Position numbers and translations under genes: made by a program
Notes under the pieces: generated by a model
What the model saw: the letters and a program-made list of their open reading frames with translations, nothing else
Told to the model about the DNA's origin: nothing
The model's database searches: none
NCBI GenBank assembly: GCA_038087875.1
Contig: CM075995.1
Span: 8,868,001-8,932,000 of the forward strand
Reading direction: 5' to 3'
Length of the DNA stretch: 64,000 nucleotides
DNA from: Malacoraja senta
Lineage: Eukaryota
Shown: positions 1 to 64,000 of the stretch, piece after piece
Layout of the letters: each line of letters opens with the position of its first letter
Position numbering within the stretch: position 1 is the stretch's first letter

Positions 1-332
1 ATCTGCAGTTCCTTCTTTCAACATTTTGAAATTAATGAACACCTGTTAGTTTAGTTTAGAGATACAGCATGGAAACAGGCCCTTCGGCCCACGCCGACCG
101 GCCATCCTAGAACACTAGTTCTCATCCACTCATCCTACACACGAGGGGGCCAATTAACCTACAAACCCGCACGTCTTTGGGATGTGGGAGGAATCCGGAG
201 GAAACTCTTGCTGTCACGGAGAACGTGCGAGCTCCACACCAGGTCAGGATTGAACCGGGGTCTCTGGTGCTGTGAGGCAGCGACTCTACTGCTGCACCAT
301 GGTGCCTGTGATCACCATGTGGTAGACAAAAA

Positions 333-803
333 TGCTGGAGTAACTCAGCGGGTCAGGCAGCATCGGTGGAGAACATGGATAGGTGACGTTTCACAGAGTG
401 CTGGAGTAACTCAGCGGGTCAGGCAGCATCTGTGGAGAACATGGATAGGTGACGTTTCACAGAGTGCTGGAGTAACTCAGCGGGTCAGGCAGCATCTGTG
501 GAGAACATGGATAGGTGACGTTTCACAGAGTGCTGGAGTAACTCAGCGGGTCAGGCAGCATCTGTGGAGAACATGGATAGGTGATGTTTCACAGAGTGCT
601 GGAGTAACTCAGCGGGTCAGGCAGCACCTGTGGAGAACATGGATAGGTGACGTTTCACAGAGTGCTGGAGTAACTCAGCGGGTCAGGCAGCATCTGTGGA
701 GAACATGGATAGGTGACGTTTCACAGAGTGCTGGAGTAACTCAGCGGGTCAGGCAGCATCTGTGGAGAACATGGATAGGTGACGTCTCGGATCGAGACCC
801 TTC
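333..803 (-). repeat. 66-bp tandem array (7 units), Penelope terminal-repeat derived
   Basis: Unit cacagagtgctggagtaactcagcgggtcaggcagcatctgtggagaacatggataggtgacgttt; degenerate hammerhead remnant at 780-803. Confidence 0.95.
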
Positions 804-837
804 CACTGACTGGATAATCTGATACCTTTCTCCACAG

Positions 838-1163
838 GACTGATAATTCACGAAGGAACAGCAATCTATCGGGTGTTCAAACGCTGGAGGGCTGTGAATC
901 TGCACTGGACGGTGTTGAATTACGACAAATCGAAAGATTTGGAAGTCAGCAGTGGCACGGCCGAGCGAACGGCCAGCCAGAACTTTTGGTCGTCGCTGAA
1001 CCAGATGGGTAGGCAGCGGCCGGCAGCTTCCACCAGGCTGATGACAGAACAGTTCCAATGCAGCTATACCTTGTTGCATCTACTCACTCGCCTCAGGCCA
1101 CACGATGAGGACGATGACGACAACAGCTCTGCCGAGGTGGTCATGAGGGTAACGACGGTATGA
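838..1163 (+). CDS. MARCHF11: Terminal coding exon of a MARCH4/9/11-family membrane E3 ubiquitin ligase, closest to MARCHF11
   Basis: Acceptor tttctccacag ends at 837. The exon reads (G)LIIHEGTAIYRVFKRWRAVNLHWTVLNYDK...FQCSYTLLHLL...NSSAEVVMRVTTV*, matching the recalled MARCH11 C-terminus (RVFKRWRAVNLHW, YxxL motif, PDZ-binding VTxV). Upstream exons lie outside the window. Confidence 0.85.
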
Positions 1164-1284
1164 AAGTGTGCTCCTCATGTCCAGAGAACTCACCTAATAC
1201 ATATGTTTATTCCTGCCTTTGTACGCCCACATCAAACAAGTATACGGGATAAAGAAATGTAATATATTTAAAAATCCTTTTATA

Positions 1285-1290
1285 AATAAA
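1285..1290 (+). terminator. Candidate polyadenylation signal (AATAAA) of the MARCHF11-like gene
   Basis: AATAAA 122 nt after the stop in an AT-rich UTR, with U/GU-rich sequence downstream. Confidence 0.5.
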
Positions 1291-1537
1291 ATGCGTGTAC
1301 TTTTGATATGGTGCATACCTACCAGTGTAATATATATATATTTTTAAGACATTAAAAATGTTGGTTGATTTCTGTCTATAACTTAATATATTAGTCAAAT
1401 GGTTTTTCTTTCACGCTGATCATTGTTTTAAAAGACAAAACATGGCAAAATACATTCCTGAATTGTAATATGGCCGGTCAAAGTTCCTAATTATCACATA
1501 GAAACAAGGAAGTGCAGATTCAGCTTTATACCAAAGA

Positions 1538-2135
1538 CAGAGTGCTGGAGTAACTCAGCGGGTCAGGCAGCATCTGTGGAGAACATGGATAGGTGACATT
1601 TCACAGAGTGCTGGAGTAACTCAGAGGGTCAGGCAGCATCTGTGGAGAACATGGATAGGTGACGTTTCACAGAGTGCTGGAGTAACTCAGGGGGTCAGGC
1701 AGCATCTGTGGAGAACATGGATAGGTGACGTTTCACAGAGTGCTGGAGTAACTCAGGAGGTCAGGCAGCTTCTCTGGAGAAAGTGGATGGATGACATTTC
1801 GCGTCGGGACAGTCTTCAGTCTGAAGCATCTTCATTTTTCAGTCTGAAGAAGGGTCCCGAACAGAAACGTCACCTATCCATGTTCTCCACAGATGCTGCC
1901 TGACCCGCTGAGTTACTCCAGCACTCTGTGAAACGTCACCTATCCATGTTCTCCACAGATGCTGCCTGACCCGCTGAGTTACTCCAGCACTCTGTGAAAC
2001 GTCACCTATCCATGTTCTCCACAGATGCTGCCTGACCCGCTGAGTTACTCCAGCACTCTGTGAAACGTCACCTATCCATGTTCTCCACAGATGCTGCCTG
2101 ACCCGCTGAATTACTCCAGCACTCTGTGAAACGTC
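1538..2135. repeat. Two head-to-head 66-bp arrays (about 4+4 units)
   Basis: 1538-1800 and 1864-2135 are in opposite orientation. Confidence 0.95.
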
Positions 2136-4637
2136 CTTGCATTTCATGGTCTCAATGACTTGCCTTGACTTGGAGCAGCTTTTGACATTAGCATTTACCA
2201 GTCAATCTATTTTAGAGTAACGCACATTGGTGGAACAGCTCCTCATGGGCACCTTACAGCCCAGCGGTATGAATGTTGATTTCTCTAATTTCAAGCAGCC
2301 CTTGCATTCCCTCTCTCCCTGACCCTCTCCCATCCGTCATCCTGCAAGTTTCAGTGTTCCTATCCCTTCGTCACCACCTCTTGCACAGCCAACCTTTCCT
2401 GGGTCATAGGTCACAGTAGCAGAATTAGGCCATTCAGCCCATCAAGTCTACTCTGCCATTCAATCATGGCTGATCCACCTTTCCCTCTCAACCCCATTCT
2501 CCTGCCTTCTCCCCATAACCCTTGACACCCGTACTAATCTGTCAATGTTCTCTTTCAAAAACATCCATTGACTTGGCCTCCACAGCCGTCTGTGGCAATG
2601 AATTCCACAAATTCACCACCCTCTGACCAAAGAAATTCCTCCTCGTCTCCTATCTAAAGGCACGTCTTAGCTCTTAGGGCTAAAGGAATCAAGGGTTATG
2701 GGGGAAAAGCGGGAACGGGGCACTGATTTTTGGTGATCAGTTGGCTCGATGGGCTTCGCCACCTATTTTTCTATGTTTCTATGTCCTTTTATTCTGAGGC
2801 TATGCCCTCAGGTCCTAGACACTCCCACTAGTGGAAACATCCTCTCCACATCCACTCTATCCAGGCCTTTCACTATTCCATACGTTTCGATGAGGTTCCC
2901 CCTCTCCTGAAGGGTGTCGGAGATCAGGGGGACTTTGGCGACCCTGTTCACCACACTTGTGGTTCTTGGTTTGAGAACAGCTCCATCCAAGACTGCAAGA
3001 AATTGCAGTGAATTGTGGACACAGCCCAGACTATCGCACAAGGACCAGTCTCACCCCCGGCCACTCCCTCCTTCTCCCCTCTCCCATCAGCAAAAGGTAT
3101 AGAAGTGTGAAAACAAAAACGCACACCTCCAGATTCAGGGACAGTTTCTTCCCAGCTGTTATCAGGCAACTGAATCATCCTACCACAACCAGAGAGCGGT
3201 CCTGAACTACTATCTACCTCATTGGTGACCCTCACACTATGTTTGATCGGACTTTACTGGCTTTACCTTGCCCTTTATCATTCATCTATAAACTATAAAT
3301 GACACGATTGTAATTGTGTATAGTCTTTCCGCTGACTGGTTAGCACGCAACAAAAAGCTTTTCACTGTACCTCGGTACACGTGACAATAAACAAAACTAA
3401 ACTGAACTAGAGCATCCAGCTGCAGTTCCTGACTGGACTGCATAAGTGAAGTGTAACTGGACACACGAAGGATCATCTGTCTTTAGTCAGAGGGTGGTGA
3501 ATATGTGGAATTCATTGCCACAGATGGCTGTGAAGGCCAGGTCAATGGGTATTGACGTGAAGATTGACAGGTTCTTGAGTAGTATGTTCATTTTTATGGG
3601 TTATAGGAGCAGAATTAGGCCATTCGGCCCATCAATTCCACTCCGCCATTCAATCATGGCTGATCTATTTTTTCCCTCTCAATCCCATTCTCCTGCCTTC
3701 TCCCCATAACCTTTGATGCCCTAAGGGTGACACTTTGAGTGGAGTTAAAGACCGCGTTAGAGAACTGGATCAGCAACTGGATGACCCTCAAGGGCATCCA
3801 GGAGAATGAGAGCTTGTTAGATATGAGTCAGTATAGTTTATTGTCACGTGTACCGAGATATAATGAGAAGCTTTTGTTGCGTGCTAACCAGTCAGCGGAA
3901 AGACAAAACGTGATTACAATCGAGATCAGCCGTGACTGAATGGCAGAACAAACACGATGGGCCAAATGGCCTTATTCTACTCCAATGTCTTCTGGTTCAA
4001 TGGCACTTAATTGTAACCAGTATCCGACGGCACGGTGGCGCAGCGGTAGAGTTGCCTTAAAGCGCTCACAGCACCAGATACCTGGGTTCGAACCCGACCA
4101 CGGGTGCTGTCTGTGCGGAGTTTGCATGTTCTCCCTGTGACCGCGTGGGTTTTCTCCGGGTGCTTCGGTTCCCTACCACCCCCCAAAGAGTGCAGATTTG
4201 AAGGTTAATTGGCTTCGGTAAAATTATAAATTGTCCCGAGTGCGTACGACAGTGTTACTTTACGGGGTGATCGCTGGTCGGCGCGGTCTTGGTGGGTCGT
4301 ACAGCGTGGAAACAGGCCCTTCGGCCCACTGAGTCCGCGCCGACCATTGATCACACGTTCACACTGGAGTCATAGAGTGATACAGCGTGGAAACAGGCCT
4401 TTTGGCCCAACTTGCCCACACCGACCACCGCTAGCCCCACCTACCTGCGTTTGCCCCATATCCCTCTATACCTGTCCCATCCATGTACAGAGAGGTGGGT
4501 GCCTGGAACGCGCTACCAGTTTTGGTGGTGGAGGCAGATACGATAGTGGCGTTTAAGAGGCGCATGGAAGTGCAGGGAATAGAGGGACATGGGTCACGTT
4601 CAGGCAGATGAGATTAGTTTAACTTGGTGTTATGTTC

Positions 4638-5058
4638 TTCTCTGTGGATTATCACCTTGTCATGGTGGAGAAGCTTGTGTGGACCTGAGATCCTGAGAGC
4701 GATGCCGTCTGGAGCTATGCTCCTGTTAGGGTCACCCATGGCGGTAAGGTCGAGGGGAGGTCTCTGACAAAGAGCCAATCCAACCAAGACCTCAACGGTG
4801 GAACAGGCGGAGGCTGACCTTAGTGGAGCATGACAACGGCTGGGAAGGCGGATGAAGGCTGCAGCAGAAAAGGGTCTCCGGTCGTCTTGGACTCCATGCC
4901 ACTGGATCCTGACCCAGATCTGTCAAGGACAGTGGGGTGGCTGTCTGTGCACCAGTCTCCCCACGTTAAACAAAGTCACGCACAGGCATCCTCCAACCCT
5001 GGAGACACCCATGGTCAGCCATGACCGAAGGGGGCCTTAGACTAAAGAAAGGAAAAAC
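4638..5058 (+). mobile_element. ~420-bp non-autonomous element with an RTE (BovB/Rex3-like) 5'UTR-like head
   Basis: TSD tatgttc (4631-4637, 5059-5065). Head CACCTTGTCATGGTGGAG...TGACAAAGAGC resembles recalled RTE 5' regions. No ORF. Confidence 0.7.
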
Positions 5059-5560
5059 TATGTTCGGCACAGACATTGTGGGCCGAAGGGCCCGTTCTTG
5101 TGCTGTAACGTTCTATGGTGAATCTGTGGAATTCATTGCCACAGACGGCTGTGGAGACCAAGTCAATAGATATTTTTAAGGCAGAGATAAATAGATTCTT
5201 GATTAGTACGGGTGTCGGGGGTTATGGGTAGAAGGCAGGAGAATGCGGTTAGGAGGGAAAGATAGATCAGCCATTATTGAATGGCAGAGTAGACTTGATG
5301 GGCCGAATGGCCTAATTCTGCTCCTACAACTTATGAACAAGAACTATGTCTATGTACTATTCTATGTCCCATGTAAGGAATAAAATCAAGATCACATTGA
5401 ATGGCGGTGCTGGCTCGAAGGGCAGAATGGCCTACTCCTGCACCTATTGTCTATTCCTGCACCTGTTGTCTATTGTCTAAAATCTCATCAGTGACAACCA
5501 GGAAAATCACACACACACACAAAAAAAACTTCAATTAAATAGTTTTATGCTTAGAAATAC

Positions 5561-5566
5561 TTTAAT
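5561..5566 (-). terminator. Candidate TMEM108 polyadenylation signal (ATTAAA)
   Basis: ATTAAA on the minus strand ~175 nt after the stop, followed by T-rich and (GT)n tracts (5508-5528). Confidence 0.5.
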
Positions 5567-5740
5567 TTTATAAAGCACTGTTTTGCAAAGTCTTCTTTAC
5601 ACATATATAAAAAGAGATCTGTGAGGTTTTGAAGCTGCAGGCTGTTGGTGGAGGGAGTTGGCCAGGTGTGATAAATACCTTGGAGCAGTTACAGAAAGCT
5701 CAGCGGGACCCTGCCTTCCTGTGGCCACCACTCAGAACTT

Positions 5741-5875
<135 letters not shown>

Positions 5876-6790
5876 TCACAGCCCGATCTCTCTTATTTCA
5901 CACTAGAAATAATCATGGAATCAAAAGACCAAGGATGAGACTCACCCCCGGTCACTCCCACCCTTCTCCAACCTCCCTTCCATCGACTCCATCTACACAT
6001 ATCATGACTGCCTCGGCAAGGCCAGCAGCACAAACGAGGACCAGTCTCAAGCCCCCGCACAGGCAAACCGCAAAATGTTTCGAGTTTCGAGATGCAGCGC
6101 GGAAACAGGCCCTTCGGCCCACCGGGTCCTCACAGGCCAGCGATCCCCACACATTAACACCATCCTACACACACTAGGGACAATTTACACTTATATAAAG
6201 CCGATTCACCTACAAACCTGCACCTCTTTGGAGTGTGGGAGTAAACCGAAGATCTTGGAGAAAACCCACGGGGAGAACGCACAAACTCCGTACAGACAGC
6301 ACCCGTAGTCGGGATCGAACACGGGTCTCCGGCGCTGCATTGGCTGTAAGGCAGCAACACGACCGCTGCGCCACCGTGACCGCCCTGAATGTGCCCCAAA
6401 TAGTTAAGTAATGATGTCTCTCCCCGGCCATTCCCTCTTCTCCGCTCTCCCATCAGGCAAGAGGTACAGAAGTGTGAAAACGCACACCTCCAGATTCAGG
6501 GACAGTTTCTTCCCAGCTGTTATCCATCAGGCAACTGAACCATCCTATCACCAGCAGGAGAGTGGTTTTGAGCTGCTATCTACCTCATTGGAGACCCTGG
6601 GACTATCTTTAATCGGACCTTACTGGACTTTAACTTGCACGAAACATTATCACCTTTATCCTGCATCTGTACACTGTGGATAGAGACACAAGTTGCTGGA
6701 GTAACTCAGAGGGTCAGGCAGCATCTCTGGAGAAAAGGAGTAGATGATGTTTCGGGTCAAGACCCTCCATCAGACTGAGGCTCAATGTAA

Positions 6791-7027
6791 AGGGCCTGTC
6801 CCACTTGGCGGTCTTTTTTGGCGACTGCCGGCGTCATATCAGTGTCGCCAAAAGATTTTGAACATTTCAAAATCCAGCGGCGACAAAAAAATGTTGCGGC
6901 ACTTGAAAAAACACCGCGCGTCTATACGTCATCACGCCGCGTCACGCCGTGGATTTTTCGGTGACCTGATACTTCAGTCAATGATGCCGGCAGTCGGCAA
7001 AAACAATCGCCAAGTGGGACAGGACCT
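6791..7027. mobile_element. PIF/Harbinger-type MITE
   Basis: TIR agggcctgtcccacttggcg / cgccaagtgggacaggacct, left flank TAA; sister copy at 28252-28478. Confidence 0.8.
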
Positions 7028-7527
7028 AGAGTGAAAAGCTTTTGTTGCGTGCTAACCAGCCTGCGGAAAGACAATACATGGTTACAGTCAAGCCGTCTAC
7101 AGTGTATAGATACAGTACATGATAAGGGAATTACGTTTGGTGCAAGGTAAAGCCAGGAAAGTCCGATCAAAGATAGTCCGAGGCTCCCCAATGAGATAGC
7201 TAGTAGTTCAGGACTGCTCTCTAGTTGTTGATAGGATGGTTCAGTTCTTTAGTTGTGGTAGGATAGTTTGATTGCCAGGACTCGAGGGCCTGAGCTACAG
7301 GGAGAGGTTGAGCAAGCTGGGACTCTATTCCTTGGAGCGCAGGAGGGGTGAGGGGTGATCTTACAGAGGAGTACAAATTCGTGAGAGGAATAGAGACGCA
7401 GAGAGTCTCTTGCCCAGAGTAGGGGAATCGAGAATCACTGTATGATTCTATGATTGCTCACTTAGTAATTTTTGATCACTCAAAGCTGCTGCCTTTATCA
7501 ATCCTTCTGAGTGAAGAAGTTGCCTGT

Positions 7528-7868
7528 GGTCCGAAAGCCGTTGGAGAGGTCGCTGAGGGAGGAGCTACAACCGAGCGGTAGGACTTAAAAAGGAGCGCGG
7601 GGGCTTGTTCCTTACAGAGGTCCGAAAGCCGTTGGAGAGGTCGCTGAGGGAGGAGCTACAACCGAGCGGTAGGACTTAAAAAGGAGCGCGGGGGCTTGTT
7701 CCTTACAGAGGTCCGAAAGCCGTTGGAGAGGTCGCTGAGGGAGGAGCTACAACCGAGCGGTAGGACTTAAAAAGGAGCGCGGGGGCTTGTTCCTTACAGA
7801 GGTCCGAAAGCCGTTGGAGAGGTCGCTGAGGGAGGAGCTACAACCGAGCGGTAGGACTTAAAAAGGAG
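7528..7868 (+). repeat. 91-bp tandem monomers (~3.75 identical copies) in the CR1 5'UTR
   Basis: Unit starts ggtccgaaagccg at 7528, 7619, 7710 and 7801. Confidence 0.95.
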
Positions 7869-7983
7869 TACCCAAATCGGCAACGTTCCACTTCAAAAAC
7901 AAGTGGTTTTGAGGAAGCCGCTGATTGGTGGACGCAGATAAGAGAGAGCAGCTGATTGAGAGTCAGATCCCTGCTGATTGTAC

Positions 7984-8165
7984 TGTATTGTAGCAGTTTG
8001 TTTTGTATTGTAGCAGTTTGTTTTGTATTGTAGCAGTTTGTTTTGTATTGTAGCAGTTTGTTTTGTATTGTAGCAGTTTGTTTTGTATTGTAGCAGTTTG
8101 TTTTGTATTGTAGCAGTTTGTTTTGTATTGTAGCAGTTTGTTTTGTATTCTAGCAGTTTGTTTTA
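7984..8165 (+). repeat. 20-bp tandem repeat (TGTATTGTAGCAGTTTGTTT)~9 in the CR1 5'UTR
   Basis: Directly visible, immediately upstream of ORF1. Confidence 0.95.
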
Positions 8166-8189
8166 TATTCTATCCAGGGTAAGGGGAGT

Positions 8190-9125
8190 ATGACAGCCAG
8201 GGCAGTTTACTGTTCTGGATGTCAGATGTGGGAAGTCAAGGAGTCTGTTAGCCCTCCAGACGTCCACATCTGCGCCAGGTGTATCGAGATGGGGCTCCTA
8301 ATGGACCGTATTAGGAACCTGGAGCAGCAGCTCGATGACCTCCGTCTGGTCAGGGAGAGCGAGGAAGTCATTGAGAGGAGTTACAGGGATGTGGTCACTC
8401 CAACACCACAGGAGGCAGGCAAGTGGATCACGGTTGGGAGAGGCAAGGGGCACAGGCAGGGACTAGAGAGTACCCCGGTGGCTGTACACCTTGACAATAA
8501 GTACTCCTGTTTGAGCACTGTTGGGGTGGACAGCCTACCTGGGGGTAGCGACAGCGGCCGGGCCTCTGGTATAGAGACCGGTCCTGTTGCTCAGAAGGGT
8601 AAGGAAAAGAAGAGGAGGGCAATATTAATAGGGGACTCTATAGTTAGGGGGTCAGACAGGCGATTCTGTGGACGCAGTCGGGAGACCCGGATGGTAGTTT
8701 GCCTCCCTGGTGCCAGGGTCTGTGATGTGTCCCAACGTGTCCAAGATATCCTGAAAGGGCAGGGAGAGGAGCCCGAGGTCGTGATACATATAGGTACCAA
8801 TGACATAGGTAAAAAAAGAGAAGAGGTCCTGAAAGGAGAATTTAGGGAGTTAGGAGGGGAGTTAAAGAGAAGGACAGCAAAGGTAACAATCTCGGGATTA
8901 CTGCCTGTACCACGCGACAGTGAGAGTAGGAATGGAGCGAGGTGGAGGATAAATGCGTGGCTGAAGGACTGGTGCAGAAGGCAGGGATTCAAATTTCTGG
9001 ATCATTGGGACTTCTTTTGTGGAAGGTTCGACCTGTACAAAAAGGATGGGTTGCACTTGAACCTGAGGGGGACCGATATCCTGGCGGGGAGATCTGCAAA
9101 GGCTACTGGGGAGACTTTAAACTAG
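8190..9125 (+). CDS. CR1 ORF1 (CxxC...CxxC zinc finger/leucine zipper + SGNH esterase domain)
   Basis: CSGC...CARC, GDSIVR, HIGTND and DGLHL motifs; 311 aa, intact. Confidence 0.9.
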   Translation: MTARAVYCSGCQMWEVKESVSPPDVHICARCIEMGLLMDRIRNLEQQLDDLRLVRESEEVIERSYRDVVTPTPQEAGKWITVGRGKGHRQGLESTPVAVHLDNKYSCLSTVGVDSLPGGSDSGRASGIETGPVAQKGKEKKRRAILIGDSIVRGSDRRFCGRSRETRMVVCLPGARVCDVSQRVQDILKGQGEEPEVVIHIGTNDIGKKREEVLKGEFRELGGELKRRTAKVTISGLLPVPRDSESRNGARWRINAWLKDWCRRQGFKFLDHWDFFCGRFDLYKKDGLHLNLRGTDILAGRSAKATGETLN

Positions 9126-12100
9126 AATGGTTGGGGGGAGGGACTCAAATAGAGAATGCTATTAGACAGTGTGTGAGGCAGGAGGCAGAGAAGGAAAGCA
9201 CTCAGACCCAACATGTAGGGGGGAAAGAAGAAAACAATAATAAACAGAGAATAAGAGGTGGTGGGGTTCTTAAATGGGTGAGCAGAGAAACAGAGGGGTG
9301 TAAAATGCGGGCGGAAGCAATAGGTAGCAAGGTGAAAGGTAAAAGTGGCAGGCAGACAAATCCAGGACAAAAATCAAAAAGAGCCACTTTTCAACATAAT
9401 TGTATAAGGGGTAAGAGCGTTGTAAAAACAAGTCTGAAGGCTTTGTGTCTCAATGCAAGGAGCATTCGTAATAAGGTGGATGAGTTGAACGTGCAGATAG
9501 CAATTAATGATTATGATATAGTTGGGATCACGGAGACATGGCTCCAAGGTGACCAAGGCTGGGAGCTGAACATCCAGGGATATTCAATATTCAGGAGGGA
9601 TAGAGAGAAAGGAAAAGGAGGTGGGGTGGCGTTGCTGGTTAGAGAGGAGATTAACGCAGTGGAAAGGAAGGACATTAGCTTGGAGGATGTGGAATCGGTA
9701 TGGGTAGAGCTGCGAAACACTAAGGGGCAGAAAACGCTGGTGGGCGTTGTGTACAGGCCACCTAGCAGTAGTAGTGAAGTTGGGGATGGCATCAAACAGG
9801 AAATTAGAAATGCGTGCAACAAAGGCAAAACAGTTATAATGGGTGACTTCAATCTACATATAGATTGGGTGAATCAAATTGGCAGGGGTGCTGAGGAAGA
9901 GGATTTCTTGGAATGTATGAGGGATAGTTATCTAAACCAACATGTAGAGGAACCAACGAGAGAGCAGGCTATTCTAGACTGGGTATTGAGTAATGAGGAA
10001 GGGTTAGTTAGCAGACTTGTTGTGCGTGCCCCCTTGGGAAAGAGTGATCATAATATGGTTGAGTTCTTCATTAGGATGGAGAGTGACATTGTTAATTCAG
10101 AAACAACGGTTCTGAACTTAAAGAAAGGTAACTTTGAGGGTATGAGACATGAATTGGCCAAGATTGACTGGCAATTAGTTCTAAAAGGGTTGACGGTGGA
10201 TATGCAATGGAAGGCATTTAAAGACTGCATGGATGAACTACAAAAATTGTTCATCCCAGTTTGGCAAAAGAATAAATCAAGGAAGGTAGTGCATCCGTGG
10301 ATAACAAGGGAAATCAGGGATAGTATCAAAGCAAAAGATGATGCGTACAAATTAGCCAGAAAAAGCAGCATACCAGAGGACTGGGAGAAATTCAGAGACC
10401 AGCAGAGGAGGACAAAGGGCTTAATTAGGAAAGGGAAAATAGATTATGAAAGGAAACTGGCAGGGAACATAAAAACTGACTGCAAAAGTTTTTATAGATA
10501 TGTGAAGAGAAAGAGATTAGTTAAATCAAATGTAGGCCCTTGCAGTCAGAAACAGGTGAATTGATCATGGGGAACAAGGATATGGCAGACCAATTGAATA
10601 ACTACTTTGGTTCCGTCTTCACTAAGGAAGACATAAATAATCTGCCGGAAATAGCAGGGGGCCGCGGGTCAAAGGAGATGGAGGAACTGAGTGAAATCCA
10701 GGTTAGTCGGGAAGTGGTGTTGGGTAAATTGAATGGATTAAAGGCCGATAAATCACCAGGGCCAGATAGGCTGCATCCCAGAGTACTTAAGGAAGTAGCT
10801 CCAGAAATAGTGGATGCATTAGTGATAATTTTTCAAAACTCTTTAGATTCTGGAGTAGTTCCTGAGGATTGGAGGGTAGCAAACGTAACCCCACTTTTTA
10901 AGAAGGGAGGGAGAGAGAAAACGGGGAATTACAGACCAGTTAGTCTAACATCGGTAGTGGGGAAACTGCTAGAGTCAGTTATTAAAGATGGGATAGCAGC
11001 ACATTTGGAAAGTGGTGAAATCATTGGACAAAGTCAGCATGGATTTACGAAAGGTAAATCGTGTCTGACGAATCTTATAGAATTTTTCGAGGATGTAACT
11101 AGTAGAGTGGATAGGGGAGAACCAGTGGATGTGTTGTATCTGGACTTTCAGAAGGCTTTCGACAAGGTACCACATAAGAGATTAGGATACAAACTTAAAT
11201 CACACGGTATTGGGGGTTCAGTATTGATGTGGATAGAGAACTGGCTGGCAAACAGGAAGCAAAGAGTAGGAGTAAACGGGTCCTTTTCACAATGGCAGGC
11301 AGTGACTAGTGGGGTACCACAAGGCTCAGTGCTGGGACCCCAGCTATTTACAATTTATATTAATGATCTGGACGAGGGAATTGAAAGCAACATCTCCAAG
11401 TTTGCGGATGACACTAAGCTGGGGGGCAGTGTTAGCTGTGAGGAGGATGCTAGGAGACTGCAAGGTGACTTGGATAGGCTGGGTGAGTGGGCAAATGTTT
11501 GGCAGATGCAGTATAATGTGGATAAATGTGAGGTTATCCACTTTGGTAGCAAAAACGGGAAGGCAGACTATTATCTAAATGGTGGCCGATTAGGAAATGG
11601 GGAGATGCAGCGAGACCTGGGTGTCATGGTACACCAGTCATTGAAAGTAGGCATGCAGGTGCAGCAGGCAGTGAAGAAAGCGAATGGTATGTTGGCCTTC
11701 ATAGCAAGAGGATTTGAGTATAGGAGCAGTGAGGTTCTACTGCAGTTGTACAGGGTCTTGGTGAGACCACACCTGGAGTATTGCGTACAGTTTTGGTCTC
11801 CAAATCTGAGGAAGGACATTATAGCCATAGAGGGAGTGCAGAGAAGGTTCACCAGACTGATTCCTGGGATGTCAGGACTTTCATATGAAGAAAGACTGGA
11901 TAGACTTGGCTTATACTCGCTAGAATTTAGGAGATTGAGAGGGGATCTTATAGAAACGTACAAGATTCTTATGGGGTTGGACAGGCTAGATGCAGGAAGA
12001 TTGTTCCCGATGTTGGGGAAGTCCAGGACAAGGGGTCACAGCTTAAGGATAAGGGGAAAATCCTTTAAGACCGAGATGAGGAAAAACTTTTTCACACAGA

Positions 12101-12240
12101 GAGTGGTGAATCTCTGGAACTCTCTGCCACAGAGGGTAGTTGAGGCCAGTTCATTGGCTATATTTAAGAGGGAATTAGATGTGGCCCTTGTGGCTAAAGG
12201 GATCAGGGGGTATGGAGAGAAGGCAGGTACGGGATACTGA
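9116..12240 (+). pseudogene. CR1 ORF2 (endonuclease + reverse transcriptase) with a single 1-nt frameshift near 10538
   Basis: Endonuclease motifs NARS, ITETW, MGDFN, SDH in 8942-10564; RT motifs YLDFQKAFD, GVPQGSVLGP, FADD in 10540-12240. Frames switch at ggccct (expected GPLQSE). Confidence 0.9.
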
Positions 12241-12395
12241 GTTGGATGATCAGCCATGATCGTATTGAATGGCGGTGCAGGCTCGAAGGGCCGAATGGCC
12301 TACTCCTGCACCTAATTTCTATGTATCTATGTATCTATGTCCCTCTTAAATCCCTGCCATTTCACATTCTGTCCAAATGTCTTTTAAAAGCCGTA

Positions 12396-12935
12396 GAAGG
12401 GTCTTGACCCGAACCGTCACCCATTCCTTCTCTCCACAGATGCTGGCTGACCCGCTGAGTTACTCCAGCACTCTGTGAAACGTCACCTATCCATGTTCTC
12501 CACAGATGCTGCCTGATCCACTGAGTTACTCCAGCACTCTGTGAAACGTCACCTATCCATTTTCTCCACAGATGCTGCCTGACCCGCTGAGTTACTCCAG
12601 CACTCTGTGAAACGTCACCTATCCATGTTCCCCACATATGCTGCCTGACCCACTGAGTTACTCCAGCACTCTGTGAAACGTCACCTATCCATGTTCTCCA
12701 CAGATGCTGCCTGATCCACTGAGTTACTCCAGCACTCTGTGAAACGTCACCTATCCATTTTCTCCACAGATGCTGCCTGACCCGCTGAGTTACTCCAGCA
12801 CTCTGTGAAACGTCACCTATCCATGTTCCCCACAGATGCTGCCTGACCCACTGAGTTACTCCAGCACTCTGTGAAACGTCACCTATCCATGTTCTCCACA
12901 GATGCTGCCTGACCCGCTGAGTTCGTCCAGCATTT
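12396..12935 (+). repeat. 66-bp tandem array (~8 units)
   Basis: Starts with agaagggtcttgacccgaaccgtc. Confidence 0.95.
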
Positions 12936-13019
12936 TGTGTCTATCGTCGGTGTAAACCAGCACCTACAGTTCCTTCCTACACATTTTAAAAGCCATAATT
13001 TGCTGCATTTTATGTTTAA

Positions 13020-13530
<511 letters not shown>

Positions 13531-15727
13531 TTAACTTCATATACAAGGAAATACCGTGCTTAACATTGTATGTCAGTTGCTTATCTGACCTCGAAGGGAT
13601 CTATCGCAGTCGCTGCCTCAATAAGGCTGCCAACCTCATCACGGACCCACACCATCCTGGCCACACATTCATCTCTCCACTGCCATCAGGTAGAAGGTAC
13701 AGGAGCCTGGAATCTGTAACGTCCAGGTTCAGGAACAGCTGTTTCCCCACAGCCATCAGGCTATTAAACACGCCATTTGGCCCTTCGAGCCAGCACCGCC
13801 ATTCAGTGTGATCATGGCTGATCATCCACAATCAGTACCCCGTTCCTGCCTTCTCCCCATATCCCCTGACTCTGCTATTTTTAAGAGCCCTATCTAGCTC
13901 TCTCTTGAAAGCATCCAGAGAACCTGCCTCCACCGCCCTCCGAGGCAGAGAATTCCACAGACTCACCACTCTCTGTGTGAAAAAGTGTTTCCTCGTCTCC
14001 GTTCTAAATGGCTTACCCCTTATTCTTAAACTGTGGCCCCTGGTTCTGGACTCCCCCAACATCGGGAACATGCTTCCTGCCTCTAGCGTGTCCAAACCCT
14101 TAATAATCTTATATGTTTCAACAAGATCCCCCTCTCATCCTTTTAAACTCCAGAGTGTACAAGCCCAGCCGCTCCATTCTCTCAACATATGACAGTCCCG
14201 CCATCCCGGGAATTAACCTTGTAAACCTACGCTGCACTCCCTCAATAGCAAGAATGTCCTTCCTCAAATTAGGGGACCAAAACTACACACAATACTGCAG
14301 GTGTGGTCTCACTAGGGCCCTGTACCTACAATCCTGTACATCTTTGGGAGTGTGGGAGGAAACCGGGGCACCCGGAGAAAACCCACGCAGGTCACGGGGA
14401 GAACGTACGAACTCCGTACAGACAGCACCCGTAGTCAGGATTGAACCCGGGTCTCTGGCACTGTGAGGCAGCAACTCTACCGCTGTGCCACCCTAGTTTT
14501 AATTCATTCACATATTTTCTGTATTATTGCATTAACGGACCCACTAAGCTGAAGCAAGTGAGAGCTCAATTGTTCCATTGTTGGTAGATATGTCCAATAA
14601 GCACTATTGACTTCACATTTAAAATGACCCTCTTAAACTAACAGGGAAATTAGTGTTATAGAGTGATACAGCGTGGAAACAGGCCCTTCGGCCCAACTTG
14701 CCCACACCGGCCAACAGTGTCCAAGCTACACTCGTCCCACCTGCCAGCGCTTGGTCCATATCCCTCCAAACCTGTCCTATCCATGTACCTGTCCAACTGT
14801 TTCTTAAATGTTGGGATAGTCCCAGCCTCAACTACCTCCTCCGGCAGCTCGTTCCATACACCCACCACCCTTTGTGTGAAAAAGTTTCCCCTCAGATTCC
14901 TATTAAATCTTCTCCCCTTCACCTTAAACCCATGTCCTCTGGTCCTCGATTCCCCTACACTGGGGCATGAGACTCTGTGCATCTATCCGATCTATTCCCC
15001 TCATGATATTATACACCTCTATAAGACCACTCCCCATCCTCATGCGCTCCATGGAATAGACAATAGACAATAGGTGCAGGAGTAGGCCATTCGGCCCTTC
15101 GAGCCAGGACCGCCATTCAATGTGATCGTGGCTGATCATCCCCAATCAGTACCCCGTTCCTGCCTTCTCCCCTGACTATCTTTAAGAGCCCTATCTAGCT
15201 CTCGCTTGAAAGCATCCAGAGAACCTGCCTCCACCGCCCTCTGAGGTAGAGAATTCCACCGACTCGCCACTCTCTGTGAGAAAAAACGTTTCCTCGTCTC
15301 CGTTCTAAATGGCTTACTCCTTATTCTTAAACTGTGTCCCCTGGTTCTGGACTCCCCCAACATGGGGAACATGTTTCCTGCCTCTAGTGTGTCCAAACAC
15401 TTAACCATCTTATATGTTTCAATGAGATACCCTCTCATCCTTCTAAACTCCAGAGTGTACAAGCCCAGCCGCTCCATTCTCTCAGCATATGACAGTCCCG
15501 CCATCCCGGGAATTAACCTTGTGAACCTACGCTGCACTCCCTCAATAGCAAGAATGTCCTTCCTCAAATTAGGGGATGTTTGATGTTTTACGTGTCATTC
15601 TTAACTGTCACTGTATGTCGTTGTCACTTGCGGTCGGAGCACCAAGGCAAATTCCTTGTATGTGACAAGGCCAATAAACGTATTCATTCATATGCCCCAC
15701 CCACCACACACACACACAACCTCCTTA

Positions 15728-16984
<1,257 letters not shown>

Positions 16985-18214
16985 TCAGAGTATTGTGAAA
17001 CATAGAAAATAGGTGCAGGAGGAGGCCATTCAGCCCTTCGAGCCTGCACCGCCATTCAATGTGATCATGGCTGATCGTCCCCTATCAATAACCCGTGCCT
17101 GCCTTCTCCCCATATCCCTCGACTCCACTAGCCCCTAGAGCTCTATCTAACTCTCGCTTAAATCCATCCAGTGACTTGGCCTCCACTGCCCTCTGTGGCA
17201 GGGAATTCCACAAATTCACAACTCTCTGGGTGAAAACGTTTTTTCTCACCTCAGTCTAAAATGGCCTCCCCTTTATTCTAAGACTGTGGCCCCTGGTTCT
17301 GGACTCGCCCAACATTGGGAAAAAATTTCCTGCATCTAGCTTGTCCAGTCCTTTTATAATTTTATATGTTTCTGTAAGATCCCCCCATATCCTTCTAAAC
17401 TCCAGTGAATACAAGCCTAGTCTTTCCTCATATGACAGTCCCGCCATCCCAGGGATCAATCTGGTGAACCTACGCTGCACTGCCTCAATCACAAGGATGT
17501 CCTTCCTCAAATTAGGAGACCAAAACTGTACTCAATACTCCAGATGTGGTCTCACCAGATGTGCTGGGCTGTAGGATACAGAGAAACTGCAGGCCCTTCG
17601 GCCCAGCGAGTCCATGCTCGCCATCAATCACCCATTCACGAATCACAAATTTTATGTTATCTCACTTTCTCATCCACTCCCTACAAACTAGGGGGGCAAT
17701 TTGCAGAGGGCCAATTGACCTACAAAGCTGCATGTGGATTTGGATGTGGGAAGAAACCAGAGCACCTGGGGGAAACCCACGGGGTTACATGGAGCATGTA
17801 CAAACTCCACACAGAGACAGCACCCGAGGTCAGGATCGAACCCCCGGTCTCTGGCAGTGTGAGGCGAGATACACGCAAAGTACTGGAGTAACTCAGCGGG
17901 TCAGGCAGCATCTGTGGAGAACATGGATAGGTGATGTTTCACAGAGTGCTGGAGTAACTCAGCGGGTCAGGCAGCATCTGTGGAGAACATGGATAGGTGA
18001 CGTTTCACAGAGTGCTGGAGTAACTCAGCGGGTCAGGCAGCATCTGTGGAGAACATGGAAAGGTGACGTTTCACAGAGTGCTGGAGTAACTCAGCGGGTC
18101 AGGCAGCATCTGTGGAGAACATGGATAGGTGATGTTTCACGGAGTGCTGGAGTAACTCAGCGGATCAGGCAGCATCTCTGGAGAACATGGATAGGTGACG
18201 TTTCGGGTCGAGAC

Positions 18215-18740
18215 GAGGGTCGCCAACTTTCTCACTCACAAATAAGGGACAAAAGATTAAAAATACGGGACAAATTCCCCGACGGCAATTCGTTGAGCGA
18301 CTCGGCCGTGGCTGGGTGAATGATGAGTTGGCCCCGGGTGCTGGACTGCACACAAAGCCCAGCCGGCGGGCCAGCTGAGGAGTTTTGGCCCGGGCCGCGT
18401 GACGTCACGCGCAAAGTCCGGCACCCGTGCAACTCATGAACCGATGATCGGCCGTGAGAAGGAGGGGTGGTGGTGGTGTCGGCGGTAAGCGAAGGTCTGA
18501 AGGTCGGACAGCTGGCCGGGCTGGCGACGGGGCCACGGGCGAGGCGCTGCTGCTGCACTCCATGGGCTGCACTACGTCGGGACGAGTGAGGCGGGGCCGG
18601 ACGCGGCGCTCCGACCCGACAGTCCCCTCGACCCGAGTAGTAGCGGTCAAATACGGGACAAGAGCGGTCCCGTACGGGACAAACCAATTTAGCCCAAAAT
18701 ACGGGATGTCCCGGCTAATACGGGACAGTTGGCAACACTA
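18215..18740. mobile_element. Non-autonomous hAT-type DNA transposon (MITE)
   Basis: Imperfect TIRs gagggtcgccaact / agttggcaacacta (TAGGGTTGCCA-like), 8-bp TSD gtcgagac (18207-18214, 18741-18748), subterminal tacgggac repeats. Confidence 0.85.
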
Positions 18741-19045
18741 GTCGAGACCCATCTTCAGACTGAATGTAGAGGGGGGGGGGAGGGGGAACTGGAGGTAAGA
18801 AAAAGCCAGAACAAAGCAGATCCGGCAACAGATGACCAAGAAAGGGTGGAGCCCACAATGGGCCATTGTTGGCTGGGGAAGAGGTGATAACGAGTTAATG
18901 CAGACAGTGGAACTCAAGCGGATGACAGTGAAACTAGTACAATGACTAGGTGTGGGTGACGGAGAGAGAGGGAAAACAAGGATTACTTGAAGTTGGAGAA
19001 GTCAATGTTCATAACTCTAGGGTGTAAGCTGCCCAAGCGAAATAT

Positions 19046-20104
19046 AATAATAATAATAGATTTTATTTATATAGCGCTTTTCAAGGACTCAGTCGCTTTA
19101 CATTGAGAGTCAAAAACAAAATTAAATAGAGCAGTAAGACAGAGATGCAAAGGGGAGGGGGACATGGGACTAAGGGTATGCAGAGGTGAAGAGATGGGTC
19201 TTGAGGTGGGACTGGAGGATGGTGAGGGACTCAGAATTTCGGACCAGTTGTGGGAGGGAATTCCAGAGCCTGGGAGCTGCCCTGGAGAAGGCTCTGTTTC
19301 CAAAAGTGCAGAGGTTGGATTTCGGAATGGAGAGGAGACCAGCTGATGTGGATCTGAGGGACCGTGAGGGTTGGTAGGGGGAGAGGAGGTCAGTGAGATA
19401 AGGGGGGGCCAAGTGGTTGAGGGCTTTGTAGGTGAGGACCAGGATTTTGTAGATGATCCGGTGGTAAATGGGAAGCCAGTGGAGTTCTTTGAGAACTGGG
19501 GTGATGTGGTGCCAGGATTTGGTGTGGGTGATGAGTCGAGCGGCTGCGTTCTGGACCAGTTGGAGTCAGTTGATGTTGCTGGAATTGATGCCAAAGAGAA
19601 GAGAGTTACAGTAGTCCAGTCAGGAGGAGATGAAGGTATGGATGAGTCTTTCAGCAGCGGGGGGTGTGAGAGAGGGTCTGATTTTGGCAATGATGCGGAG
19701 GTGAAAAAATGATGTTTTGACAACATGGTGGATGTGAGGCTCAAGGGAGAGGGTTGAGTCAAAGATCACGCCAAGGTTGCAGGCCTGAGGAGATGGGGAG
19801 ACAGTGGTGCCGTCAATAGTGAGAGTGGAGTTGTTAATTTTGGTATGTGTTGATTTGGAGCCAATGAGGAGAAATTCTGCTTTGTTACTGTTTAATTTAA
19901 GGAAGTTGAGTTGCATCCAAGATTTAATGGCTGACAGGCAGGAGTTGATATGGGAGAGAGGGGGGTGGTGGGGGGACTTGGTGCTGAGATAGATCTGGGT
20001 GTCATCAACATAGCAGTGGAAGTCCAGGTTGAAGTGACGGAGTATATGAGTAAGGGGGAGGATGTAGATGATGAAGAGGAGGGGACCGAGAACGGAGCCT
20101 TGGG
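19046..20104 (-). mobile_element. L2-clade LINE 3' fragment inserted into a Penelope remnant
   Basis: PQGSVLGPLLF, YADDTQIY, HITP, PRLWNSLP and LKTHLF motifs with a (TAT)n tail. It interrupts the Penelope sequence gaaatat|gaggtgctg. Confidence 0.85.
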
Positions 20105-21965
20105 GAGGTGCTGCTCCTCCAATTTGCGCTGGGCCTCACTCTGACAATGGAGGAGGCCCAGGGCAGAAAGGTGAGAGTGGGAATGGGAGGGGGAGTTAAA
20201 GTGTTGGGCAATCGGGAGACCCCAGTCATCCTACTAGTTCACATCCTCCTATCCCATCACCATCACCTCTGCTTCCCCAGCCAACAATGGACCATTGTGG
20301 GCTCCATCCTTCCCTGGTCATCCGTTTGGGATAGACCTCAAGTGCTGACTGCAGAGTTTGCTCGTCATCCCTGTGACTGTGGGGTTCCTCCGGGTGCTCC
20401 GGTTTCCTCCCACATCCCAAAGACGTGCGTGCGGGTTTGTAGGTAGATTGGCTTCTGTAAATTGTCCCCAGAGTGTGTAGGATAGTGTTAGTGTACTGGG
20501 GTTGATCGATGGTTAATGGCAGGTTAATCGGCCCTCTGTAAATTGCCCCTAGTGTGTAGGGAATCGATGAGAAATTGGGATAACATGCGAGTGGGTGACC
20601 CACAGTTGGTGTGGACTCGATGGGCCGAAGGGCCTGTTTCCACGCTGTATCTCTCAATCAAACAACAGGATTTCCCCGGGTGCCACGGATTCAAGTTCAA
20701 GTTATTGTTGCATATTTCCTCCCACACTCCAAAGACGTGCAGGTTTGTAGGTTAATTGGCTTCTGTAAATACATTTTTTCTCACAGAGAGTTGTGAGTCT
20801 GTGGGATTCTCTGCCTCAGAGGGCGGTGGAGGCAGGTTCTCTGGATGCTTTCAAGAGAGAGCTAGATCGAGCTCTTAAAGATAGCGGAGTCAGGGGATAT
20901 GGGGAGAAGGCAGGAACGGGGTACTGATTGGGGATGATCAGCCATGATCACATTGAATGGCGGTGCTGGCTCGAAGGGCCTACTCCTGCACCTATTGTCT
21001 ATTGTCCCTGGCGTCCGTGTGTGTAGGATAGTGCGAGTGTGCGGGGATCGCTGGTCGGCGCGGACCCGGTGGGCCGGAGGGCCTGTTTCCGCGCCGAATC
21101 TCTCAATCAAACGATAAAACGCTAACGACCCTTTAATACAAAACATCAAGTGGCAGAAGCTCAAACACAATAAATCCATCTCCTCCCATGGGGAAGGGAA
21201 TGCGGCCAAAAAGGATTCTTGCTTAATTGCTTCTATCCTTCAGACAGCATTGAGGTCCACACAAAAAACAAAATGTAAGTGCATCGAATGCAGAAAGACC
21301 TGCGGCTGTTTGTCATGACCTGTTGTAACTGATGATGTTCATACGCTCCAGGGGCAGAATTAGGCCATTCAGCCCATCATGTCCATTTTTTCCTCTCAAC
21401 CCCATCCTCCTGCCTTCTCCCCATAACCCCTGACACCCGTACTAATCAAGAACCTCCCTATCTCTGCCTTAAACATATCCACTGACTTGTGGCCTCCACA
21501 GCCGTCTGTGGCAAAGAATTCCACAGATTCTGACTAAAGAGATCTCTGCTCATCTCCTTTCTAAAGCTACGTCCTTTAATCCTGAGGCTGCGACCTCTGC
21601 TCCGAGCCATCTTCTCCACATCCACTCTATCCACCTGCGTGCATTTGGCCCACATCCCTCTAAACCCATCCTATTCACGGACCTGTCCAAATTCTTTGCC
21701 GCAGAAGACTGTGGAGGCCAAGTCAGTGGATATCTCTCAGGCAGAGATGGACAGATTCTTGATTAGTGCGGGTGTCAGGGGTTATAGGGAGAAGGCAGGA
21801 GAATGGGGTTAGGAGGGAGAGGCAGATCAGCCATGATTGAATGGTGGAGTAGAATTGATGGGCCGAATGGCCTAATTCTGCTCCTATCATTTATGACCTT
21901 AAATGTTCCTTCACATAGATAGGTAGAGAATGGAGGGATTACGAGGAGATTAGTTTAGGTACAGT

Positions 21966-22404
21966 TTAGGGCAGTGGGCAGGTGCAATAGACCTGCACGG
22001 GAAGGTAGACGCTCCCGCCCCCACGAGTCTCGAGCAGATGGGGCTCGTCAGCCTGGGAAGGCAGTCCATCTAGGAGAGGGAAAACTCTGATTGAAAACCT
22101 CCCTTGCTTGTGGCCATATCCAGTCATGGAAAAGGCTCCAGGAGTAAACCTCAAGAAAATCTGGAGTCGGAGCCCCTAAGGCAGTACGTCGTTGTCTACA
22201 ACCTCGCTCTGGCAGCTCCTGTGACGGCGCTGGTGCCAAACTGTAACGGCCCTGCTGTTCCTTTGGGTCGATCAGCGACGTGGAGAGGGGGGGGGACGGG
22301 ACGTGCTGCATGGGGCAACAGCCTGTCCTCCATATGACATCGCCCAGGCTTGCATCCGACCAGGATGCATCACCCATGGTCAGTCATGACCGAGAGGGGC
22401 CTAC
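21966..22404 (+). mobile_element. ~440-bp non-autonomous RTE-like element with a different 5' part but the same 3' hairpin
   Basis: TSD ttaggt(a/g)cagt (21955-21965, 22405-22415); CTAGGAGAGGGAAAACTCTGA motif; 3' end cccatggtcagtcatgaccg shared with 4638-5058. Confidence 0.65.
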
Positions 22405-22529
22405 TTAGGTGCAGTGAAAAGCTTTTGTTGCCTGCTAACCAGTTTGACTTGGGATCATGTTCGGCAGAGATGCTGTGGGCCGAAAGGCCTGCTCCCCTGC
22501 TGTACTATGTTCGACATTGAGATATAGGT

Positions 22530-22840
22530 GGGGCAGCAGGGTGGCGCAGCGGTAGAGTTGCTGCCTCACACCTCCATAGAACCGGGTTCGATCCCGACTA
22601 CGGGTGCTGTCTGTACGGAGTTGCACGTTCTCCCCGTGACCTGCGTGGGTTTTCTCCAAGATCTCCGGTTTCCTCCCACACTCCAAAGGCGTGCGGGTAC
22701 ATAGGTTAGTCGGCTTGGAATAAAATGTAAATTGTCCCTAGTGGGTGTAGGATAGTGTTAGTGTGCGGGGATCGCTGTACGGCGCGGACCAGGTGGGCCG
22801 AAGGGCCTGTTTCCGCGCTGTATCTCTGAACTAAACTAAA
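22530..22840 (+). mobile_element. tRNA-derived SINE (HE1/V-SINE-like). Other copies at ~50-305(-), 4026-4300(+), 6080-6385(-), 14325-14492(-), 17580-17865(-), 29710-30025(+), 33810-34092(-), 60085-60380(+)
   Basis: Pol III A box TGGCGCAGCGG and B box GGTTCGATCC, conserved core GTTCTCCCCGTGACC...TTCCTCCCACA, CR1-like tail GGGCCGAAGGGCCTGTTTCC. Confidence 0.85.
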
Positions 22841-22860
22841 CATAGCTTCAGGGTTCTTAC

Positions 22861-22900
22861 TTAGTAGTTGGTGATGGATGAGCCGTGAGCTTCTCTTCAT
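22861..22900 (-). CDS. TMEM108: TMEM108 first coding exon (exon 22861-22946: 46 nt 5'UTR + 40 nt CDS)
   Basis: ATG at 22900 gives MKRSSRLIHHQLL+A. Donor gtaag at 22860; acceptor tttacttccag ends at 22947. Resembles the recalled human N-terminus MKRSLQALYCQLLS. Confidence 0.9.
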
Positions 22901-22938
22901 GGTATCACCTGCTCCAGATTATCCTCCACATTAGTCAT
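22897..22938 (-). CDS. 13-aa uORF (MTNVEDNLEQVIP*) whose TGA overlaps the TMEM108 start (ATGA)
   Basis: ATG at 22938-22936, TGA at 22899-22897, inside the same exon as the main start. Confidence 0.5.
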   Translation of the reverse strand: MTNVEDNLEQVIP

Positions 22939-23324
22939 GATTCACTCTGGAAGTAAACACATCAAAGACCACGTTAAAGTGGGAGTAGGAATAACACCAA
23001 GCTCCTTGCATTCACAAAAACTCCATCAGTTGTCGTACATAAGTTCACAACCCTTAGAGCCGTAGAGTGATACAGCGTGGAAACAGGCCGTTCGGCCCAA
23101 CTTGCCCACACCGGCCAACATGCCCCTTCTACACGAGTCCCACCTGCCCATATCCCTCTAAACCTGTCCTATCCATAGGAGCAGAATTAGGCCATTCGGC
23201 CCATCAAGTCTACCCCATCATTCCATCATGGCTGATCGATATTTCCCTCTCAACCCCATTCTGCCTGTTTCCACACTGCACCACTGTATGACTGTGACAA
23301 CAATACACACAGGGACAGGCCATT

Positions 23325-24110
23325 CAATAGACAATAGGTGCAGGAGTAGGCCTTTCAGCCCTTCGAGCCAGCACCGTCATTCAATGTGATCATGGCTGAT
23401 CATCCACAATCAGTACCCCGTTCCTGCCTTCTCCCCATATCCCCTGACTCCGCTATCTTTAAGCGCCCTATCTAGCTCTCTCTTGAAAGCATCCAGAGAA
23501 CCTGCCTCCACCGCCCTCTGAGGCAGAGAATTCCACAGACTCACCACTCTCTGTGAGAAAAAGTGTTTCCTCGTCTCCGTTCTAAATTGCTTACCCCTTA
23601 TTCTTAAACTGTGGCCCCTGGTTCTGGACTCCCCCAACATCGGGAACATGTTTCCTGCCTCTAGCGTGTCCAAATCCTTAATAATCTTATATGTTTCAAT
23701 AAGATATCCTCTCATCCTTCTAAACTCCAGAGTGTACAAGCCCAGCCGCTCCATTCTCTCAGCATATGACAGTCCCGCCATCCCGGGAATTAACCTTGTG
23801 AACCTACGCTGCACTCCCTCAATAGCAAGAATGTCCTTCCTCAAATTAGGGGACCAAAACCAAAGATGCTACTCTAGTATCTTTGACCAAAACTGCACAC
23901 AATACTCCAGGTGTGGTCTCACCAGGGCCCTGTACAACTGCAGAAGGGCCTCTTTGCTCCGATACTCAGCTCCTCTTGATATGAAGGCCAACATGCCATT
24001 CGCTTTCTTCACTGCCTGCTGTACCTGCATGCTTACTTTCATTGACTGATGAACAAGGACCCCAGATCCCGTTGTACTTCCCCTTTTCCCAACTTGACAC
24101 CATTTAGATA
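23325..24110 (-). mobile_element. CR1 3' fragment (HER1-like). Similar fragments at ~13772-14325(-), 15055-15577(-), 16997-17560(-), 31432-31925(+), 44690-45312(+), 45776-46385(+), 58610-59100(+), 62950-63662(+)
   Basis: ORF2 C-terminus ...RRFTRLIPGM...SRTRGHSL...GYGEKAGTGY* followed by the conserved 3'UTR and (CTATTGT)n tail. Confidence 0.9.
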
Positions 24111-24214
24111 ACAATTTATGTGCCGTAAAAGACCAACTCTTGACCAATCTGCCTGCCTGCCTGTCTAACAATCTTCATCCTAAACCTGTACCTAATCCAA
24201 CACATCATTTCATC

Positions 24215-24710
24215 ATTGTTCAACTTCTGTCAAGGAGAAGCTATACTCACCCTCGTTAGACCTCATTTGGACTACGCAGTTGCAGCATGGGACCCATACA
24301 CAAACAAAAACATTTCTTCCATCGAACGTGTCCAAAGACAGGCAGCTCGATTTATTACTAACACCTATGAGAGGGAAGCGAGTGTTACCAAACTTCTGAA
24401 TTCTCTGGGGTGGAACCCTCTCCAAGACAGACGTGAAGCTCACCGTTTGACTGTTTTTACAAAATGTTAAATGGTCAGCTCGACATAGATTACAAGACCT
24501 ACACCAAACCCAAACCAATTAGGAGCAGACGAGGGCATTCGATCCAATTTGTGATTCCAGCTACCAAGACAGATGTGTTACAGCAATTCGTTCTACCCCC
24601 GCACAATTACAGCATGGAATAATCTCCACCCTACTATAGTTACCCAACCAGATGCAACTAAATTTAAAGGTAGCTCTTTCTTCCCAAAAACCCTTTCTGG
24701 CTTAAGTCCT
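24215..24710 (+). mobile_element. 3' fragment of a divergent CR1-group LINE
   Basis: LVRPHLDYAVAAWDPY...IERVQRQAARF...NSFYPRTITAWNNL, distinct from the resident CR1 (LEYCVQFWSP) family. Confidence 0.7.
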
Positions 24711-24714
24711 CCTG

Positions 24715-25515
24715 GATAAAGGTGAGCTTATCCATTTTGGTGGCAAAAACGGGAAAGCAGACTATTATCTAAATGGTGGCCGACTAGGAAAAGGGGAGAT
24801 GCAGCGAGACCTGGGTGTCATGGTACACCAGTCATTGAAAGTAGGCATGCAGGTGCAGCAGGCAGTGAAGAAAGCGAATGGTATGTTAGCTTTCATAGCA
24901 AAAGGATTTGAGTATAGGAGCAGGGAGGTTCTACTGCAGTTGTACAGGGTCTTGGTGAGACCACACCTGGAGTATTGCATACAGTTTTGGTCTCCAAATC
25001 TGAGGAATGACATTATTGCCATAGAGGGAGTGCAGAGAAGGTTCACCAGACTGATTCCTGGGATGTCAGGACTGTCTTATCAAGAAAGACTGGATAGACT
25101 TGGTTTATACTCACTAGAATTTATGAGATTGAGAGGGGATCTTATAGAAACTTACAACATTCTTAAGGGGTTGGACAGGCTAGATGCAGGAAGATTGCTC
25201 CCGATGTTGGGGAAGTCCAGGACAAGGGTCACAGCTTAAGGATAAGGGGGAAATCCTTTAAAACCGAGATGAGAAGAACTTTTTTCACACAGAGAGTGGT
25301 GAATCTCTGGAACTCTGCCACAGAGGGTAGTCGAGGCCAGTTCATTGCCTATATTTAAGAGGGAGTTAGATGTGCCCTTGTGGCTAAAGGAATCAGAGGG
25401 TATGGAGAGAAGGCAGTACGGGATACTGAGTTGGATGATCAGCCATGATCATATTGAATGGCGGTGCAGGCTCGAAGGCCGAATGGCCTACTCCTGCACC
25501 TAATTTCTATGTTTC
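24715..25515 (+). mobile_element. CR1 3' fragment, same subfamily as the full-length copy
   Basis: Highly similar to 11520-12330. Confidence 0.9.
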
Positions 25516-28251
25516 TCCCTCCACCACCTCCAGTTTAAATTCCATTTGAAATATTTTGGAAGACCAAGAAACCAAGAACCAAGAACACAACATACCAGAA
25601 ATTCAACATCTACTTATTTTCCAACTGCTTTCCTATGAAGTATCTTATTTAAAGCCGGATAATGTCCAAGTGTATAGTGTAGAGCTACAGGGAGAGGTTG
25701 AGTAGGCTGGGAGGTAGACAAAAGTGCTGGAGAAACTCAGCGGGTGCAGCAGCATCTATGGAGCGAAGGAAATAGGCAACGTTTTGGGCCGAAACCCTTC
25801 TTCAGACTAGGTACTTGAGCAGGCTGGGTCTCTATTCCTTGGAGCGCAGAAGGATGGGGGGTGATCTTGTAGAGGTGTACAATATCATAAGAGGAATAGA
25901 TCAGGTCTCTTGCCCATAGGTGAATCAAGGACCAGAGGACAAAGGTTTAAGGTGATGGGGTGGGGGGGGGGGGTGGGGGGTAGATCGGAACCCAATGGGT
26001 AACCTTTTCACACAAAGGGTGGGGGGTGTATGGAATGAGCTGCTGGAGGAGGTAGGCACTATTGTAATGGTTAAGAAGCAGTTAGACAGGTACATGGATA
26101 GGACAGGTTTAGAGGGATATGGGCCAAATGCAGGCAGGTGGGACTAGTGTCGATGGGATATGTTGGCTGGTTTGGGCAAGTTGGGCTGAAGGGCCTGTTT
26201 CCACACTATCACTCTATGACTCTATCTCAACACTTAATCACAGATTTGACATTTAATCAATAACATTGATGATTTGTACCACAATTCTTCCCTCTTGTAC
26301 ATCCCACGCTAATTCCTATCAATTAATTTAGGATCCACAGCGGTTTCATAATGTATTTTAATTCTAATTGTAAAATTCCCCAGGTGCTGACGAGACTAAC
26401 AAGGTTGTATTTACCCTTGTGAATGCACCACAGTGGCTCAGTTCAGTTTAGTTTATTGTCACGTGTACCAAGTGTACAGTGAAAAGCTTTTGTTGCGTGC
26501 TATCCAGTCAGAGGAAAGATTATACATGATTACAGTCGAGCCGTTCTCAGTGTACAGATAAATGATAAGGGAATAATGTTTAGTGCAAGGTAAAGCCAGC
26601 AAAGTCCAATCAAAGATAGTCCGAGGGTCACCAATGAGGTAGATAGCAGTTCAGCACTGCTCTCTGGTTGTGGTAGGATGGTTCAGTTGCCTGATAACAG
26701 CTGGGAAGAAACTGTCCCTGAATCTGGAGGTGTGCGCTTTCACACTTCTGTACCATTTGCCCGATGGGAGAGGGGGAGAAGAGAGAGTGACCGGGGGTGA
26801 GACTGGTCCTTGATGATGCTGCTGGCCTTGCCGAGGCAGCGTGAGGTGTAGATGGAGTCAATGGAAGGGAGGTTGGTTTGTGTGACGGTCTGGGCTGCGT
26901 CCACAATTCTCTGCAATTTCTTGTGGTCTTGGATGGAGCTGTTCCCAAACCGTGCCGCGATGCATCCCGATAAAATGCTTTCTACGGCGCATCTGTAGAA
27001 GTTGGTGAGACTTGTTTGTGAGAAGTTGTAAACGCACACCTCCAAATTTAGGGGACAGTTTCTTCCGGCTGTTATCAAGCAACTGAACCGTCCTCTCACC
27101 AACTAGAGAGCGGTCCTGACCTCCCAACTACCTCATTGGCGGCCTTCAAACTATCTTTAATCGGACCTGACTGGACTTTGCACTAAACATTATTCCCTTT
27201 ATCCTGTATCTGTACACTGTGGACGGCTTGACTAATCATGTATTGTCTTTCCACTGACTGGATAGCACGCAACAAAAGCTTTTCACTGTACCTCGGTACA
27301 CGTGACAATAATCTAAACTAAAATAAACAAGCGCATGAGAGGAATAGGTTGGGTAAACGCACAGAGTCTTTTGCCAAGAGTAGTGCAATCCAGAACCATA
27401 CGACATAGTTTAAGGCGAGGGGGGGGGGGGGGAAGTTTTAATAGGAACCTGAGGGGTAACTTTTTCTACAAAAAGGGAGGCGGGTGTACGGAACGAGCTG
27501 CCGGAAGAGGTAGTTGGGGCTGGGACTATCCAATGTTGAAAAGACATTAGAACAGGTACATGGATAGGACAGGTTTAGAGGGATATGGGCCAAGCATGGG
27601 CAGGTTGGACTAGTGTAGATCGGACATGTTGGGCAGTGTGGGCAAGTTGGGCCGAAGGCCTGTTTCCGCGCTCTACGACTCTATCCTGGCATCACGGGTA
27701 GATAGGGTGACAAAAAAGGCTCATGGCAGGCTGGCATTCATCAGTCAGGTTACTGGGTATAGAAGTTGGGTTGAGGACGTTCTCCTTCTCTCTCCGACGA
27801 GAGTTCTGCAGCATCCTCTCTCGCAGCTCGACCCGAAACGTGGCCCATTCCTTCTCTCCAGAGATGCTGCCTCACCCGCTGAGTTACTCCAGCACTCTGT
27901 GTCTATAGAAGTTGGGTTGTTATGTTATATTTGTACAAGGCATTGGTGAGGGGCGCACTTGGAGTATTGTGTTCAGTTTTGGTCTCCCTGCTGCAGGGTT
28001 GATGGCATAGACTCACTGAGTGACACAGCGGGCAAACAGGCCCTTTGTCCCATCTTGCCCAAACCGACCAACATGTCCCATCTGCACTAGTCCCACCTGC
28101 CTGCGTTTAGCCCACAGCCCTCCAAACCTGTCCTATCCATGTACCTATCTAACATTTGGATAGTCCCAGGCTCAACAACCTCCTCCGGCAGCCCGTTCCA
28201 TACACCCACCAGCCTTTGTGTAAAACAGGTCACCCCTCAGGTTCCTATTTA

Positions 28252-28478
28252 AGGGCCTGTCCCACTTGGCGATTTTTTCGGCGACTGCCGGCATCATGTC
28301 AGTGTCGGCAAAAGATTTTGAACATATCAAAATCCAGCGGCGACAGAAAAAAATGTTGCGACACTTGAAAAAACACCGCGCGTCAATACGTCATCACGCC
28401 GCGAATTTTTCGGTGACCTGATACGTCAGTCAATGATGCCGGCAGTCACCGAAAAAATCGGCAAGTGGGACAGGCCCT
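28252..28478. mobile_element. PIF/Harbinger-type MITE inserted in a CR1 fragment
   Basis: TIR agggcctgtcccacttg / caagtgggacaggccct with TTA/TAA flanks. Confidence 0.85.
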
Positions 28479-28490
28479 TAAATCATTCCC

Positions 28491-29286
28491 ACAAGTTAGT
28501 GTGGTGGAACCTAACGGCAGCGGCTCGACTAGTCCGTCTGTCTTTTTTTTTATTTTTGTCTCGTTTAAATGTATGTTTTGACTCTGGTTTTTTAATTTAT
28601 TTTTGCTGTGTATATGTGGGGGGTGGGGTGGGGGGGGGGGGGGGGAACCGTTAATCTCTTCCCTGCTCGGGGACCCGACTTTTTCCCTGTCGGGTCTCCG
28701 ATGTCGTTGGGCCTAGCATCGTGGAGCCGGCCGGGACCAACCTGAGGGCTCCAGTCGCGGAGCCTGCGGACCTGACATCGCGGAGCTGGCCGACTTCGGA
28801 GCGGGGAGAGCTGTGGTGGCGCGTGGCTGCGACCCGACTTCGGAGCTTCGGAAGCTCCGGCCGCAGGCCAGTGGACAGGAACATCGGGAGCTCACAGGTC
28901 CCTGGTGGGAGACCGCTTTTCGGAGCTCCCGCAACGGCAACTTCCCTCGCTGGAATCGCGGGGTTTAAAGGACTAAGAGCAGGGCCTAACATCGCCTGGC
29001 GCGGCTTAAACGGCCACGGGACTTACCATCGCCTGCCGGGGGCTTTAACATCGGGAGCCCCAGTTCGCCTCGACACTGCAGTTGGACTGCTGGACCGCGG
29101 GAGAAGAACAAAGGGAAGAGATAAGACTTTTGCCTTCCAGTGAGGGGGTGTTGGAGATTCACTGTGATGGATGTTTGTGTTCAGTGTGGGTCTTGTTTTT
29201 TTTTTGTAATGTTGAGACTGTAGAAAATGCAATTTCGTTCAAACCAATCTGTTTGAATGACAATAAAAGGCATTCTATTCTATTCT
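28491..29286 (+). mobile_element. Unclassified GC-rich non-coding retro-insert with a GACAATAAA...(ATTCT)n tail
   Basis: Interrupts a CR1 fragment (aatcattccc|tcaccttaaacc) and has a LINE-like simple-repeat tail. Confidence 0.5.
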
Positions 29287-30117
29287 CACCTTAAACCTAT
29301 GTCCTCTGGTCCTCGATTCCCCTACTCTGGGCAAGAGACTCTGTGCATCTACCCGATCTATTCCGCTCATGACTTTGTACACCTCTCTCCCCTCATCCTC
29401 CTGCGCTCCAAGGAATAGAGTCCCAGCCTACTCAACCTCGGCCTGCAGCCATAAAAATAACCAAAGGTTAAAAAAAAATGAAAATGTCTTTGAAAAAATC
29501 GATTCTGGCTCATTTATTGCTGTGTAAGGAGGCGGTTTCTTAGGATGCAATTTTTGAATTATTGTTTAAAAGATCTACATTTTTGTCCTTGCGTTTCAAA
29601 TAATCTTAAGGTCATAAAATCTTAAAAAGTCCATGAATAGGCAAATCAGTGGGAAATTGTGCAGTTAGATACTTCCCTTGCTGGAAAGCCGAAATAAAAA
29701 CAGAAATGGGTGGCGCGATGGCGCAGAGGTAGAGCTGCTGCCTCACAGCGCCAGAGACCCGGGTCCAATCATGACCACGGGTGCTGTCTGTACGGAGTTT
29801 GCACGTTCTCCCCGTGACCTGCGTGGGTGTCCTTCCTGTGCTCCGGGTTTGCTCCCGCACTCCAAAGACGTGCAGGTTTGTCGGTTAATTGGCCCTCTGT
29901 AAATTGCCTCTAATGTGTAGGGAGTGGATGAGAAATTGGGGATAGGATAGAACTGGTGCGGACGGGTGATGGATGGTCAGCATGTTGGGCCGAAGGGCCT
30001 GATTCCATGCTGTGTCTTTCAATCAATGGTGGAGAAAGGTAATTGAAAATGCATTTGCGCTCTTGTCTGAAGACGCAAGGAACTGCAGGTGCTGGTTTAC
30101 AAAAAAAAAGACTCCAC

Positions 30118-30416
30118 GTGCTGGACTAACTCGGCAGGTCAGGCAGCATCTGTGGAGAACATGGATAGGTGACGTTTCACAGAGTGCTGGAGTTACTCAG
30201 CGGGTCAGGCAGCATCTGTGGAGAACATGGATAGGTGACGTTTCACAGAGTGCTGGAGTAACTCAGCGGGTCAGGCAGCATCTGTGGAGAACATGGATAG
30301 GTGACGTTTCACAGAGTGCTGGAGTAACTCAGCGGGTCAGGCAGCATCTGTGGAGAACATGGATAGGTGATGTTTCACAGAGTGCTGGAGTAACTCAGCG
30401 GGTCAGGCAGCATCTC
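30118..30416 (-). repeat. 66-bp tandem array (~4.5 units)
   Basis: Directly visible. Confidence 0.95.
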
Positions 30417-32719
30417 TTGAGTATATTGTCACCTGTACCGGGGTACAGTGAAAAACCTTTGTTGCGTGCTAACCAGTCAGCAGAAAGACAATACATGATT
30501 ACAATTGAGACGTCCACGGTGTACAAATACATAATAAAGGGAATAACGTTTAGTGCAAGGTAAAGTCGGATTAAAGATAGTCCAAGAGTCTCCAATGAGA
30601 TAGATGGGAGGTCTACCGTTCTCTAGTTGGTGAGAGGATGGTTCAGTTGTCTGGTAACAGCTGGGAAGAAACTGTCCCTGAATATGGAGGTGTGTGTTTT
30701 CACACTTCTGTACCTCTTGCCTGAAGGGAGAGGGGAGAAGAGGGAGCGGCCGGGGGTGAGACTGGTCCTTGATGATGCTGCTGGCCTTGCTGAGGCAGCA
30801 CGAGGTGTAGATGGAGTCAATGGAAGGGAGGTTGGTTTGTGCGATGGTCTGGGCTGCGTCCACAATTCGCCGCAGTCTCTTGCTGTGTTGGCTGGAGCTG
30901 ATCCCAAGCCAAGTATCTAATGCAGAAAAGCAACTTCGGAAAGTTCTTCATTTTTACATTTAATTGTAACAGTCTATAGCTGCTGCCCAATTAATAATGT
31001 AATCAGTATTAGTGCTATTAACTATCTCATTGTTTCTCCAGCTTAATCCAGTTAAAAGATTTTATGAAAGTTGTCCAGCTTCCACTCCTTGCGTCTGAAT
31101 TATCAGCAAATTCCCCACTTAACTCCTCCGCAAAGAGATTCTTCACCAAATGACCGCACCACAAGAGGCCAGACAGTTCTCATCCTCTGCAGAAAATCAG
31201 CCATCAATAATAACTGCATCCTCACCAGCATGCCAAGACTTATATTTTCAATCAGCATAAAGCATTATATTGCAGAATAATGTTACACTGCAGCGGTGGA
31301 GTTGCTGCCTCACAGCGCCAGAGACCTGGGTTTCATCCTGACCACGGTTGCAGTCTGTACGGAGTTTGTACGTTCTCCCCGTGACCTGCGTGGGTTTTCT
31401 CCGGGTGCTCCGGTTTCCTCCCACGTCCCTTGAGTGCAGCGTAGGTTTACAAGGTTAATTCCTGGGATGGCGGGACTGTCATATGCTGAGAGAATGGAGC
31501 GGCTGGGCTTGTACACTCTGGAGTTTAGAAGGATGAGAGGGCATTTCATTGAAACATATAAGATTGTTAAGGGCTTGGACACACTAGAGGCAGGAAACAT
31601 GTTCCCGATGTTGGGGAGTCCAGAACCAGGGGCCACAGTTTAAGAATAAGGAGTAAGCCATTTAGAACGGAGACGAGGAAACACATTTTCTCACAGAGAG
31701 TTGTGAGTCTGTGGAATTCTCTGCCTCAGAGGGCAGTGGAGGCAGGTTCTCTGGATGCTTTCAAGGGAGAGCTAGATGGGGCTCTTAAAAATAGCGGAGT
31801 CAGGGGATATGGGGAGAAGGCAGGCACGGGGTACTGATTGGGGATGATCAGCCATGATCACATTGAATGGCGGTGCTGGCTCGAAGGGCCAAATGGCCTG
31901 CTCCTGCACCTATTGTCTATTGTCACAACTAGAGAGCCGTCCTGAACTACCATCTTCCTCATTGGTGACCCTCGGACTATCTTTGATCGGACTTTACTGG
32001 CTTCACCTTGCACTAAACATTATTCCCTTTTTGGGTCTCGACCCGAAACGTCACCTATTCCTTCGCTCCATAGATGCTGGCTCACCCGCTGAGTTCCTCC
32101 AGCATTTTTGTCTACCTTCCATTTTTCCAGCATCTGCAGTTCTTTCTTAGACATTCCCTTTGTCACATATCCATACACTGAGGACAGCTTGATTGTAATC
32201 ATGTATAGTCTTTGCACTAGCTGGTTTGTTGATTAGTACGGGTGTCGGGGTTATGGGGAGAAGGCAGGAGAATGCGGTTAGGAGGGAGAAACTGATAAGC
32301 CATGATTGAATGGTGGAGTAGACTTGATGGGCTGAATGGCCTAATTCTACTCCTATCACATATGACCTTATGGTTAGTAGGCAACGAAAGCTTTTCACTG
32401 CACCTCTACACATGACAATAAACCAAACCAAACTAGTCTTTTCTCCGACCAAATAGCACGCAATAAAAACGTTTTTCACTGTATCTCGATATATGTGACA
32501 ATATCATAATCAACTAACATCCACTGAACTAACCTATGAAATACCTCCTGAGCTGCTGAGTTACTCCAGCACTTTGTGTCTTTTTTTGTAAACCACCATC
32601 TGCAGTTCTGTGTAACCCCAGGTGTTGGCAGTGGGCTATGTACAAATAGGGTAACGCTACTTTTCGAGATACGGCATGGACACAAGCCGTTTGGCCCACC
32701 GAAACCGCGCCGACCAGCC

Positions 32720-33045
32720 ATCACCTATCCATGTTCTCCACAGATGCTGCCTGTCCCGCTGAGTAACTCCAGCACTCTGTGAAACGTCACCTATCCATGT
32801 TCTCCACAGATGCTGCCTGTCCCGCTGAGTAACTCCAGCACTCTGTGAAACGTCACCTATCCATGTTCTCCACAGATGCTGCCTGACCCGCTGAGTTACT
32901 CCAGCACTCTGTGAAACGTCACCTATCCATGTTCTCCACAGATGCTGCCTGACCCGCTGAGTTACTCCAGCACTCTGTGAAACGTCACCTATCCATGTTC
33001 TCCACAGATGCTGCCTGACCTGCTGAGTTACTCCAGCACTCTGTC
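32720..33045 (+). repeat. 66-bp tandem array (~5 units)
   Basis: Directly visible. Confidence 0.95.
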
Positions 33046-33079
33046 GTTTTTGTCAATCAGCATCTGCAGTTCCTTGATT

Positions 33080-33765
33080 GCCTTTGGACTCTGTGGAGTC
33101 TTTTAAGTTCCTGGGAACCATCATCTCCAAGGACCTTAAGTTGGGGGGCTATCGACTCCACAGTCAAAAAGGCACAACAGAGGATGTACTTCCTGCGGCA
33201 GCTGAGGAAGCACAATCTGCCACAGGCAATGATGGTCCAATTCTACACGGCCATCGTAGAGTCTGTTCTCACCTTCTCCATCATGGTCTGGTTTGGCTCA
33301 GCCACCAAGCACGACATCCGGAGGCTGCAGCGAATCGTCCGATCAGCAGAGAAGGTTATTGGCTGCAACCTTCCCTCCATTGATGAACTGTACACTGCAA
33401 GGGCCAGGAAGCGAGCGGGCAAGATCATCTCTGACCCCTCTCACCCTGGCCACAAACTCTTTGAATCACTTCCCTCTGGAAGGCGACTCCGGACTGTCAA
33501 AGCTGCCACAGCCAGACATAAAAACTGTTTTTATCCACGAGTAGTTGCTCTACTCAACAGCCAAAAATCTGTAGCCTCCCTTTGGTCTGGTATTTTGTTG
33601 GTTCACATGCTTGATCAATGGTGTTTTATCATTAATGTTTTATTATTATTAATGTTTAGTGTTTTCTGAGTCATTCGTAACTGTCACTGTATGTCATGTT
33701 GTTACTTGTGGGCGGAGCACCAAGGCAAATTCCTTGTATGTGAATACTTGGCCAATAAACTTACT
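33080..33765 (+). mobile_element. Rex1/Babar 3' fragment. Related fragments at ~2970-3410, 6420-6680, 13580-13770, 26450-27320, 30420-30910
   Basis: VESFKFLG...YFLRQLRK...FYTAIVESVL...LPSGRR motifs; others end SRFRDSFFPAVIRQLN. Confidence 0.85.
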
Positions 33766-35304
33766 TCTCTGCCCTGACTTGGTCTATACGAATTTTGTTT
33801 TGTTTAGAGAACAAGGCCCTTCGGCCCACCGTGTCTGCACCGACCGGTGGATCCTCCACACTAACCTTATCCTACACACACTAGGGACAATTACACATTT
33901 ATACCAAGCCAATTAACCTACAAACCTGCACGGGGTTGGAGTCTGGGAGGAAACCAATTATCCTGGAGAAAACCCACACAGGTCACGGGGAGAGCGTGCA
34001 AACTCCGTACAGACAGCGGCCGTAGTCAGGATGGAACCCGGGTCTCTGGCGCTGCGAGGCAGCAACTCTACCCACTGCACCACCGTGCCGCCCCAACATT
34101 GGACATCACACACACATTCAAATTAAAAAAAATCACGGTTAACTCATTCCCATTTCTGAAAATGCCACTTAACATTTTTACCCCACTTGGGCTATTTTTT
34201 GGAATGTAATTTAGTTTGAGGCTGCGTTTCGGTGTGGCTCGGTTTTGTTTATGAGATTTGAAAAATCAGTAACCACTCTAAGTGGGTCAAAGAGCAGGAA
34301 ACAAAAGCAGCAAAGGAGATTTCAATTGTGTTTTAAACACAAACCTGATTCTGCTCGAGAGGAATCAATAGACAATGGGTGCAGGAGTAGTCCATTCGGC
34401 CCTTCGAGCCAGCACCGCCATTCAATGTGATCATGGCCGATCATCCCCAGAATCACGAGGGGAATAGATCGGGTAGACGCACAGAGTCTCCTGCCCAGAG
34501 TAGGGGAATCGAGGACCAGAGGACGTAGGTTTAAGGTGAAGGGGAGAAGATTTAATAGGAACCTGAGGGGTAACATTGCACACAAAGGGTGGTGGGTGTA
34601 CGGAACGAGCTGCCGGCTGAGGTAGTTGAGGCTGGGACTATCCCAACTTTTAGAAAACAATTAGACAGGTACATGGCTAGGACGGGTTTGGAGGGATATG
34701 GGCCAAATGTGGGCAGGTGGGACTAGTGTAGATGGGGGATGTTGGTCGGTGTGGGCAAGTTGGGCCGAAGGGCCTGTTTCCACGCTGCATCACTCGATGA
34801 CTCCATCTATACCCATCACTATTGAGATGTAACTTAGTTCCAGAGCCACCATACAATTTCTTTGCACAGAGTCTCTTGCCCAGAGTAGGTGAATCGAAGA
34901 CCAGAGGAGAAGGGAGCAGCGGGGTACTGATTGGGGATGATCAGACATGATCACATTGAATGGCGGTGCTGGCTCGAAGGGCCGAATGGCCTATTCCTGC
35001 ACCTATTGTCTATTGAGATAGATTTAAGGTGAAGGGGAAAAGATTTAATAGGAACCCGAGGGGTAACTTTTTCCTACACAAAGGGTGGCGGGTGTATGGA
35101 ACGAGCTGCCGGAAGAGGTAGTTGAGGCAGGGACTATCACAACGTATAAGGCAGGTACATGGATAGGATGGGTTTTGGAGGGATATGGGCCAAACTCAGG
35201 CAGGTGAGACTAGTGTAGATGGGACATGTTGGCCGGTGTGGGCAAGTTGGGCCGAAAGGCCTGTTTGCACACTGTATGAATGCAGGGCTGAGCATTCTAT
35301 TTGC

Positions 35305-35790
35305 CAGAGTGAGGCCCAACGCAAATTGGAGGAACAGCACCTCATATTTCGCTTGGGCAGCTTACACCCCAGCGGTATGAACATTGACTTCTCCAACTTC
35401 AAGTAACCCTTGCTTCCCCTCTCTCTGGGTCCCTCCCCCACCCTAGTCGCGTACTAGTTTCACTGTCGACCGGTTAAGTTCCACTATCTGTATCTAGTCG
35501 TTATCACCGATTCCACTGCCTACAATGGAGCATTGTGGGCTCCACATTTCCTTGATTATCGTTGCTCTCTGCATATCTTCCACTCATTTATCCTAAGTAC
35601 CGTCTATATCTCTCGCTCCCCTCTCCCCTGACTCTCAGTCTGAAGACGGGTCTTGACCCAAAACGTCATCTATTGCATTTTGCTCCAGAACTGCTGCCTG
35701 ACCCGCTGAGTTATTCCAGCACTCTGTGAAACGTCACCTATCCATGTTCTCCACAGATGCTGCCTGACCCGCTGAGTTACTCCAGCACTG
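35305..35790 (+). mobile_element. Penelope-like element 3' end
   Basis: EAQRKLEEQHLIFRLGSLHPSGMNIDFSNFK* (GIY-YIG tail motif LxPxGxN), then UTR, CTGAAGA-stem-AAAACGTC and two 66-bp units. Confidence 0.75.
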
Positions 35791-36399
35791 TGTGTCTCTG
35801 CAGGGCTCCTGCCATGTTAATGAGCCATTCCAAAAATAAATTATTCATAATATTTTGAAAGCATAAAACCTAGAAAACGTATTAAAGTGAACCGTGTCAA
35901 AGAAATTACCACAGCAAAGGCAATACAGAGGGGAACAATTGGACTGTAAGTATAAATGCTTCTGGCTAATGCCTGCAGGCTCGAAGCGAATGAAATGTTA
36001 AATTCTGTTTTATTAAACCTGACTCTCAAGATTCCAACTGTGAGCCCGCACTTGGAGTACTGTGTTCAGTTTTGCCCACCCTGTTTGACCCTGTTAAGCT
36101 GGAAAGAGTGCAGAGATCATGTAGGAAGGAATTTGTGACGCTTCGGGCTGAGAAGAAGGGTCTCGACCAGAAACGTCACCCATTCCTTCCCTCCAGAGAT
36201 GCTGCCTCTGTCCCGCTGAGTTGCTCCAGCATTGAGTGTCTTATCTTCGGCAGGAAGGAACTGCAGATGCTGGTTTACGCCGAAGACAGACCCAAAAATG
36301 CTGGAGTAACTCGGCAGGACAGGTATCTGAAGAGGGTGACATCTCTTGACCCGAGATGTCACCTACACCTTTTCTCAAGAGTGCAGAGAAGATTTACGT

Positions 36400-36820
36400 T
36401 TAAGAAGGAACTGCAGATGCTGGAAAAATCGAAGGTAGACAAAAAAAATTGCTGGAGAAACTCAGCGGGTGAGGCAGCATCTATGGAGAGAAGGAATAGG
36501 CGACGTTTCGGGTCGAGACCCTTCTTCAGACTGATGTTGGGGGAGGGGGTGGGAAAAAGAAAGGAAGAGGCGGAGACAGTGGGCTGTGGGAGAGCTGGGA
36601 AGGGGAGGGGAAGGAGGGAGAAAGCAGGGACTACCTGAAATTGGAGAAGTCAATGTTCATACCGCTGGGGTGTAAACTACCCAAGCAAAATATGAGGTGC
36701 TGTTCCCCCAATTTACGGTGGGCCTCACTCTGGCCATGGAGGAGGCCCAGGACAGAAAGGCCGGATTCAGAATGGGAGGGGGAGTTGAAGTGCTGGGCCA
36801 CCAGGAGATCAGGTTGGTTA
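36400..36820 (-). mobile_element. Penelope-like element 3' end (duplicate at ~40420-40835)
   Basis: Same GIY-YIG tail plus an intact CTGAAGA AGGGTCTCGACCC GAAACGTC motif at ~36502-36529. Confidence 0.75.
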
Positions 36821-37464
36821 ATACGGAGAAGATTTACGAGGATGTTTCCGGGACTCGAGAGCCTGAGCTACTGGGATAAGTTGGGCAGGCTAAGACTCTA
36901 TTCCTTGGAGCGCAGGAGGATGAGGGGAGAGAGGTTGTGACATCATGTTGCGGTTGTACAAGACGTTGGTGAGGCTGCTTTGGGGGATTATGCTCAGTTT
37001 TGGTCACCCTGCTATAGGAAAGATGCTGTTAAGACTGTGGAGAATAGTGGCGAGGATGTTGCCAGGGCCTGAGCTACAGGGAGAGAGATTGGGCAGACTA
37101 GGACTTTGTTCCTGAATGCAGAAGGGCACAAGTTCATAGGTTCTAGGAGCAGAATTAGGCCATTCAGCCCATCAAGTGTACTCCATCATTCAATCATGGC
37201 TGATCTATTTTTCCCTCTCGACCCTATTCTCCTGCCTTCACCCCGTAACCCCTGACACCCGTAGTGATCAAGAATCTGTCAATCTCCGCCTCAAAAATAT
37301 CCATTAACTTGGCCTCCACAGCCTTCTGTGGCAAAGAATTCCACAGATTCACCACCCTCTGACTAAAGAAATTGCTTATCATCTCCTTTTTAAAGGTACG
37401 TCCATTTATTCTGAGGCTGCGCCCTCTGGTCCTAGACTCTCCCACTAGTGGACACATCCTCTCC

Positions 37465-37875
37465 TTAGTCCCCCTTCGGTCGTGGCTGGCCATGGGTGTC
37501 TCCAAGGTTGGAGGACGCCTGTGCGTGACTTTGTTTAACGTGGGGAGACTGGTGCACAGACAGCCCCCCCCACGGTCCTTGACAGATCTGGGTCAGGATC
37601 CAGTGGCATGGAGTCCAAGACGACCGGAGACCCTTTTCTGCTGCAGCCTTCATCCGCCTTCCCAGCCGTTGTGACGCTCCACTAAGGTCAGCCATCGTCC
37701 TCCGCCTGTTCCACCGTTGAGGTCTTGGTTGGATTGGCTCTTTGTCAGAGACCTCCCCCTCGACCTTACTGGCATGGGTGGGCCTACCAGGAGAATAGCT
37801 CCAGACGGCATCGCTCTCAGGATCTCAGGTCCACACAAGCTTCTCCACCACGACAAGGTGACAATCCACGGAGAA
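37465..37875 (-). mobile_element. Second copy of the RTE-derived element (duplicate at 41480-41889)
   Basis: 11-bp TSD acatcctctcc (37454-37464, 37876-37886) inside a CR1 fragment. Confidence 0.8.
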
Positions 37876-38038
37876 ACATCCTCTCCAGATCCGCTCTATC
37901 CAGGCCTTTCATTATTCGGTAAGTTTCAATGAGATCCCCCCTCAACCTTCTAAACTCCAGCGAGTACAGGCCCAGTGCCGTCAAACGCTCAGCATGGGTT
38001 AACCCACGAGGGTGAGGGGTGAGATGTTGGCATGGTAA

Positions 38039-38809
38039 TGGGCCTGTCCCACTTCGCCGATTTTTCAGCGGACTGCCAAGTTGCCGGCAGTCGTCTGAAA
38101 AACCGGCAACTGGAACAGCGACTGTCAGAGTGGAACACACACACACACACAAACACAAACACAAAGCTTCCTTCACCAGCCCATTATGCAGGCGGGGACA
38201 GGGTAAGCGGGGGGAGCGCTGTCTAAAAAATTCACACGGTGCAAAGCCAAGGTGATACAGACACACACCGCGATGAACGGGAAGGTTGGAGCTGTAATTA
38301 TGACGGCTAAAGCACAGTGTACGGTAACTCCTTTAAAATGGGGGGGGGGGGGGGGGAGAAGGTGGGAGAAGGAGTGGGGACAACCTTTAAGAAGTCTGTG
38401 AAGCTCGGCGGACATTTAACATTACCGGTCGGTTATCCTTGGTTCTGAAAACTACCGCTTACCTTTTTTTCCCCCGATGAGCCAATGAAATTCACCGGTC
38501 AGCACCGGCTACAACCTACGAGAACCTCTGAGAATCTTTGACCTCCTGGCAACCCACTAGGACCTCCTGGCGACCCACCTACGGCACGGGAATTCTCGCT
38601 ACTCTCCAGGGCGGCTTCATTCCAGTCGCCGCTAATTGTTCAACATGTTGAAAAATTCTCGGCGACCATAATGAGGCCGCGACTAGTTCCCAGAATGCGG
38701 GAACTCCTCACGACCATGAAGGCGACTCCCCGGCAACCACCCGCGAACATGTGGCGATCGCATAGTCTCCTGCAGTCGCCTAAAAAGTCGCCTAAGTGAG
38801 ACAGGCCCA
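38039..38809. mobile_element. PIF/Harbinger-type non-autonomous element (duplicate at 42053-42822)
   Basis: TIR tgggcctgtcccactt / aagtgagacaggccca, perfect TAA TSD. Confidence 0.85.
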
Positions 38810-39252
38810 TAAAAAGTTACAGTCATACAAGACATTGGTGAGGTCGCATTCGGAGCACTGTGTTGAGTTTTGCTCAACACTGTGAACGGAAGGATATCAT
38901 CAAGTTGGAAAGACTGCAGAGAAGATTTACAAGGATGTTGCCGGGACTCGAGGGCCTGAGGTGTAGGGGGAGGTTGAGCAGTCTAGGACTCTATTCCTTG
39001 GAGCCGCCGAAGATAAGAGATGATCTTACAGAGGTGTACAAAATCATGAGGCGGATTAGATCGGGTACTTGCACAGGGTAGAAGAATAAAGAACCAGAGG
39101 ACATAGGTTTAAGACAACATTTTCATTCAGAGGGTGGTGGGTAAATGGGACGAGCTGCCAGAGGAGGGAGTTGAGGCAGGTGCAATAACAAAGACATTTG
39201 AACAGGAGCATGAAGTCAAGAGTCACAGAGTCATACAGCACGGAAACAGGCT

Positions 39253-39615
39253 CCACAGATGCTGCCTGACCCGCTGAGTTACTCCAGCACTCTGAAACAT
39301 CACCTATCCATGTTCTCCACCGATGCTGCCTGACCCGCTGAGTTACTCCAGCACTCTGTGAAGCGTCACCTATCCACGTTCTCCACCGATGCTGCCTGAC
39401 CCGCTGAGTTACTCCAGCACTCTGTGAAGCGTCACCTATCCACGTTCTCCACCGATGCTGCCTGACCCGCTGAGTTACTCCAGCACTCTGTGAAACGTCA
39501 CCTATCCATGTTCTCCACCGATGCTGCCTGACCCGCTGAGTTACTCCAGCACTCTGTGAAGCGTCACCTATCCACGTTCTCCACCGATGCTGCCTCTAAG
39601 TTACTCCAGCACTCT
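39253..39615 (+). repeat. 66-bp tandem array (~5.5 units; ~2.5 units in the duplicate at 43263-43430)
   Basis: Directly visible. Confidence 0.95.
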
Positions 39616-39975
39616 ATCTATCCAGTAACATACCACTCATTAAATTTTACCAACCTTTTTACACCTTGTTTCGGTTTGCTGTTAGCCAGCTAATCTTCTA
39701 GCCCCACTGAAAATCTTTTATGCTATGAATTTTCTATTTCCATCAACCTTTCATGCCTTATCAATGTCTTCTCGAAATCTGTTCTCATTTATCTACAGTG
39801 TATTTTTCTTCGAACATAGAACTGAACACAGGAACAGGCCCACAGGAACAGGCCCACAATAACGGGCCCACAGGAACGGGCCCACAGGAACGGGCCCACA
39901 GGAACGGGCCCACAGGAACGGGCCCATAGCAACAGGCCCATAGCAACAGGCCCATAGCAACAGGCCCATAGCAAC

Positions 39976-40175
39976 NNNNNNNNNNNNNNNNNNNNNNNNN
40001 NNNNNNNNNNNNNNNNNNNNNNNNNNNNNNNNNNNNNNNNNNNNNNNNNNNNNNNNNNNNNNNNNNNNNNNNNNNNNNNNNNNNNNNNNNNNNNNNNNNN
40101 NNNNNNNNNNNNNNNNNNNNNNNNNNNNNNNNNNNNNNNNNNNNNNNNNNNNNNNNNNNNNNNNNNNNNNNNNNN
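39976..40175. other. Assembly gap (200 N)
   Basis: Run of N. Confidence 1.
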
Positions 40176-43100
40176 CGAAGGGCCCCAAACGTCACCCATT
40201 CCTTCTCTCCAGAGATGCTGCCTCTGTCCCGCTGAGTTGGCTCCAGCATTGAGTGTCTTATCTTCGGCAGGAAGGAACTGCAGATGCTGGTTTACGCCGA
40301 AGACAGACCCAAAAATGCTGGAGTAACTCGGCAGGACAGGTATCTGAAGAGGGTGACATCTCTTGACCCGAGATGTCACCTACACCTTTTCTCAAGAGTG
40401 CAGAGAAGATTTACGTTTAAGAAGGAATGCAGATGCTGGAAAAATCGAAGGTAGACAAAAAAAATTGCTGGAGAAACTCAGCGGGTGAGGCAGCATCTAT
40501 GGAGAGAAGGAATAGGCGACGTTTCGGGTCGAGACCCTTCTTCAGACTGATGTTGGGGGAGGGGGTGGGAAAAAGAAAGGAAGAGGCGGAGACAGTGGGC
40601 TGTGGGGAGAGCTGGGAAAGGGAGGGGAAGGAGGGAGAAAGCAGGGACTACCTGAAATTGGAGGTCAATGTTCATACCGCTGGGGTGTAAACTACCCAAG
40701 CGAAATATGAGGTGCTGTTCCCCCAATTTGCGCTGGGCCTCACTCTGGCCATGGAGGAGGCCCAGGACAGAAAGGTCGATTCAGAATGGGAGGAGGAGTT
40801 GAAGTGCTGAGCCACCGGGAGATCAGGTTGGTTAATACGGAGAAGATTTACGAGGATGTTTACGGGACTCGAGAGCCTGAGCTACTGGGATAAGTTGGGC
40901 AGGCTAAGACTCTATTCCTTGGAGCGCAGGAGGATGAGGGGGAGAGGTTGTGACATCATGTTGCGGTTGTACAAGACGTTGGTGAGGCTGCTTTGGGGGG
41001 ATTATGCTCAGTTTTGGTCACCCTGCTATAGGAAAGATGCTGTTAAGACTGTGGAGAATAGTGGCGAGGATGTTGCCAGGGCCTGAGCTACAGGGAGAGA
41101 GATTGGGCAGACTAGGACTTTGTTCCTGAATGCAGAAGGGCACAAGTTCATAGGTTCTAGGAGCAGAATTAGGCCATTCAGCCCATCAAGTGTACTCCAT
41201 CATTCAATCATGGCTGATCTATTTTTCCCTCTCGACCCTATTCTCCTGCCTTCACCCCGTAACCCCTGACACCCGTAGTGATCAAGAATCTGTCAATCTC
41301 CGCCTCAAAAAATATCCATTAACTTGGCCTCCACAGCCTTCTGTGGCAAAGAATTCCACAGATTCACCACCCTCTGACTAAAGAAATTGCTTATCATCTC
41401 CTTTTTAAAGGTACGTCCATTTATTCTGAGGCTGCGCCCTCTGGTCCTAGACTCTCCCACTAGTGGACACATCCTCTCCTTAGTCCCCCTTCGGTCGTGG
41501 CTGGCCATGGGTGTCTCCAAGGTTGGAGGACGCCTGTGCGTGACTTTGTTTAACGTGGGGAGACTGGTGCACAGACAGCCCCCCCCACGGTCCTTGACAG
41601 ATCTGGGTCAGGATCCAGTGGCATGGAGTCCAAGACGACCGGAGACCCTTTTCTGCTGCAGCCTTCATCCGCCTTCCCAGCCGTTGTGACGCTCCACTAA
41701 GGTCAGCCATCGTCCTCCGCCTGTTCCACCGTTGAGGTCTTGGTTGGATTGGCTCTTTGTCAGAGACCTCCCCTCGACCTTACTGGCATGGGTGGGCCTA
41801 CCAGGAGAATAGCTCCAGACGGCATCGCTCTCAGGATCTCAGGTCCACACAAGCTTCTCCACCACGACAAGGTGACAATCCACGGAGAAACATCCTCTCC
41901 AGATCCGCTCTATCCAGGCCTTTCATTATTCGGTAAGTTTCAATGAGATCCCCCCTCAACCTTCTAAACTCCAGCGAGTACAGGCCCAGTGCCGTCAAAC
42001 GCTCAGCATGGGTTAACCCACGAGGGTGAGGGGTGAGATGTTGGCATGGTAATGGGCCTGTCCCACTTCGCCGATTTTTCAGCGGACTGCCAAGTTGCCG
42101 GCAGTCGTCTGAAAAACCGGCAACTGGAACAGCGACTGTCAGAGTGGAACACACACACACACACAAACACAAACACAAAGCTTCCTTCACCAGCCCATTA
42201 TGCAGGCGGGGACAGGGTAAGCGGGGGGAGCGCTGTCTAAAAAATTCACACGGTGCAAAGCCAAGGTGATACAGACACACACCGCGATGAACGGGAAGGT
42301 TGGAGCTGTAATTATGACGGCTAAAGCACAGTGTACGGTAACTCCTTTAAAATGGGGGGGGGGGGGGGAGAAGGTGGGAGAAGGAGTGGGGACAACCTTT
42401 AAGAAGTCTGTGAAGCTCGGCGGACATTTAACATTACCGGTCGGTTATCCTTGGTTCTGAAAACTACCGCTTACCTTTTTTTTCCCCCGATGAGCCAATG
42501 AAATTCACCGGTCAGCACCGGCTACAACCTACGAGAACCTCTGAGAATCTTTGACCTCCTGGCAACCCACTAGGACCTCCTGGCGACCCACCTACGGCAC
42601 GGGAATTCTCGCTACTCTCCAGGGCGGCTTCATTCCAGTCGCCGCTAATTGTTCAACATGTTGAAAAATTCTCGGCGACCATAATGAGGCCGCGACTAGT
42701 TCCCAGAATGCGGGAACTCCTCACGACCATGAAGGCGACTCCCCGGCAACCACCCGCGAACATGTGGCGATCGCATAGTCTCCTGCAGTCGCCTAAAAAG
42801 TCGCCTAAGTGAGACAGGCCCATAAAAAGTTACAGTCATACAAGACATTGGTGAGGTCGCATTCGGAGCACTGTGTTGAGTTTTGCTCAACACTGTGAAC
42901 GGAAGGATATCATCAAGTTGGAAAGACTGCAGAGAAGATTTACAAGGATGTTGCCGGGACTCGAGGGCCTGAGGTGTAGGGGGAGGTTGAGCAGTCTAGG
43001 ACTCTATTCCTTGGAGCCGCCGAAGATAAGAGATGATCTTACAGAGGTGTACAAAATCATGAGGCGGATTAGATCGGGTACTTGCACAGGGTAGAAGAAT

Positions 43101-43642
43101 AAAGAACCAGAGGACATAGGTTTAAGACAACATTTTCATTCAGAGGGTGGTGGGTAAATGGGACGAGCTGCCAGAGGAGGGAGTTGAGGCAGGTGCAATA
43201 ACAAAGACATTTGAACAGGAGCATGAAGTCAAGAGTCACAGAGTCATACAGCACGGAAACAGGCTCCACAGATGCTGCCTGACCCGCTGAGTTACTCCAG
43301 CACTCTGAAACATCACCTATCCATGTTCTCCACCGATGCTGCCTGACCCGCTGAGTTACTCCAGCACTCTGTGAAGCGTCACCTATCCACGTTCTCCACC
43401 GATGCTGCCTCTAAGTTACTCCAGCACTCTATCTATCCAGTAACATACCACTCATTAAATTTTACCAACCTTTTTACACCTTGTTTCGGTTTGCTGTTAG
43501 CCAGCTAATCTTCTAGCCCCACTGAAAATCTTTTATGCTATGAATTTTCTATTTCCATCAACCTTTCATGCCTTATCAATGTCTTCTCGAAATCTGTTCT
43601 CATTTATCTACAGTGTATTTTTCTTCGAACATAGAACTGAAC

Positions 43643-43968
43643 ACAGGAACAGGCCCACAGGAACAGGCCCACAATAACGGGCCCACAGGAACGGGCCCAC
43701 AGGAACGGGCCCACAGGAACGGGCCCACAGGAACGGGCCCACAGCAACAGGCCCCATAGCAACAGGCCCCATAGCAACAGGCCCATAGCAACAGGCCCAT
43801 AGCAACAGGCCCATAGCAACAGGCCCACAATAATAGGCCCACAGGAACAGGCCCACAATCATAGGCCCACAGCAACAGGCCCACAATCATAGGCTCACAG
43901 CAACAGGCCCACAATCATAGGCCCACAGCAACAGGCCCACAATAATAGGCCCACAGGAACAGGCCCTT
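43643..43968. repeat. 14-bp minisatellite (AACAGGCCCACAGG / AACAGGCCCATAGC)n; partial copy at 39828-39975 abutting the gap
   Basis: Directly visible. Confidence 0.95.
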
Positions 43969-44094
43969 CAGCCCACATCGTATGTAAGAAAATGATGCCG
44001 ATAAACTAATCTCCTCTGCCTGCACGTGATCCATATCCCTCCATTCCCTGCACTACCATGTGCCTGTTTAAAAGCCTCTTAAATACCACCGATA

Positions 44095-44415
44095 GAAAGA
44101 CACAAAATGCTGGAGCGGGACAGGCAGCATCTCCGGAGAGAAGGAACGGGTGACGTTTCGGGTCGAAACCCCTCTTCAGACAGATGTCAGGGGGAGAGGG
44201 AGATACATAGATAAGAAAGTGTAGAGTGTGAAACCAGGACAAAGGGGATAGTGATCAAGGAAAATATAGAATAGGAGAAGGTAACAATAAAGCAAACAGA
44301 TAAAATGTAGTTAGAAGTCAGACTGGTCGGAGAACTGCGAAGAGGGGAGAGGATGGAAGGCAAGGGTTACTTGAAGTTAGAGGTCACTGTTTATACCGCT
44401 GGGGTGTAAGCTGCC
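44095..44415 (-). mobile_element. Penelope-like element 3' end
   Basis: GIY-YIG tail remnant, UTR and CTGAAGAGGGGTTTCGACCCGAAACGTC motif at ~44152-44179. Confidence 0.65.
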
Positions 44416-47410
44416 GAAGTCTAGCATGTCCAAACCCTTTATAATCTTATATGTTTCAACAGGTGCAGGAGTAGGCCATTTGGCCCTTCGAGCCAGCACC
44501 GCCATTCAATGTGATCATGGCTGATCATCCCCAATCAGTATCCCGTTCCTGCCTTCTCCCCATATCCCCTGACTCCGCTATTTTTAAGAGCCCTATCTAC
44601 CTCTCTCTTGAAAGCATCCAGAGAACCGGCCTCCACCGCCCTCTGAGGCAGAGAATTCCACAGACTCACCACTCTCTGTGAGAAAAAGTTGTTTTTGCAG
44701 ATAGTGAAGATGGTTGTGAATGATTGCAGCAGGATCTGGATCGATTGGCCAGGTGGGCGGAGGAATGGTTGATGGAATTTAGTACAGAGAAGTGTGAGGT
44801 GTTGCATTTTGGGACGTCGAACAAGGGCAGGACCTACACAGTGAATGGTAGGTCTCTGGGTAGTGTTGTAGAGCAGAGGGATCTAGGAGTACAGGTGCAT
44901 GGTTCCTTGAAGGTAGAGTCGCAGGTAGATAAGGTGGTCAACAAGGCTTTTGGCACTCTGGCCTTCATCAGTCAGAGTATTGAGTATAGAAGTTGGGAGG
45001 TCATGTTGCAGTTGTATAAGACGTTCGTGAGGCTGCATTTAGAGTATTGTGTTCAGTTCTGGGCGCCATGTTATAGGAAAGATGTTGTCAAGCTGGAAAG
45101 GGTACAGAGAAGATTTACGAGGATGTTGCCAGGACTAGAGGGTGTGAGCTGTCGGGGGAGGTTGAGCAGGCTGGGACTATTCCTTGGAGCGCAGGAGGAT
45201 GAGGGGTGATCTTCTAGAGCTGTATAAAATCATGTGAGGAATAGATTGGGTAGACGTACAGAGTCTTTTGCCCAGAGTAGAGGAATCAAGAACCAGAGGA
45301 CATGGATTTAAGGCACAGTTCCAGAATAAAAGTATGTTCCTCTAGAAAGGAGATGAGGAGGGATTTCTATAGTACAGCTCATGCACGGACAGACGTCACT
45401 CCCTGTGTAAGCTTCACAGCGTCAGTTCACCTTATTTATTCAAAAAGCTAGACAGAAAGTAGGAGACTCAAGGCCAATTCATTAAACGTGTGTCACGGGG
45501 AAATTGTTAGACGCTGGTTAAATACCACGGAACAATCTGGCAAAGGCAAAATAGTTTAGTGAAAGAGAAATCACGTTTAGTCAAATACCTTGTCGCAAGA
45601 TAAATGAGAACAGGGCGGCAAGATGGTGCAGCGGTAGAGTTGCTGCCTCACAGCGCCAGAATCCCGGGTTCGATCCCGACTACGGGTGCTGTCTGTACGT
45701 CAAAGGCCTCTTCTCCCCGCAACCTACGTGAGTTTTCCCCCGGTCTCAGAATCAAAAGGATGTAACAAGAGGAGTTGAGTAAAGAGGTCCTTCTGCAGTT
45801 GTACAGAGCCCTAGTGAGACCACACCTGGAGTATTGTGTGCAGTTTTGGTCCCCTAATTTGAGGAAGGACATTCTTGCTATTGAGGGAGTGCAGGGTAGG
45901 TTTACAAGGTTAATTCCCGGGATGGCGGGACTGTCATATGCTGAGAGAATGGAGCAGCTGGGCTTGTACACTCTGGAGTTTAGAAGGATGAGAGGGTATC
46001 TCATTGAAACATATAAGATTGTTAAGGGCTTGGACACGCTAGAGGCAGGAAACATGTTCCCGATGTTGGGGGAGTCCAGAACCAGGGGCCACAGTTTAAA
46101 AATAAGGAGTAAGCCATTTAGAAACGGAGACGAGGAAACACTTTTTCTCACAGAGAGTGGCGAGTCTGTGGAATTCTCTGCCTCAGAGGGCGGTGGAGGC
46201 AGGTTCTCTGGATGCTTTCAAGAGAGAGCTAGATAGGGCTCTTAAAAATAGCGGAGTCAGGGGATATGGGGAGAAGGCAGGAACGGGGTACTGATTGGGG
46301 ATGATCAGCCATGATCACATTGAATGGCGGTGCTGGCTCGTAGGGCCGAATGGCCTACACCTGCACCTATTGCCTATTGTCTATCATGCTCGGCACCAAC
46401 ACTGCAGGCCGAAGGGCTGTTCCTTGTGCTGTACTGCTCTACATCCTGGCATAACGGAGTAATATTCTCAGATCACACCTCCGAATGATCATAAGTGGAC
46501 GAATTCTGGTTGGCAAGGCAAACCTGTACAATTTGACGCCCGCTGTGACCAAAGGCCATTTCTCCACTTGTTGTGAAATTAATAAAGGTTTGATTATTTG
46601 TAATTACTGGTTGGTGATTTAGTGGGGAGGGGGGGGGGGGGGGGGGGGGGAGTTGTGTGAAGGAAAGAGAAGCATCTGGAATATTAACCCATAATTCTAC
46701 GGATATAACCACCCCACCCCCTTTGAAAGATTAAAAATGAATCAGGAATCAGTAATGCACCAAGCCACATACAAACAAGCGCAAAGGCAGAGAGAGGCAG
46801 GGATGAAACAAAGACATTAAATTAGACTAAGCATATAGAATAAAGCAAGTGGATTTGAGGGGGGGGGGGCTGAACTGGGAAAATGAGAGGTCTGTTTCCT
46901 TCAAGGATGAGAGATTTGTGTCACTCACTGATTCAGCAGCAAATCACTGCTGTCGAGTATTTTGTCGCCGGCGATGGCAGATTGAAGGGGGAAGGACGGA
47001 TTATGTTATCCAAGTGTGTGTACATCCCGCTTGTCATTCCCATCACGACGCTCATCGATCGCTTCTTGGAGCCCGGGGAACACTAATAGATGGAGTGGTG
47101 GGAGGGGGAAATAAATCTAAACAAATTGTAACTGTACCTTGATGGATGGATGGAGGTGGCGGTGGTGGAAAGCCCGGAAATTCAGTTACATTTTCCCCAA
47201 GAAGCTGCAACGGATGAAAGTAGTTGGGGGGGGGGGGGGGAAAATAAAATAGCCACAACGCACATTGTGCATGTTTTATTTTAGCAGAACCGACGCTAAA
47301 CGAGTTTAGGGGTTCATTTTGGGCAGCAGAGTGGAAAATAACCGAGACAACCTTCGCAATATGCAACGCTTAGAATAACCGAGTAACAACACACACAACA
47401 TGTAGCGATT

Positions 47411-48590
47411 CATTCTTGCCCCCAATTCTAGCCTCTAATGTTGGCCCCTAATTCTTGCCCTCTAATTCTAGCCCTCTAATTCTAGCCCTCTAATTCTAGC
47501 CCTCAATTCTAGCCCCAAATTCCAAGCCCCAAATTCTACCCTCTAATTCTAGCCCCTAATTCTAGTCTCTAATTCTAATTATAGCTCTCTAATTCTAGCC
47601 CCCTAATCATAGCCCTCTAATTCTAGCCTCTAATTCTTGCCCCTAATTCTAGCCCCCTAATTCTAGCCCCCTAATTCTAGCCCTCTAATTCTTGCCGCTA
47701 ATTCTAGCCCCCTAATTCTAGCCCTCTAATTCTAGCCCTCTAATTCTTGCCGCTAATTCTAGCCCCCTAATTCTAGCCCTCTAAATTCTACCCCTCTAAT
47801 TCTACCCCTCTAATTCTACCCCTCTAATTCTAGCCCCTAATTCTAGCCCCTAATTCTACCCTCTAATTCTACCCCTCTAATTCTAGCCCCCTCTAATTCT
47901 ACCCTCTAATTCTACCCCTCTAATTCTAGCCTCTAATTCTACCATCTAATTCTTACCCTCTAATTCTAGCCTCTAATTCTTGCCCCTAATTCTAGCCTCT
48001 AATTCTACCCTCTAATTCTAGCCCCTAATTCTAGCCCTCTAATTCTACCCCTCTAATTCTACCCCTCTAATTCTACCCCTCTAATTCTACCCCTCTAATT
48101 ATAGCCCCTAATACTAGCCTCTAATTCTATCTAATTCTAGCCTCTAATTCTAGCCCTCTAATTCTACCCCTCTAATTCTAGCCCCTAATTCTACCCCTCT
48201 AATTCTAGCCCCTAATTCTAGCCTCTAATTCTAGCCCCTAATTCTAGCCCTCTAATTCTACCCTCTAATTCTACCCCTCTAATTCTAGCCCCTAATTCTA
48301 GCCTCTAATTCTACCCTCTAATTCTAGCCCTCTAATTCTTGCCCCAAATTCTAATTCTAGCCCCTAATTCTAGCCCCCTAATTCTAGCCCCTAATTCTAG
48401 CCCCTAATTCTAGCCCCCTAATTCTAGCCCCCTAATTCTTGCCCCAAATTCTAATTCTAGCCCCTAATTCCAGCCCTCTAATTCTACCCTCTATTTCTAC
48501 CCCTCTAATTCTAGCCCCTCTAATTCTTGCCCCTAATTCTACCCTCTAATTCTACCCTCTAATTCTTACCCCAAATTCTAATTCTTGCCC
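47411..48590. repeat. ~1.2 kb minisatellite of a 12-14 bp unit (TAATTCTAGCCC[T]C)n
   Basis: Directly visible, with strong C/G strand skew. Confidence 0.95.
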
Positions 48591-49284
48591 CCCCCCCCCG
48601 ATATCTTTCTTTTTTTCTAATCGCGTGGAATACAAAACCGACCTGAATATATATACTAGGTGTGTGGAGAAAGACATTGCTATCCATCCACCCACCAAAT
48701 GATGTTGGCCACCGGGCTGAGATTCACAGACGGGGCAACCTATGTCTCAGGGTTGCGAGCTGCCTTTATGTAATTTCGAATGCAATATAAGGGAGACATT
48801 AAAGGCTTACCTGTCCCCGGGAACGGTGCAGTCTGGCTGGGGACGATGTCTCCGTCTGCGATGGTCCGTATGTGCTTCATTTAGACCAACCTGGCAGCGA
48901 GCAAGGCCAGAAATGCCACTTGAATCGGCTCCGTCATCTGACTGTCGCCTCCAATCTCCATAATCTTTTCCGCAATGCTGGGTGAAATTCTCCAGTGGGA
49001 GGGGGTGTAATGGGGGTGTAAGGGGGGGGGGGGGGGGGGGGGGTTTAAAATTAAACAGCGCCTGCTCGACAGAAAAAACCAGACACAATAGAGATCAGAT
49101 GTAAGGAGGAACTGCAGATGCTGGATTACACCGAGGACAGAGACACACACGAAAAAGCTGCACGACTCTAGTCCAAAGACGTGCAGGGTTGTCGGCTCAT
49201 TGGCTTCTGTAAATTGTCCCCAGTGTGTAAGATGGTGCTGGTGTACGAGGTGAAAGGGAAAACGAGAGATACAGACAGTGCTAT

Positions 49285-49319
<35 letters not shown>

Positions 49320-49423
49320 CAGTTTCCTTTATCATCCTCACTTTTTTTGTGCATATTTCATTCATTTGTTCTATATTTCTCCACATCACCGTCCAAATCT
49401 CCTGTTTCCCTCTCCCTGACTCT

Positions 49424-49459
49424 CAGTCTGAAGAAGGGTCTCGACCCGAAACGTCACCT
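49424..49459 (+). ncRNA. Minimal type-I hammerhead ribozyme motif (Penelope-type) at the head of a 66-bp array
   Basis: CUGAAGA (49428-49434), A, stem II GGGU-CUCG-ACCC, GAAAC-GUC (predicted cut after 49455), with palindromic ACGU in place of stem III. Stem I is only ~2 bp, so activity is uncertain. Confidence 0.55.
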
Positions 49460-50160
49460 ATCCATGTTCCCCACAGATGCTGCCTGACCCGCTGAGTTAC
49501 TCCAGCACTCTGTGAAACGTCACCTATCCATGTTCCCCACAGATGCTGCCTGACCCGCTGAGTTACTCCAGCACTCTGTGAAACGTCACCTATCCATGTT
49601 CTCCACAGATGCTGCCTGACCCGCTGAGTTACTCCAGCACTCTGTGAAACGTCACCTATCCATGTTCCCCACAGATGCTGCCTGACCCGCTGAGTTACTC
49701 CAGCACTCTGTGAAACGTCACCTATCCATGTTCCCCACAGATGCTGCCTGACCCGCTGAGTTACTCCAGCACTCTGTGAAACGTCACCTATCCATGTTCC
49801 CCACAGATGCTGCCTGACCCGCTGAGTTACTCCAGCACTCTGTGAAACGTCACCTATCCATGTTCCAGCAGCATCTATGGAGCGAAGGAAATAGGCAACG
49901 TTTCAGCCCGAAACCCTTCCGGGTTTCGGCCCGAAACGTTGCCTATTTCCTTCAGGGTTTCGGCCCGAAAGTTTGCCCATTTCCTTCGCTCCACAGATGC
50001 TGCCTGACCCGCTGAGTTACTCCAGCACTCTGTGAAACGTCACCTATCCACGTTCTCCACAGATGCTGCCTGACCCGCTGAGTTACTCCAGCACTCTGTG
50101 AAACGTCACCTATCCATGTTCTCCCACAGATGCTGCCTGACCCGCTGAGTTACTCCAGCT
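49424..50160 (+). repeat. 66-bp tandem array with hammerhead head and internal fold-back cassette
   Basis: About 6 units + cassette (49868-50003) + about 3 units. Confidence 0.95.
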
Positions 50161-50193
50161 TTTTGTGTCATCAAGAGGGAGGTTCAGTCTGAC

Positions 50194-50228
<35 letters not shown>

Positions 50229-51854
50229 CCCCCCGCCGCTCCTCCTCTCTCTCCCACCCACCCACCACCTCTCAGCTAACTCCCTGGGATTACAAAGATT
50301 CAGCTTGATGGAGGAATAGACTAGAGTCCACGGAGATGAGGAGAAAGACATGATTGCAGCCACCGGATACAAACGAGTGCTTTCTGTCCAGAACCTGGCA
50401 ACAGCTTTCATCCCTGGGTTCATAGTTTTATTATAGTTGAGATACAGGCCCTTCGGCCCACCGAGTCCATGCCGGCCGTTGATTACCTGTACACCAGCAC
50501 TATCCTACACACACTAGGGACAATTTACACAAATCATTATGTCTCCGTTGCGAATTAACCGACAAACGTGCACGTCTTTGTAATCGAGACATGAAGTCAT
50601 ACAGCGTGGATACAGGCCCTTCGGCCCGACATGTCCCAGCTACACTAGTCCCACCTGCCCGCATTTGGTCCATATCCCTCCAAACCGGTCCTAGCCATAT
50701 ACCTGTCTAACAGTTTCTTAAACGTTGGGATAGTCCCAGCCTCAACTACCTCCTCTGGCAGCTCGTTCCATACACCCACCACCCTCTGTGTGTGAAAATA
50801 CTCTATTGGTGAGGCCAATTCTGGAGTATGGTGTACTCCATACTACTGAGAGTAGGGAAGATTCAAACAAGGGGACATGACTTGAGAATTAAGGAACAGA
50901 AGTTCAGGGGTAACATGAGGGGGAACTTCTTTATTCAGAGAGTGGTGGGTGTGTGGAATGAGCTTCCAGTGAAGGTGGTGGAGGCAGGTTCGTTTTTATC
51001 ATTTAAAAATAAATTGGATAGTTATATGGACGGGAAGGGAATGGAGGGTTATGGTCTGAGCGCAGGTATATGGGACTAGGGGAGAATACGTGTTCGGCAC
51101 GGACTAGAAGGGTCGAGATGGCCTGTTTCCGTGCTGTAATTGTGATATGGTTATATGGTTATATTGTTAAAATGCAGCCTCAACAATGTCTTATACAACT
51201 GCAACATGACCTCACAACTTTTATACTCGTCATACTACGTGGAAACAGGCCCTTCGGCCCACCAAATCAGGGCTGTATACTGGCACTATCCTACACACTA
51301 GGGACAATTTACAGAAATTGTTATGTTTCTATTGTCAATTAACCTACGATTCTGCACGTCTTTAGAAAAGAATCATAGGGTGTGGAAACAGGCCCTTCGG
51401 CCCACTGAGTCCACGCAGACCAGCAATCACGCTAGTTCTATCCTACAGACTAGGGACACTTTACAGAAGTAAATTAACCTACAAACCTGCATCTCTTTGG
51501 AACAGTCAGAGCGTGGAAACAGGCCCTTTGGCCCAACCTGCCCAAGCATGTCCCATCTACACTAGTCCCACCTGCCTGTGTTTGGCCCATATCCCTCCAA
51601 ACCTGTCCTATGCATGTAGCAATGTGGGAGGAAACTGGAGCACCCGGAGAAAACCCACATGGTCACAGGGAGAACGTGCAAACTCCGGACTGACACCACC
51701 TGTAGTCAGGATTTTACTTGGGACTCTGGTGCTGTGAGGCAGCAACTCTACCAGCTACACCACTGGACAAAAATACAAAGAGTGGAGCTTCCACTGATAT
51801 AACCGCTTGGGTTTAGACAGATGCAACAGAAGATGCTGGCTTACCAAGGAAAGG

Positions 51855-52225
51855 CACAGAGTGCTGGAGTAACTCAGCGGGTCAGGCAGCATCTGTGGAG
51901 AACATGGATAGTGACGTTTCACAGAGTGCTGGAGTAACTCAGCGGGTCAGGCAGCATCTGTGGAGAACATGGATAGGTGACGTTTCACAGAGTGCTGGAG
52001 TAACTCAGCGGGTCAGGCAGCATCTGTGGAGAACATGGATAGGTGACGTTTCACAGAGTGCTGGAGTAACTCAGCGGGTCAGGCAGCATCTGTGGAGAAC
52101 ATGGATAGGTGACGTTTCAGGTCGGGACCCTCGTTCAGATCGAAGGTGGTCGACTCTGAAGAAGGGTCCCATCCCAAAACGTCACCTATCCATGTTCTCC
52201 ACAGATGCTGCCTGACCTGCTGAGT
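51855..52225. repeat. 66-bp array (4 units) followed by an inverted partial unit
   Basis: Directly visible. Confidence 0.9.
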
Positions 52226-52426
52226 TTAGACTTTACTTTGGAATTGATTTACTTTGGAATTACTTTGGATATGAATGTTATACTGAATCATAGGCTTGAT
52301 ACGACAAGTAAAAAGAAGAATAAGAACCAGTTAACAAAACTACTAAACACTACCTGTGAAGAATTTGGTTTTCTTGATGTCTGGAGGAATTTTCACCCTC
52401 TAGAAAGAGACTATACAGATTACTCA

Positions 52427-54136
52427 AGTCAAGTGAGTTTATTGTCATGTGTCTCTGGTAGGACAATGAAATTCTTGCTTTGCTTCAGCACAACAGAACA
52501 TAGTAGGCATTGACTACAAGGCATTCTATAAATATATACACACATGAGTCAATATACTGATAAAGTGCAAATAACAGTATTGGCTAATAAAGTTCAGTGT
52601 TATGTCCGAGCCAGGTTTAATAGCCTGATGGCTGTGGGGAAGTAGCTATTCCTGAACCTGGTCGTTGCAGTCTTCAGGCTCCTGTACCTTCTACCTGAAG
52701 GTAGCAGGGAGATGAGTGTGTGGCCAGGATGGTGTGGGTCCTTGATGATACTGCCAGCCTTTTTGAGGCAGCGACTGCGATAGATCCCCTCGATGGAAGG
52801 GAGGTCAGAGCCGATGATGGACTGGGCAGTGTTTACTACTTTTTGTAGTCTTTTCCTCTCCAGGGCGCTCAAGTTGCCGAACCAAGCCACGATGCAACCG
52901 GTCAGCGCATGCTCTCTACTGTGCACCTGCAGAAGTTAGAGAGAGTCCTCCTTGACAAACCGACTCTCCGTAATCTTCTCAGGAAGTAGAGGCGCTGATG
53001 TGCTTCCTTAATAATGGCATCAGTGTTCTCGGACCAGGAAAGATCTTCAGAGATGTGCACGCCCATGAATTTGAAGCTCTTGACCCTTTCAACCATCGAC
53101 CCGTTGATATAAACGGGACTGTGGGTCCCCATCCTACTTCTTCCAGTCCACAATCAGTTCCTTGGTTTTGCTGGTGTTGAGGGCCAGGTTATTGTGCTGG
53201 CACCATATGGACAGTTGCTCGATCTCTCTTCTATACTCTGACTCATCCCCATCAGTGATACGTCCCACAACAGTGGTGTCGTCAGCGAACTTGATGATGG
53301 AGTTCGCACTATGTCCGGCTACGCAGTCATGAGTATAGAGTGAGTACAGCAGGGGGCTGAGCACGCAGCCTTGAGGTGCTCCCGTGCTAATTGTTATAGA
53401 GTCTGACACATTTCCACCAATACGAACAGACTGTGGTCTGAGAGTGAGGAAGTCGAGGATCCAATTGCAGAGGGATGCGCAGAGACCCAGTTCTGCGTGT
53501 TTGGTAACCAGCTTGGAGGGGATGATTGTATTAAATGCCGAGCTGTAATCGATGAATAACAGCCTGACATATGAGTTTTTGTTGTCCAAGTGGTCCAGAG
53601 CGGAGTGGAGGGCCAGCGAGATCGCATCCACCCGTTGATCTGTTGTGGCGGTAAGCGAACTGCAGTGGGTCCAGGTTTTTGTTGAGGTAGGAGTTGATCT
53701 GCGTCATGATCAACCTCTCAAACTTCATCACCACAGGCGTTAGTGCCACAGGTCGATAGTCATTGAGGCACATCACCTTACTCTTCTTGGGCACTGGTAT
53801 AATTGATGCCCTTTTGAAGCAGGTGGGAACCTCAGACCTCAGAAGTGAGAGGTTGAAAATGTCCGTTAAATACTCCAGCCAGTTGGTCCGCACAGGTTTT
53901 TAGAACACGACCAGGTATACCATCAGGCCCAGGAGCTTTTCGAGGGTTCACCCCTCTGAAGGATTTCCTGACGTCGGCCTCTGTGACTGAGACTGAAATA
54001 CCATCACAGTGAATGGGGGCTCGGGAAGGCACATCGGTGTTCTCCCTATCAAAGTGTGCGTAAAACGCATTGAGCTCATCAGGGAGTGATGTTTCGCCGA
54101 CATTCGAGCTGCCTCCTGATTTCGCCTTGTACCGCA
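52427..54136 (-). mobile_element. 5'-truncated Rex1/Babar LINE inserted into the L1 endonuclease region
   Basis: [41 protein letters not shown] motifs and (ACTTG)n-like tail. It splits the L1 peptide DYS|IPHSVYSRID. Confidence 0.9.
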
Positions 54137-57100
54137 ATACCGCACTCAGTTTACTCCAGAATAGACCATTTCGTAATGCAGAAAGAAGACTGTTATAGGG
54201 TAACGGATTGCAGAATTGGTGTGGCAGACGTATCAGACCATAATGCCATATTCTTAACAATTCAAATGGACAGTGGAAGGAAAACACAGTGTGGCGATTA
54301 AATGTTGGAATACTGAATGATAAAACAACTGTTAATGGCATTAAATTGGAAATCAAAAGTTATCTAGAGGAGAATGACAATGGGGAGGTGGACCCATCCA
54401 TACTATGGGACTCATTGAAGGCTGTAATACGAGGTAGGTTAATAGCTAGGGCATCATATATTAAAAAGGCCAGAATGAAAACATATAATAAGTTGATATT
54501 AGACCTGAAGGATTTAGAACAGAAGTACAAAAATAATAAGGACCAGAGAACTTATAAACAAATAGAAAATTTGAGGGGACAAATGCACGGAATATTGGGT
54601 CAAGAGGTGGAGAAAAAAGCAAGATTTGTAAAACAGGCACATTATGAGCTAGGTGCTAAATCCACTAAAATACTTGCCCGGAGGCTACGCAAACAACAGG
54701 CTGACAACACCATACACAAAATTAAGGACCCCCTGTACACAGTAATTGAAGAGTGATCCAAAAGAAATAGAATATATCTTAGATAATAGACAATAGGTGC
54801 AGGAGTAGGCCATTCGAGGAATCTTCCAGGAATATTATAAGGAATTATATACACAAACCTCTACAGTAGATGGGGAATCAATGAGGACTTTTTTTAAGTA
54901 CGATAGATCTGCCCTGTATTGGAGAGACACAAAATAAAATAATCACAGCAGAAATATCGCTGGAGGAGATAGAGAAGGCAATTGGTGGGATGAAAACAAA
55001 CAAGGCCCCAGGCAGCGAAAGTTTCCCTGTAGTATGGTATAAAATATTTCGGAATGAGCTGAACCCACTTCTTCTGAGAACCTTTAACTGGATTATCAAA
55101 GAAGGCAAGACACCCCCGTCATGGAAAGAGGCAATTATAATATTAATCCCCAAAGAGAACAAAGACAAGGAAAATTGTACCAACTACAGACCGATATCAA
55201 TTCTAAATGTGGACTATAAATTATATTCTTCAATTATCTCCAAACGATTTGAAACGTTCATGCCAGATGTAATTGATGAAGACCAGACTGGTTTTATAAT
55301 AGGCAGACAAACACAGGACAGTATTAGAAGAATCCTACATATAATACACAAGATTCAAAAGGAAAGTACGCACGCTGTCCTGATAAGCCTAGATGCGGAG
55401 AAGGCTTTCCATAGGGTTAATTGGGATTTCTTATATCAAACACTAGAAAGATTTGGCTTTACTGAAGATTCAATGCAAGTTATTAAAGCAATTTACCAGC
55501 AACCTACTGCAAGAGTAAAGGTGAATGGGTCCTTAACTGAGAGATTTGTGTTAGGAAGAGGAACGAGACAGGGATGTTGTCTCAGCCCTACCCTGTTTGC
55601 TATATATATTGAACCATTGGCTCAAGCGATTCGTCAAGATAGGGAACTGAGGGGAGTAACTATAAGAGACAAAGAACATAAAATTGGCCTTTTTGCAGAT
55701 GACGTAATGATGTATCTCACGGAAGTAAACGCCTCCTTTCCAAGGATGATGGGGATCATAGAGAAATTTGATTTTTATGCAGGATATAAAGTGAATATTT
55801 CAAAAACTCAAACCCTCCTATTTAATTGTGCTCCTCCAGAAGAAATCAAACAAAAGTATAATATTAAATGGGATTCAAAATGAATCAAATACCTAGGGAT
55901 ATATATAACAAAAAATATATCAATGTTGTATGGGGCCAATTATAATCACATCAACCAAAACATAAGAAAGGATATAGAAAGATGGTCCATCTACCCAATG
56001 GATTTTAGTAGTAAGATAAATGTGGTGAACATTAATATTTTGCCAAGACTATTGTACTTGTTTCAATCTCTGCCAATAGAGATACCATTAAAACAATTCA
56101 CGGAATGGGATAAATTAATATCTCGATTTACTTGGGGAGGGAAGAAGGCCAGAGTTCGATACACTACACTCCAGTTGCCAAAGGACAAAGGTGGAATGGC
56201 ACTTCCAAATTTTAGGATATATTTCTATGCAGCCCAACTTCGACCACTAATTAATTGGTGTCAGGACAGCTATATAGCTAGGTGGAAAGAGATTGAGACA
56301 TATATCCCTGACTTCCACATCCAAACACTCTTGGGAGAAAAAGTGCTTCCTGGACATATCAGGAGTATAATCGATCCAATAACGATATTTACTTTAGAAA
56401 CCTGGTTTGCTCTTACCAGACAACTTAAACTGAATAAAGGACAAAAAGTTTTAAGATGGATAGCTGTGGATAATGAATTTAAACCAGGGATGTATGACTC
56501 AACATTTAAAGAGTGGATGAAGAAAGGAATGACTGCATTTTGTACTGTTATTGAAAATGGAGACCTAAGAAGTTTTCAAGATTTGAAGGATAGATTTGCA
56601 CTTCGGAACCAAGACTTGTTTAGATCCCTCCAACTGAGAGATTATTACAATAAAAAAATAAAAAGGGAGGCACTAGAAGAAAAGAATCCAGTGACAGTTA
56701 ATACGTATCATCAAAAACCATCAAGGATTATTTCTAAACTTTATCATAGTTTAATGGAATGTCAAGCTAAAACTACATTGTATGTCAAATTTAAGTGGGA
56801 AAAGGAATTGAACATCACAATCTCAGAAGAAGAATGGCATCATGTGTGGGTAACACTACAGACATCCACTAATTCACAAAAATGGAGAATTTAATTGGAA
56901 ATTTTTGATTTGTTTCTTTAGTACGCCTAACATAAAAAGCAAGCAAATTCTAAGGCAGCAAATATGCTGGAGGCAATGTGGCCAAACAGACGCAAATCAT
57001 GCACATCTCTTCTGGAGTTGCCCAAAAATAGAACCATTTTGGGACAGAGTGAATTCAGAATTAAAGGAGGTATTAGGATATATAGTCTCCAAGAAGTGTT

Positions 57101-57432
57101 CCATTTTATACCTGGGTAATATAACTACGATGGTGTTGAAGGAAGATCATTACTTGGTTAAAATCCTACTCACAGCTGGCAGAAAGGCCATTACAAGAAA
57201 CTGGCTTGCAGCGGACACACCCAGACTTTGACAATAGTTAGACATAGTACAGGAAATATTTGTCATGGAGAAAATTACATTCTCTAAGAGTGAAAGAAGA
57301 CTAGTTTAACAGAAAATGGGGAAAATGGATTTAGGTATAGAAATAAAGACATCAACACTGTATAATTTTATTGACAATACTGTAAGGTATTGGAAAATGT
57401 TTTAATAAGAAAATAGTTCTGTATACTGCATC

Positions 57433-58080
57433 ATGGAATGTTGGCCTTCATAACAAGAGGATTTCAGTATAGGAGTAGAGAGGTTCTTCTGCAGTTGTAT
57501 AGGGCTCTGGTAAGACCACATCTGGAGTATTGTGTACAATTTTGGTCTCCTAATTTGAGGAAGGACATCCTTGTGATTGAAGCAGTGCAGCGTAGGTTCA
57601 CGAGATTGATCCCTGGGATGGCGGGACTGGCATATGAGGAAAGATTGAAAAGACTAGGTTTGTATTCACTGGAGTTTAGAAGGATGAGGGGGAATCTTAT
57701 AGAAACATATAAACTTATAAAAGGACTGGATAAGCTAGATGCAGGAAAAATGTTTCCAATGTGGGGAGAGTCCAGAACCAGGGGCCACAGTCTTAGAATA
57801 AAGGGGAGGTCATTTAAGACTGAGGTGAGAAAAAACTTTTTCACCCAGAGAGTTGTGAATTTGTGGAATTCCCTGCCACAGAGGGCAGTGGAGGCCAAAT
57901 CACTGGATGGATTTAAGTGAGAGTTAGATAGAGCTCTAGGGGCTAGTGGAGTCAAGGGATATGGGGATAAGGCAGGCACGGGCTATTGATTGGGGATGTT
58001 CAGCCATGATCACAATGAATGGCGGTGCAGGCTCGAAGGGCCGAATGGCCTCCTCCTGCACCTATTTTCTATGTTTCTAT
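57433..58080 (+). mobile_element. CR1 3' fragment inserted in the L1 3'UTR
   Basis: LVRPHLEYCVQFWSP...RVVNLWNSLP plus CR1 tail; flanking atcat repeats. Confidence 0.9.
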
Positions 58081-59669
58081 CATAAATTGTAAACTGAACC
58101 CCACGCTACAATGATGTACGATTCACTTCATTGTTGTATGTTTCGTTGCTATATTTGTGTATGCATAAAAGCAATAAAGACTAAAGTGGAAAGACTTTAC
58201 TTTGGAATTGAGATACAAGGTGGAAACATGGTCTTCGGCCCACCGAGACTGCGCCGAGAGCAGTGATCACCCCCATACACTAGCACTATCCGACACACTG
58301 GGGACAATTTTCAATTTTTACCGAAGCCAAATAACCTACAAACCCGCACTTCTTTAGAGCTTGGGAGGAAACTGGAGCACCCGGGGAAAACCCACGCGGT
58401 CACAGGGAGAATGTACAAACTCTGCACGTCACAGGGAGAACGCACAAACGTATTCAAGACACTTATTCATGCAAACACCAGCGTTCCCAATCGTAATATA
58501 ATTCAGCTTACAATTAGTAACAAACAATTAGGATAAGATTTGACAAGTACATATAGCACTTCTAGGGAACTCCAACCTCAGCCCTTCATCACCAGCTACT
58601 AACGTGCAATTCTTGCTATTGAGGGAGAGCAGCGTAGGTTTACAAGGTTAATTCCCGGGACTGTCATATGTTGATAGAATGGAGCGGCTGGTCTTGTATA
58701 CTCTGGAGTTTAGAAGGATGAGAGGGGATCTTATTGAAACATATAAGATTGTTAAGGGTTTGGACACGCTAGAGGCAGGAAACATGTTCCCGATGTTGGG
58801 GGAGTCCAGAACCAGGGGCCACAGTTTAAGAATAAGGGGTAAGCCATTTAGAACAGAGACAAGGAAACACTTTTTCTCACAGAGAGTTGTGAGTCTGTGG
58901 AATTCTCTGCCTCAGAGGCCGGTTCTCTGGATACTTTCAAGAGGAAGCTAGATAGTGCAGTTAAAGATAGCGGAGTCAGGGGATATGAAAAGGCAGGAAC
59001 GGGGTACTGATTGGGTATGATCAGCCATGATCACATTGAATGGCGGTGCTGGCTCGAAGGGCCGAATGGCCTCCTCCTGCACCTATTTTCTATGTTTCTA
59101 ATAAGGGGTCGGCCATTTAGGAATGAGATGAGGAAAAACTTTTTCCATCCAGAGTTGTGAATCTGCGGAATTCTCTGCCTCAGAAGGCCGATTCACTGGA
59201 CGTTATCAAGAGTTAGTTTTAGCTCATAGGGTCAACGGAATCAAGCAATATGGGGTGGGGGGGGAGCAGGAACTGGGTACTGATTGTGGATGATCAGCTA
59301 TCATATTGAATGCCGGTGCTGGCTCGAATGGTCTACTCCTGCACCTATATTTCTGTGTTTCGGACAGCACCCGTAGTCAGGATCGAACCCGGGTCTCTGG
59401 TGCTGCGAAGGCAGCGACTCTACCGCTGCGCCACCGTGCAGTGGTGAGTTGATAGAATACCGAACGCACGACAGCAGCAGTGAAGACAAAACTTGGCGAC
59501 GGAAAGGGAAACAGCGAAGCACGATTCCGCAGCACTGGCGCCATAGAATGGACAAATGGCACATGGAGGGCCTACAGCCTCAACGTGATAGGGTTTAGAT
59601 TAATATTATCACTTATAAAAAGGTCTTGCCTCTGTCTGAAAACAATACTTGTATACTCTGTGCAACTAA

Positions 59670-60067
59670 AGTGCTGGAGTAACTCAGCAGGTCAGGCAGC
59701 ATCTGTGGAGAACATGGATAGGTGACGTTTCACAGAGTGCTGGAGTAACTCAGCGGGTCAGGCAGCATCTGTGGAGAACATGGATAGGTGACGTTTCACA
59801 GAGTGCTGGAGTAACTCAGCGGGTCAGGCAGCATCTGTGGAGAACATGGATAGGTGACGTTTCACAGAGTGCTGGAGTAACTCAGCGGGTCAGGCAGCAT
59901 CTGTGGAGAACATGGATAGGTGACGTTTCACACAGTGCTGGAGTAACTCAGCGGGTCAGGCAGCATCTGTGGAGAACATGGATAGGTGACGTTTCACAGA
60001 GTGCTGGAGTAACTCAGCGGGTCAGGCAGCATCTGTGGAGAACATGGATAGGTGACGTTTCACAGAG
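59670..60067 (-). repeat. 66-bp tandem array (6 units)
   Basis: Directly visible. Confidence 0.95.
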
Positions 60068-60714
60068 AACCCAAGTCAGGCAGCATTGTGGCGCAGCGGT
60101 AGAGTTGCTGCCTCACAGCGCCAGAGACCAGTTCGATCCTAACTACAGGTGCTGTCTGTACGTTCTCCGCATGACCTGTGGATTTTCTCCGAGATCTTGT
60201 TTCCCCCCCCCACCACACTCCAAAGATGCACAGGTTTCTTAGTTAAATGGGTTGTTATAAATGAAAAATAAATTGCCCTTAGTGTGTGTAGTAGGGTAGT
60301 GGTAATGTGCGAGGATCACTGGTCAGTACAGACTCTGTGGGCCAAAGGGCCTGTATCTGCATTGTCCCTCCAAATCAATCAAACAGATTTTTTGATTAGT
60401 GCAAGAAGGAACTGCAGATGCTGGTTTAAACCATAGACACAAAATGCTGGAGTAACTCAGCGGGACAGGCAGCATCTCTGGAAAGAAGGAATGGGTGACG
60501 TTTCGGGTCGAGACCCTTCTTCAGATTCGTACGGGTGGCAGGGGTAATGGGGAGAAGGCAGGAGAATGGGGTTGAGGGAAAGATAGATCAGACTCAATTG
60601 AATGGCAGAGTAGACCCGATGGGCCAAATGTCCTCATTCAGCTCCTAGAACTTACGAACCAGGTTCCTTTGTTGCCCAAGTAAAGAGGGAAGACACAAAG
60701 GCAGGAGATGAAGG

Positions 60715-60720
60715 TTTATT
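60715..60720 (-). terminator. Candidate polyadenylation signal of the TRNAU1AP-like gene
   Basis: AATAAA on the minus strand ~200 nt after the stop, followed by GU/U-rich sequence. Confidence 0.45.
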
Positions 60721-60919
60721 TATCCAAGGCAATGAGAACTATACAAAAATGGAAAACAATTCACAGCACAGATTGAAATTTGCAATACGGGAACAAAAAT
60801 AAAATTAATATACAGAATGTAGGCAATGCAATTTTTCCAGAAGATGCGACTCAAAATAATTGCATACAGCTGTAATTTTCTCAGATATTGTCAGGAATTA
60901 TGTTACAAGAGACGTTTTA

Positions 60920-61072
<153 letters not shown>

Positions 61073-61173
61073 TCAGTCAATTTGCAAATTAAAAAAAAAC
61101 AAAAAAAAACAAGTTCTCTTCCACAATCAGGACCATAACACCATGCAATTCAGTAAACATCTTCTGAGAAGGA

Positions 61174-61840
61174 CACAGAGTGCTGGAGTAACCCAGCGGG
61201 TCAGGCAGCATCTGTGGAGAACATGGATAGGTGACGTTTCACAGAGTGCTGGAGTAACTCAGCGGGTCAGGAAGCATCTGTGGAGAACATGGATAGGTGA
61301 CGTTTCACAGAGTGCTGGAGTAACTCAGCAGGTCAGGAAGCATCTGTGGAGAACATGGATAGGTGACGTTTCACAGAGTGCTGGAGTAACTCAGCGGGTC
61401 AGGAAGCATCTGTGGAGAACATGGATAGGTGACGTTTCACAGAGTGCTGGAGTAACTCAGCAGGTCAGGAAGCATCTGTGGAGAACATGGATAGGTGACG
61501 TTTCACAGAGTGCTGGAGTAACTCAGCGGGTCAGGCAGCATCTGTGGAGCGAAGGAAATGGGCAAACTTTCGGGCCGAAACCCTGAAGGAAATAGGCAAC
61601 GTTTCGGGCCGAAACCCGGAAGGGTTTCGGGCCGAAACGTTGCCTATTTCCTTCGCTCCATAGATGCTGCCGGAACATGGATAGGTGACGTTTCACAGAG
61701 TGCTGGAGTAACTCAGCGGGTCAGGTAGCATCTGTGGAGAACATGGATAGGTGACGTTTCACAGAGTGCTGGAGTAACTCAGCAGGTCAGGAAGCATCTG
61801 TGGAGAACATGGATAGGTGACGTTTCAGGTCGGGACCTTT
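61174..61840 (-). repeat. 66-bp tandem array with internal fold-back cassette, in the last intron of the TRNAU1AP-like gene
   Basis: Cassette at 61535-61670. Confidence 0.95.
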
Positions 61841-63794
61841 CTGTGGACCTTCTCTGAAGCTAGTGATCCAAAGAACAGCAGGCAAGTTTCCCCCACCCCA
61901 ACACAACTTCTTGCACGGAGATGGCAGTGTGCCTTTGCCGCAAGCTGCCAAAGGAGGTACTCGAGACAGACACTACAACACCATTTAAATTACACTTAAA
62001 AGCCAGTCTTCAATTATTGCATCAGTTGTGTAGTGCAGGCAAGATGCACATTAAAAAAAAAAAAAAAAATCTCAATATAAAGTTTTCTCCACTGTCAGAA
62101 ATTTCCCAACATGGGTCAGAGGGTGGTGAATATGTGGAATTCATTGCCACAGACAGTTGCGGAAGTCACGTCAGCAGATATATTTGTACGGCAGAGATAG
62201 ATAGATCCTTGATTAGTACGGGTGTCAGAGGTTATGGGGAGAAGGCAGGAGAATGTGGTTAGGAGGGAGATAGATCAGCCGTGAATGAATGACAGATTAG
62301 ACTCAATGGGCCGATTGGCCTCATTCTTTTCCTATCCCTTATGACCTTATGTACCCAGTATTGGTGGGAAGACACTTCCTTTATGATCTTATGACATGAA
62401 AAGTTAACAAATGTATTTTAAAGGTGGTTATTGTACTTGCTCTGGCAGTTTTGTTTTCCATATACCAAACACCCTCTGAAGAAACACAGGCTTGTAGGTT
62501 AATTGGCTTCTGTAAATTGTCCCTAGTGTGTGTAGGATAGTGCTAGTGTACGGGGTGATCGCTGGTCAGCGTGGACTCGGTGGGCCGAAGGGCCTGTTTC
62601 CACACTGTATCCCTGAAGTCTAAAGATACTAAACCTTCACTGCAAATCCAAACCGAGCACAATACCCCAAATGTGGCCTCAATGTCTTGTACAGATACTT
62701 GAAGCAATAAGTCAAATGGTGCAGATAACTAGAGATACACAGCACAGAAACAGGCCCTTCAGCCCAACTTGCCCACTGGCCAACATGCCCCATCTACACT
62801 AGTCCCACCTGCCTGCATTTGGCCCATATTCCTCTATATCCATGATATCCAAACATCACCCATTTTTTATCTCCAGAGATGCTGCCTGTCCCACTCCAGC
62901 AATCTGTGTCTATCAATGATAGGATACACATCTTCCTTAGGGCTTACTACAGGTTGGATGAGTGGGCAGATGCCGTTTAATGTGGATCAATGCGAGGTTA
63001 CTGAAAGTAAGCATGGAGGTACAGCAGGTAGTGATGAAAGTGAATGGCATGTTGGCCTTCATAACACGAGGAGTTGAGTATAGGAGCAAAGAGGTCCTTC
63101 CGCAGTTGTATTGGGTCGTAGTGAGACCACACCTGGAGTATTGTGTGCAGTTTTGGTCTCCAAATTCTTGCTATCAGGGAGTGCAGCGTAGGTTCACAAG
63201 GTTAATTCCCGGGATGGCAGGACTGTCATATGCTGAGCGAATGGAGCAACTGGGTTTGTATACTCCGGAATTTAGAAGGATGAGAGGATATCTTATTGAA
63301 ACATACAAGATTATTAAGGGTTTGGACACACTAGAGGCAGGAAACATGTTCCCGATGTTGGGGGAGTCCAGAACCAGGGGCCACAGTTTCAGAATAAGGG
63401 GCAAGCCAGTTAGAACGGAGATGAGGAAACACTTTTTCACACAGAGTGGTGAGTGTGGAATTCTCTGCCTCAGAGGGCGGCGGAGGCCGGTTCTCTGGAT
63501 ACTTTCAAGAGAGAGCAAGATAGGGCTCTTAAAGATAGCGGAGTCAGGGGATATGGGGAGAAGGCAGGAACGGGGTACCGATTGGGGATGATCAGCCATG
63601 ATCACATTGAATGGCAGTGCTGGCTCGAAGGGCCGAATGGCCTACTCCTGCACCTATTGTCTAAATCTAATTTCGCAGCGATAAATGAAAACAATTTTCT
63701 CAATATTTTTAGCTTTTCCAAGTCACCACAAACACAACAAATATCACAAGGACAGGCTGCGTAATGAAGAAATCAATGCTGAATATAGGCTCAC

Positions 63795-63840
63795 CTTCTA
63801 CACACTCCTCTTCAGTTTCCTCAGTCAGTGCGGGGTTTTG
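63795..63840 (-). CDS. Penultimate exon of the TRNAU1AP-like gene
   Basis: ttcag|QNPALTEETEEECVE+G|gtgag. The phase-1 end joins the next exon to give E-D-P. An alternative in-frame acceptor lies 6 nt upstream (exon start 63846). Confidence 0.7.
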
Positions 63841-64000
63841 CTGAAACTGAATAAGTTTAGAGTTTAATTTATTATTGTCACACGAGGTCCAGTGAAAAGA
63901 TTTATGTTGCGTGCCATCCAGTCAGTGGAAAAACTAGATACAGATACAGGATAAAGGGAATAACGTTTAGTGCAAGGTAAAGCCAGTAAAGATAGTCCAA

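Follow-up and report, generated by a model that had tools for sequence, protein, structure and literature searches.

LINE ORF2s are generally assumed to be translated by reinitiation. Among viral −1 frameshift sites, U_UUA_AAC is that of coronaviruses and U_UUU_UUA that of HIV-1. Viral signals of this kind consist of an X_XXY_YYZ heptamer and a 3′ stimulator, with GUU a tolerated variant of XXX (PMC3542737, in the sections available), and engineered quadruplexes placed after UUUAAAC give up to about 7% shifting at spacers of 6–8 nt (excerpt of PMC3919603). Among non-LTR elements, the legend of a review figure states that Dictyostelium TRE5-A and TRE3-A need a −1 frameshift for ORF2 (PMC5911963), HeT-A is given a frameshift within gag (excerpt of PMC5009743), and +1 frameshifting or reinitiation is stated for Paramecium non-LTR elements in the excerpt at hand. 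According to the available part of a review, SART1 reinitiation needs a downstream RNA structure; L1 ORF2 is ascribed to unconventional initiation, with AUG-independent initiation considered, in PMC5009743, whose available text does not mention CR1. CR1 dominates among the retrotransposons of most vertebrates, and an SGNH esterase in ORF1 is a feature of vertebrate canonical CR1 (both from the available text of PMC13343379). A word search for ‘frameshift’ and ‘slip’ in the available main text of PMC13343379 and PMC3905857 found no treatment of the ORF1–ORF2 junction, and excerpts of further papers were compared (PMC2881922, PMC11835228, PMC5405496, PMC1925062, PMC4120745, PMC10275272 and PMC8665684). 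Within the excerpts searched, translation of CR1 ORF2 is unaddressed, and no report of CR1 frameshifting was found in that literature; older turtle and chicken CR1 papers and Repbase notes, which lie outside its scope, may mention an overlap or frameshifting.

CR1-clade LINEs end in a short 3′ tandem-repeat tail in place of poly(A). The window, a 64,000-nucleotide stretch of Malacoraja senta DNA, contains a near-full-length CR1 LINE at about 7.5–12.3 kb, and this copy has several of the clade’s features: an SGNH esterase in ORF1, an APE-type endonuclease (EN) together with a reverse transcriptase (RT) in ORF2, and a tandem-repeat 3′ tail (all its parts given here lie on the + strand). A 91-bp tandem array of 3.7 identical copies (7528–7868), presumably within the 5′ UTR, is followed by a 20-bp array of 9.3 copies (7984–8169) immediately 5′ of ORF1 (8190–9125). 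The 311-aa ORF1 product ends in ETLN and comprises N-terminal Cys motifs, a long helix (residues 29–69), a disordered linker and an SGNH/GDSL esterase (PF13472, E = 3.5e-14; E = 4.7e-39 to PDB 4c1b, an ORF1 esterase); its nearest homologues, from Leucoraja, are 80–83% identical. ORF2 encodes the endonuclease at 9443–10051 (PF03372, E = 1.7e-13) and the reverse transcriptase at 10525–12240 (PF00078, E = 2.7e-32), and the tail consists of three 8-nt units without poly(A) (12316–12339). In an RT tree built without named reference elements, the window element groups with bird-type and other relatives, and its junction matches consensus sequences labelled CR1 in the available portion of the PMC13343379 table. 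No convincing target-site duplication was found at this copy, and the other 29 CR1 matches in the window are 3′ fragments that stop short of the junction.

The window copy is a defective CR1 member. Its ORF2 changes frame near 10525–10543, a lesion rather than a programmed site, across which the intact homologues P0098 and P0099 align in two frames. Full EN–RT therefore cannot come from this copy, and a frameshift signal at its junction is a trait of the family, not a property of the copy itself.

ORF1 ends in the slippery heptamer T_TTA_AAC (9116–9122), which sits in the ORF1 phase and is followed directly by the ORF1 stop TAG (9123–9125; TAG, TAA or TGA in relatives). The ORF2 frame (8930–10564) is −1 relative to ORF1 and reads F-K-L-E over the site. 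The first-pass annotation had described the phased heptamer and stop, the −1 frame open across them, a G-rich tract 3′ of the heptamer and an in-frame ATG near 9305, and we confirmed all of these at their coordinates. The window thus carries an X_XXY_YYZ heptamer in the upstream frame, as in known −1 signals. TTTAAAC occurs 13 times on the two strands of the window, followed by TAG in one instance; with the heptamer alone so common, the case depends on relatives. Judged from sequence comparison, what goes beyond chance is the phased conservation of the heptamer in those relatives, not the heptamer itself.

We examined 44 loci, of which 14 have the esterase end of ORF1 in view and 29 do not; L025, which is GC-rich with a weak GDSL match, was left out. 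A correctly phased heptamer is present in 12 of the 14, these loci being related to one another and not independent. It is TTTAAAC in nine loci, which we call bird-type from their likeness to stork proteins, and at the same position GGGAAAC in L001, GTTAAAC in L002 and TTTTTTA in L032; in L003 and L022, where ORF1 has a break just upstream, the site was placed by motif. L028 and L030 have no heptamer and no downstream EN match. Heptamers upstream of EN in two further loci (L034 and L038) were dropped because the stop follows in the −1 frame. Given the encoded amino acids, slippery codons are expected by chance with P = 0.06–0.17 per site, and our own product of these values over about five lineages is near 5e-6.

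The families of PMC13343379 were inspected by eye in 400-letter portions of its consensus table, which cover only a fraction of them. TTTAAAC followed by TAG or TAA lies at the ORF1 end in 17 of 20 matches there, in families that the name codes assign to alligator, crocodile, bowfin, frog, elephant shark, stingray, sawfish, catshark, dogfish and coelacanth; one entry with the motif is labelled Crack, and a lizard family has TGA as the stop after the heptamer. CR1 entries in these portions that were found through the upstream esterase motif carry the heptamer–stop in every case with the end in view (7/7).

To avoid circularity at the protein level, we cut a profile 12 residues before the stop and searched it against 1.84 billion cluster representatives. 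Of 150 listed matches, 130 extend to the end of the profile and 112 carry a tail of 5–30 residues; the terminal tripeptide is compatible with a strict X_XXY_YYZ in 64 of these 112 listed representatives, against a background of 3.9%, a compatibility of protein that is not DNA proof. A compatible tripeptide occurs at +9 to +15 in 91 of 123 listed representatives and is absent from the other 32, compared with 6–55% in 20 control windows. The ORF1 ends are of types LN (46), KN (15), GN (13), FL (4) and FF (4), with 12 changes between types on a quick tree, of which 2–4 per type are forced by well-supported branches. Swapping among exactly these five endings would not be expected from protein constraint. 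Searches of viral contigs with alignments A1 and A3 and of plasmids gave no matches; the invertebrate-type alignment A4 proved too divergent to serve as a query, and a search with alignment A5 found 0 of 3 candidates.

Downstream, the −1 frame of the window stays open for 109 codons, from the heptamer to the first endonuclease motif (9116–9442). The start of EN is in view in 11 junctions, the window included, and nine of these keep the −1 frame open between heptamer and EN, over 36–109 codons; the two closed linkers (L007 and L022) belong to decayed copies. In four of the nine open cases the −1 frame opens just 1–3 codons before the heptamer. Ahead of its endonuclease, the window has a single in-frame ATG, at 9305–9307, 179 nt after the stop, with four out-of-frame ATGs in between; an ATG at 9127 is likewise out of frame. 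Across the nine open linkers, the first in-frame ATG is found at codon 5 (four linkers), 15, 23, 29 or 64 (two linkers). A run of 60 stop-free codons before the first ATG has P = 0.005 in the window and P = 0.0003 in L001, where six out-of-frame ATGs come before the first in-frame one. Stork gene models, which are biased to open frames, have 68–82 open codons before Met in 10 of 11, and in those with the FKL motif a Met precedes EN in 11 of 11. A weak search for a natural in-frame esterase–EN–RT fusion found none among four long matches.

These ATGs bear on the strongest alternative, termination and reinitiation of the SART1 or L1 kind, in which ORF2p would be made as a separate protein from a nearby AUG or non-AUG codon after the ORF1 stop, and the heptamer and G tract would serve that step or both routes would coexist. 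Reviews, in their available parts, give ORF1-dependent reinitiation for SART1 and L1. One or more in-frame ATGs are present in every one of the nine open linkers (joint chance 0.024; 16 observed versus 12.2 expected), four bird-type loci have one 2 nt after the ORF1 stop (TAG-NN-ATG), and TAATG, the SART1 type of overlap, stands at the junction in three shark consensus families of the PMC13343379 table portions. What reinitiation leaves unexplained is that the last ORF1 codons conform to X_XXY_YYZ and change only from one slippery type to another, and that 60–80 codons are open in the −1 frame ahead of the first ATG. The position of that ATG, moreover, ranges from codon 5 to codon 64 behind as many as six out-of-frame ATGs, and a SART1-type AUG adjoining the stop in the ORF2 frame is absent in the window and present in a minority of relatives. 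The first-pass annotation had proposed as a test whether heptamer–stop and open −1 frame are conserved while the ORF2 ATG is not. Heptamer–stop and open frame are indeed kept between sharks and birds, and also in more remote relatives, and the position of the first ATG does vary, but some in-frame ATG is usual in the linker.

Sister copies in sequencing runs X1 and X3, from which we placed 12,204 and 9,465 Logan contigs, respectively, also appear to be without the ATG at 9305 (the raw-read runs X21 and X22 contributed 2 and 0 reads). Among the variants listed in X1 and X3, none of at least 4% falls at 9095–9125 and none affects this ATG. Loose ends at 9276, in 14 contigs of X1 and 45 of X3, continue straight into the EN start motif, and the base at 9277 that matches them makes up 6% (X1) and 66% (X3) of depth, which points to a sister subfamily lacking the segment that holds the ATG. 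As these sister copies begin the endonuclease at 9277, the linker of the window is apparently composite. Three single-contig joints in X3, at depths of 524–890, skip 147, 147 and a net 141 nt across the ATG in frame; non-triplet joints are found among those of lower depth. None of the 26 listed linker variants creates a stop or an ATG, and this is the sole gauge of another ATG in the sister linker. We judge reinitiation unlikely as the explanation of the junction; in families with a stop-adjacent AUG, it is possible as the sole or a second route.

Conservation of the ORF1 end could also have its cause in the protein, if the C-terminal Leu-Asn were kept for the structure of the esterase or for a partner and the DNA motif were a by-product of codon use. 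Leu-Asn ends 52 of 90 ORF1 homologues, the remainder including many fragments or gene-model fusions and distant proteins that end in GN, SN or KN, and neither L310 nor N311 varies in any of 40 aligned ORF1s (33–85% identity to the window ORF1), near-full-length rows selected by hand from the 90 matches. In a structure model of ORF1, however, residues 308–311 lie beyond the last helix with pLDDT <50 and so outside the predicted fold, and the match to the solved esterase 4c1b stops at profile position 307. Other lineages have GN, KN, FL or FF in this place, and all 13 junctions tested, a set picked for having a heptamer, are fixed for the slippery one among the synonymous choices. The heptamer is thus kept beyond what the protein needs. 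The residue before Leu-Asn is one for which a T-ending codon is impossible in just 1 of 52 proteins, versus 33 of 52 one position earlier; as position −9 also gives 0 of 52, this test is supportive only. A protein constraint of this kind is, in our estimate, highly improbable.

Least credible of all is that the site, which ends in CTAG and has a purine-rich stretch after its UAG resembling type III readthrough signals (PMC3542737, available sections), is a splice acceptor or a readthrough context in place of a shift site: no pyrimidine tract lies upstream, the stop varies among TAG, TAA and TGA while the heptamer is constant, and in the 11 junctions that extend far enough the 0 frame after the stop has 4–12 stops in every 100 codons, so that readthrough cannot reach EN.

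A −1 shift would be expected to have a stimulator 3′ of the heptamer, and the candidate in the window is the G-rich tract at 9129–9142, whose main G run begins 11 nt after the heptamer. The first run of at least four G is at +11 in 8 of 12 junctions, the window tract is within the top 0.14% of 20-nt windows by G-run score, and a G tract recurs in most consensus families in the available portions of the PMC13343379 table. The main run is 10 nt from the heptamer, beyond the usual 5–9 nt spacing, and a quadruplex is the predicted fold in just 3 of 12 junctions, two-tiered at best. In the window and in nine other junctions the sequence behind the heptamer has no significant local fold and no base-paired stimulator at 5–9 nt; L032 is the sole locus with a significant fold (z = −2.9), a stem-loop some 5 nt 3′ of the heptamer. 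The helix of GTTGGG (9130–9135) with CCCAAC (9207–9212) that the first-pass annotation drew lies where it was placed and is in the minimum-energy fold, but that fold is ordinary (z = −1.29, equalled by 18 of 200 shuffles). The 9191–9335/9339 joints of sister copies leave out the 3′ arm of the helix, other lineages lack the helix, and we rejected it as a stimulator of the family. No conserved long-range partner was found among the junctions; one candidate partner of the G tract about 428 nt upstream, seen in 3 of 11, was discarded, as it falls in the CLPG motif of the coding sequence and L001, L002 and L032 have not kept it.

The signal, its phase, its conservation, its switching among slippery types and the open linker are direct observations. 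They make it likely that CR1-clade LINEs produce EN–RT mainly as an ORF1–ORF2 fusion through programmed −1 ribosomal frameshifting. The same fusion, of the esterase ORF1 with EN–RT, had been suggested in the first-pass annotation, and the comparison of relatives supports it for the family and not for the broken copy in the window. Most ribosomes would read the last ORF1 codons as XXY YYZ and then the stop, yielding abundant ORF1p. Ribosomes would pause while their decoding sites contain the final two codons of ORF1, with the adjacent stop and the G tract keeping them there, and a minority would slip by −1 on the heptamer and continue through a flexible linker of 36–109 codons into EN–RT. The outcome would be a ratio of ORF1p to fusion like that of gag to gag-pol. 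From the junctions we infer that the shift takes place, at what rate it may do so and why ribosomes would pause; the likeliest cause of the pause in vertebrate CR1s is the stop directly behind the heptamer together with the G tract at +11, which may act as a protein-binding site or a weak quadruplex. In the distant relative L032, a conventional stem-loop would take the place of the G tract. To our knowledge, no natural stimulator of the stop-plus-G-tract type has been described.

More tentatively, the entire CR1 lineage with an esterase ORF1, invertebrate-type elements as well as those of sharks, amphibians, reptiles and birds, might have kept this gag/gag-pol-like strategy for hundreds of millions of years, with RT made solely as a −1 frameshift fusion to ORF1 and with a vertebrate shift that dispenses with a pseudoknot and has as its drivers the adjacent stop and a conserved G tract that is either bound by protein or folded as a quadruplex. 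If the frameshift reading is correct, CR1 RT is an esterase–EN–RT fusion and recoding sets its amount, annotations of ORF2 that begin at an ATG are truncated, and the junction is needed both in screens for intact elements and in CR1 expression constructs; a natural frameshift signal that is highly abundant and has an unusual stimulator would also become available.

On comparative grounds, the junction appears to hold a real and deeply conserved recoding-type signal, new for CR1 within the literature searched and a variant of a known mechanism. Vertebrate canonical CR1 and the ZfL2-1 esterase share with the window element the esterase ORF1, the APE and RT of ORF2 and, in the consensus sequences labelled CR1, the junction motif (available portions of PMC13343379 and PMC3905857; PDB 4c1b). 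SART1 and L1, as described in the excerpts, are similar in having a bicistronic LINE RNA with ORF2 dependent on translation of ORF1, and a UAAUG overlap is found in a few CR1 families; most of the CR1 junctions examined differ in lacking an AUG next to the stop, and what they conserve is the heptamer ahead of that stop. TRE5-A and TRE3-A are, like CR1, APE-type non-LTR elements with a stated −1 shift for ORF2, but they are of another clade with another ORF1 and are known here by that statement alone, whereas CR1 has a heptamer that is conserved clade-wide and switches among slippery types. The likeness to viral −1 frameshifting lies in the canonical heptamer in the upstream frame, the polymerase frame at −1, the order of structural protein upstream and enzyme downstream, and the tolerated GUU variant, which recurs in CR1 locus L002. 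In contrast to these viral systems, CR1 is a non-LTR retrotransposon, and in vertebrate CR1s the stop adjoins the heptamer and an unpaired G tract about 10 nt downstream stands where a conserved pseudoknot or stem-loop would be.

The stop codon that adjoins the slippery heptamer in the window's CR1 is not a universal companion of the motif, because one invertebrate-type clade of homologous proteins (P0295–P0341) carries the compatible K-N, an alternative slippery-compatible dipeptide of the ORF1 end, 12–14 residues ahead of the ORF1 stop and not at it. On the ORF2 side, Mycteria americana gene models (P0111–P0158) repeatedly enter ORF2 just upstream of F-K-L, the −1-frame reading across the heptamer; annotated 'hypothetical proteins' therefore already include the transframe linker. 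Among the database entries, shark/ray-type CR1 proteins or DNA also appear under the names of Pseudomonas aeruginosa, Carnobacterium and Aeromonas cavernicola (proteins P0024 and P0100, locus L031), and these are probably host DNA within bacterial assemblies.

The linker of the window's CR1, the −1-frame stretch leading from the heptamer to the endonuclease (EN), has a composite look at 9266–9277. Its first part seems to end there, at sequence with which EN begins in a sister subfamily; onto this, a second linker looks to have been joined in frame.

Frameshift-type signals may extend past the esterase CR1s. In more distant LINEs in which an esterase ORF1 was not detected (loci L035/L036, positions 2887–2893, and L043, positions 352–358), a T_TTT_TTA or G_GGA_AAT heptamer stands in −1 register to an open EN frame that has no Met upstream of EN. 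These cases were picked post hoc and serve as a lead only.

Elsewhere in the window, the 3′ end of the CR1 has 29 further matches (2.4–63.7 kb, 68–95% identical), the best at 24713–25516 (94.7% identical), and a 66-bp tandem array of 7.7 copies lies shortly downstream of the element (12431–12939). Matching tblastn hits at ~36.8–43.2 kb occur in pairs spaced ~4,013 bp apart, which suggests a tandem duplication of ~4 kb. A second RT-bearing element, AT-rich and interrupted by an in-frame stop at 55881–55883, occupies 54885–56894; its RT (RVT_1, E = 2.6e-39) shares 24% identity with that of the CR1.

Follow-up and report, generated by a model that had tools for sequence, protein, structure and literature searches.

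How tandem repeats, with no transposase to move them, come to occupy thousands of new loci is a question of long standing. It is raised by a stretch of 64,000 nucleotides from Malacoraja senta (assembly GCA_038087875.1, contig CM075995.1, positions 8,868,001 to 8,932,000 of the forward strand; hereafter the window), in which arrays of a 66-bp unit are scattered and one of them, the focal array, follows a hammerhead motif. A preliminary description of this DNA proposed that the catalytic head travels with such arrays and cuts their transcripts into 66-nt monomers. Here the age, distribution, and inserted DNA of the arrays are set against this proposal and its alternatives.

Arrays of the window and their Penelope parent

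Tandem Repeats Finder and a BLAST map place 14 arrays of the unit on both strands of the window (Table 1), the number and orientations given previously, although those at 39253 and 43266 lie within a duplicated segment flanking an N gap and are probably a single event. Each unit begins with GAAACGTC, which occurs 64 times in the window versus 0.98 expected by shuffling. As had been described, the units lack CUGANGA and stem II; each retains GAAAC-GUC and the self-complementary ACGU. Three units of the array at 12395 were duplicated in place. The head listed earlier at 52157 precedes a 72-bp single partial unit and not an array, and the 124-bp palindromic insert of the focal array had been overlooked.

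Table 1. Parts of the focal array and positions of its sister arrays in the window
Feature	Position	Strand	Remarks
Inverted remnant of Penelope-end tail, upstream of focal element	49100..49160	-	Reverse complement of the tail following monomers; by eye
Old Penelope-like 3' UTR remnant (resident host element)	49322..49427	+	Like the upstream sequence type before the head in monomers L004, L007, L015, L020
Minimal type I hammerhead core	49428..49455	+	CUGAAGA, stem II 49436-49447, GAAAC, GUC; predicted cut after 49455; stem I 2 bp
Six full 66-bp units and 22 nt of a seventh	49448..49865	+	Tandem Repeats Finder, BLAST map
124-bp cargo, head-to-head palindrome of another Penelope-end subfamily, without CUGA box	49866..49989	+	DNA hairpin -39 kcal/mol
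Remainder of interrupted unit, one full unit, and last unit	49990..50159	+	BLAST map
Monomer-type tail of resident element	50160..50169	+	Sequence comparison with monomers
Sister array, 7 units, decayed head	333..812	-	
Sister array, 4 units, decayed head, diverged first unit	1537..1824	-	Head-to-head with 1839-2135
Sister array, 4 full units, stem II of head broken	1839..2135	+	
Sister array, 8 units	12395..12938	+	First unit and tail of other subfamily around young units
Sister array, 5 units, head reduced to stem II	17876..18214	-	
Sister array, headless	30118..30415	-	
Sister array, headless	32721..33044	+	
Two-unit array, first unit old, second young	35632..35793	+	3' flank orthologous in organisms B and C
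Sister array, headless	39253..39615	+	Duplicate at 43266-43430
Copy of the 39253 array within duplicated segment	43266..43430	+	
Sister array, 4 units, decayed head	51856..52139	-	Head-to-head with partial monomer 52155-52226
Sister array, 6 units, headless	59670..60061	-	
Sister array with same 124-bp cargo as focal array	61175..61842	-	Cargo at 61548-61670

Several further features of the window were recorded. The duplicated segment is a direct duplication of approximately 4 kb (~36150-44200) that may be an assembly duplication. Penelope ends lie head-to-head at 1537-2135 and 51856-52226, with one or both partners turned into arrays. The unit equals 22 codons and is stop-free in one frame antisense to the hammerhead, so that arrays contain long spurious open reading frames. 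Other repeats include a LINE at 7528-12240 (plus strand) that follows a perfect 91-bp tandem repeat, has long open frames (323, 544, and 571 aa), looks young, and is presumably CR1-like; broken frames of an endonuclease/RT element at 54244-56894 (plus strand), which we take to be L1/Tx1-like; approximately 85 copies of a 13/14-bp satellite at 47412-48580; and 14-bp arrays at 39827-39968 and 43642-43966, which resemble a motif of an abundant SINE-like repeat and may be a second repeat-derived minisatellite.

The exact 31-base head occurs 13,276 times in the 1.94-Gb genome, and the first 100 matches listed are distributed steadily across 8.4 Mb. Nearly all head loci examined (29 of 30) are single truncated ends of several subfamilies, some of them head-to-head. 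Truncated Penelope ends number tens of thousands genome-wide, are evenly placed, and share a core at unit positions ~23-60. At locus L223 (6870-9170, minus strand), a 5'-truncated Penelope-like element (PLE) retains a 558-aa open frame with reverse transcriptase (RT) and GIY-YIG domains and a Cys-rich linker (RVT_1, E 6e-6; GIY-YIG, E 6e-4; both slightly below the Pfam cut-offs). Because this frame ends 118 nt before the head and body of a sister subfamily, the repeat family can be assigned to a hammerhead-bearing PLE end of the sort reported in PMC4209133. The Penelope origin suggested earlier is thereby upheld: judged by sequence, the arrays have their source in an RT+GIY-YIG element, at the end that carries the hammerhead.

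Condition of the hammerhead heads

That many arrays begin with a hammerhead or a decayed version of one, as first described, holds in part. All parts of the minimal type I motif of PLEs (CUGANGA, stem II, GAAA, NUH, palindromic stem III) are present at 49428-49455, with the 2-bp stem I noted earlier. However, this is the only one of the 14 window arrays with an intact minimal core (CUGANGA, 4-bp stem II, GAAA, and UH), and four have no head at all; stem II is broken at 1844, GAAA is missing at 35640, and CUGA is missing at 12396 and ~18200. The sample of arrays from array-rich regions runs the same way and speaks against the model of the preliminary description: intact cores are rarer on arrays (11 of 63 scorable heads) than on monomers (142 of 423; p=0.009), and the exact head was found in 3 of 120 sampled arrays.

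Stem I of minimal PLE hammerheads is described as 4-5 bp long, or 2 bp in a D. virilis variant (PMC4209133); among 160 heads, its pairs 1 and 2 are kept in 82% and 89%, and pairs 3 and 4 in 3% and 1%. Stem II had been thought to vary between subfamilies with its pairing kept. The GGGU-UUCG-GCCC form occurs in monomers and cargo and hardly in array heads. It alters only one side of a pair (U-A to U-G), and in 160 distinct monomer heads none of the common pair types showed compensation on both sides; as worded, the claim is not confirmed. An Rfam scan gave no hammerhead family match at E<=10, and only sub-threshold miRNA matches for the cargo hairpin. When the head was forced to fold on the next unit, the structure exceeded the minimum by 7.4 kcal/mol, its pairs had probabilities near 0.003, and only approximately 6 bp would hold the substrate to the core; folding of head plus unit was not unusual (z=-1.26). 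Array 5' ends coincide with the predicted cut site in 4 of 117 cases versus 24 of 670 monomers, without enrichment.

For related elements, weak cleavage of minimal PLE hammerheads, in dimeric form, is reported (PMC4209133). In the anole PLE, cleavage requires protein, insertion in vitro does not need cleavage, and no RNA-seq reads end at the cleavage site (PMC11167929). In M. senta, the hammerhead is broken before most arrays, and their spread is probably not driven by it.

Distribution, age, and cargo of the arrays

The junction between units has one exact form, which occurs 14,149 times genome-wide; on the largest scaffold it is absent up to 2.69 Mb and thereafter appears every few kb. Scaling from our sample together with these exact junctions gives approximately 5,500 arrays within about 58 Mb. 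Arrays occur only in patches, most of them no further than 4 Mb from a scaffold end. In forty 10-kb samples distributed over C1 and C19 (400 kb; junction search tolerating 4 mismatches in 27) we found 130 monomers and no arrays, versus 670 monomers and 120 arrays in five array-rich regions (1.26 Mb; p=4e-9) that were picked from match lists and hence selected for holding arrays. Of the long cargo described below, 97 of the 100 copies listed first lie at most 4 Mb from a scaffold end, a zone that makes up 13.7% of the sequence of those scaffolds; two patches are interior to the largest scaffolds (C1, ~219-227 Mb; C2, ~86-91 Mb). Shark chromosome ends are described as distinct in GC and tandem repeat content (PMC10620051). 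GC content was ruled out as the cause of the patchiness, samples from the same scaffold at 48-51% GC being free of any junction.

Within these arrays, the old head and tail belong to a resident Penelope-end copy, and the young, near-identical units between them keep its register. The 261 interior units of the 120 sampled arrays differ from one consensus at 1.2% of positions (213/17,213), with a highest value per array of 6.8% and a 90th percentile of 3%. At positions 1-11, divergence is 12.7% in first units and 12.0% in monomers versus 1.4% in interior units; it falls to 1.3% in first units by positions 45-58 and rises to 9.5% in last units at positions 59-66. Counted by unit, 56 of 71 first units versus 77 of 242 interior units carry a change within positions 1-27, and 45 of 96 last units versus 20 of 242 interior units carry one within positions 57-66. 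Bodies of another subfamily were found in 15 of 102 first units and in none of 242 interior units. Assembly polishing is an unlikely reason for the uniform interiors, since private and higher-order variants are retained and exact words recur in runs of other organisms.

When each array head is compared with whichever of three head types fits it best, divergence is 16.2% (3 of 71 are perfect), a value possibly somewhat inflated by local alignment; at non-diagnostic columns array heads diverge by 12.2% versus 7.3% for monomer heads. The hairpin is not simply hypermutable, because like stem-II hairpins within cargo are only 0.6-1.9% diverged, and hypermutability was rejected as the reason for old heads. 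Arrays keep a link between head type and tail type (14:9 vs 4:15, OR 5.8, p=0.013; 11 arrays with untyped tails and arrays without a typable head left out), more weakly than in monomers (OR 31). The 5'-end positions of arrays and monomers are distributed alike (KS p=0.57). Target site duplications (TSDs), scored as exact flank matches of 9 or more, came out at shuffle level for arrays (2 of 99; shuffles 0-3); among monomers, such matches flank 35 of the 244 young ones and 5 of the 164 old ones. Head divergence, the several subfamilies, monomer-like truncation, head-tail linkage, and the lack of TSDs together identify the head as a resident landing pad, outside the moving unit. On the simplest reading, arrays occupy Penelope ends that already existed, and the hammerhead is likely a relic of this landing pad and not needed for spread.

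The head type most similar to the unit is over-represented among arrays (33/74 vs 71/574); it accounts for 11.1% of rich-region monomers versus 17.8% in the background (p=0.07), and for 15.7% when arrays are added back. Unit variants were common to units of one array in 34 of 146 cases, and single-base unit variants are not clustered by region (32/1,375 vs 73/3,185 pairs, p=0.47). In the L081 array, old head-proximal body with a private change flanks the young core on both sides, like a target duplication.

Beyond M. senta, runs of eight further organisms contain 30-35% of the words of 48600-50500, approximately the array's share, as scored by words. In contigs of organisms B and C, the last unit of the array at 35632 is followed by the flank known from the window, with 2.7% and 4.3% difference, so the host end predates their split. 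A search of 35290-36140 in four DNA runs, in which family copies swamped the matches, recovered no contig spanning this array in B or C and no monomer orthologue.

The DNA carried between units provides a second record of spread. The 124-bp cargo of the focal array is 99% identical to the insert of its sister array (Table 1). The left edge of this short cargo has 1,179 copies genome-wide, always within arrays and behind differing old heads, with 0-11 junctions before and 0-6 after among the matches listed. A long form (299 copies, 251 with exact left edge) consists of the short form plus approximately 45 bp without match to the Penelope end; units of 190 and ~320 nt are moved within multimers. 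Spread between loci, as previously supposed, is borne out by the single junction and by cargo at 1,430 places. Since left edges (1,179+251=1,430) are nearly as frequent as right edges (1,549; ratio 1.08), one-sided loss of cargo, which reverse transcription with 5' truncation would produce, has been rare. The upstream junction is absent in only 1 of 64 short and 0 of 14 long copies, so that much cargo may move from array to array.

Cargo types are patch-specific. Of the first 100 listed long copies, 46 fall in C5:1.8-3.5 Mb and none in C2:86.6-91.1 Mb, where at least 80 short-cargo copies were listed. The window's own sub-variant has 24 copies, 11 of them within 0.9 Mb on the same scaffold and on both strands (5/10 local vs 0/29 elsewhere; 3/7 without the window's two copies, p=0.005). 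Another variant reached 4/10 in one patch, having been picked from that patch. Yet one of the three variants tested is scattered across many scaffolds (27 copies), and unit point variants are unclustered; spread is therefore both local and between chromosome ends. At C1:2,770,900 (L138), a 226-bp spacer in an array consists of tail, unrelated DNA, and full head, and may be another captured cargo.

Modes of spread and comparison with known systems

We consider it probable that young units were copied from other arrays into old Penelope ends by homology-directed DNA repair, mainly near chromosome ends. The founding tandem junction would have arisen once, perhaps through a 5'-truncated copy inserting behind another. 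A break in a resident end would then be repaired on an array template, either chromosomal or circular (interlocus gene conversion or reintegration of a DNA circle), and where both break ends pair with different units, units would be gained and the resident core overwritten. DNA bracketed by units on both sides rides along as cargo, and arrays additionally duplicate units in place. Some observations sit uneasily with this account. If random monomers were simply converted, array heads should not be more diverged than monomer heads, yet they are; an older subfamily, mutagenic junctions, or alignment bias are possible reasons. The failure to find a monomer orthologue in contigs of B and C, none of which spans the array, the lack of regional clustering of unit variants, the scattered cargo variant, the near-constant upstream junction of cargo, the weaker head-tail linkage, and the selection of rich regions for their arrays also count against it. 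Conversion over only 30-60 bp at 85-95% homology is demanding, and the gain of arrays over monomers is one that we infer. Immunity to Penelope nicking through the absence of ATT (0 sites in the unit) is not supported, as the favoured hosts mostly lack ATT as well.

The main rival, which we regard as unlikely, is RNA-templated homing: the Penelope endonuclease would nick its own resident ends, an uncut array transcript would serve as template for the RT, and homology would join the resulting cDNA to the old head. A partner with RT, GIY-YIG, and a long open frame is present, PLEs tend to insert in or beside earlier copies (PMC6765202), and the enzyme of the anole PLE works with uncleaved RNA and makes nicks in its own pLTR (PMC11167929); the switch from old to young sequence is also wider at the 5' than at the 3' side, and right cargo edges slightly exceed left ones. 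However, the anole enzyme, as described there, initiates at fixed sites non-homologous to the target, which predicts fresh TSD-flanked insertions in unrelated DNA, whereas array ends are monomer-like without TSD excess, 5' truncation within cargo is slight, and same-family monomers are evenly spread while arrays are confined to patches. Still less probable is a history in which old multi-unit elements retrotransposed long ago and their interiors were later homogenised from array to array, monomers rarely having become arrays. Old heads enriched for one subfamily, cargo with junctions on both sides in nearly all copies, and array-type words in the eight other organisms agree with such late homogenisation; against it stand the absence of old arrays where conversion should be weak (none in the 400 kb of spread samples), the low ceiling of interior divergence, and the first units from other subfamilies.

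The originally proposed route, retrozyme-like, in which an intact head cuts each downstream unit and Penelope RT amplifies 66-nt monomers or circles, is very improbable. Each unit does keep the GAAAC-GUC and ACGU elements, the focal head is intact, and weak dimer cleavage has been described for this hammerhead class (PMC4209133), but heads are older than units, intact ones are rarer on arrays, ends are not piled up at the cut site, few base pairs would hold the substrate and the fold is costly, cargo travels within multimers, and TSDs are lacking. Independent growth of each array in place, with slippage or unequal exchange at its own Penelope end, is scarcely credible. In-place duplications exist, both at 12395 and in variants shared within arrays, and local amplification of PLE ends is the model presented in 10.64898/2026.07.22.740005. 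Such growth would, however, copy the resident's own old sequence and yield many junctions, instead of a single one and interior units free of other-subfamily bodies; as sole cause it is contradicted by identical cargo at more than 1,400 places.

Returning to DNA-templated copying, we tentatively advance a broader reading: that a selfish 66-bp multimer, protein-free and ribozyme-free, may home by overwriting dead Penelope ends through break repair or a borrowed Penelope nick, patchwise at chromosome ends, vectoring bracketed DNA that includes a non-Penelope piece at approximately 300 sites. Each event is readable from its old subfamily-marked ends, its young core, and cargo lineages that mark donors, and with approximately 5,500 events, tract length, homology need (30-60 bp), donor distance, and chromosome-end bias become measurable in a vertebrate-sized genome. 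A hammerhead preceding a tandem array need not imply a retrozyme, and an alternative account is offered for PLE-derived multimers, not monomers, gathering at chromosome ends.

Subtelomeric minisatellites change by break-induced gene conversion, mainly between alleles of one locus. The arrays resemble them in end bias, units of 10-100 bp, variant patchwork, and in-place duplications, and differ in that one unit occupies thousands of loci and appears to found new arrays ectopically. With the PLE pLTR and its minimal hammerhead (PMC4209133; PMC11167929) they share head, body, and tail, corresponding to the 3' end of an RT+GIY-YIG element, as well as head-to-head pairs, a short stem I, and a palindromic stem III; unlike the pLTR, the array unit comprises only 66 bp from the interior and always has the same junction, and its spread departs from the even spread of monomers. 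Non-LTR retrozymes of animals are likewise tandem repeats from PLE ends, with 2-12 units (PMC7229834; 10.64898/2026.07.22.740005), and in Xenopus, as here, monomers are even and multimers lie at chromosome ends or centres. As defined in the 2026 preprint (10.64898/2026.07.22.740005), which includes one cartilaginous fish, a retrozyme has a complete hammerhead in at least two consecutive units. Because the 66-bp units lack CUGANGA and stem II, the arrays are by that definition not a retrozyme; they also differ in having no TSDs and mostly dead heads. No description of the 66-bp repeat was found in the literature searched, which covered few subscription journals and not Repbase.

The closest described case is the seeding of Rsp-like repeats into 1.688 in Drosophila simulans and mauritiana (PMC7403614), for which interlocus gene conversion or extrachromosomal circular DNA is proposed. 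There too a young repeat spreads by landing in an older, abundant, dispersed repeat, junctions are shared, and mixed clusters move as units; the 66-bp arrays likewise are young arrays flanked by an older resident repeat, with their junction shared across loci. Rsp-like and 1.688, as that report describes them, are unrelated repeats joined by 4-7 bp of microhomology at tens of loci on one chromosome, whereas the 66-bp arrays derive from their target, land in register in single retrotransposon ends, and occupy thousands of loci on many scaffolds with traceable cargo. The process is probably a form of repeat-seeded satellite spread, unusual in its scale and in its traceable cargo.

What the first reader, a model, noticed from the sequence alone, without database searches (positions are those of the whole stretch)
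49868..50003. The same fold-back cassette sits at the same unit position in two arrays ~11.6 kb apart, in opposite orientation
Seen: 49868-50003 is, apart from a couple of substitutions, the reverse complement of 61535-61670. It is a palindrome of hammerhead halves from a different subfamily (gaaggaaataggcaacgtttc.gcccgaaaccc-ttcc-gggtttcggcccgaaacgttgcctatttccttc, plus a third half). It breaks the unit at the same base (ccatgttcc|), while unit counts on either side differ between the two loci. Inference: so complex a junction is unlikely to arise twice, so arrays either transpose with cargo or exchange sequence by ectopic gene conversion. This would also explain their homogeneity.
Basis: partly seen in the sequence, partly recalled or inferred. 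Interest (0 to 1): 0.7.

Follow-up and report, generated by a model that had tools for sequence, protein, structure and literature searches.

The report
Hairpin patch riding skate Penelope repeats
The two matching hairpins are real copies of one ribozyme-dead scrap of a Penelope-type jumping gene that was likely captured once into a 66-letter repeat in one skate lineage and then likely pasted as a short patch into many existing repeat arrays, so it can serve as a natural tag for how such arrays spread.

Summary
Confirmed: the two 136-bp stretches differ at 1 base, plus the base before. Each is a +124-bp insert at the same position of a 66-bp unit, with no unit base lost. The arms are heads of a sister Penelope-like end (one inverted, two tandem) without the CUGANGA core, so this is no ribozyme. 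Whole-array transposition fits poorly: flanks, heads and neighbouring unit variants differ, and at most 238 bp are shared. At locus 2 a private two-unit pattern continues across the cassette unit, as if it was added later. In public contigs, summed depth at the array-cassette junction is about 90-220 times higher in one run (X1, organism A) than in runs of two other organisms. It is therefore likely a lineage-specific multi-copy variant, and two copies in 64 kb need no local cause. Best reading: captured once, then pasted by homology into existing arrays, most likely by a borrowed Penelope reverse transcriptase (0.5). DNA conversion or circle re-integration remains open (0.28). No genome was available to count or map copies. 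The scan noted the same composite before in another genome (e1-9303182).

The parts
49866..49988 (+). Insert at locus 1 (123 nt plus a 1-bp overlap with the unit): inverted arm 1, arm 2, arm 3
49866..49919 (-). Arm 1: antisense, 5'-truncated head of the sister subfamily (starts inside the core at GAAG; central loop base differs from the solo copy)
   Evidence: compared with the solo sister copy at 25722-25809
49920..49953 (+). Centre base plus arm 2: sense head fragment, stem II + GAAAC to TTCCTTC (34-bp period with arm 3)
49954..49988 (+). Arm 3: second sense head fragment with private variants (GAAAG, GCCC); passes into the array unit within the shared CTCCA
49448..50159 (+). Host 66-bp array 1: 6 units (5 with C at unit index 22), cassette unit 49844-50033, 1 full and 1 terminal unit
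49428..49455 (+). Head of host 1 with an intact minimal hammerhead motif (CUGAAGA, stem II, GAAAC, GUC); 49375-49580 is 87% like 35586-35794, which follows a Penelope-like ORF end
61550..61672 (-). Insert at locus 2, same anatomy
61174..61826 (-). Host 66-bp array 2: units T34+T42, A34, cassette unit (consensus G34, C42), T34+T42, T34, T34+T42, T34, terminal unit
61827..61846 (-). Decayed head of host 2 (core lost, stem II remnant)
60923..61056 (-). Last coding exon of a TRNAU1AP-like gene, about 115 nt downstream of array 2 on the same strand (upstream exons not located)
   Evidence: Pfam PF17654 E 5e-23

Best explanation
The cassette is a core-less fragment of Penelope-like element ends (one inverted and two tandem head pieces) that sits as a clean 124-bp insert in one 66-bp repeat unit; it was likely captured once in one skate lineage and then likely multiplied as a short cassette-bearing patch, most likely copied from RNA into existing arrays by a borrowed Penelope reverse transcriptase. 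Steps: (1) Shown: the 66-bp unit is the body of a Penelope-like end from GAAAC onward, without the ribozyme core, and the arrays sit between older, diverged heads and tails. (2) Inferred: an inverted-plus-tandem structure of a sister subfamily, the usual scar of Penelope insertion, existed first; its internal junction zone is covered in runs of three organisms. (3) Inferred: one such structure was copied into a unit, entering through the shared CTCCA on the right and leaving with a 1-bp overlap on the left. (4) Shown as relative depth only: this array-cassette junction is abundant in run X1 and at background in X9 and X14. (5) Inferred: read-through transcripts of arrays (array 2 lies on the sense strand just upstream of a host exon; tandem units occur in polyA RNA of organism H) serve as templates, the target array primes by homology, and a unit with its cassette is added without replacing neighbours. 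(6) Inferred: slippage and unequal exchange then change unit numbers locally.
For: Same break and same private arm variants at both loci. Flanks share nothing but common repeats; identity extends at most 55 bp left and 47 bp right of the cassette, 238 bp in all. All 5 T34 copies in the window lie in array 2, on both sides of the cassette but not in the cassette unit, and the two-unit phase resumes after it; 5 of 6 exact C22 copies lie in array 1. Heads are more diverged than units even without CpG sites: 6 of 62 against 14 of 744 (most diverged unit of each of 12 arrays), P = 0.003. A Penelope-like ORF end lies upstream of 5 of 13 heads examined, 4 of them independent. Summed contig depth on the unit side of the left junction (61678-61689): X1 238,000-286,000, sloping away from the junction; X9 2,500 and X14 1,300, flat and of the size of split plain units; same trend (X1 up to 401,000; X5, X7, X9 38,000-84,000 at 85% likeness). 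Inverted 5'-truncated copies with palindromic head-to-head junctions and partial tandems are the published Penelope signature (PMC3846280, PMC8557442, passages). A purified Penelope-like protein cuts a target taken from its own ORF-pLTR junction and inserts without needing ribozyme cleavage (PMC11167929, parts 1-2). Palindromes are break-prone (PMC7999016, passages); by the general rule that the broken copy is the one overwritten (recalled), pure DNA conversion would tend to erase the cassette, not spread it.
Against: No direct sign of an RNA intermediate: no convincing target-site duplication at either locus (best chance-level matches 8 and 6 bp), no intact Penelope ORF in the window, and the one raw RNA run laid (X21, organism H, about 6% read) has depth of about 0-8 over the cassette interior. 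The 'added, not replaced' pattern rests on one locus. Summed contig depth is not a copy number (tool's warning), no listed contig piece spans the left junction, and organism A is not shown to be the window's species. Both window copies share T at 49972 while X1 shows G in 607,525 of 662,595 depth, which would fit local copying or a species difference; one search did not list this difference, so it is unresolved. In vitro the anole protein starts reverse transcription at a site not homologous to the cut DNA (PMC11167929), which is against homology priming.
Confidence: 0.5

Rival explanations
1. DNA-level exchange: a break in a cassette-free array is repaired from a cassette-bearing array elsewhere (ectopic conversion or synthesis-dependent annealing with out-of-register re-entry), or an excised DNA circle of units with the cassette re-integrates by homology. 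The patch anatomy is the same; no RNA step is involved.
For: Short shared tract, unrelated flanks, no target-site duplication. Shared T at 49972 between the two neighbours could mean local copying. Conserved inversion points in satellite arrays on different chromosomes of Tribolium were explained by DNA circles and 3D contacts (PMC12581902, passages).
Against: The fragile, hairpin-bearing copy should be the one that breaks and is overwritten (inference from PMC7999016 and recalled repair rules), yet the junction is abundant in X1. With 80 unit-like bodies in the window and a rough junction-to-unit ratio of 0.45-0.9%, a second copy is expected 30-51% of the time without clustering (the ratio mixes and is rough).
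Confidence: 0.28
2. Whole arrays retrotransposed with the cassette as cargo, and each locus then changed its units locally, erasing the shared context.
For: Arrays have Penelope-like heads and tails; 5 of 14 arrays (4 independent) lack a head, like 5'-truncated insertions; two head-to-head pairs occur in the window.
Against: Heads and tails of the two loci differ. The T34+T42 haplotype would have had to spread to both sides of the cassette while skipping the cassette unit, within a time in which the cassettes drifted only 2 of 137 bases.
Confidence: 0.14
3. The cassette is an independent MITE-like element that inserts again and again at this unit position.
For: The 136-bp stretch has about 37-bp terminal inverted repeats; the inner structure appears in runs of other organisms without the array junction.
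Against: The outer 15 bp of the right inverted repeat are host-unit sequence; read as a MITE, the insertion would delete 13 bp and leave no duplication; the real insert is asymmetric with a homologous right joint. No free copy in the window.
Confidence: 0.04
4. One copy is an assembly or polishing artefact.
For: The assembly has a gap with a 4-kb near-duplicate on either side at 36171-43430; no read spanning either locus was seen.
Against: The copies differ at 2 sites, have different neighbours and flanks, and the junction is abundant in independent short-read contigs.
Confidence: 0.03

Closest known systems
EN+ Penelope-like elements: pLTR with minimal hammerhead, partial tandems, inverted 5'-truncated copy (PMC3846280, PMC4209133, PMC8557442; passages read)
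   Same: Arms and units are pLTR-type sequence; several solo heads follow a Penelope-like ORF end; cassette = inverted copy next to a partial tandem, with a palindromic head-to-head junction.
   Different: Only 124 bp, no ORF, no ribozyme core, no target-site duplication found; it is frozen as cargo inside a tandem repeat of a sister subfamily and multiplied in that form.
Animal non-LTR retrozymes (Li, Clavereau, Pollet 2026, 10.64898/2026.07.22.740005; parts 1 and 3 of 5 and passages read, supplements closed)
   Same: Short non-coding tandem arrays derived from Penelope pLTRs, dispersed, mostly few units, proposed to borrow Penelope enzymes; reported from one cartilaginous fish (mean consensus 363 bp).
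   Different: Retrozymes have a full hammerhead in each unit; the 66-bp unit has only GAAAC-GUC and no CUGANGA or stem II, so by that paper's definition it would be missed.
Satellite arrays with conserved inversion points on non-homologous chromosomes, Tribolium TfSat01/03 (PMC12581902, passages read)
   Same: A complex junction shared by separate arrays is taken as the mark of copying between arrays.
   Different: Those are megabase centromeric satellites with DNA circles shown; here arrays have 2-9 units, lie among genes and derive from a retroelement end.
Conversion of old Alu copies by young subfamilies (recalled; not found)
   Same: Young sequence written into an older homologous copy.
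   Different: Alu conversion replaces sequence; here a unit appears to be added and arrays grow.

Membership tests
Hammerhead ribozyme (cassette itself) | CUGANGA core 5' of stem II | tested here: not met
   No CTGANGA on either strand of either cassette; Rfam no hit
Non-LTR retrozyme | Complete type I hammerhead in consecutive tandem units | tested here: not met
   Doubled unit has no core on either strand
Non-LTR retrozyme | Derived from a Penelope pLTR, non-coding, dispersed tandem arrays | tested here: met
   14 arrays in 64 kb; pLTR context
Non-LTR retrozyme | Circular RNA and self-cleavage | not testable with these tools
   Only one raw polyA run of another organism was laid
Penelope-like non-autonomous derivative | Homology to the end that follows the GIY-YIG ORF terminus | tested here: met
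   One conserved ORF end upstream of 5 of 13 heads. Its identity as the GIY-YIG terminus is recalled and backed only by a lead: nearest named Atlas cluster GIY-YIG in 15% of members, score 0.90; Pfam gave no hit
Penelope-like non-autonomous derivative | Minimal hammerhead motif in the pLTR | tested here: met
   7 motif matches in heads, including host 1 at 49428; motif by pattern only, the monomer does not fold into it
Penelope-like non-autonomous derivative | Inverted 5'-truncated copy beside a partial tandem | tested here: met
   Cassette anatomy; two more head-to-head pairs
Penelope-like non-autonomous derivative | Target-site duplication (optional in published copies) | tested here: inconclusive
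   Only 6-8-bp chance-level matches
Penelope-like non-autonomous derivative | Intact partner RT-endonuclease in the genome | not testable with these tools
   No genome held; none among 44 ORFs of 150 aa or more in the window, judged by eye
MITE | Both terminal inverted repeats inside the insert, flanked by a target-site duplication | tested here: not met
   Right repeat ends in host-unit sequence; 1-bp overlap only
Inverted segmental duplication | Shared unique flanks | tested here: not met
   About 2.2-2.4 kb on each side share only dispersed repeats

The most novel reading that the evidence does not exclude
The 66-bp repeat is a ribozyme-less parasite of Penelope ends: each unit keeps only the substrate half of the hammerhead (the GUC cut site), is cut by the core of an old head or another pLTR RNA, and is written by a Penelope reverse transcriptase into homologous old ends and arrays throughout the genome. 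The cassette is then a lineage-specific barcode recording thousands of RNA-templated homing events in a vertebrate germline. One array (1864-2135, 1 of 14) ends exactly at the predicted cut site.
Probability: 0.2. Interest if true: 0.72.

Novelty: new variant of a known kind. Interest (0 to 1): 0.4.

Why it matters
How short satellite-like arrays reach new loci and stay alike is a long-standing question, and how Penelope-like enzymes choose targets is barely known. A complex junction that arose once in one lineage works as a tag: every tagged array marks one transfer event, and tagged versus untagged alleles or orthologous loci show whether a unit was added or replaced and how long the copied tract was. 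That makes RNA-templated versus DNA-templated spread testable with existing skate genomes. The parts are known kinds, the element has no evident host function, and the scan has noted the composite before, so interest is moderate.

Tried and rejected
No whole genome is held, so copies could not be counted or mapped. Exact-pattern scans found 0 loci in metagenome contigs, viral contigs and prokaryote genomes, as expected for fish DNA. Look-ups of earlier findings by sequence and by relatives gave nothing. Rfam: 0 hits. Pfam on the 64-aa ORF end: 0 hits. Target-site duplication searches gave only 6-8-bp chance-level matches. I first read both differences as CpG decay at locus 1; that holds for 49905, but A at 49867 also equals the sister subfamily's base, so its direction is open. 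The read-start pile-up at 61585 in X21 is where ordinary sister elements stop matching; rejected as a cleavage signal. Contig pieces across the fold-back centre in X9 and X14 reach about 30 letters per side, just under the tool's 31-letter standard, and could include library fold-backs, so they are a hint only. Of 21 runs listed, 6 were laid (X1, X5, X7, X9, X14, X21); 15 were not. Literature searches showed no paper describing this skate repeat or cassette; subscription papers, Repbase/Dfam and the bioRxiv supplements of Li et al. 2026, which list retrozyme families and might hold related sequences, could not be seen.

Full report
Observation. The two stretches are 136 nt each and differ at one base, 49905 A against G; the base before also differs. 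Against the 66-bp unit each is a net insert of 124 bp: 22 unit bases match on the left and 45 on the right, so no unit base is lost and one C is shared. Unit counts are 6 before and 2 after at locus 1, and 2 before and 5 after at locus 2. The strand folds back strongly (DNA -52 kcal/mol, z -12.7; RNA -91 and -101). There is no third copy in the window.

What the parts are. The window holds 14 arrays of the 66-bp unit and many solo relatives. Upstream of 5 of 13 heads examined (4 independent) lies one conserved ORF end. I recall it as the end of a Penelope-like GIY-YIG endonuclease; the Atlas gives only a lead for this (nearest named cluster GIY-YIG in 15% of members) and Pfam gives nothing. 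Seven heads match a minimal hammerhead pattern, as described for Penelope pLTRs (PMC4209133, passages). The unit begins at GAAAC and lacks the core and stem II. The cassette is built from heads of a sister subfamily (solo copy at 25722-25809): one inverted arm cut inside the core, then two sense fragments, the last passing into the array unit within CTCCA. It has no CUGANGA on either strand, so it is not a ribozyme. An inverted truncated copy beside a partial tandem, with a palindromic head-to-head junction, is the published scar of Penelope insertion (PMC3846280, PMC8557442, passages). The skate label comes from an earlier scan note on this genome (e1-8584256) and from my recall of the repeat; I did not test it.

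What the two loci share. About 2.2-2.4 kb on each side share only dispersed repeats. Heads and tails differ. Identity runs at most 55 bp left and 47 bp right of the cassette. Five of six exact C22 units in the window are in array 1, all upstream of the cassette; all five T34 units are in array 2. In array 2 the order is T34+T42, A34, cassette unit with consensus G34 and C42, T34+T42, T34, T34+T42, T34. The two-unit phase resumes after the cassette unit, which is most simply read as one foreign unit added to an existing array. This rests on a single locus. Across the window, heads are more diverged than units: 6 of 62 non-CpG stem sites in 8 heads (the locus-1 head served as reference and was left out) against 14 of 744 in the most diverged unit of each of 12 arrays, P = 0.003. 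So arrays are younger than, or are kept more alike than, their hosts. The lead for this test came from note e1-9303182.

Outside the window. No genome is held and four pattern scans found nothing. The run index listed 21 runs, 20 of which hold part of the stretch, with X1 (organism A) highest at 0.81; six were laid. At 95% likeness the unit side of the left junction has summed depth 238,000-286,000 in X1, falling away from the junction, against a flat 2,500 in X9 and 1,300 in X14 (ratios 93-223). The listed joints from split plain units sum to about 4,000 in X1 and to about half the signal in X9 and X14, so only X1 shows the junction. One search shows the same trend against X5, X7 and X9. The inner arm 2/arm 3 zone (61570-61581) is covered in all three contig runs (X1 589,000-715,000; X9 171,000-382,000; X14 59,000-141,000), which suggests that the fold-back family is older than its link to the array. 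In polyA reads of organism H (X21), 130 reads run from the end of one unit stretch back to the start of the next, but the cassette interior has depth of about 0-8.

Is closeness meaningful? With 80 unit-like bodies in the window and a rough junction-to-unit ratio of 0.45-0.9%, a second cassette is expected 30-51% of the time, so proximity alone is weak evidence. Against this, both copies have T at 49972, where X1 shows G in 607,525 of 662,595 depth. One search did not list that difference, although 6 of 7 long X1 pieces over the site carry two other letters, which fits it. The two copies may be close kin, or the window's species may differ from A.

Mechanism. Single origin and spread as a short patch are well supported (about 0.8 together). 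For the copying step I favour RNA templating by a Penelope-like enzyme acting in trans (0.5): all parts are Penelope ends, arrays are transcribed, the anole protein cuts a target from its own ORF-pLTR junction and needs no ribozyme cleavage (PMC11167929, parts 1-2), and a break-prone palindrome (PMC7999016, passages) should be lost, not multiplied, under plain DNA conversion (inference). Against it: no duplication scars, no partner ORF seen, no cassette RNA seen, and that protein starts copying at a non-homologous site in vitro. DNA conversion or circle re-integration, as argued for shared inversion points in Tribolium satellites (PMC12581902, passages), gets 0.28; whole-array transposition 0.14; MITE 0.04; artefact 0.03.

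Comparison and novelty. It works like a non-autonomous Penelope derivative and resembles animal retrozymes (10.64898/2026.07.22.740005, parts 1 and 3 and passages) but fails their defining test, a full hammerhead in each unit. Seven literature searches showed no description of this repeat or cassette; repeat databases and that preprint's supplements were not visible. The scan reported the same composite at 7 loci in 64 kb of another genome (e1-9303182, unchecked AI note; a lead, not support). Verdict: real, a new variant of a known kind, useful mainly as a tag for testing array spread. Interest 0.4.

Noticed in passing
window 1864-2135 (+): This array ends exactly after GAAACGTC, the predicted hammerhead cut site (1 of 14 arrays).
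   Followed up: no
window 1537-2135 and 51855-52228: Two head-to-head pairs of the same end family; the paired heads differ from each other, and in the second pair only one arm carries an array. No target-site duplication found.
   Followed up: partly
window 12411-12939 and 61240-61826: Higher-order periods inside arrays: three units (198 bp) and two units (132 bp).
   Followed up: partly
window 49448-49866: C22 units pile up only upstream of the cassette, and the junction itself reads C at that index; they could be slippage products from the hairpin foot. C22 also occurs in the cassette-free array at 12411.
   Followed up: partly
window 36171-43430: Near-identical (99%) 4-kb tandem duplicate on either side of the only N gap (39976-40175); may be an uncollapsed haplotype.
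   Followed up: no
66-bp arrays, antisense strand: The unit is 22 codons with one open frame on the antisense strand, giving long spurious ORFs that could mislead gene callers.
   Followed up: no
window 60923-61056 (-); 13078-13530 and 15725-16984 (-): Host exons: TRNAU1AP-like last exon (Pfam); exons of a membrane protein that I recall as TMEM108-like (not tested), with a sister-element fragment at 16297-16364 inside the long exon's frame.
   Followed up: partly
window 47412-48580: Unrelated 13/14-bp minisatellite, about 85 copies.
   Followed up: no
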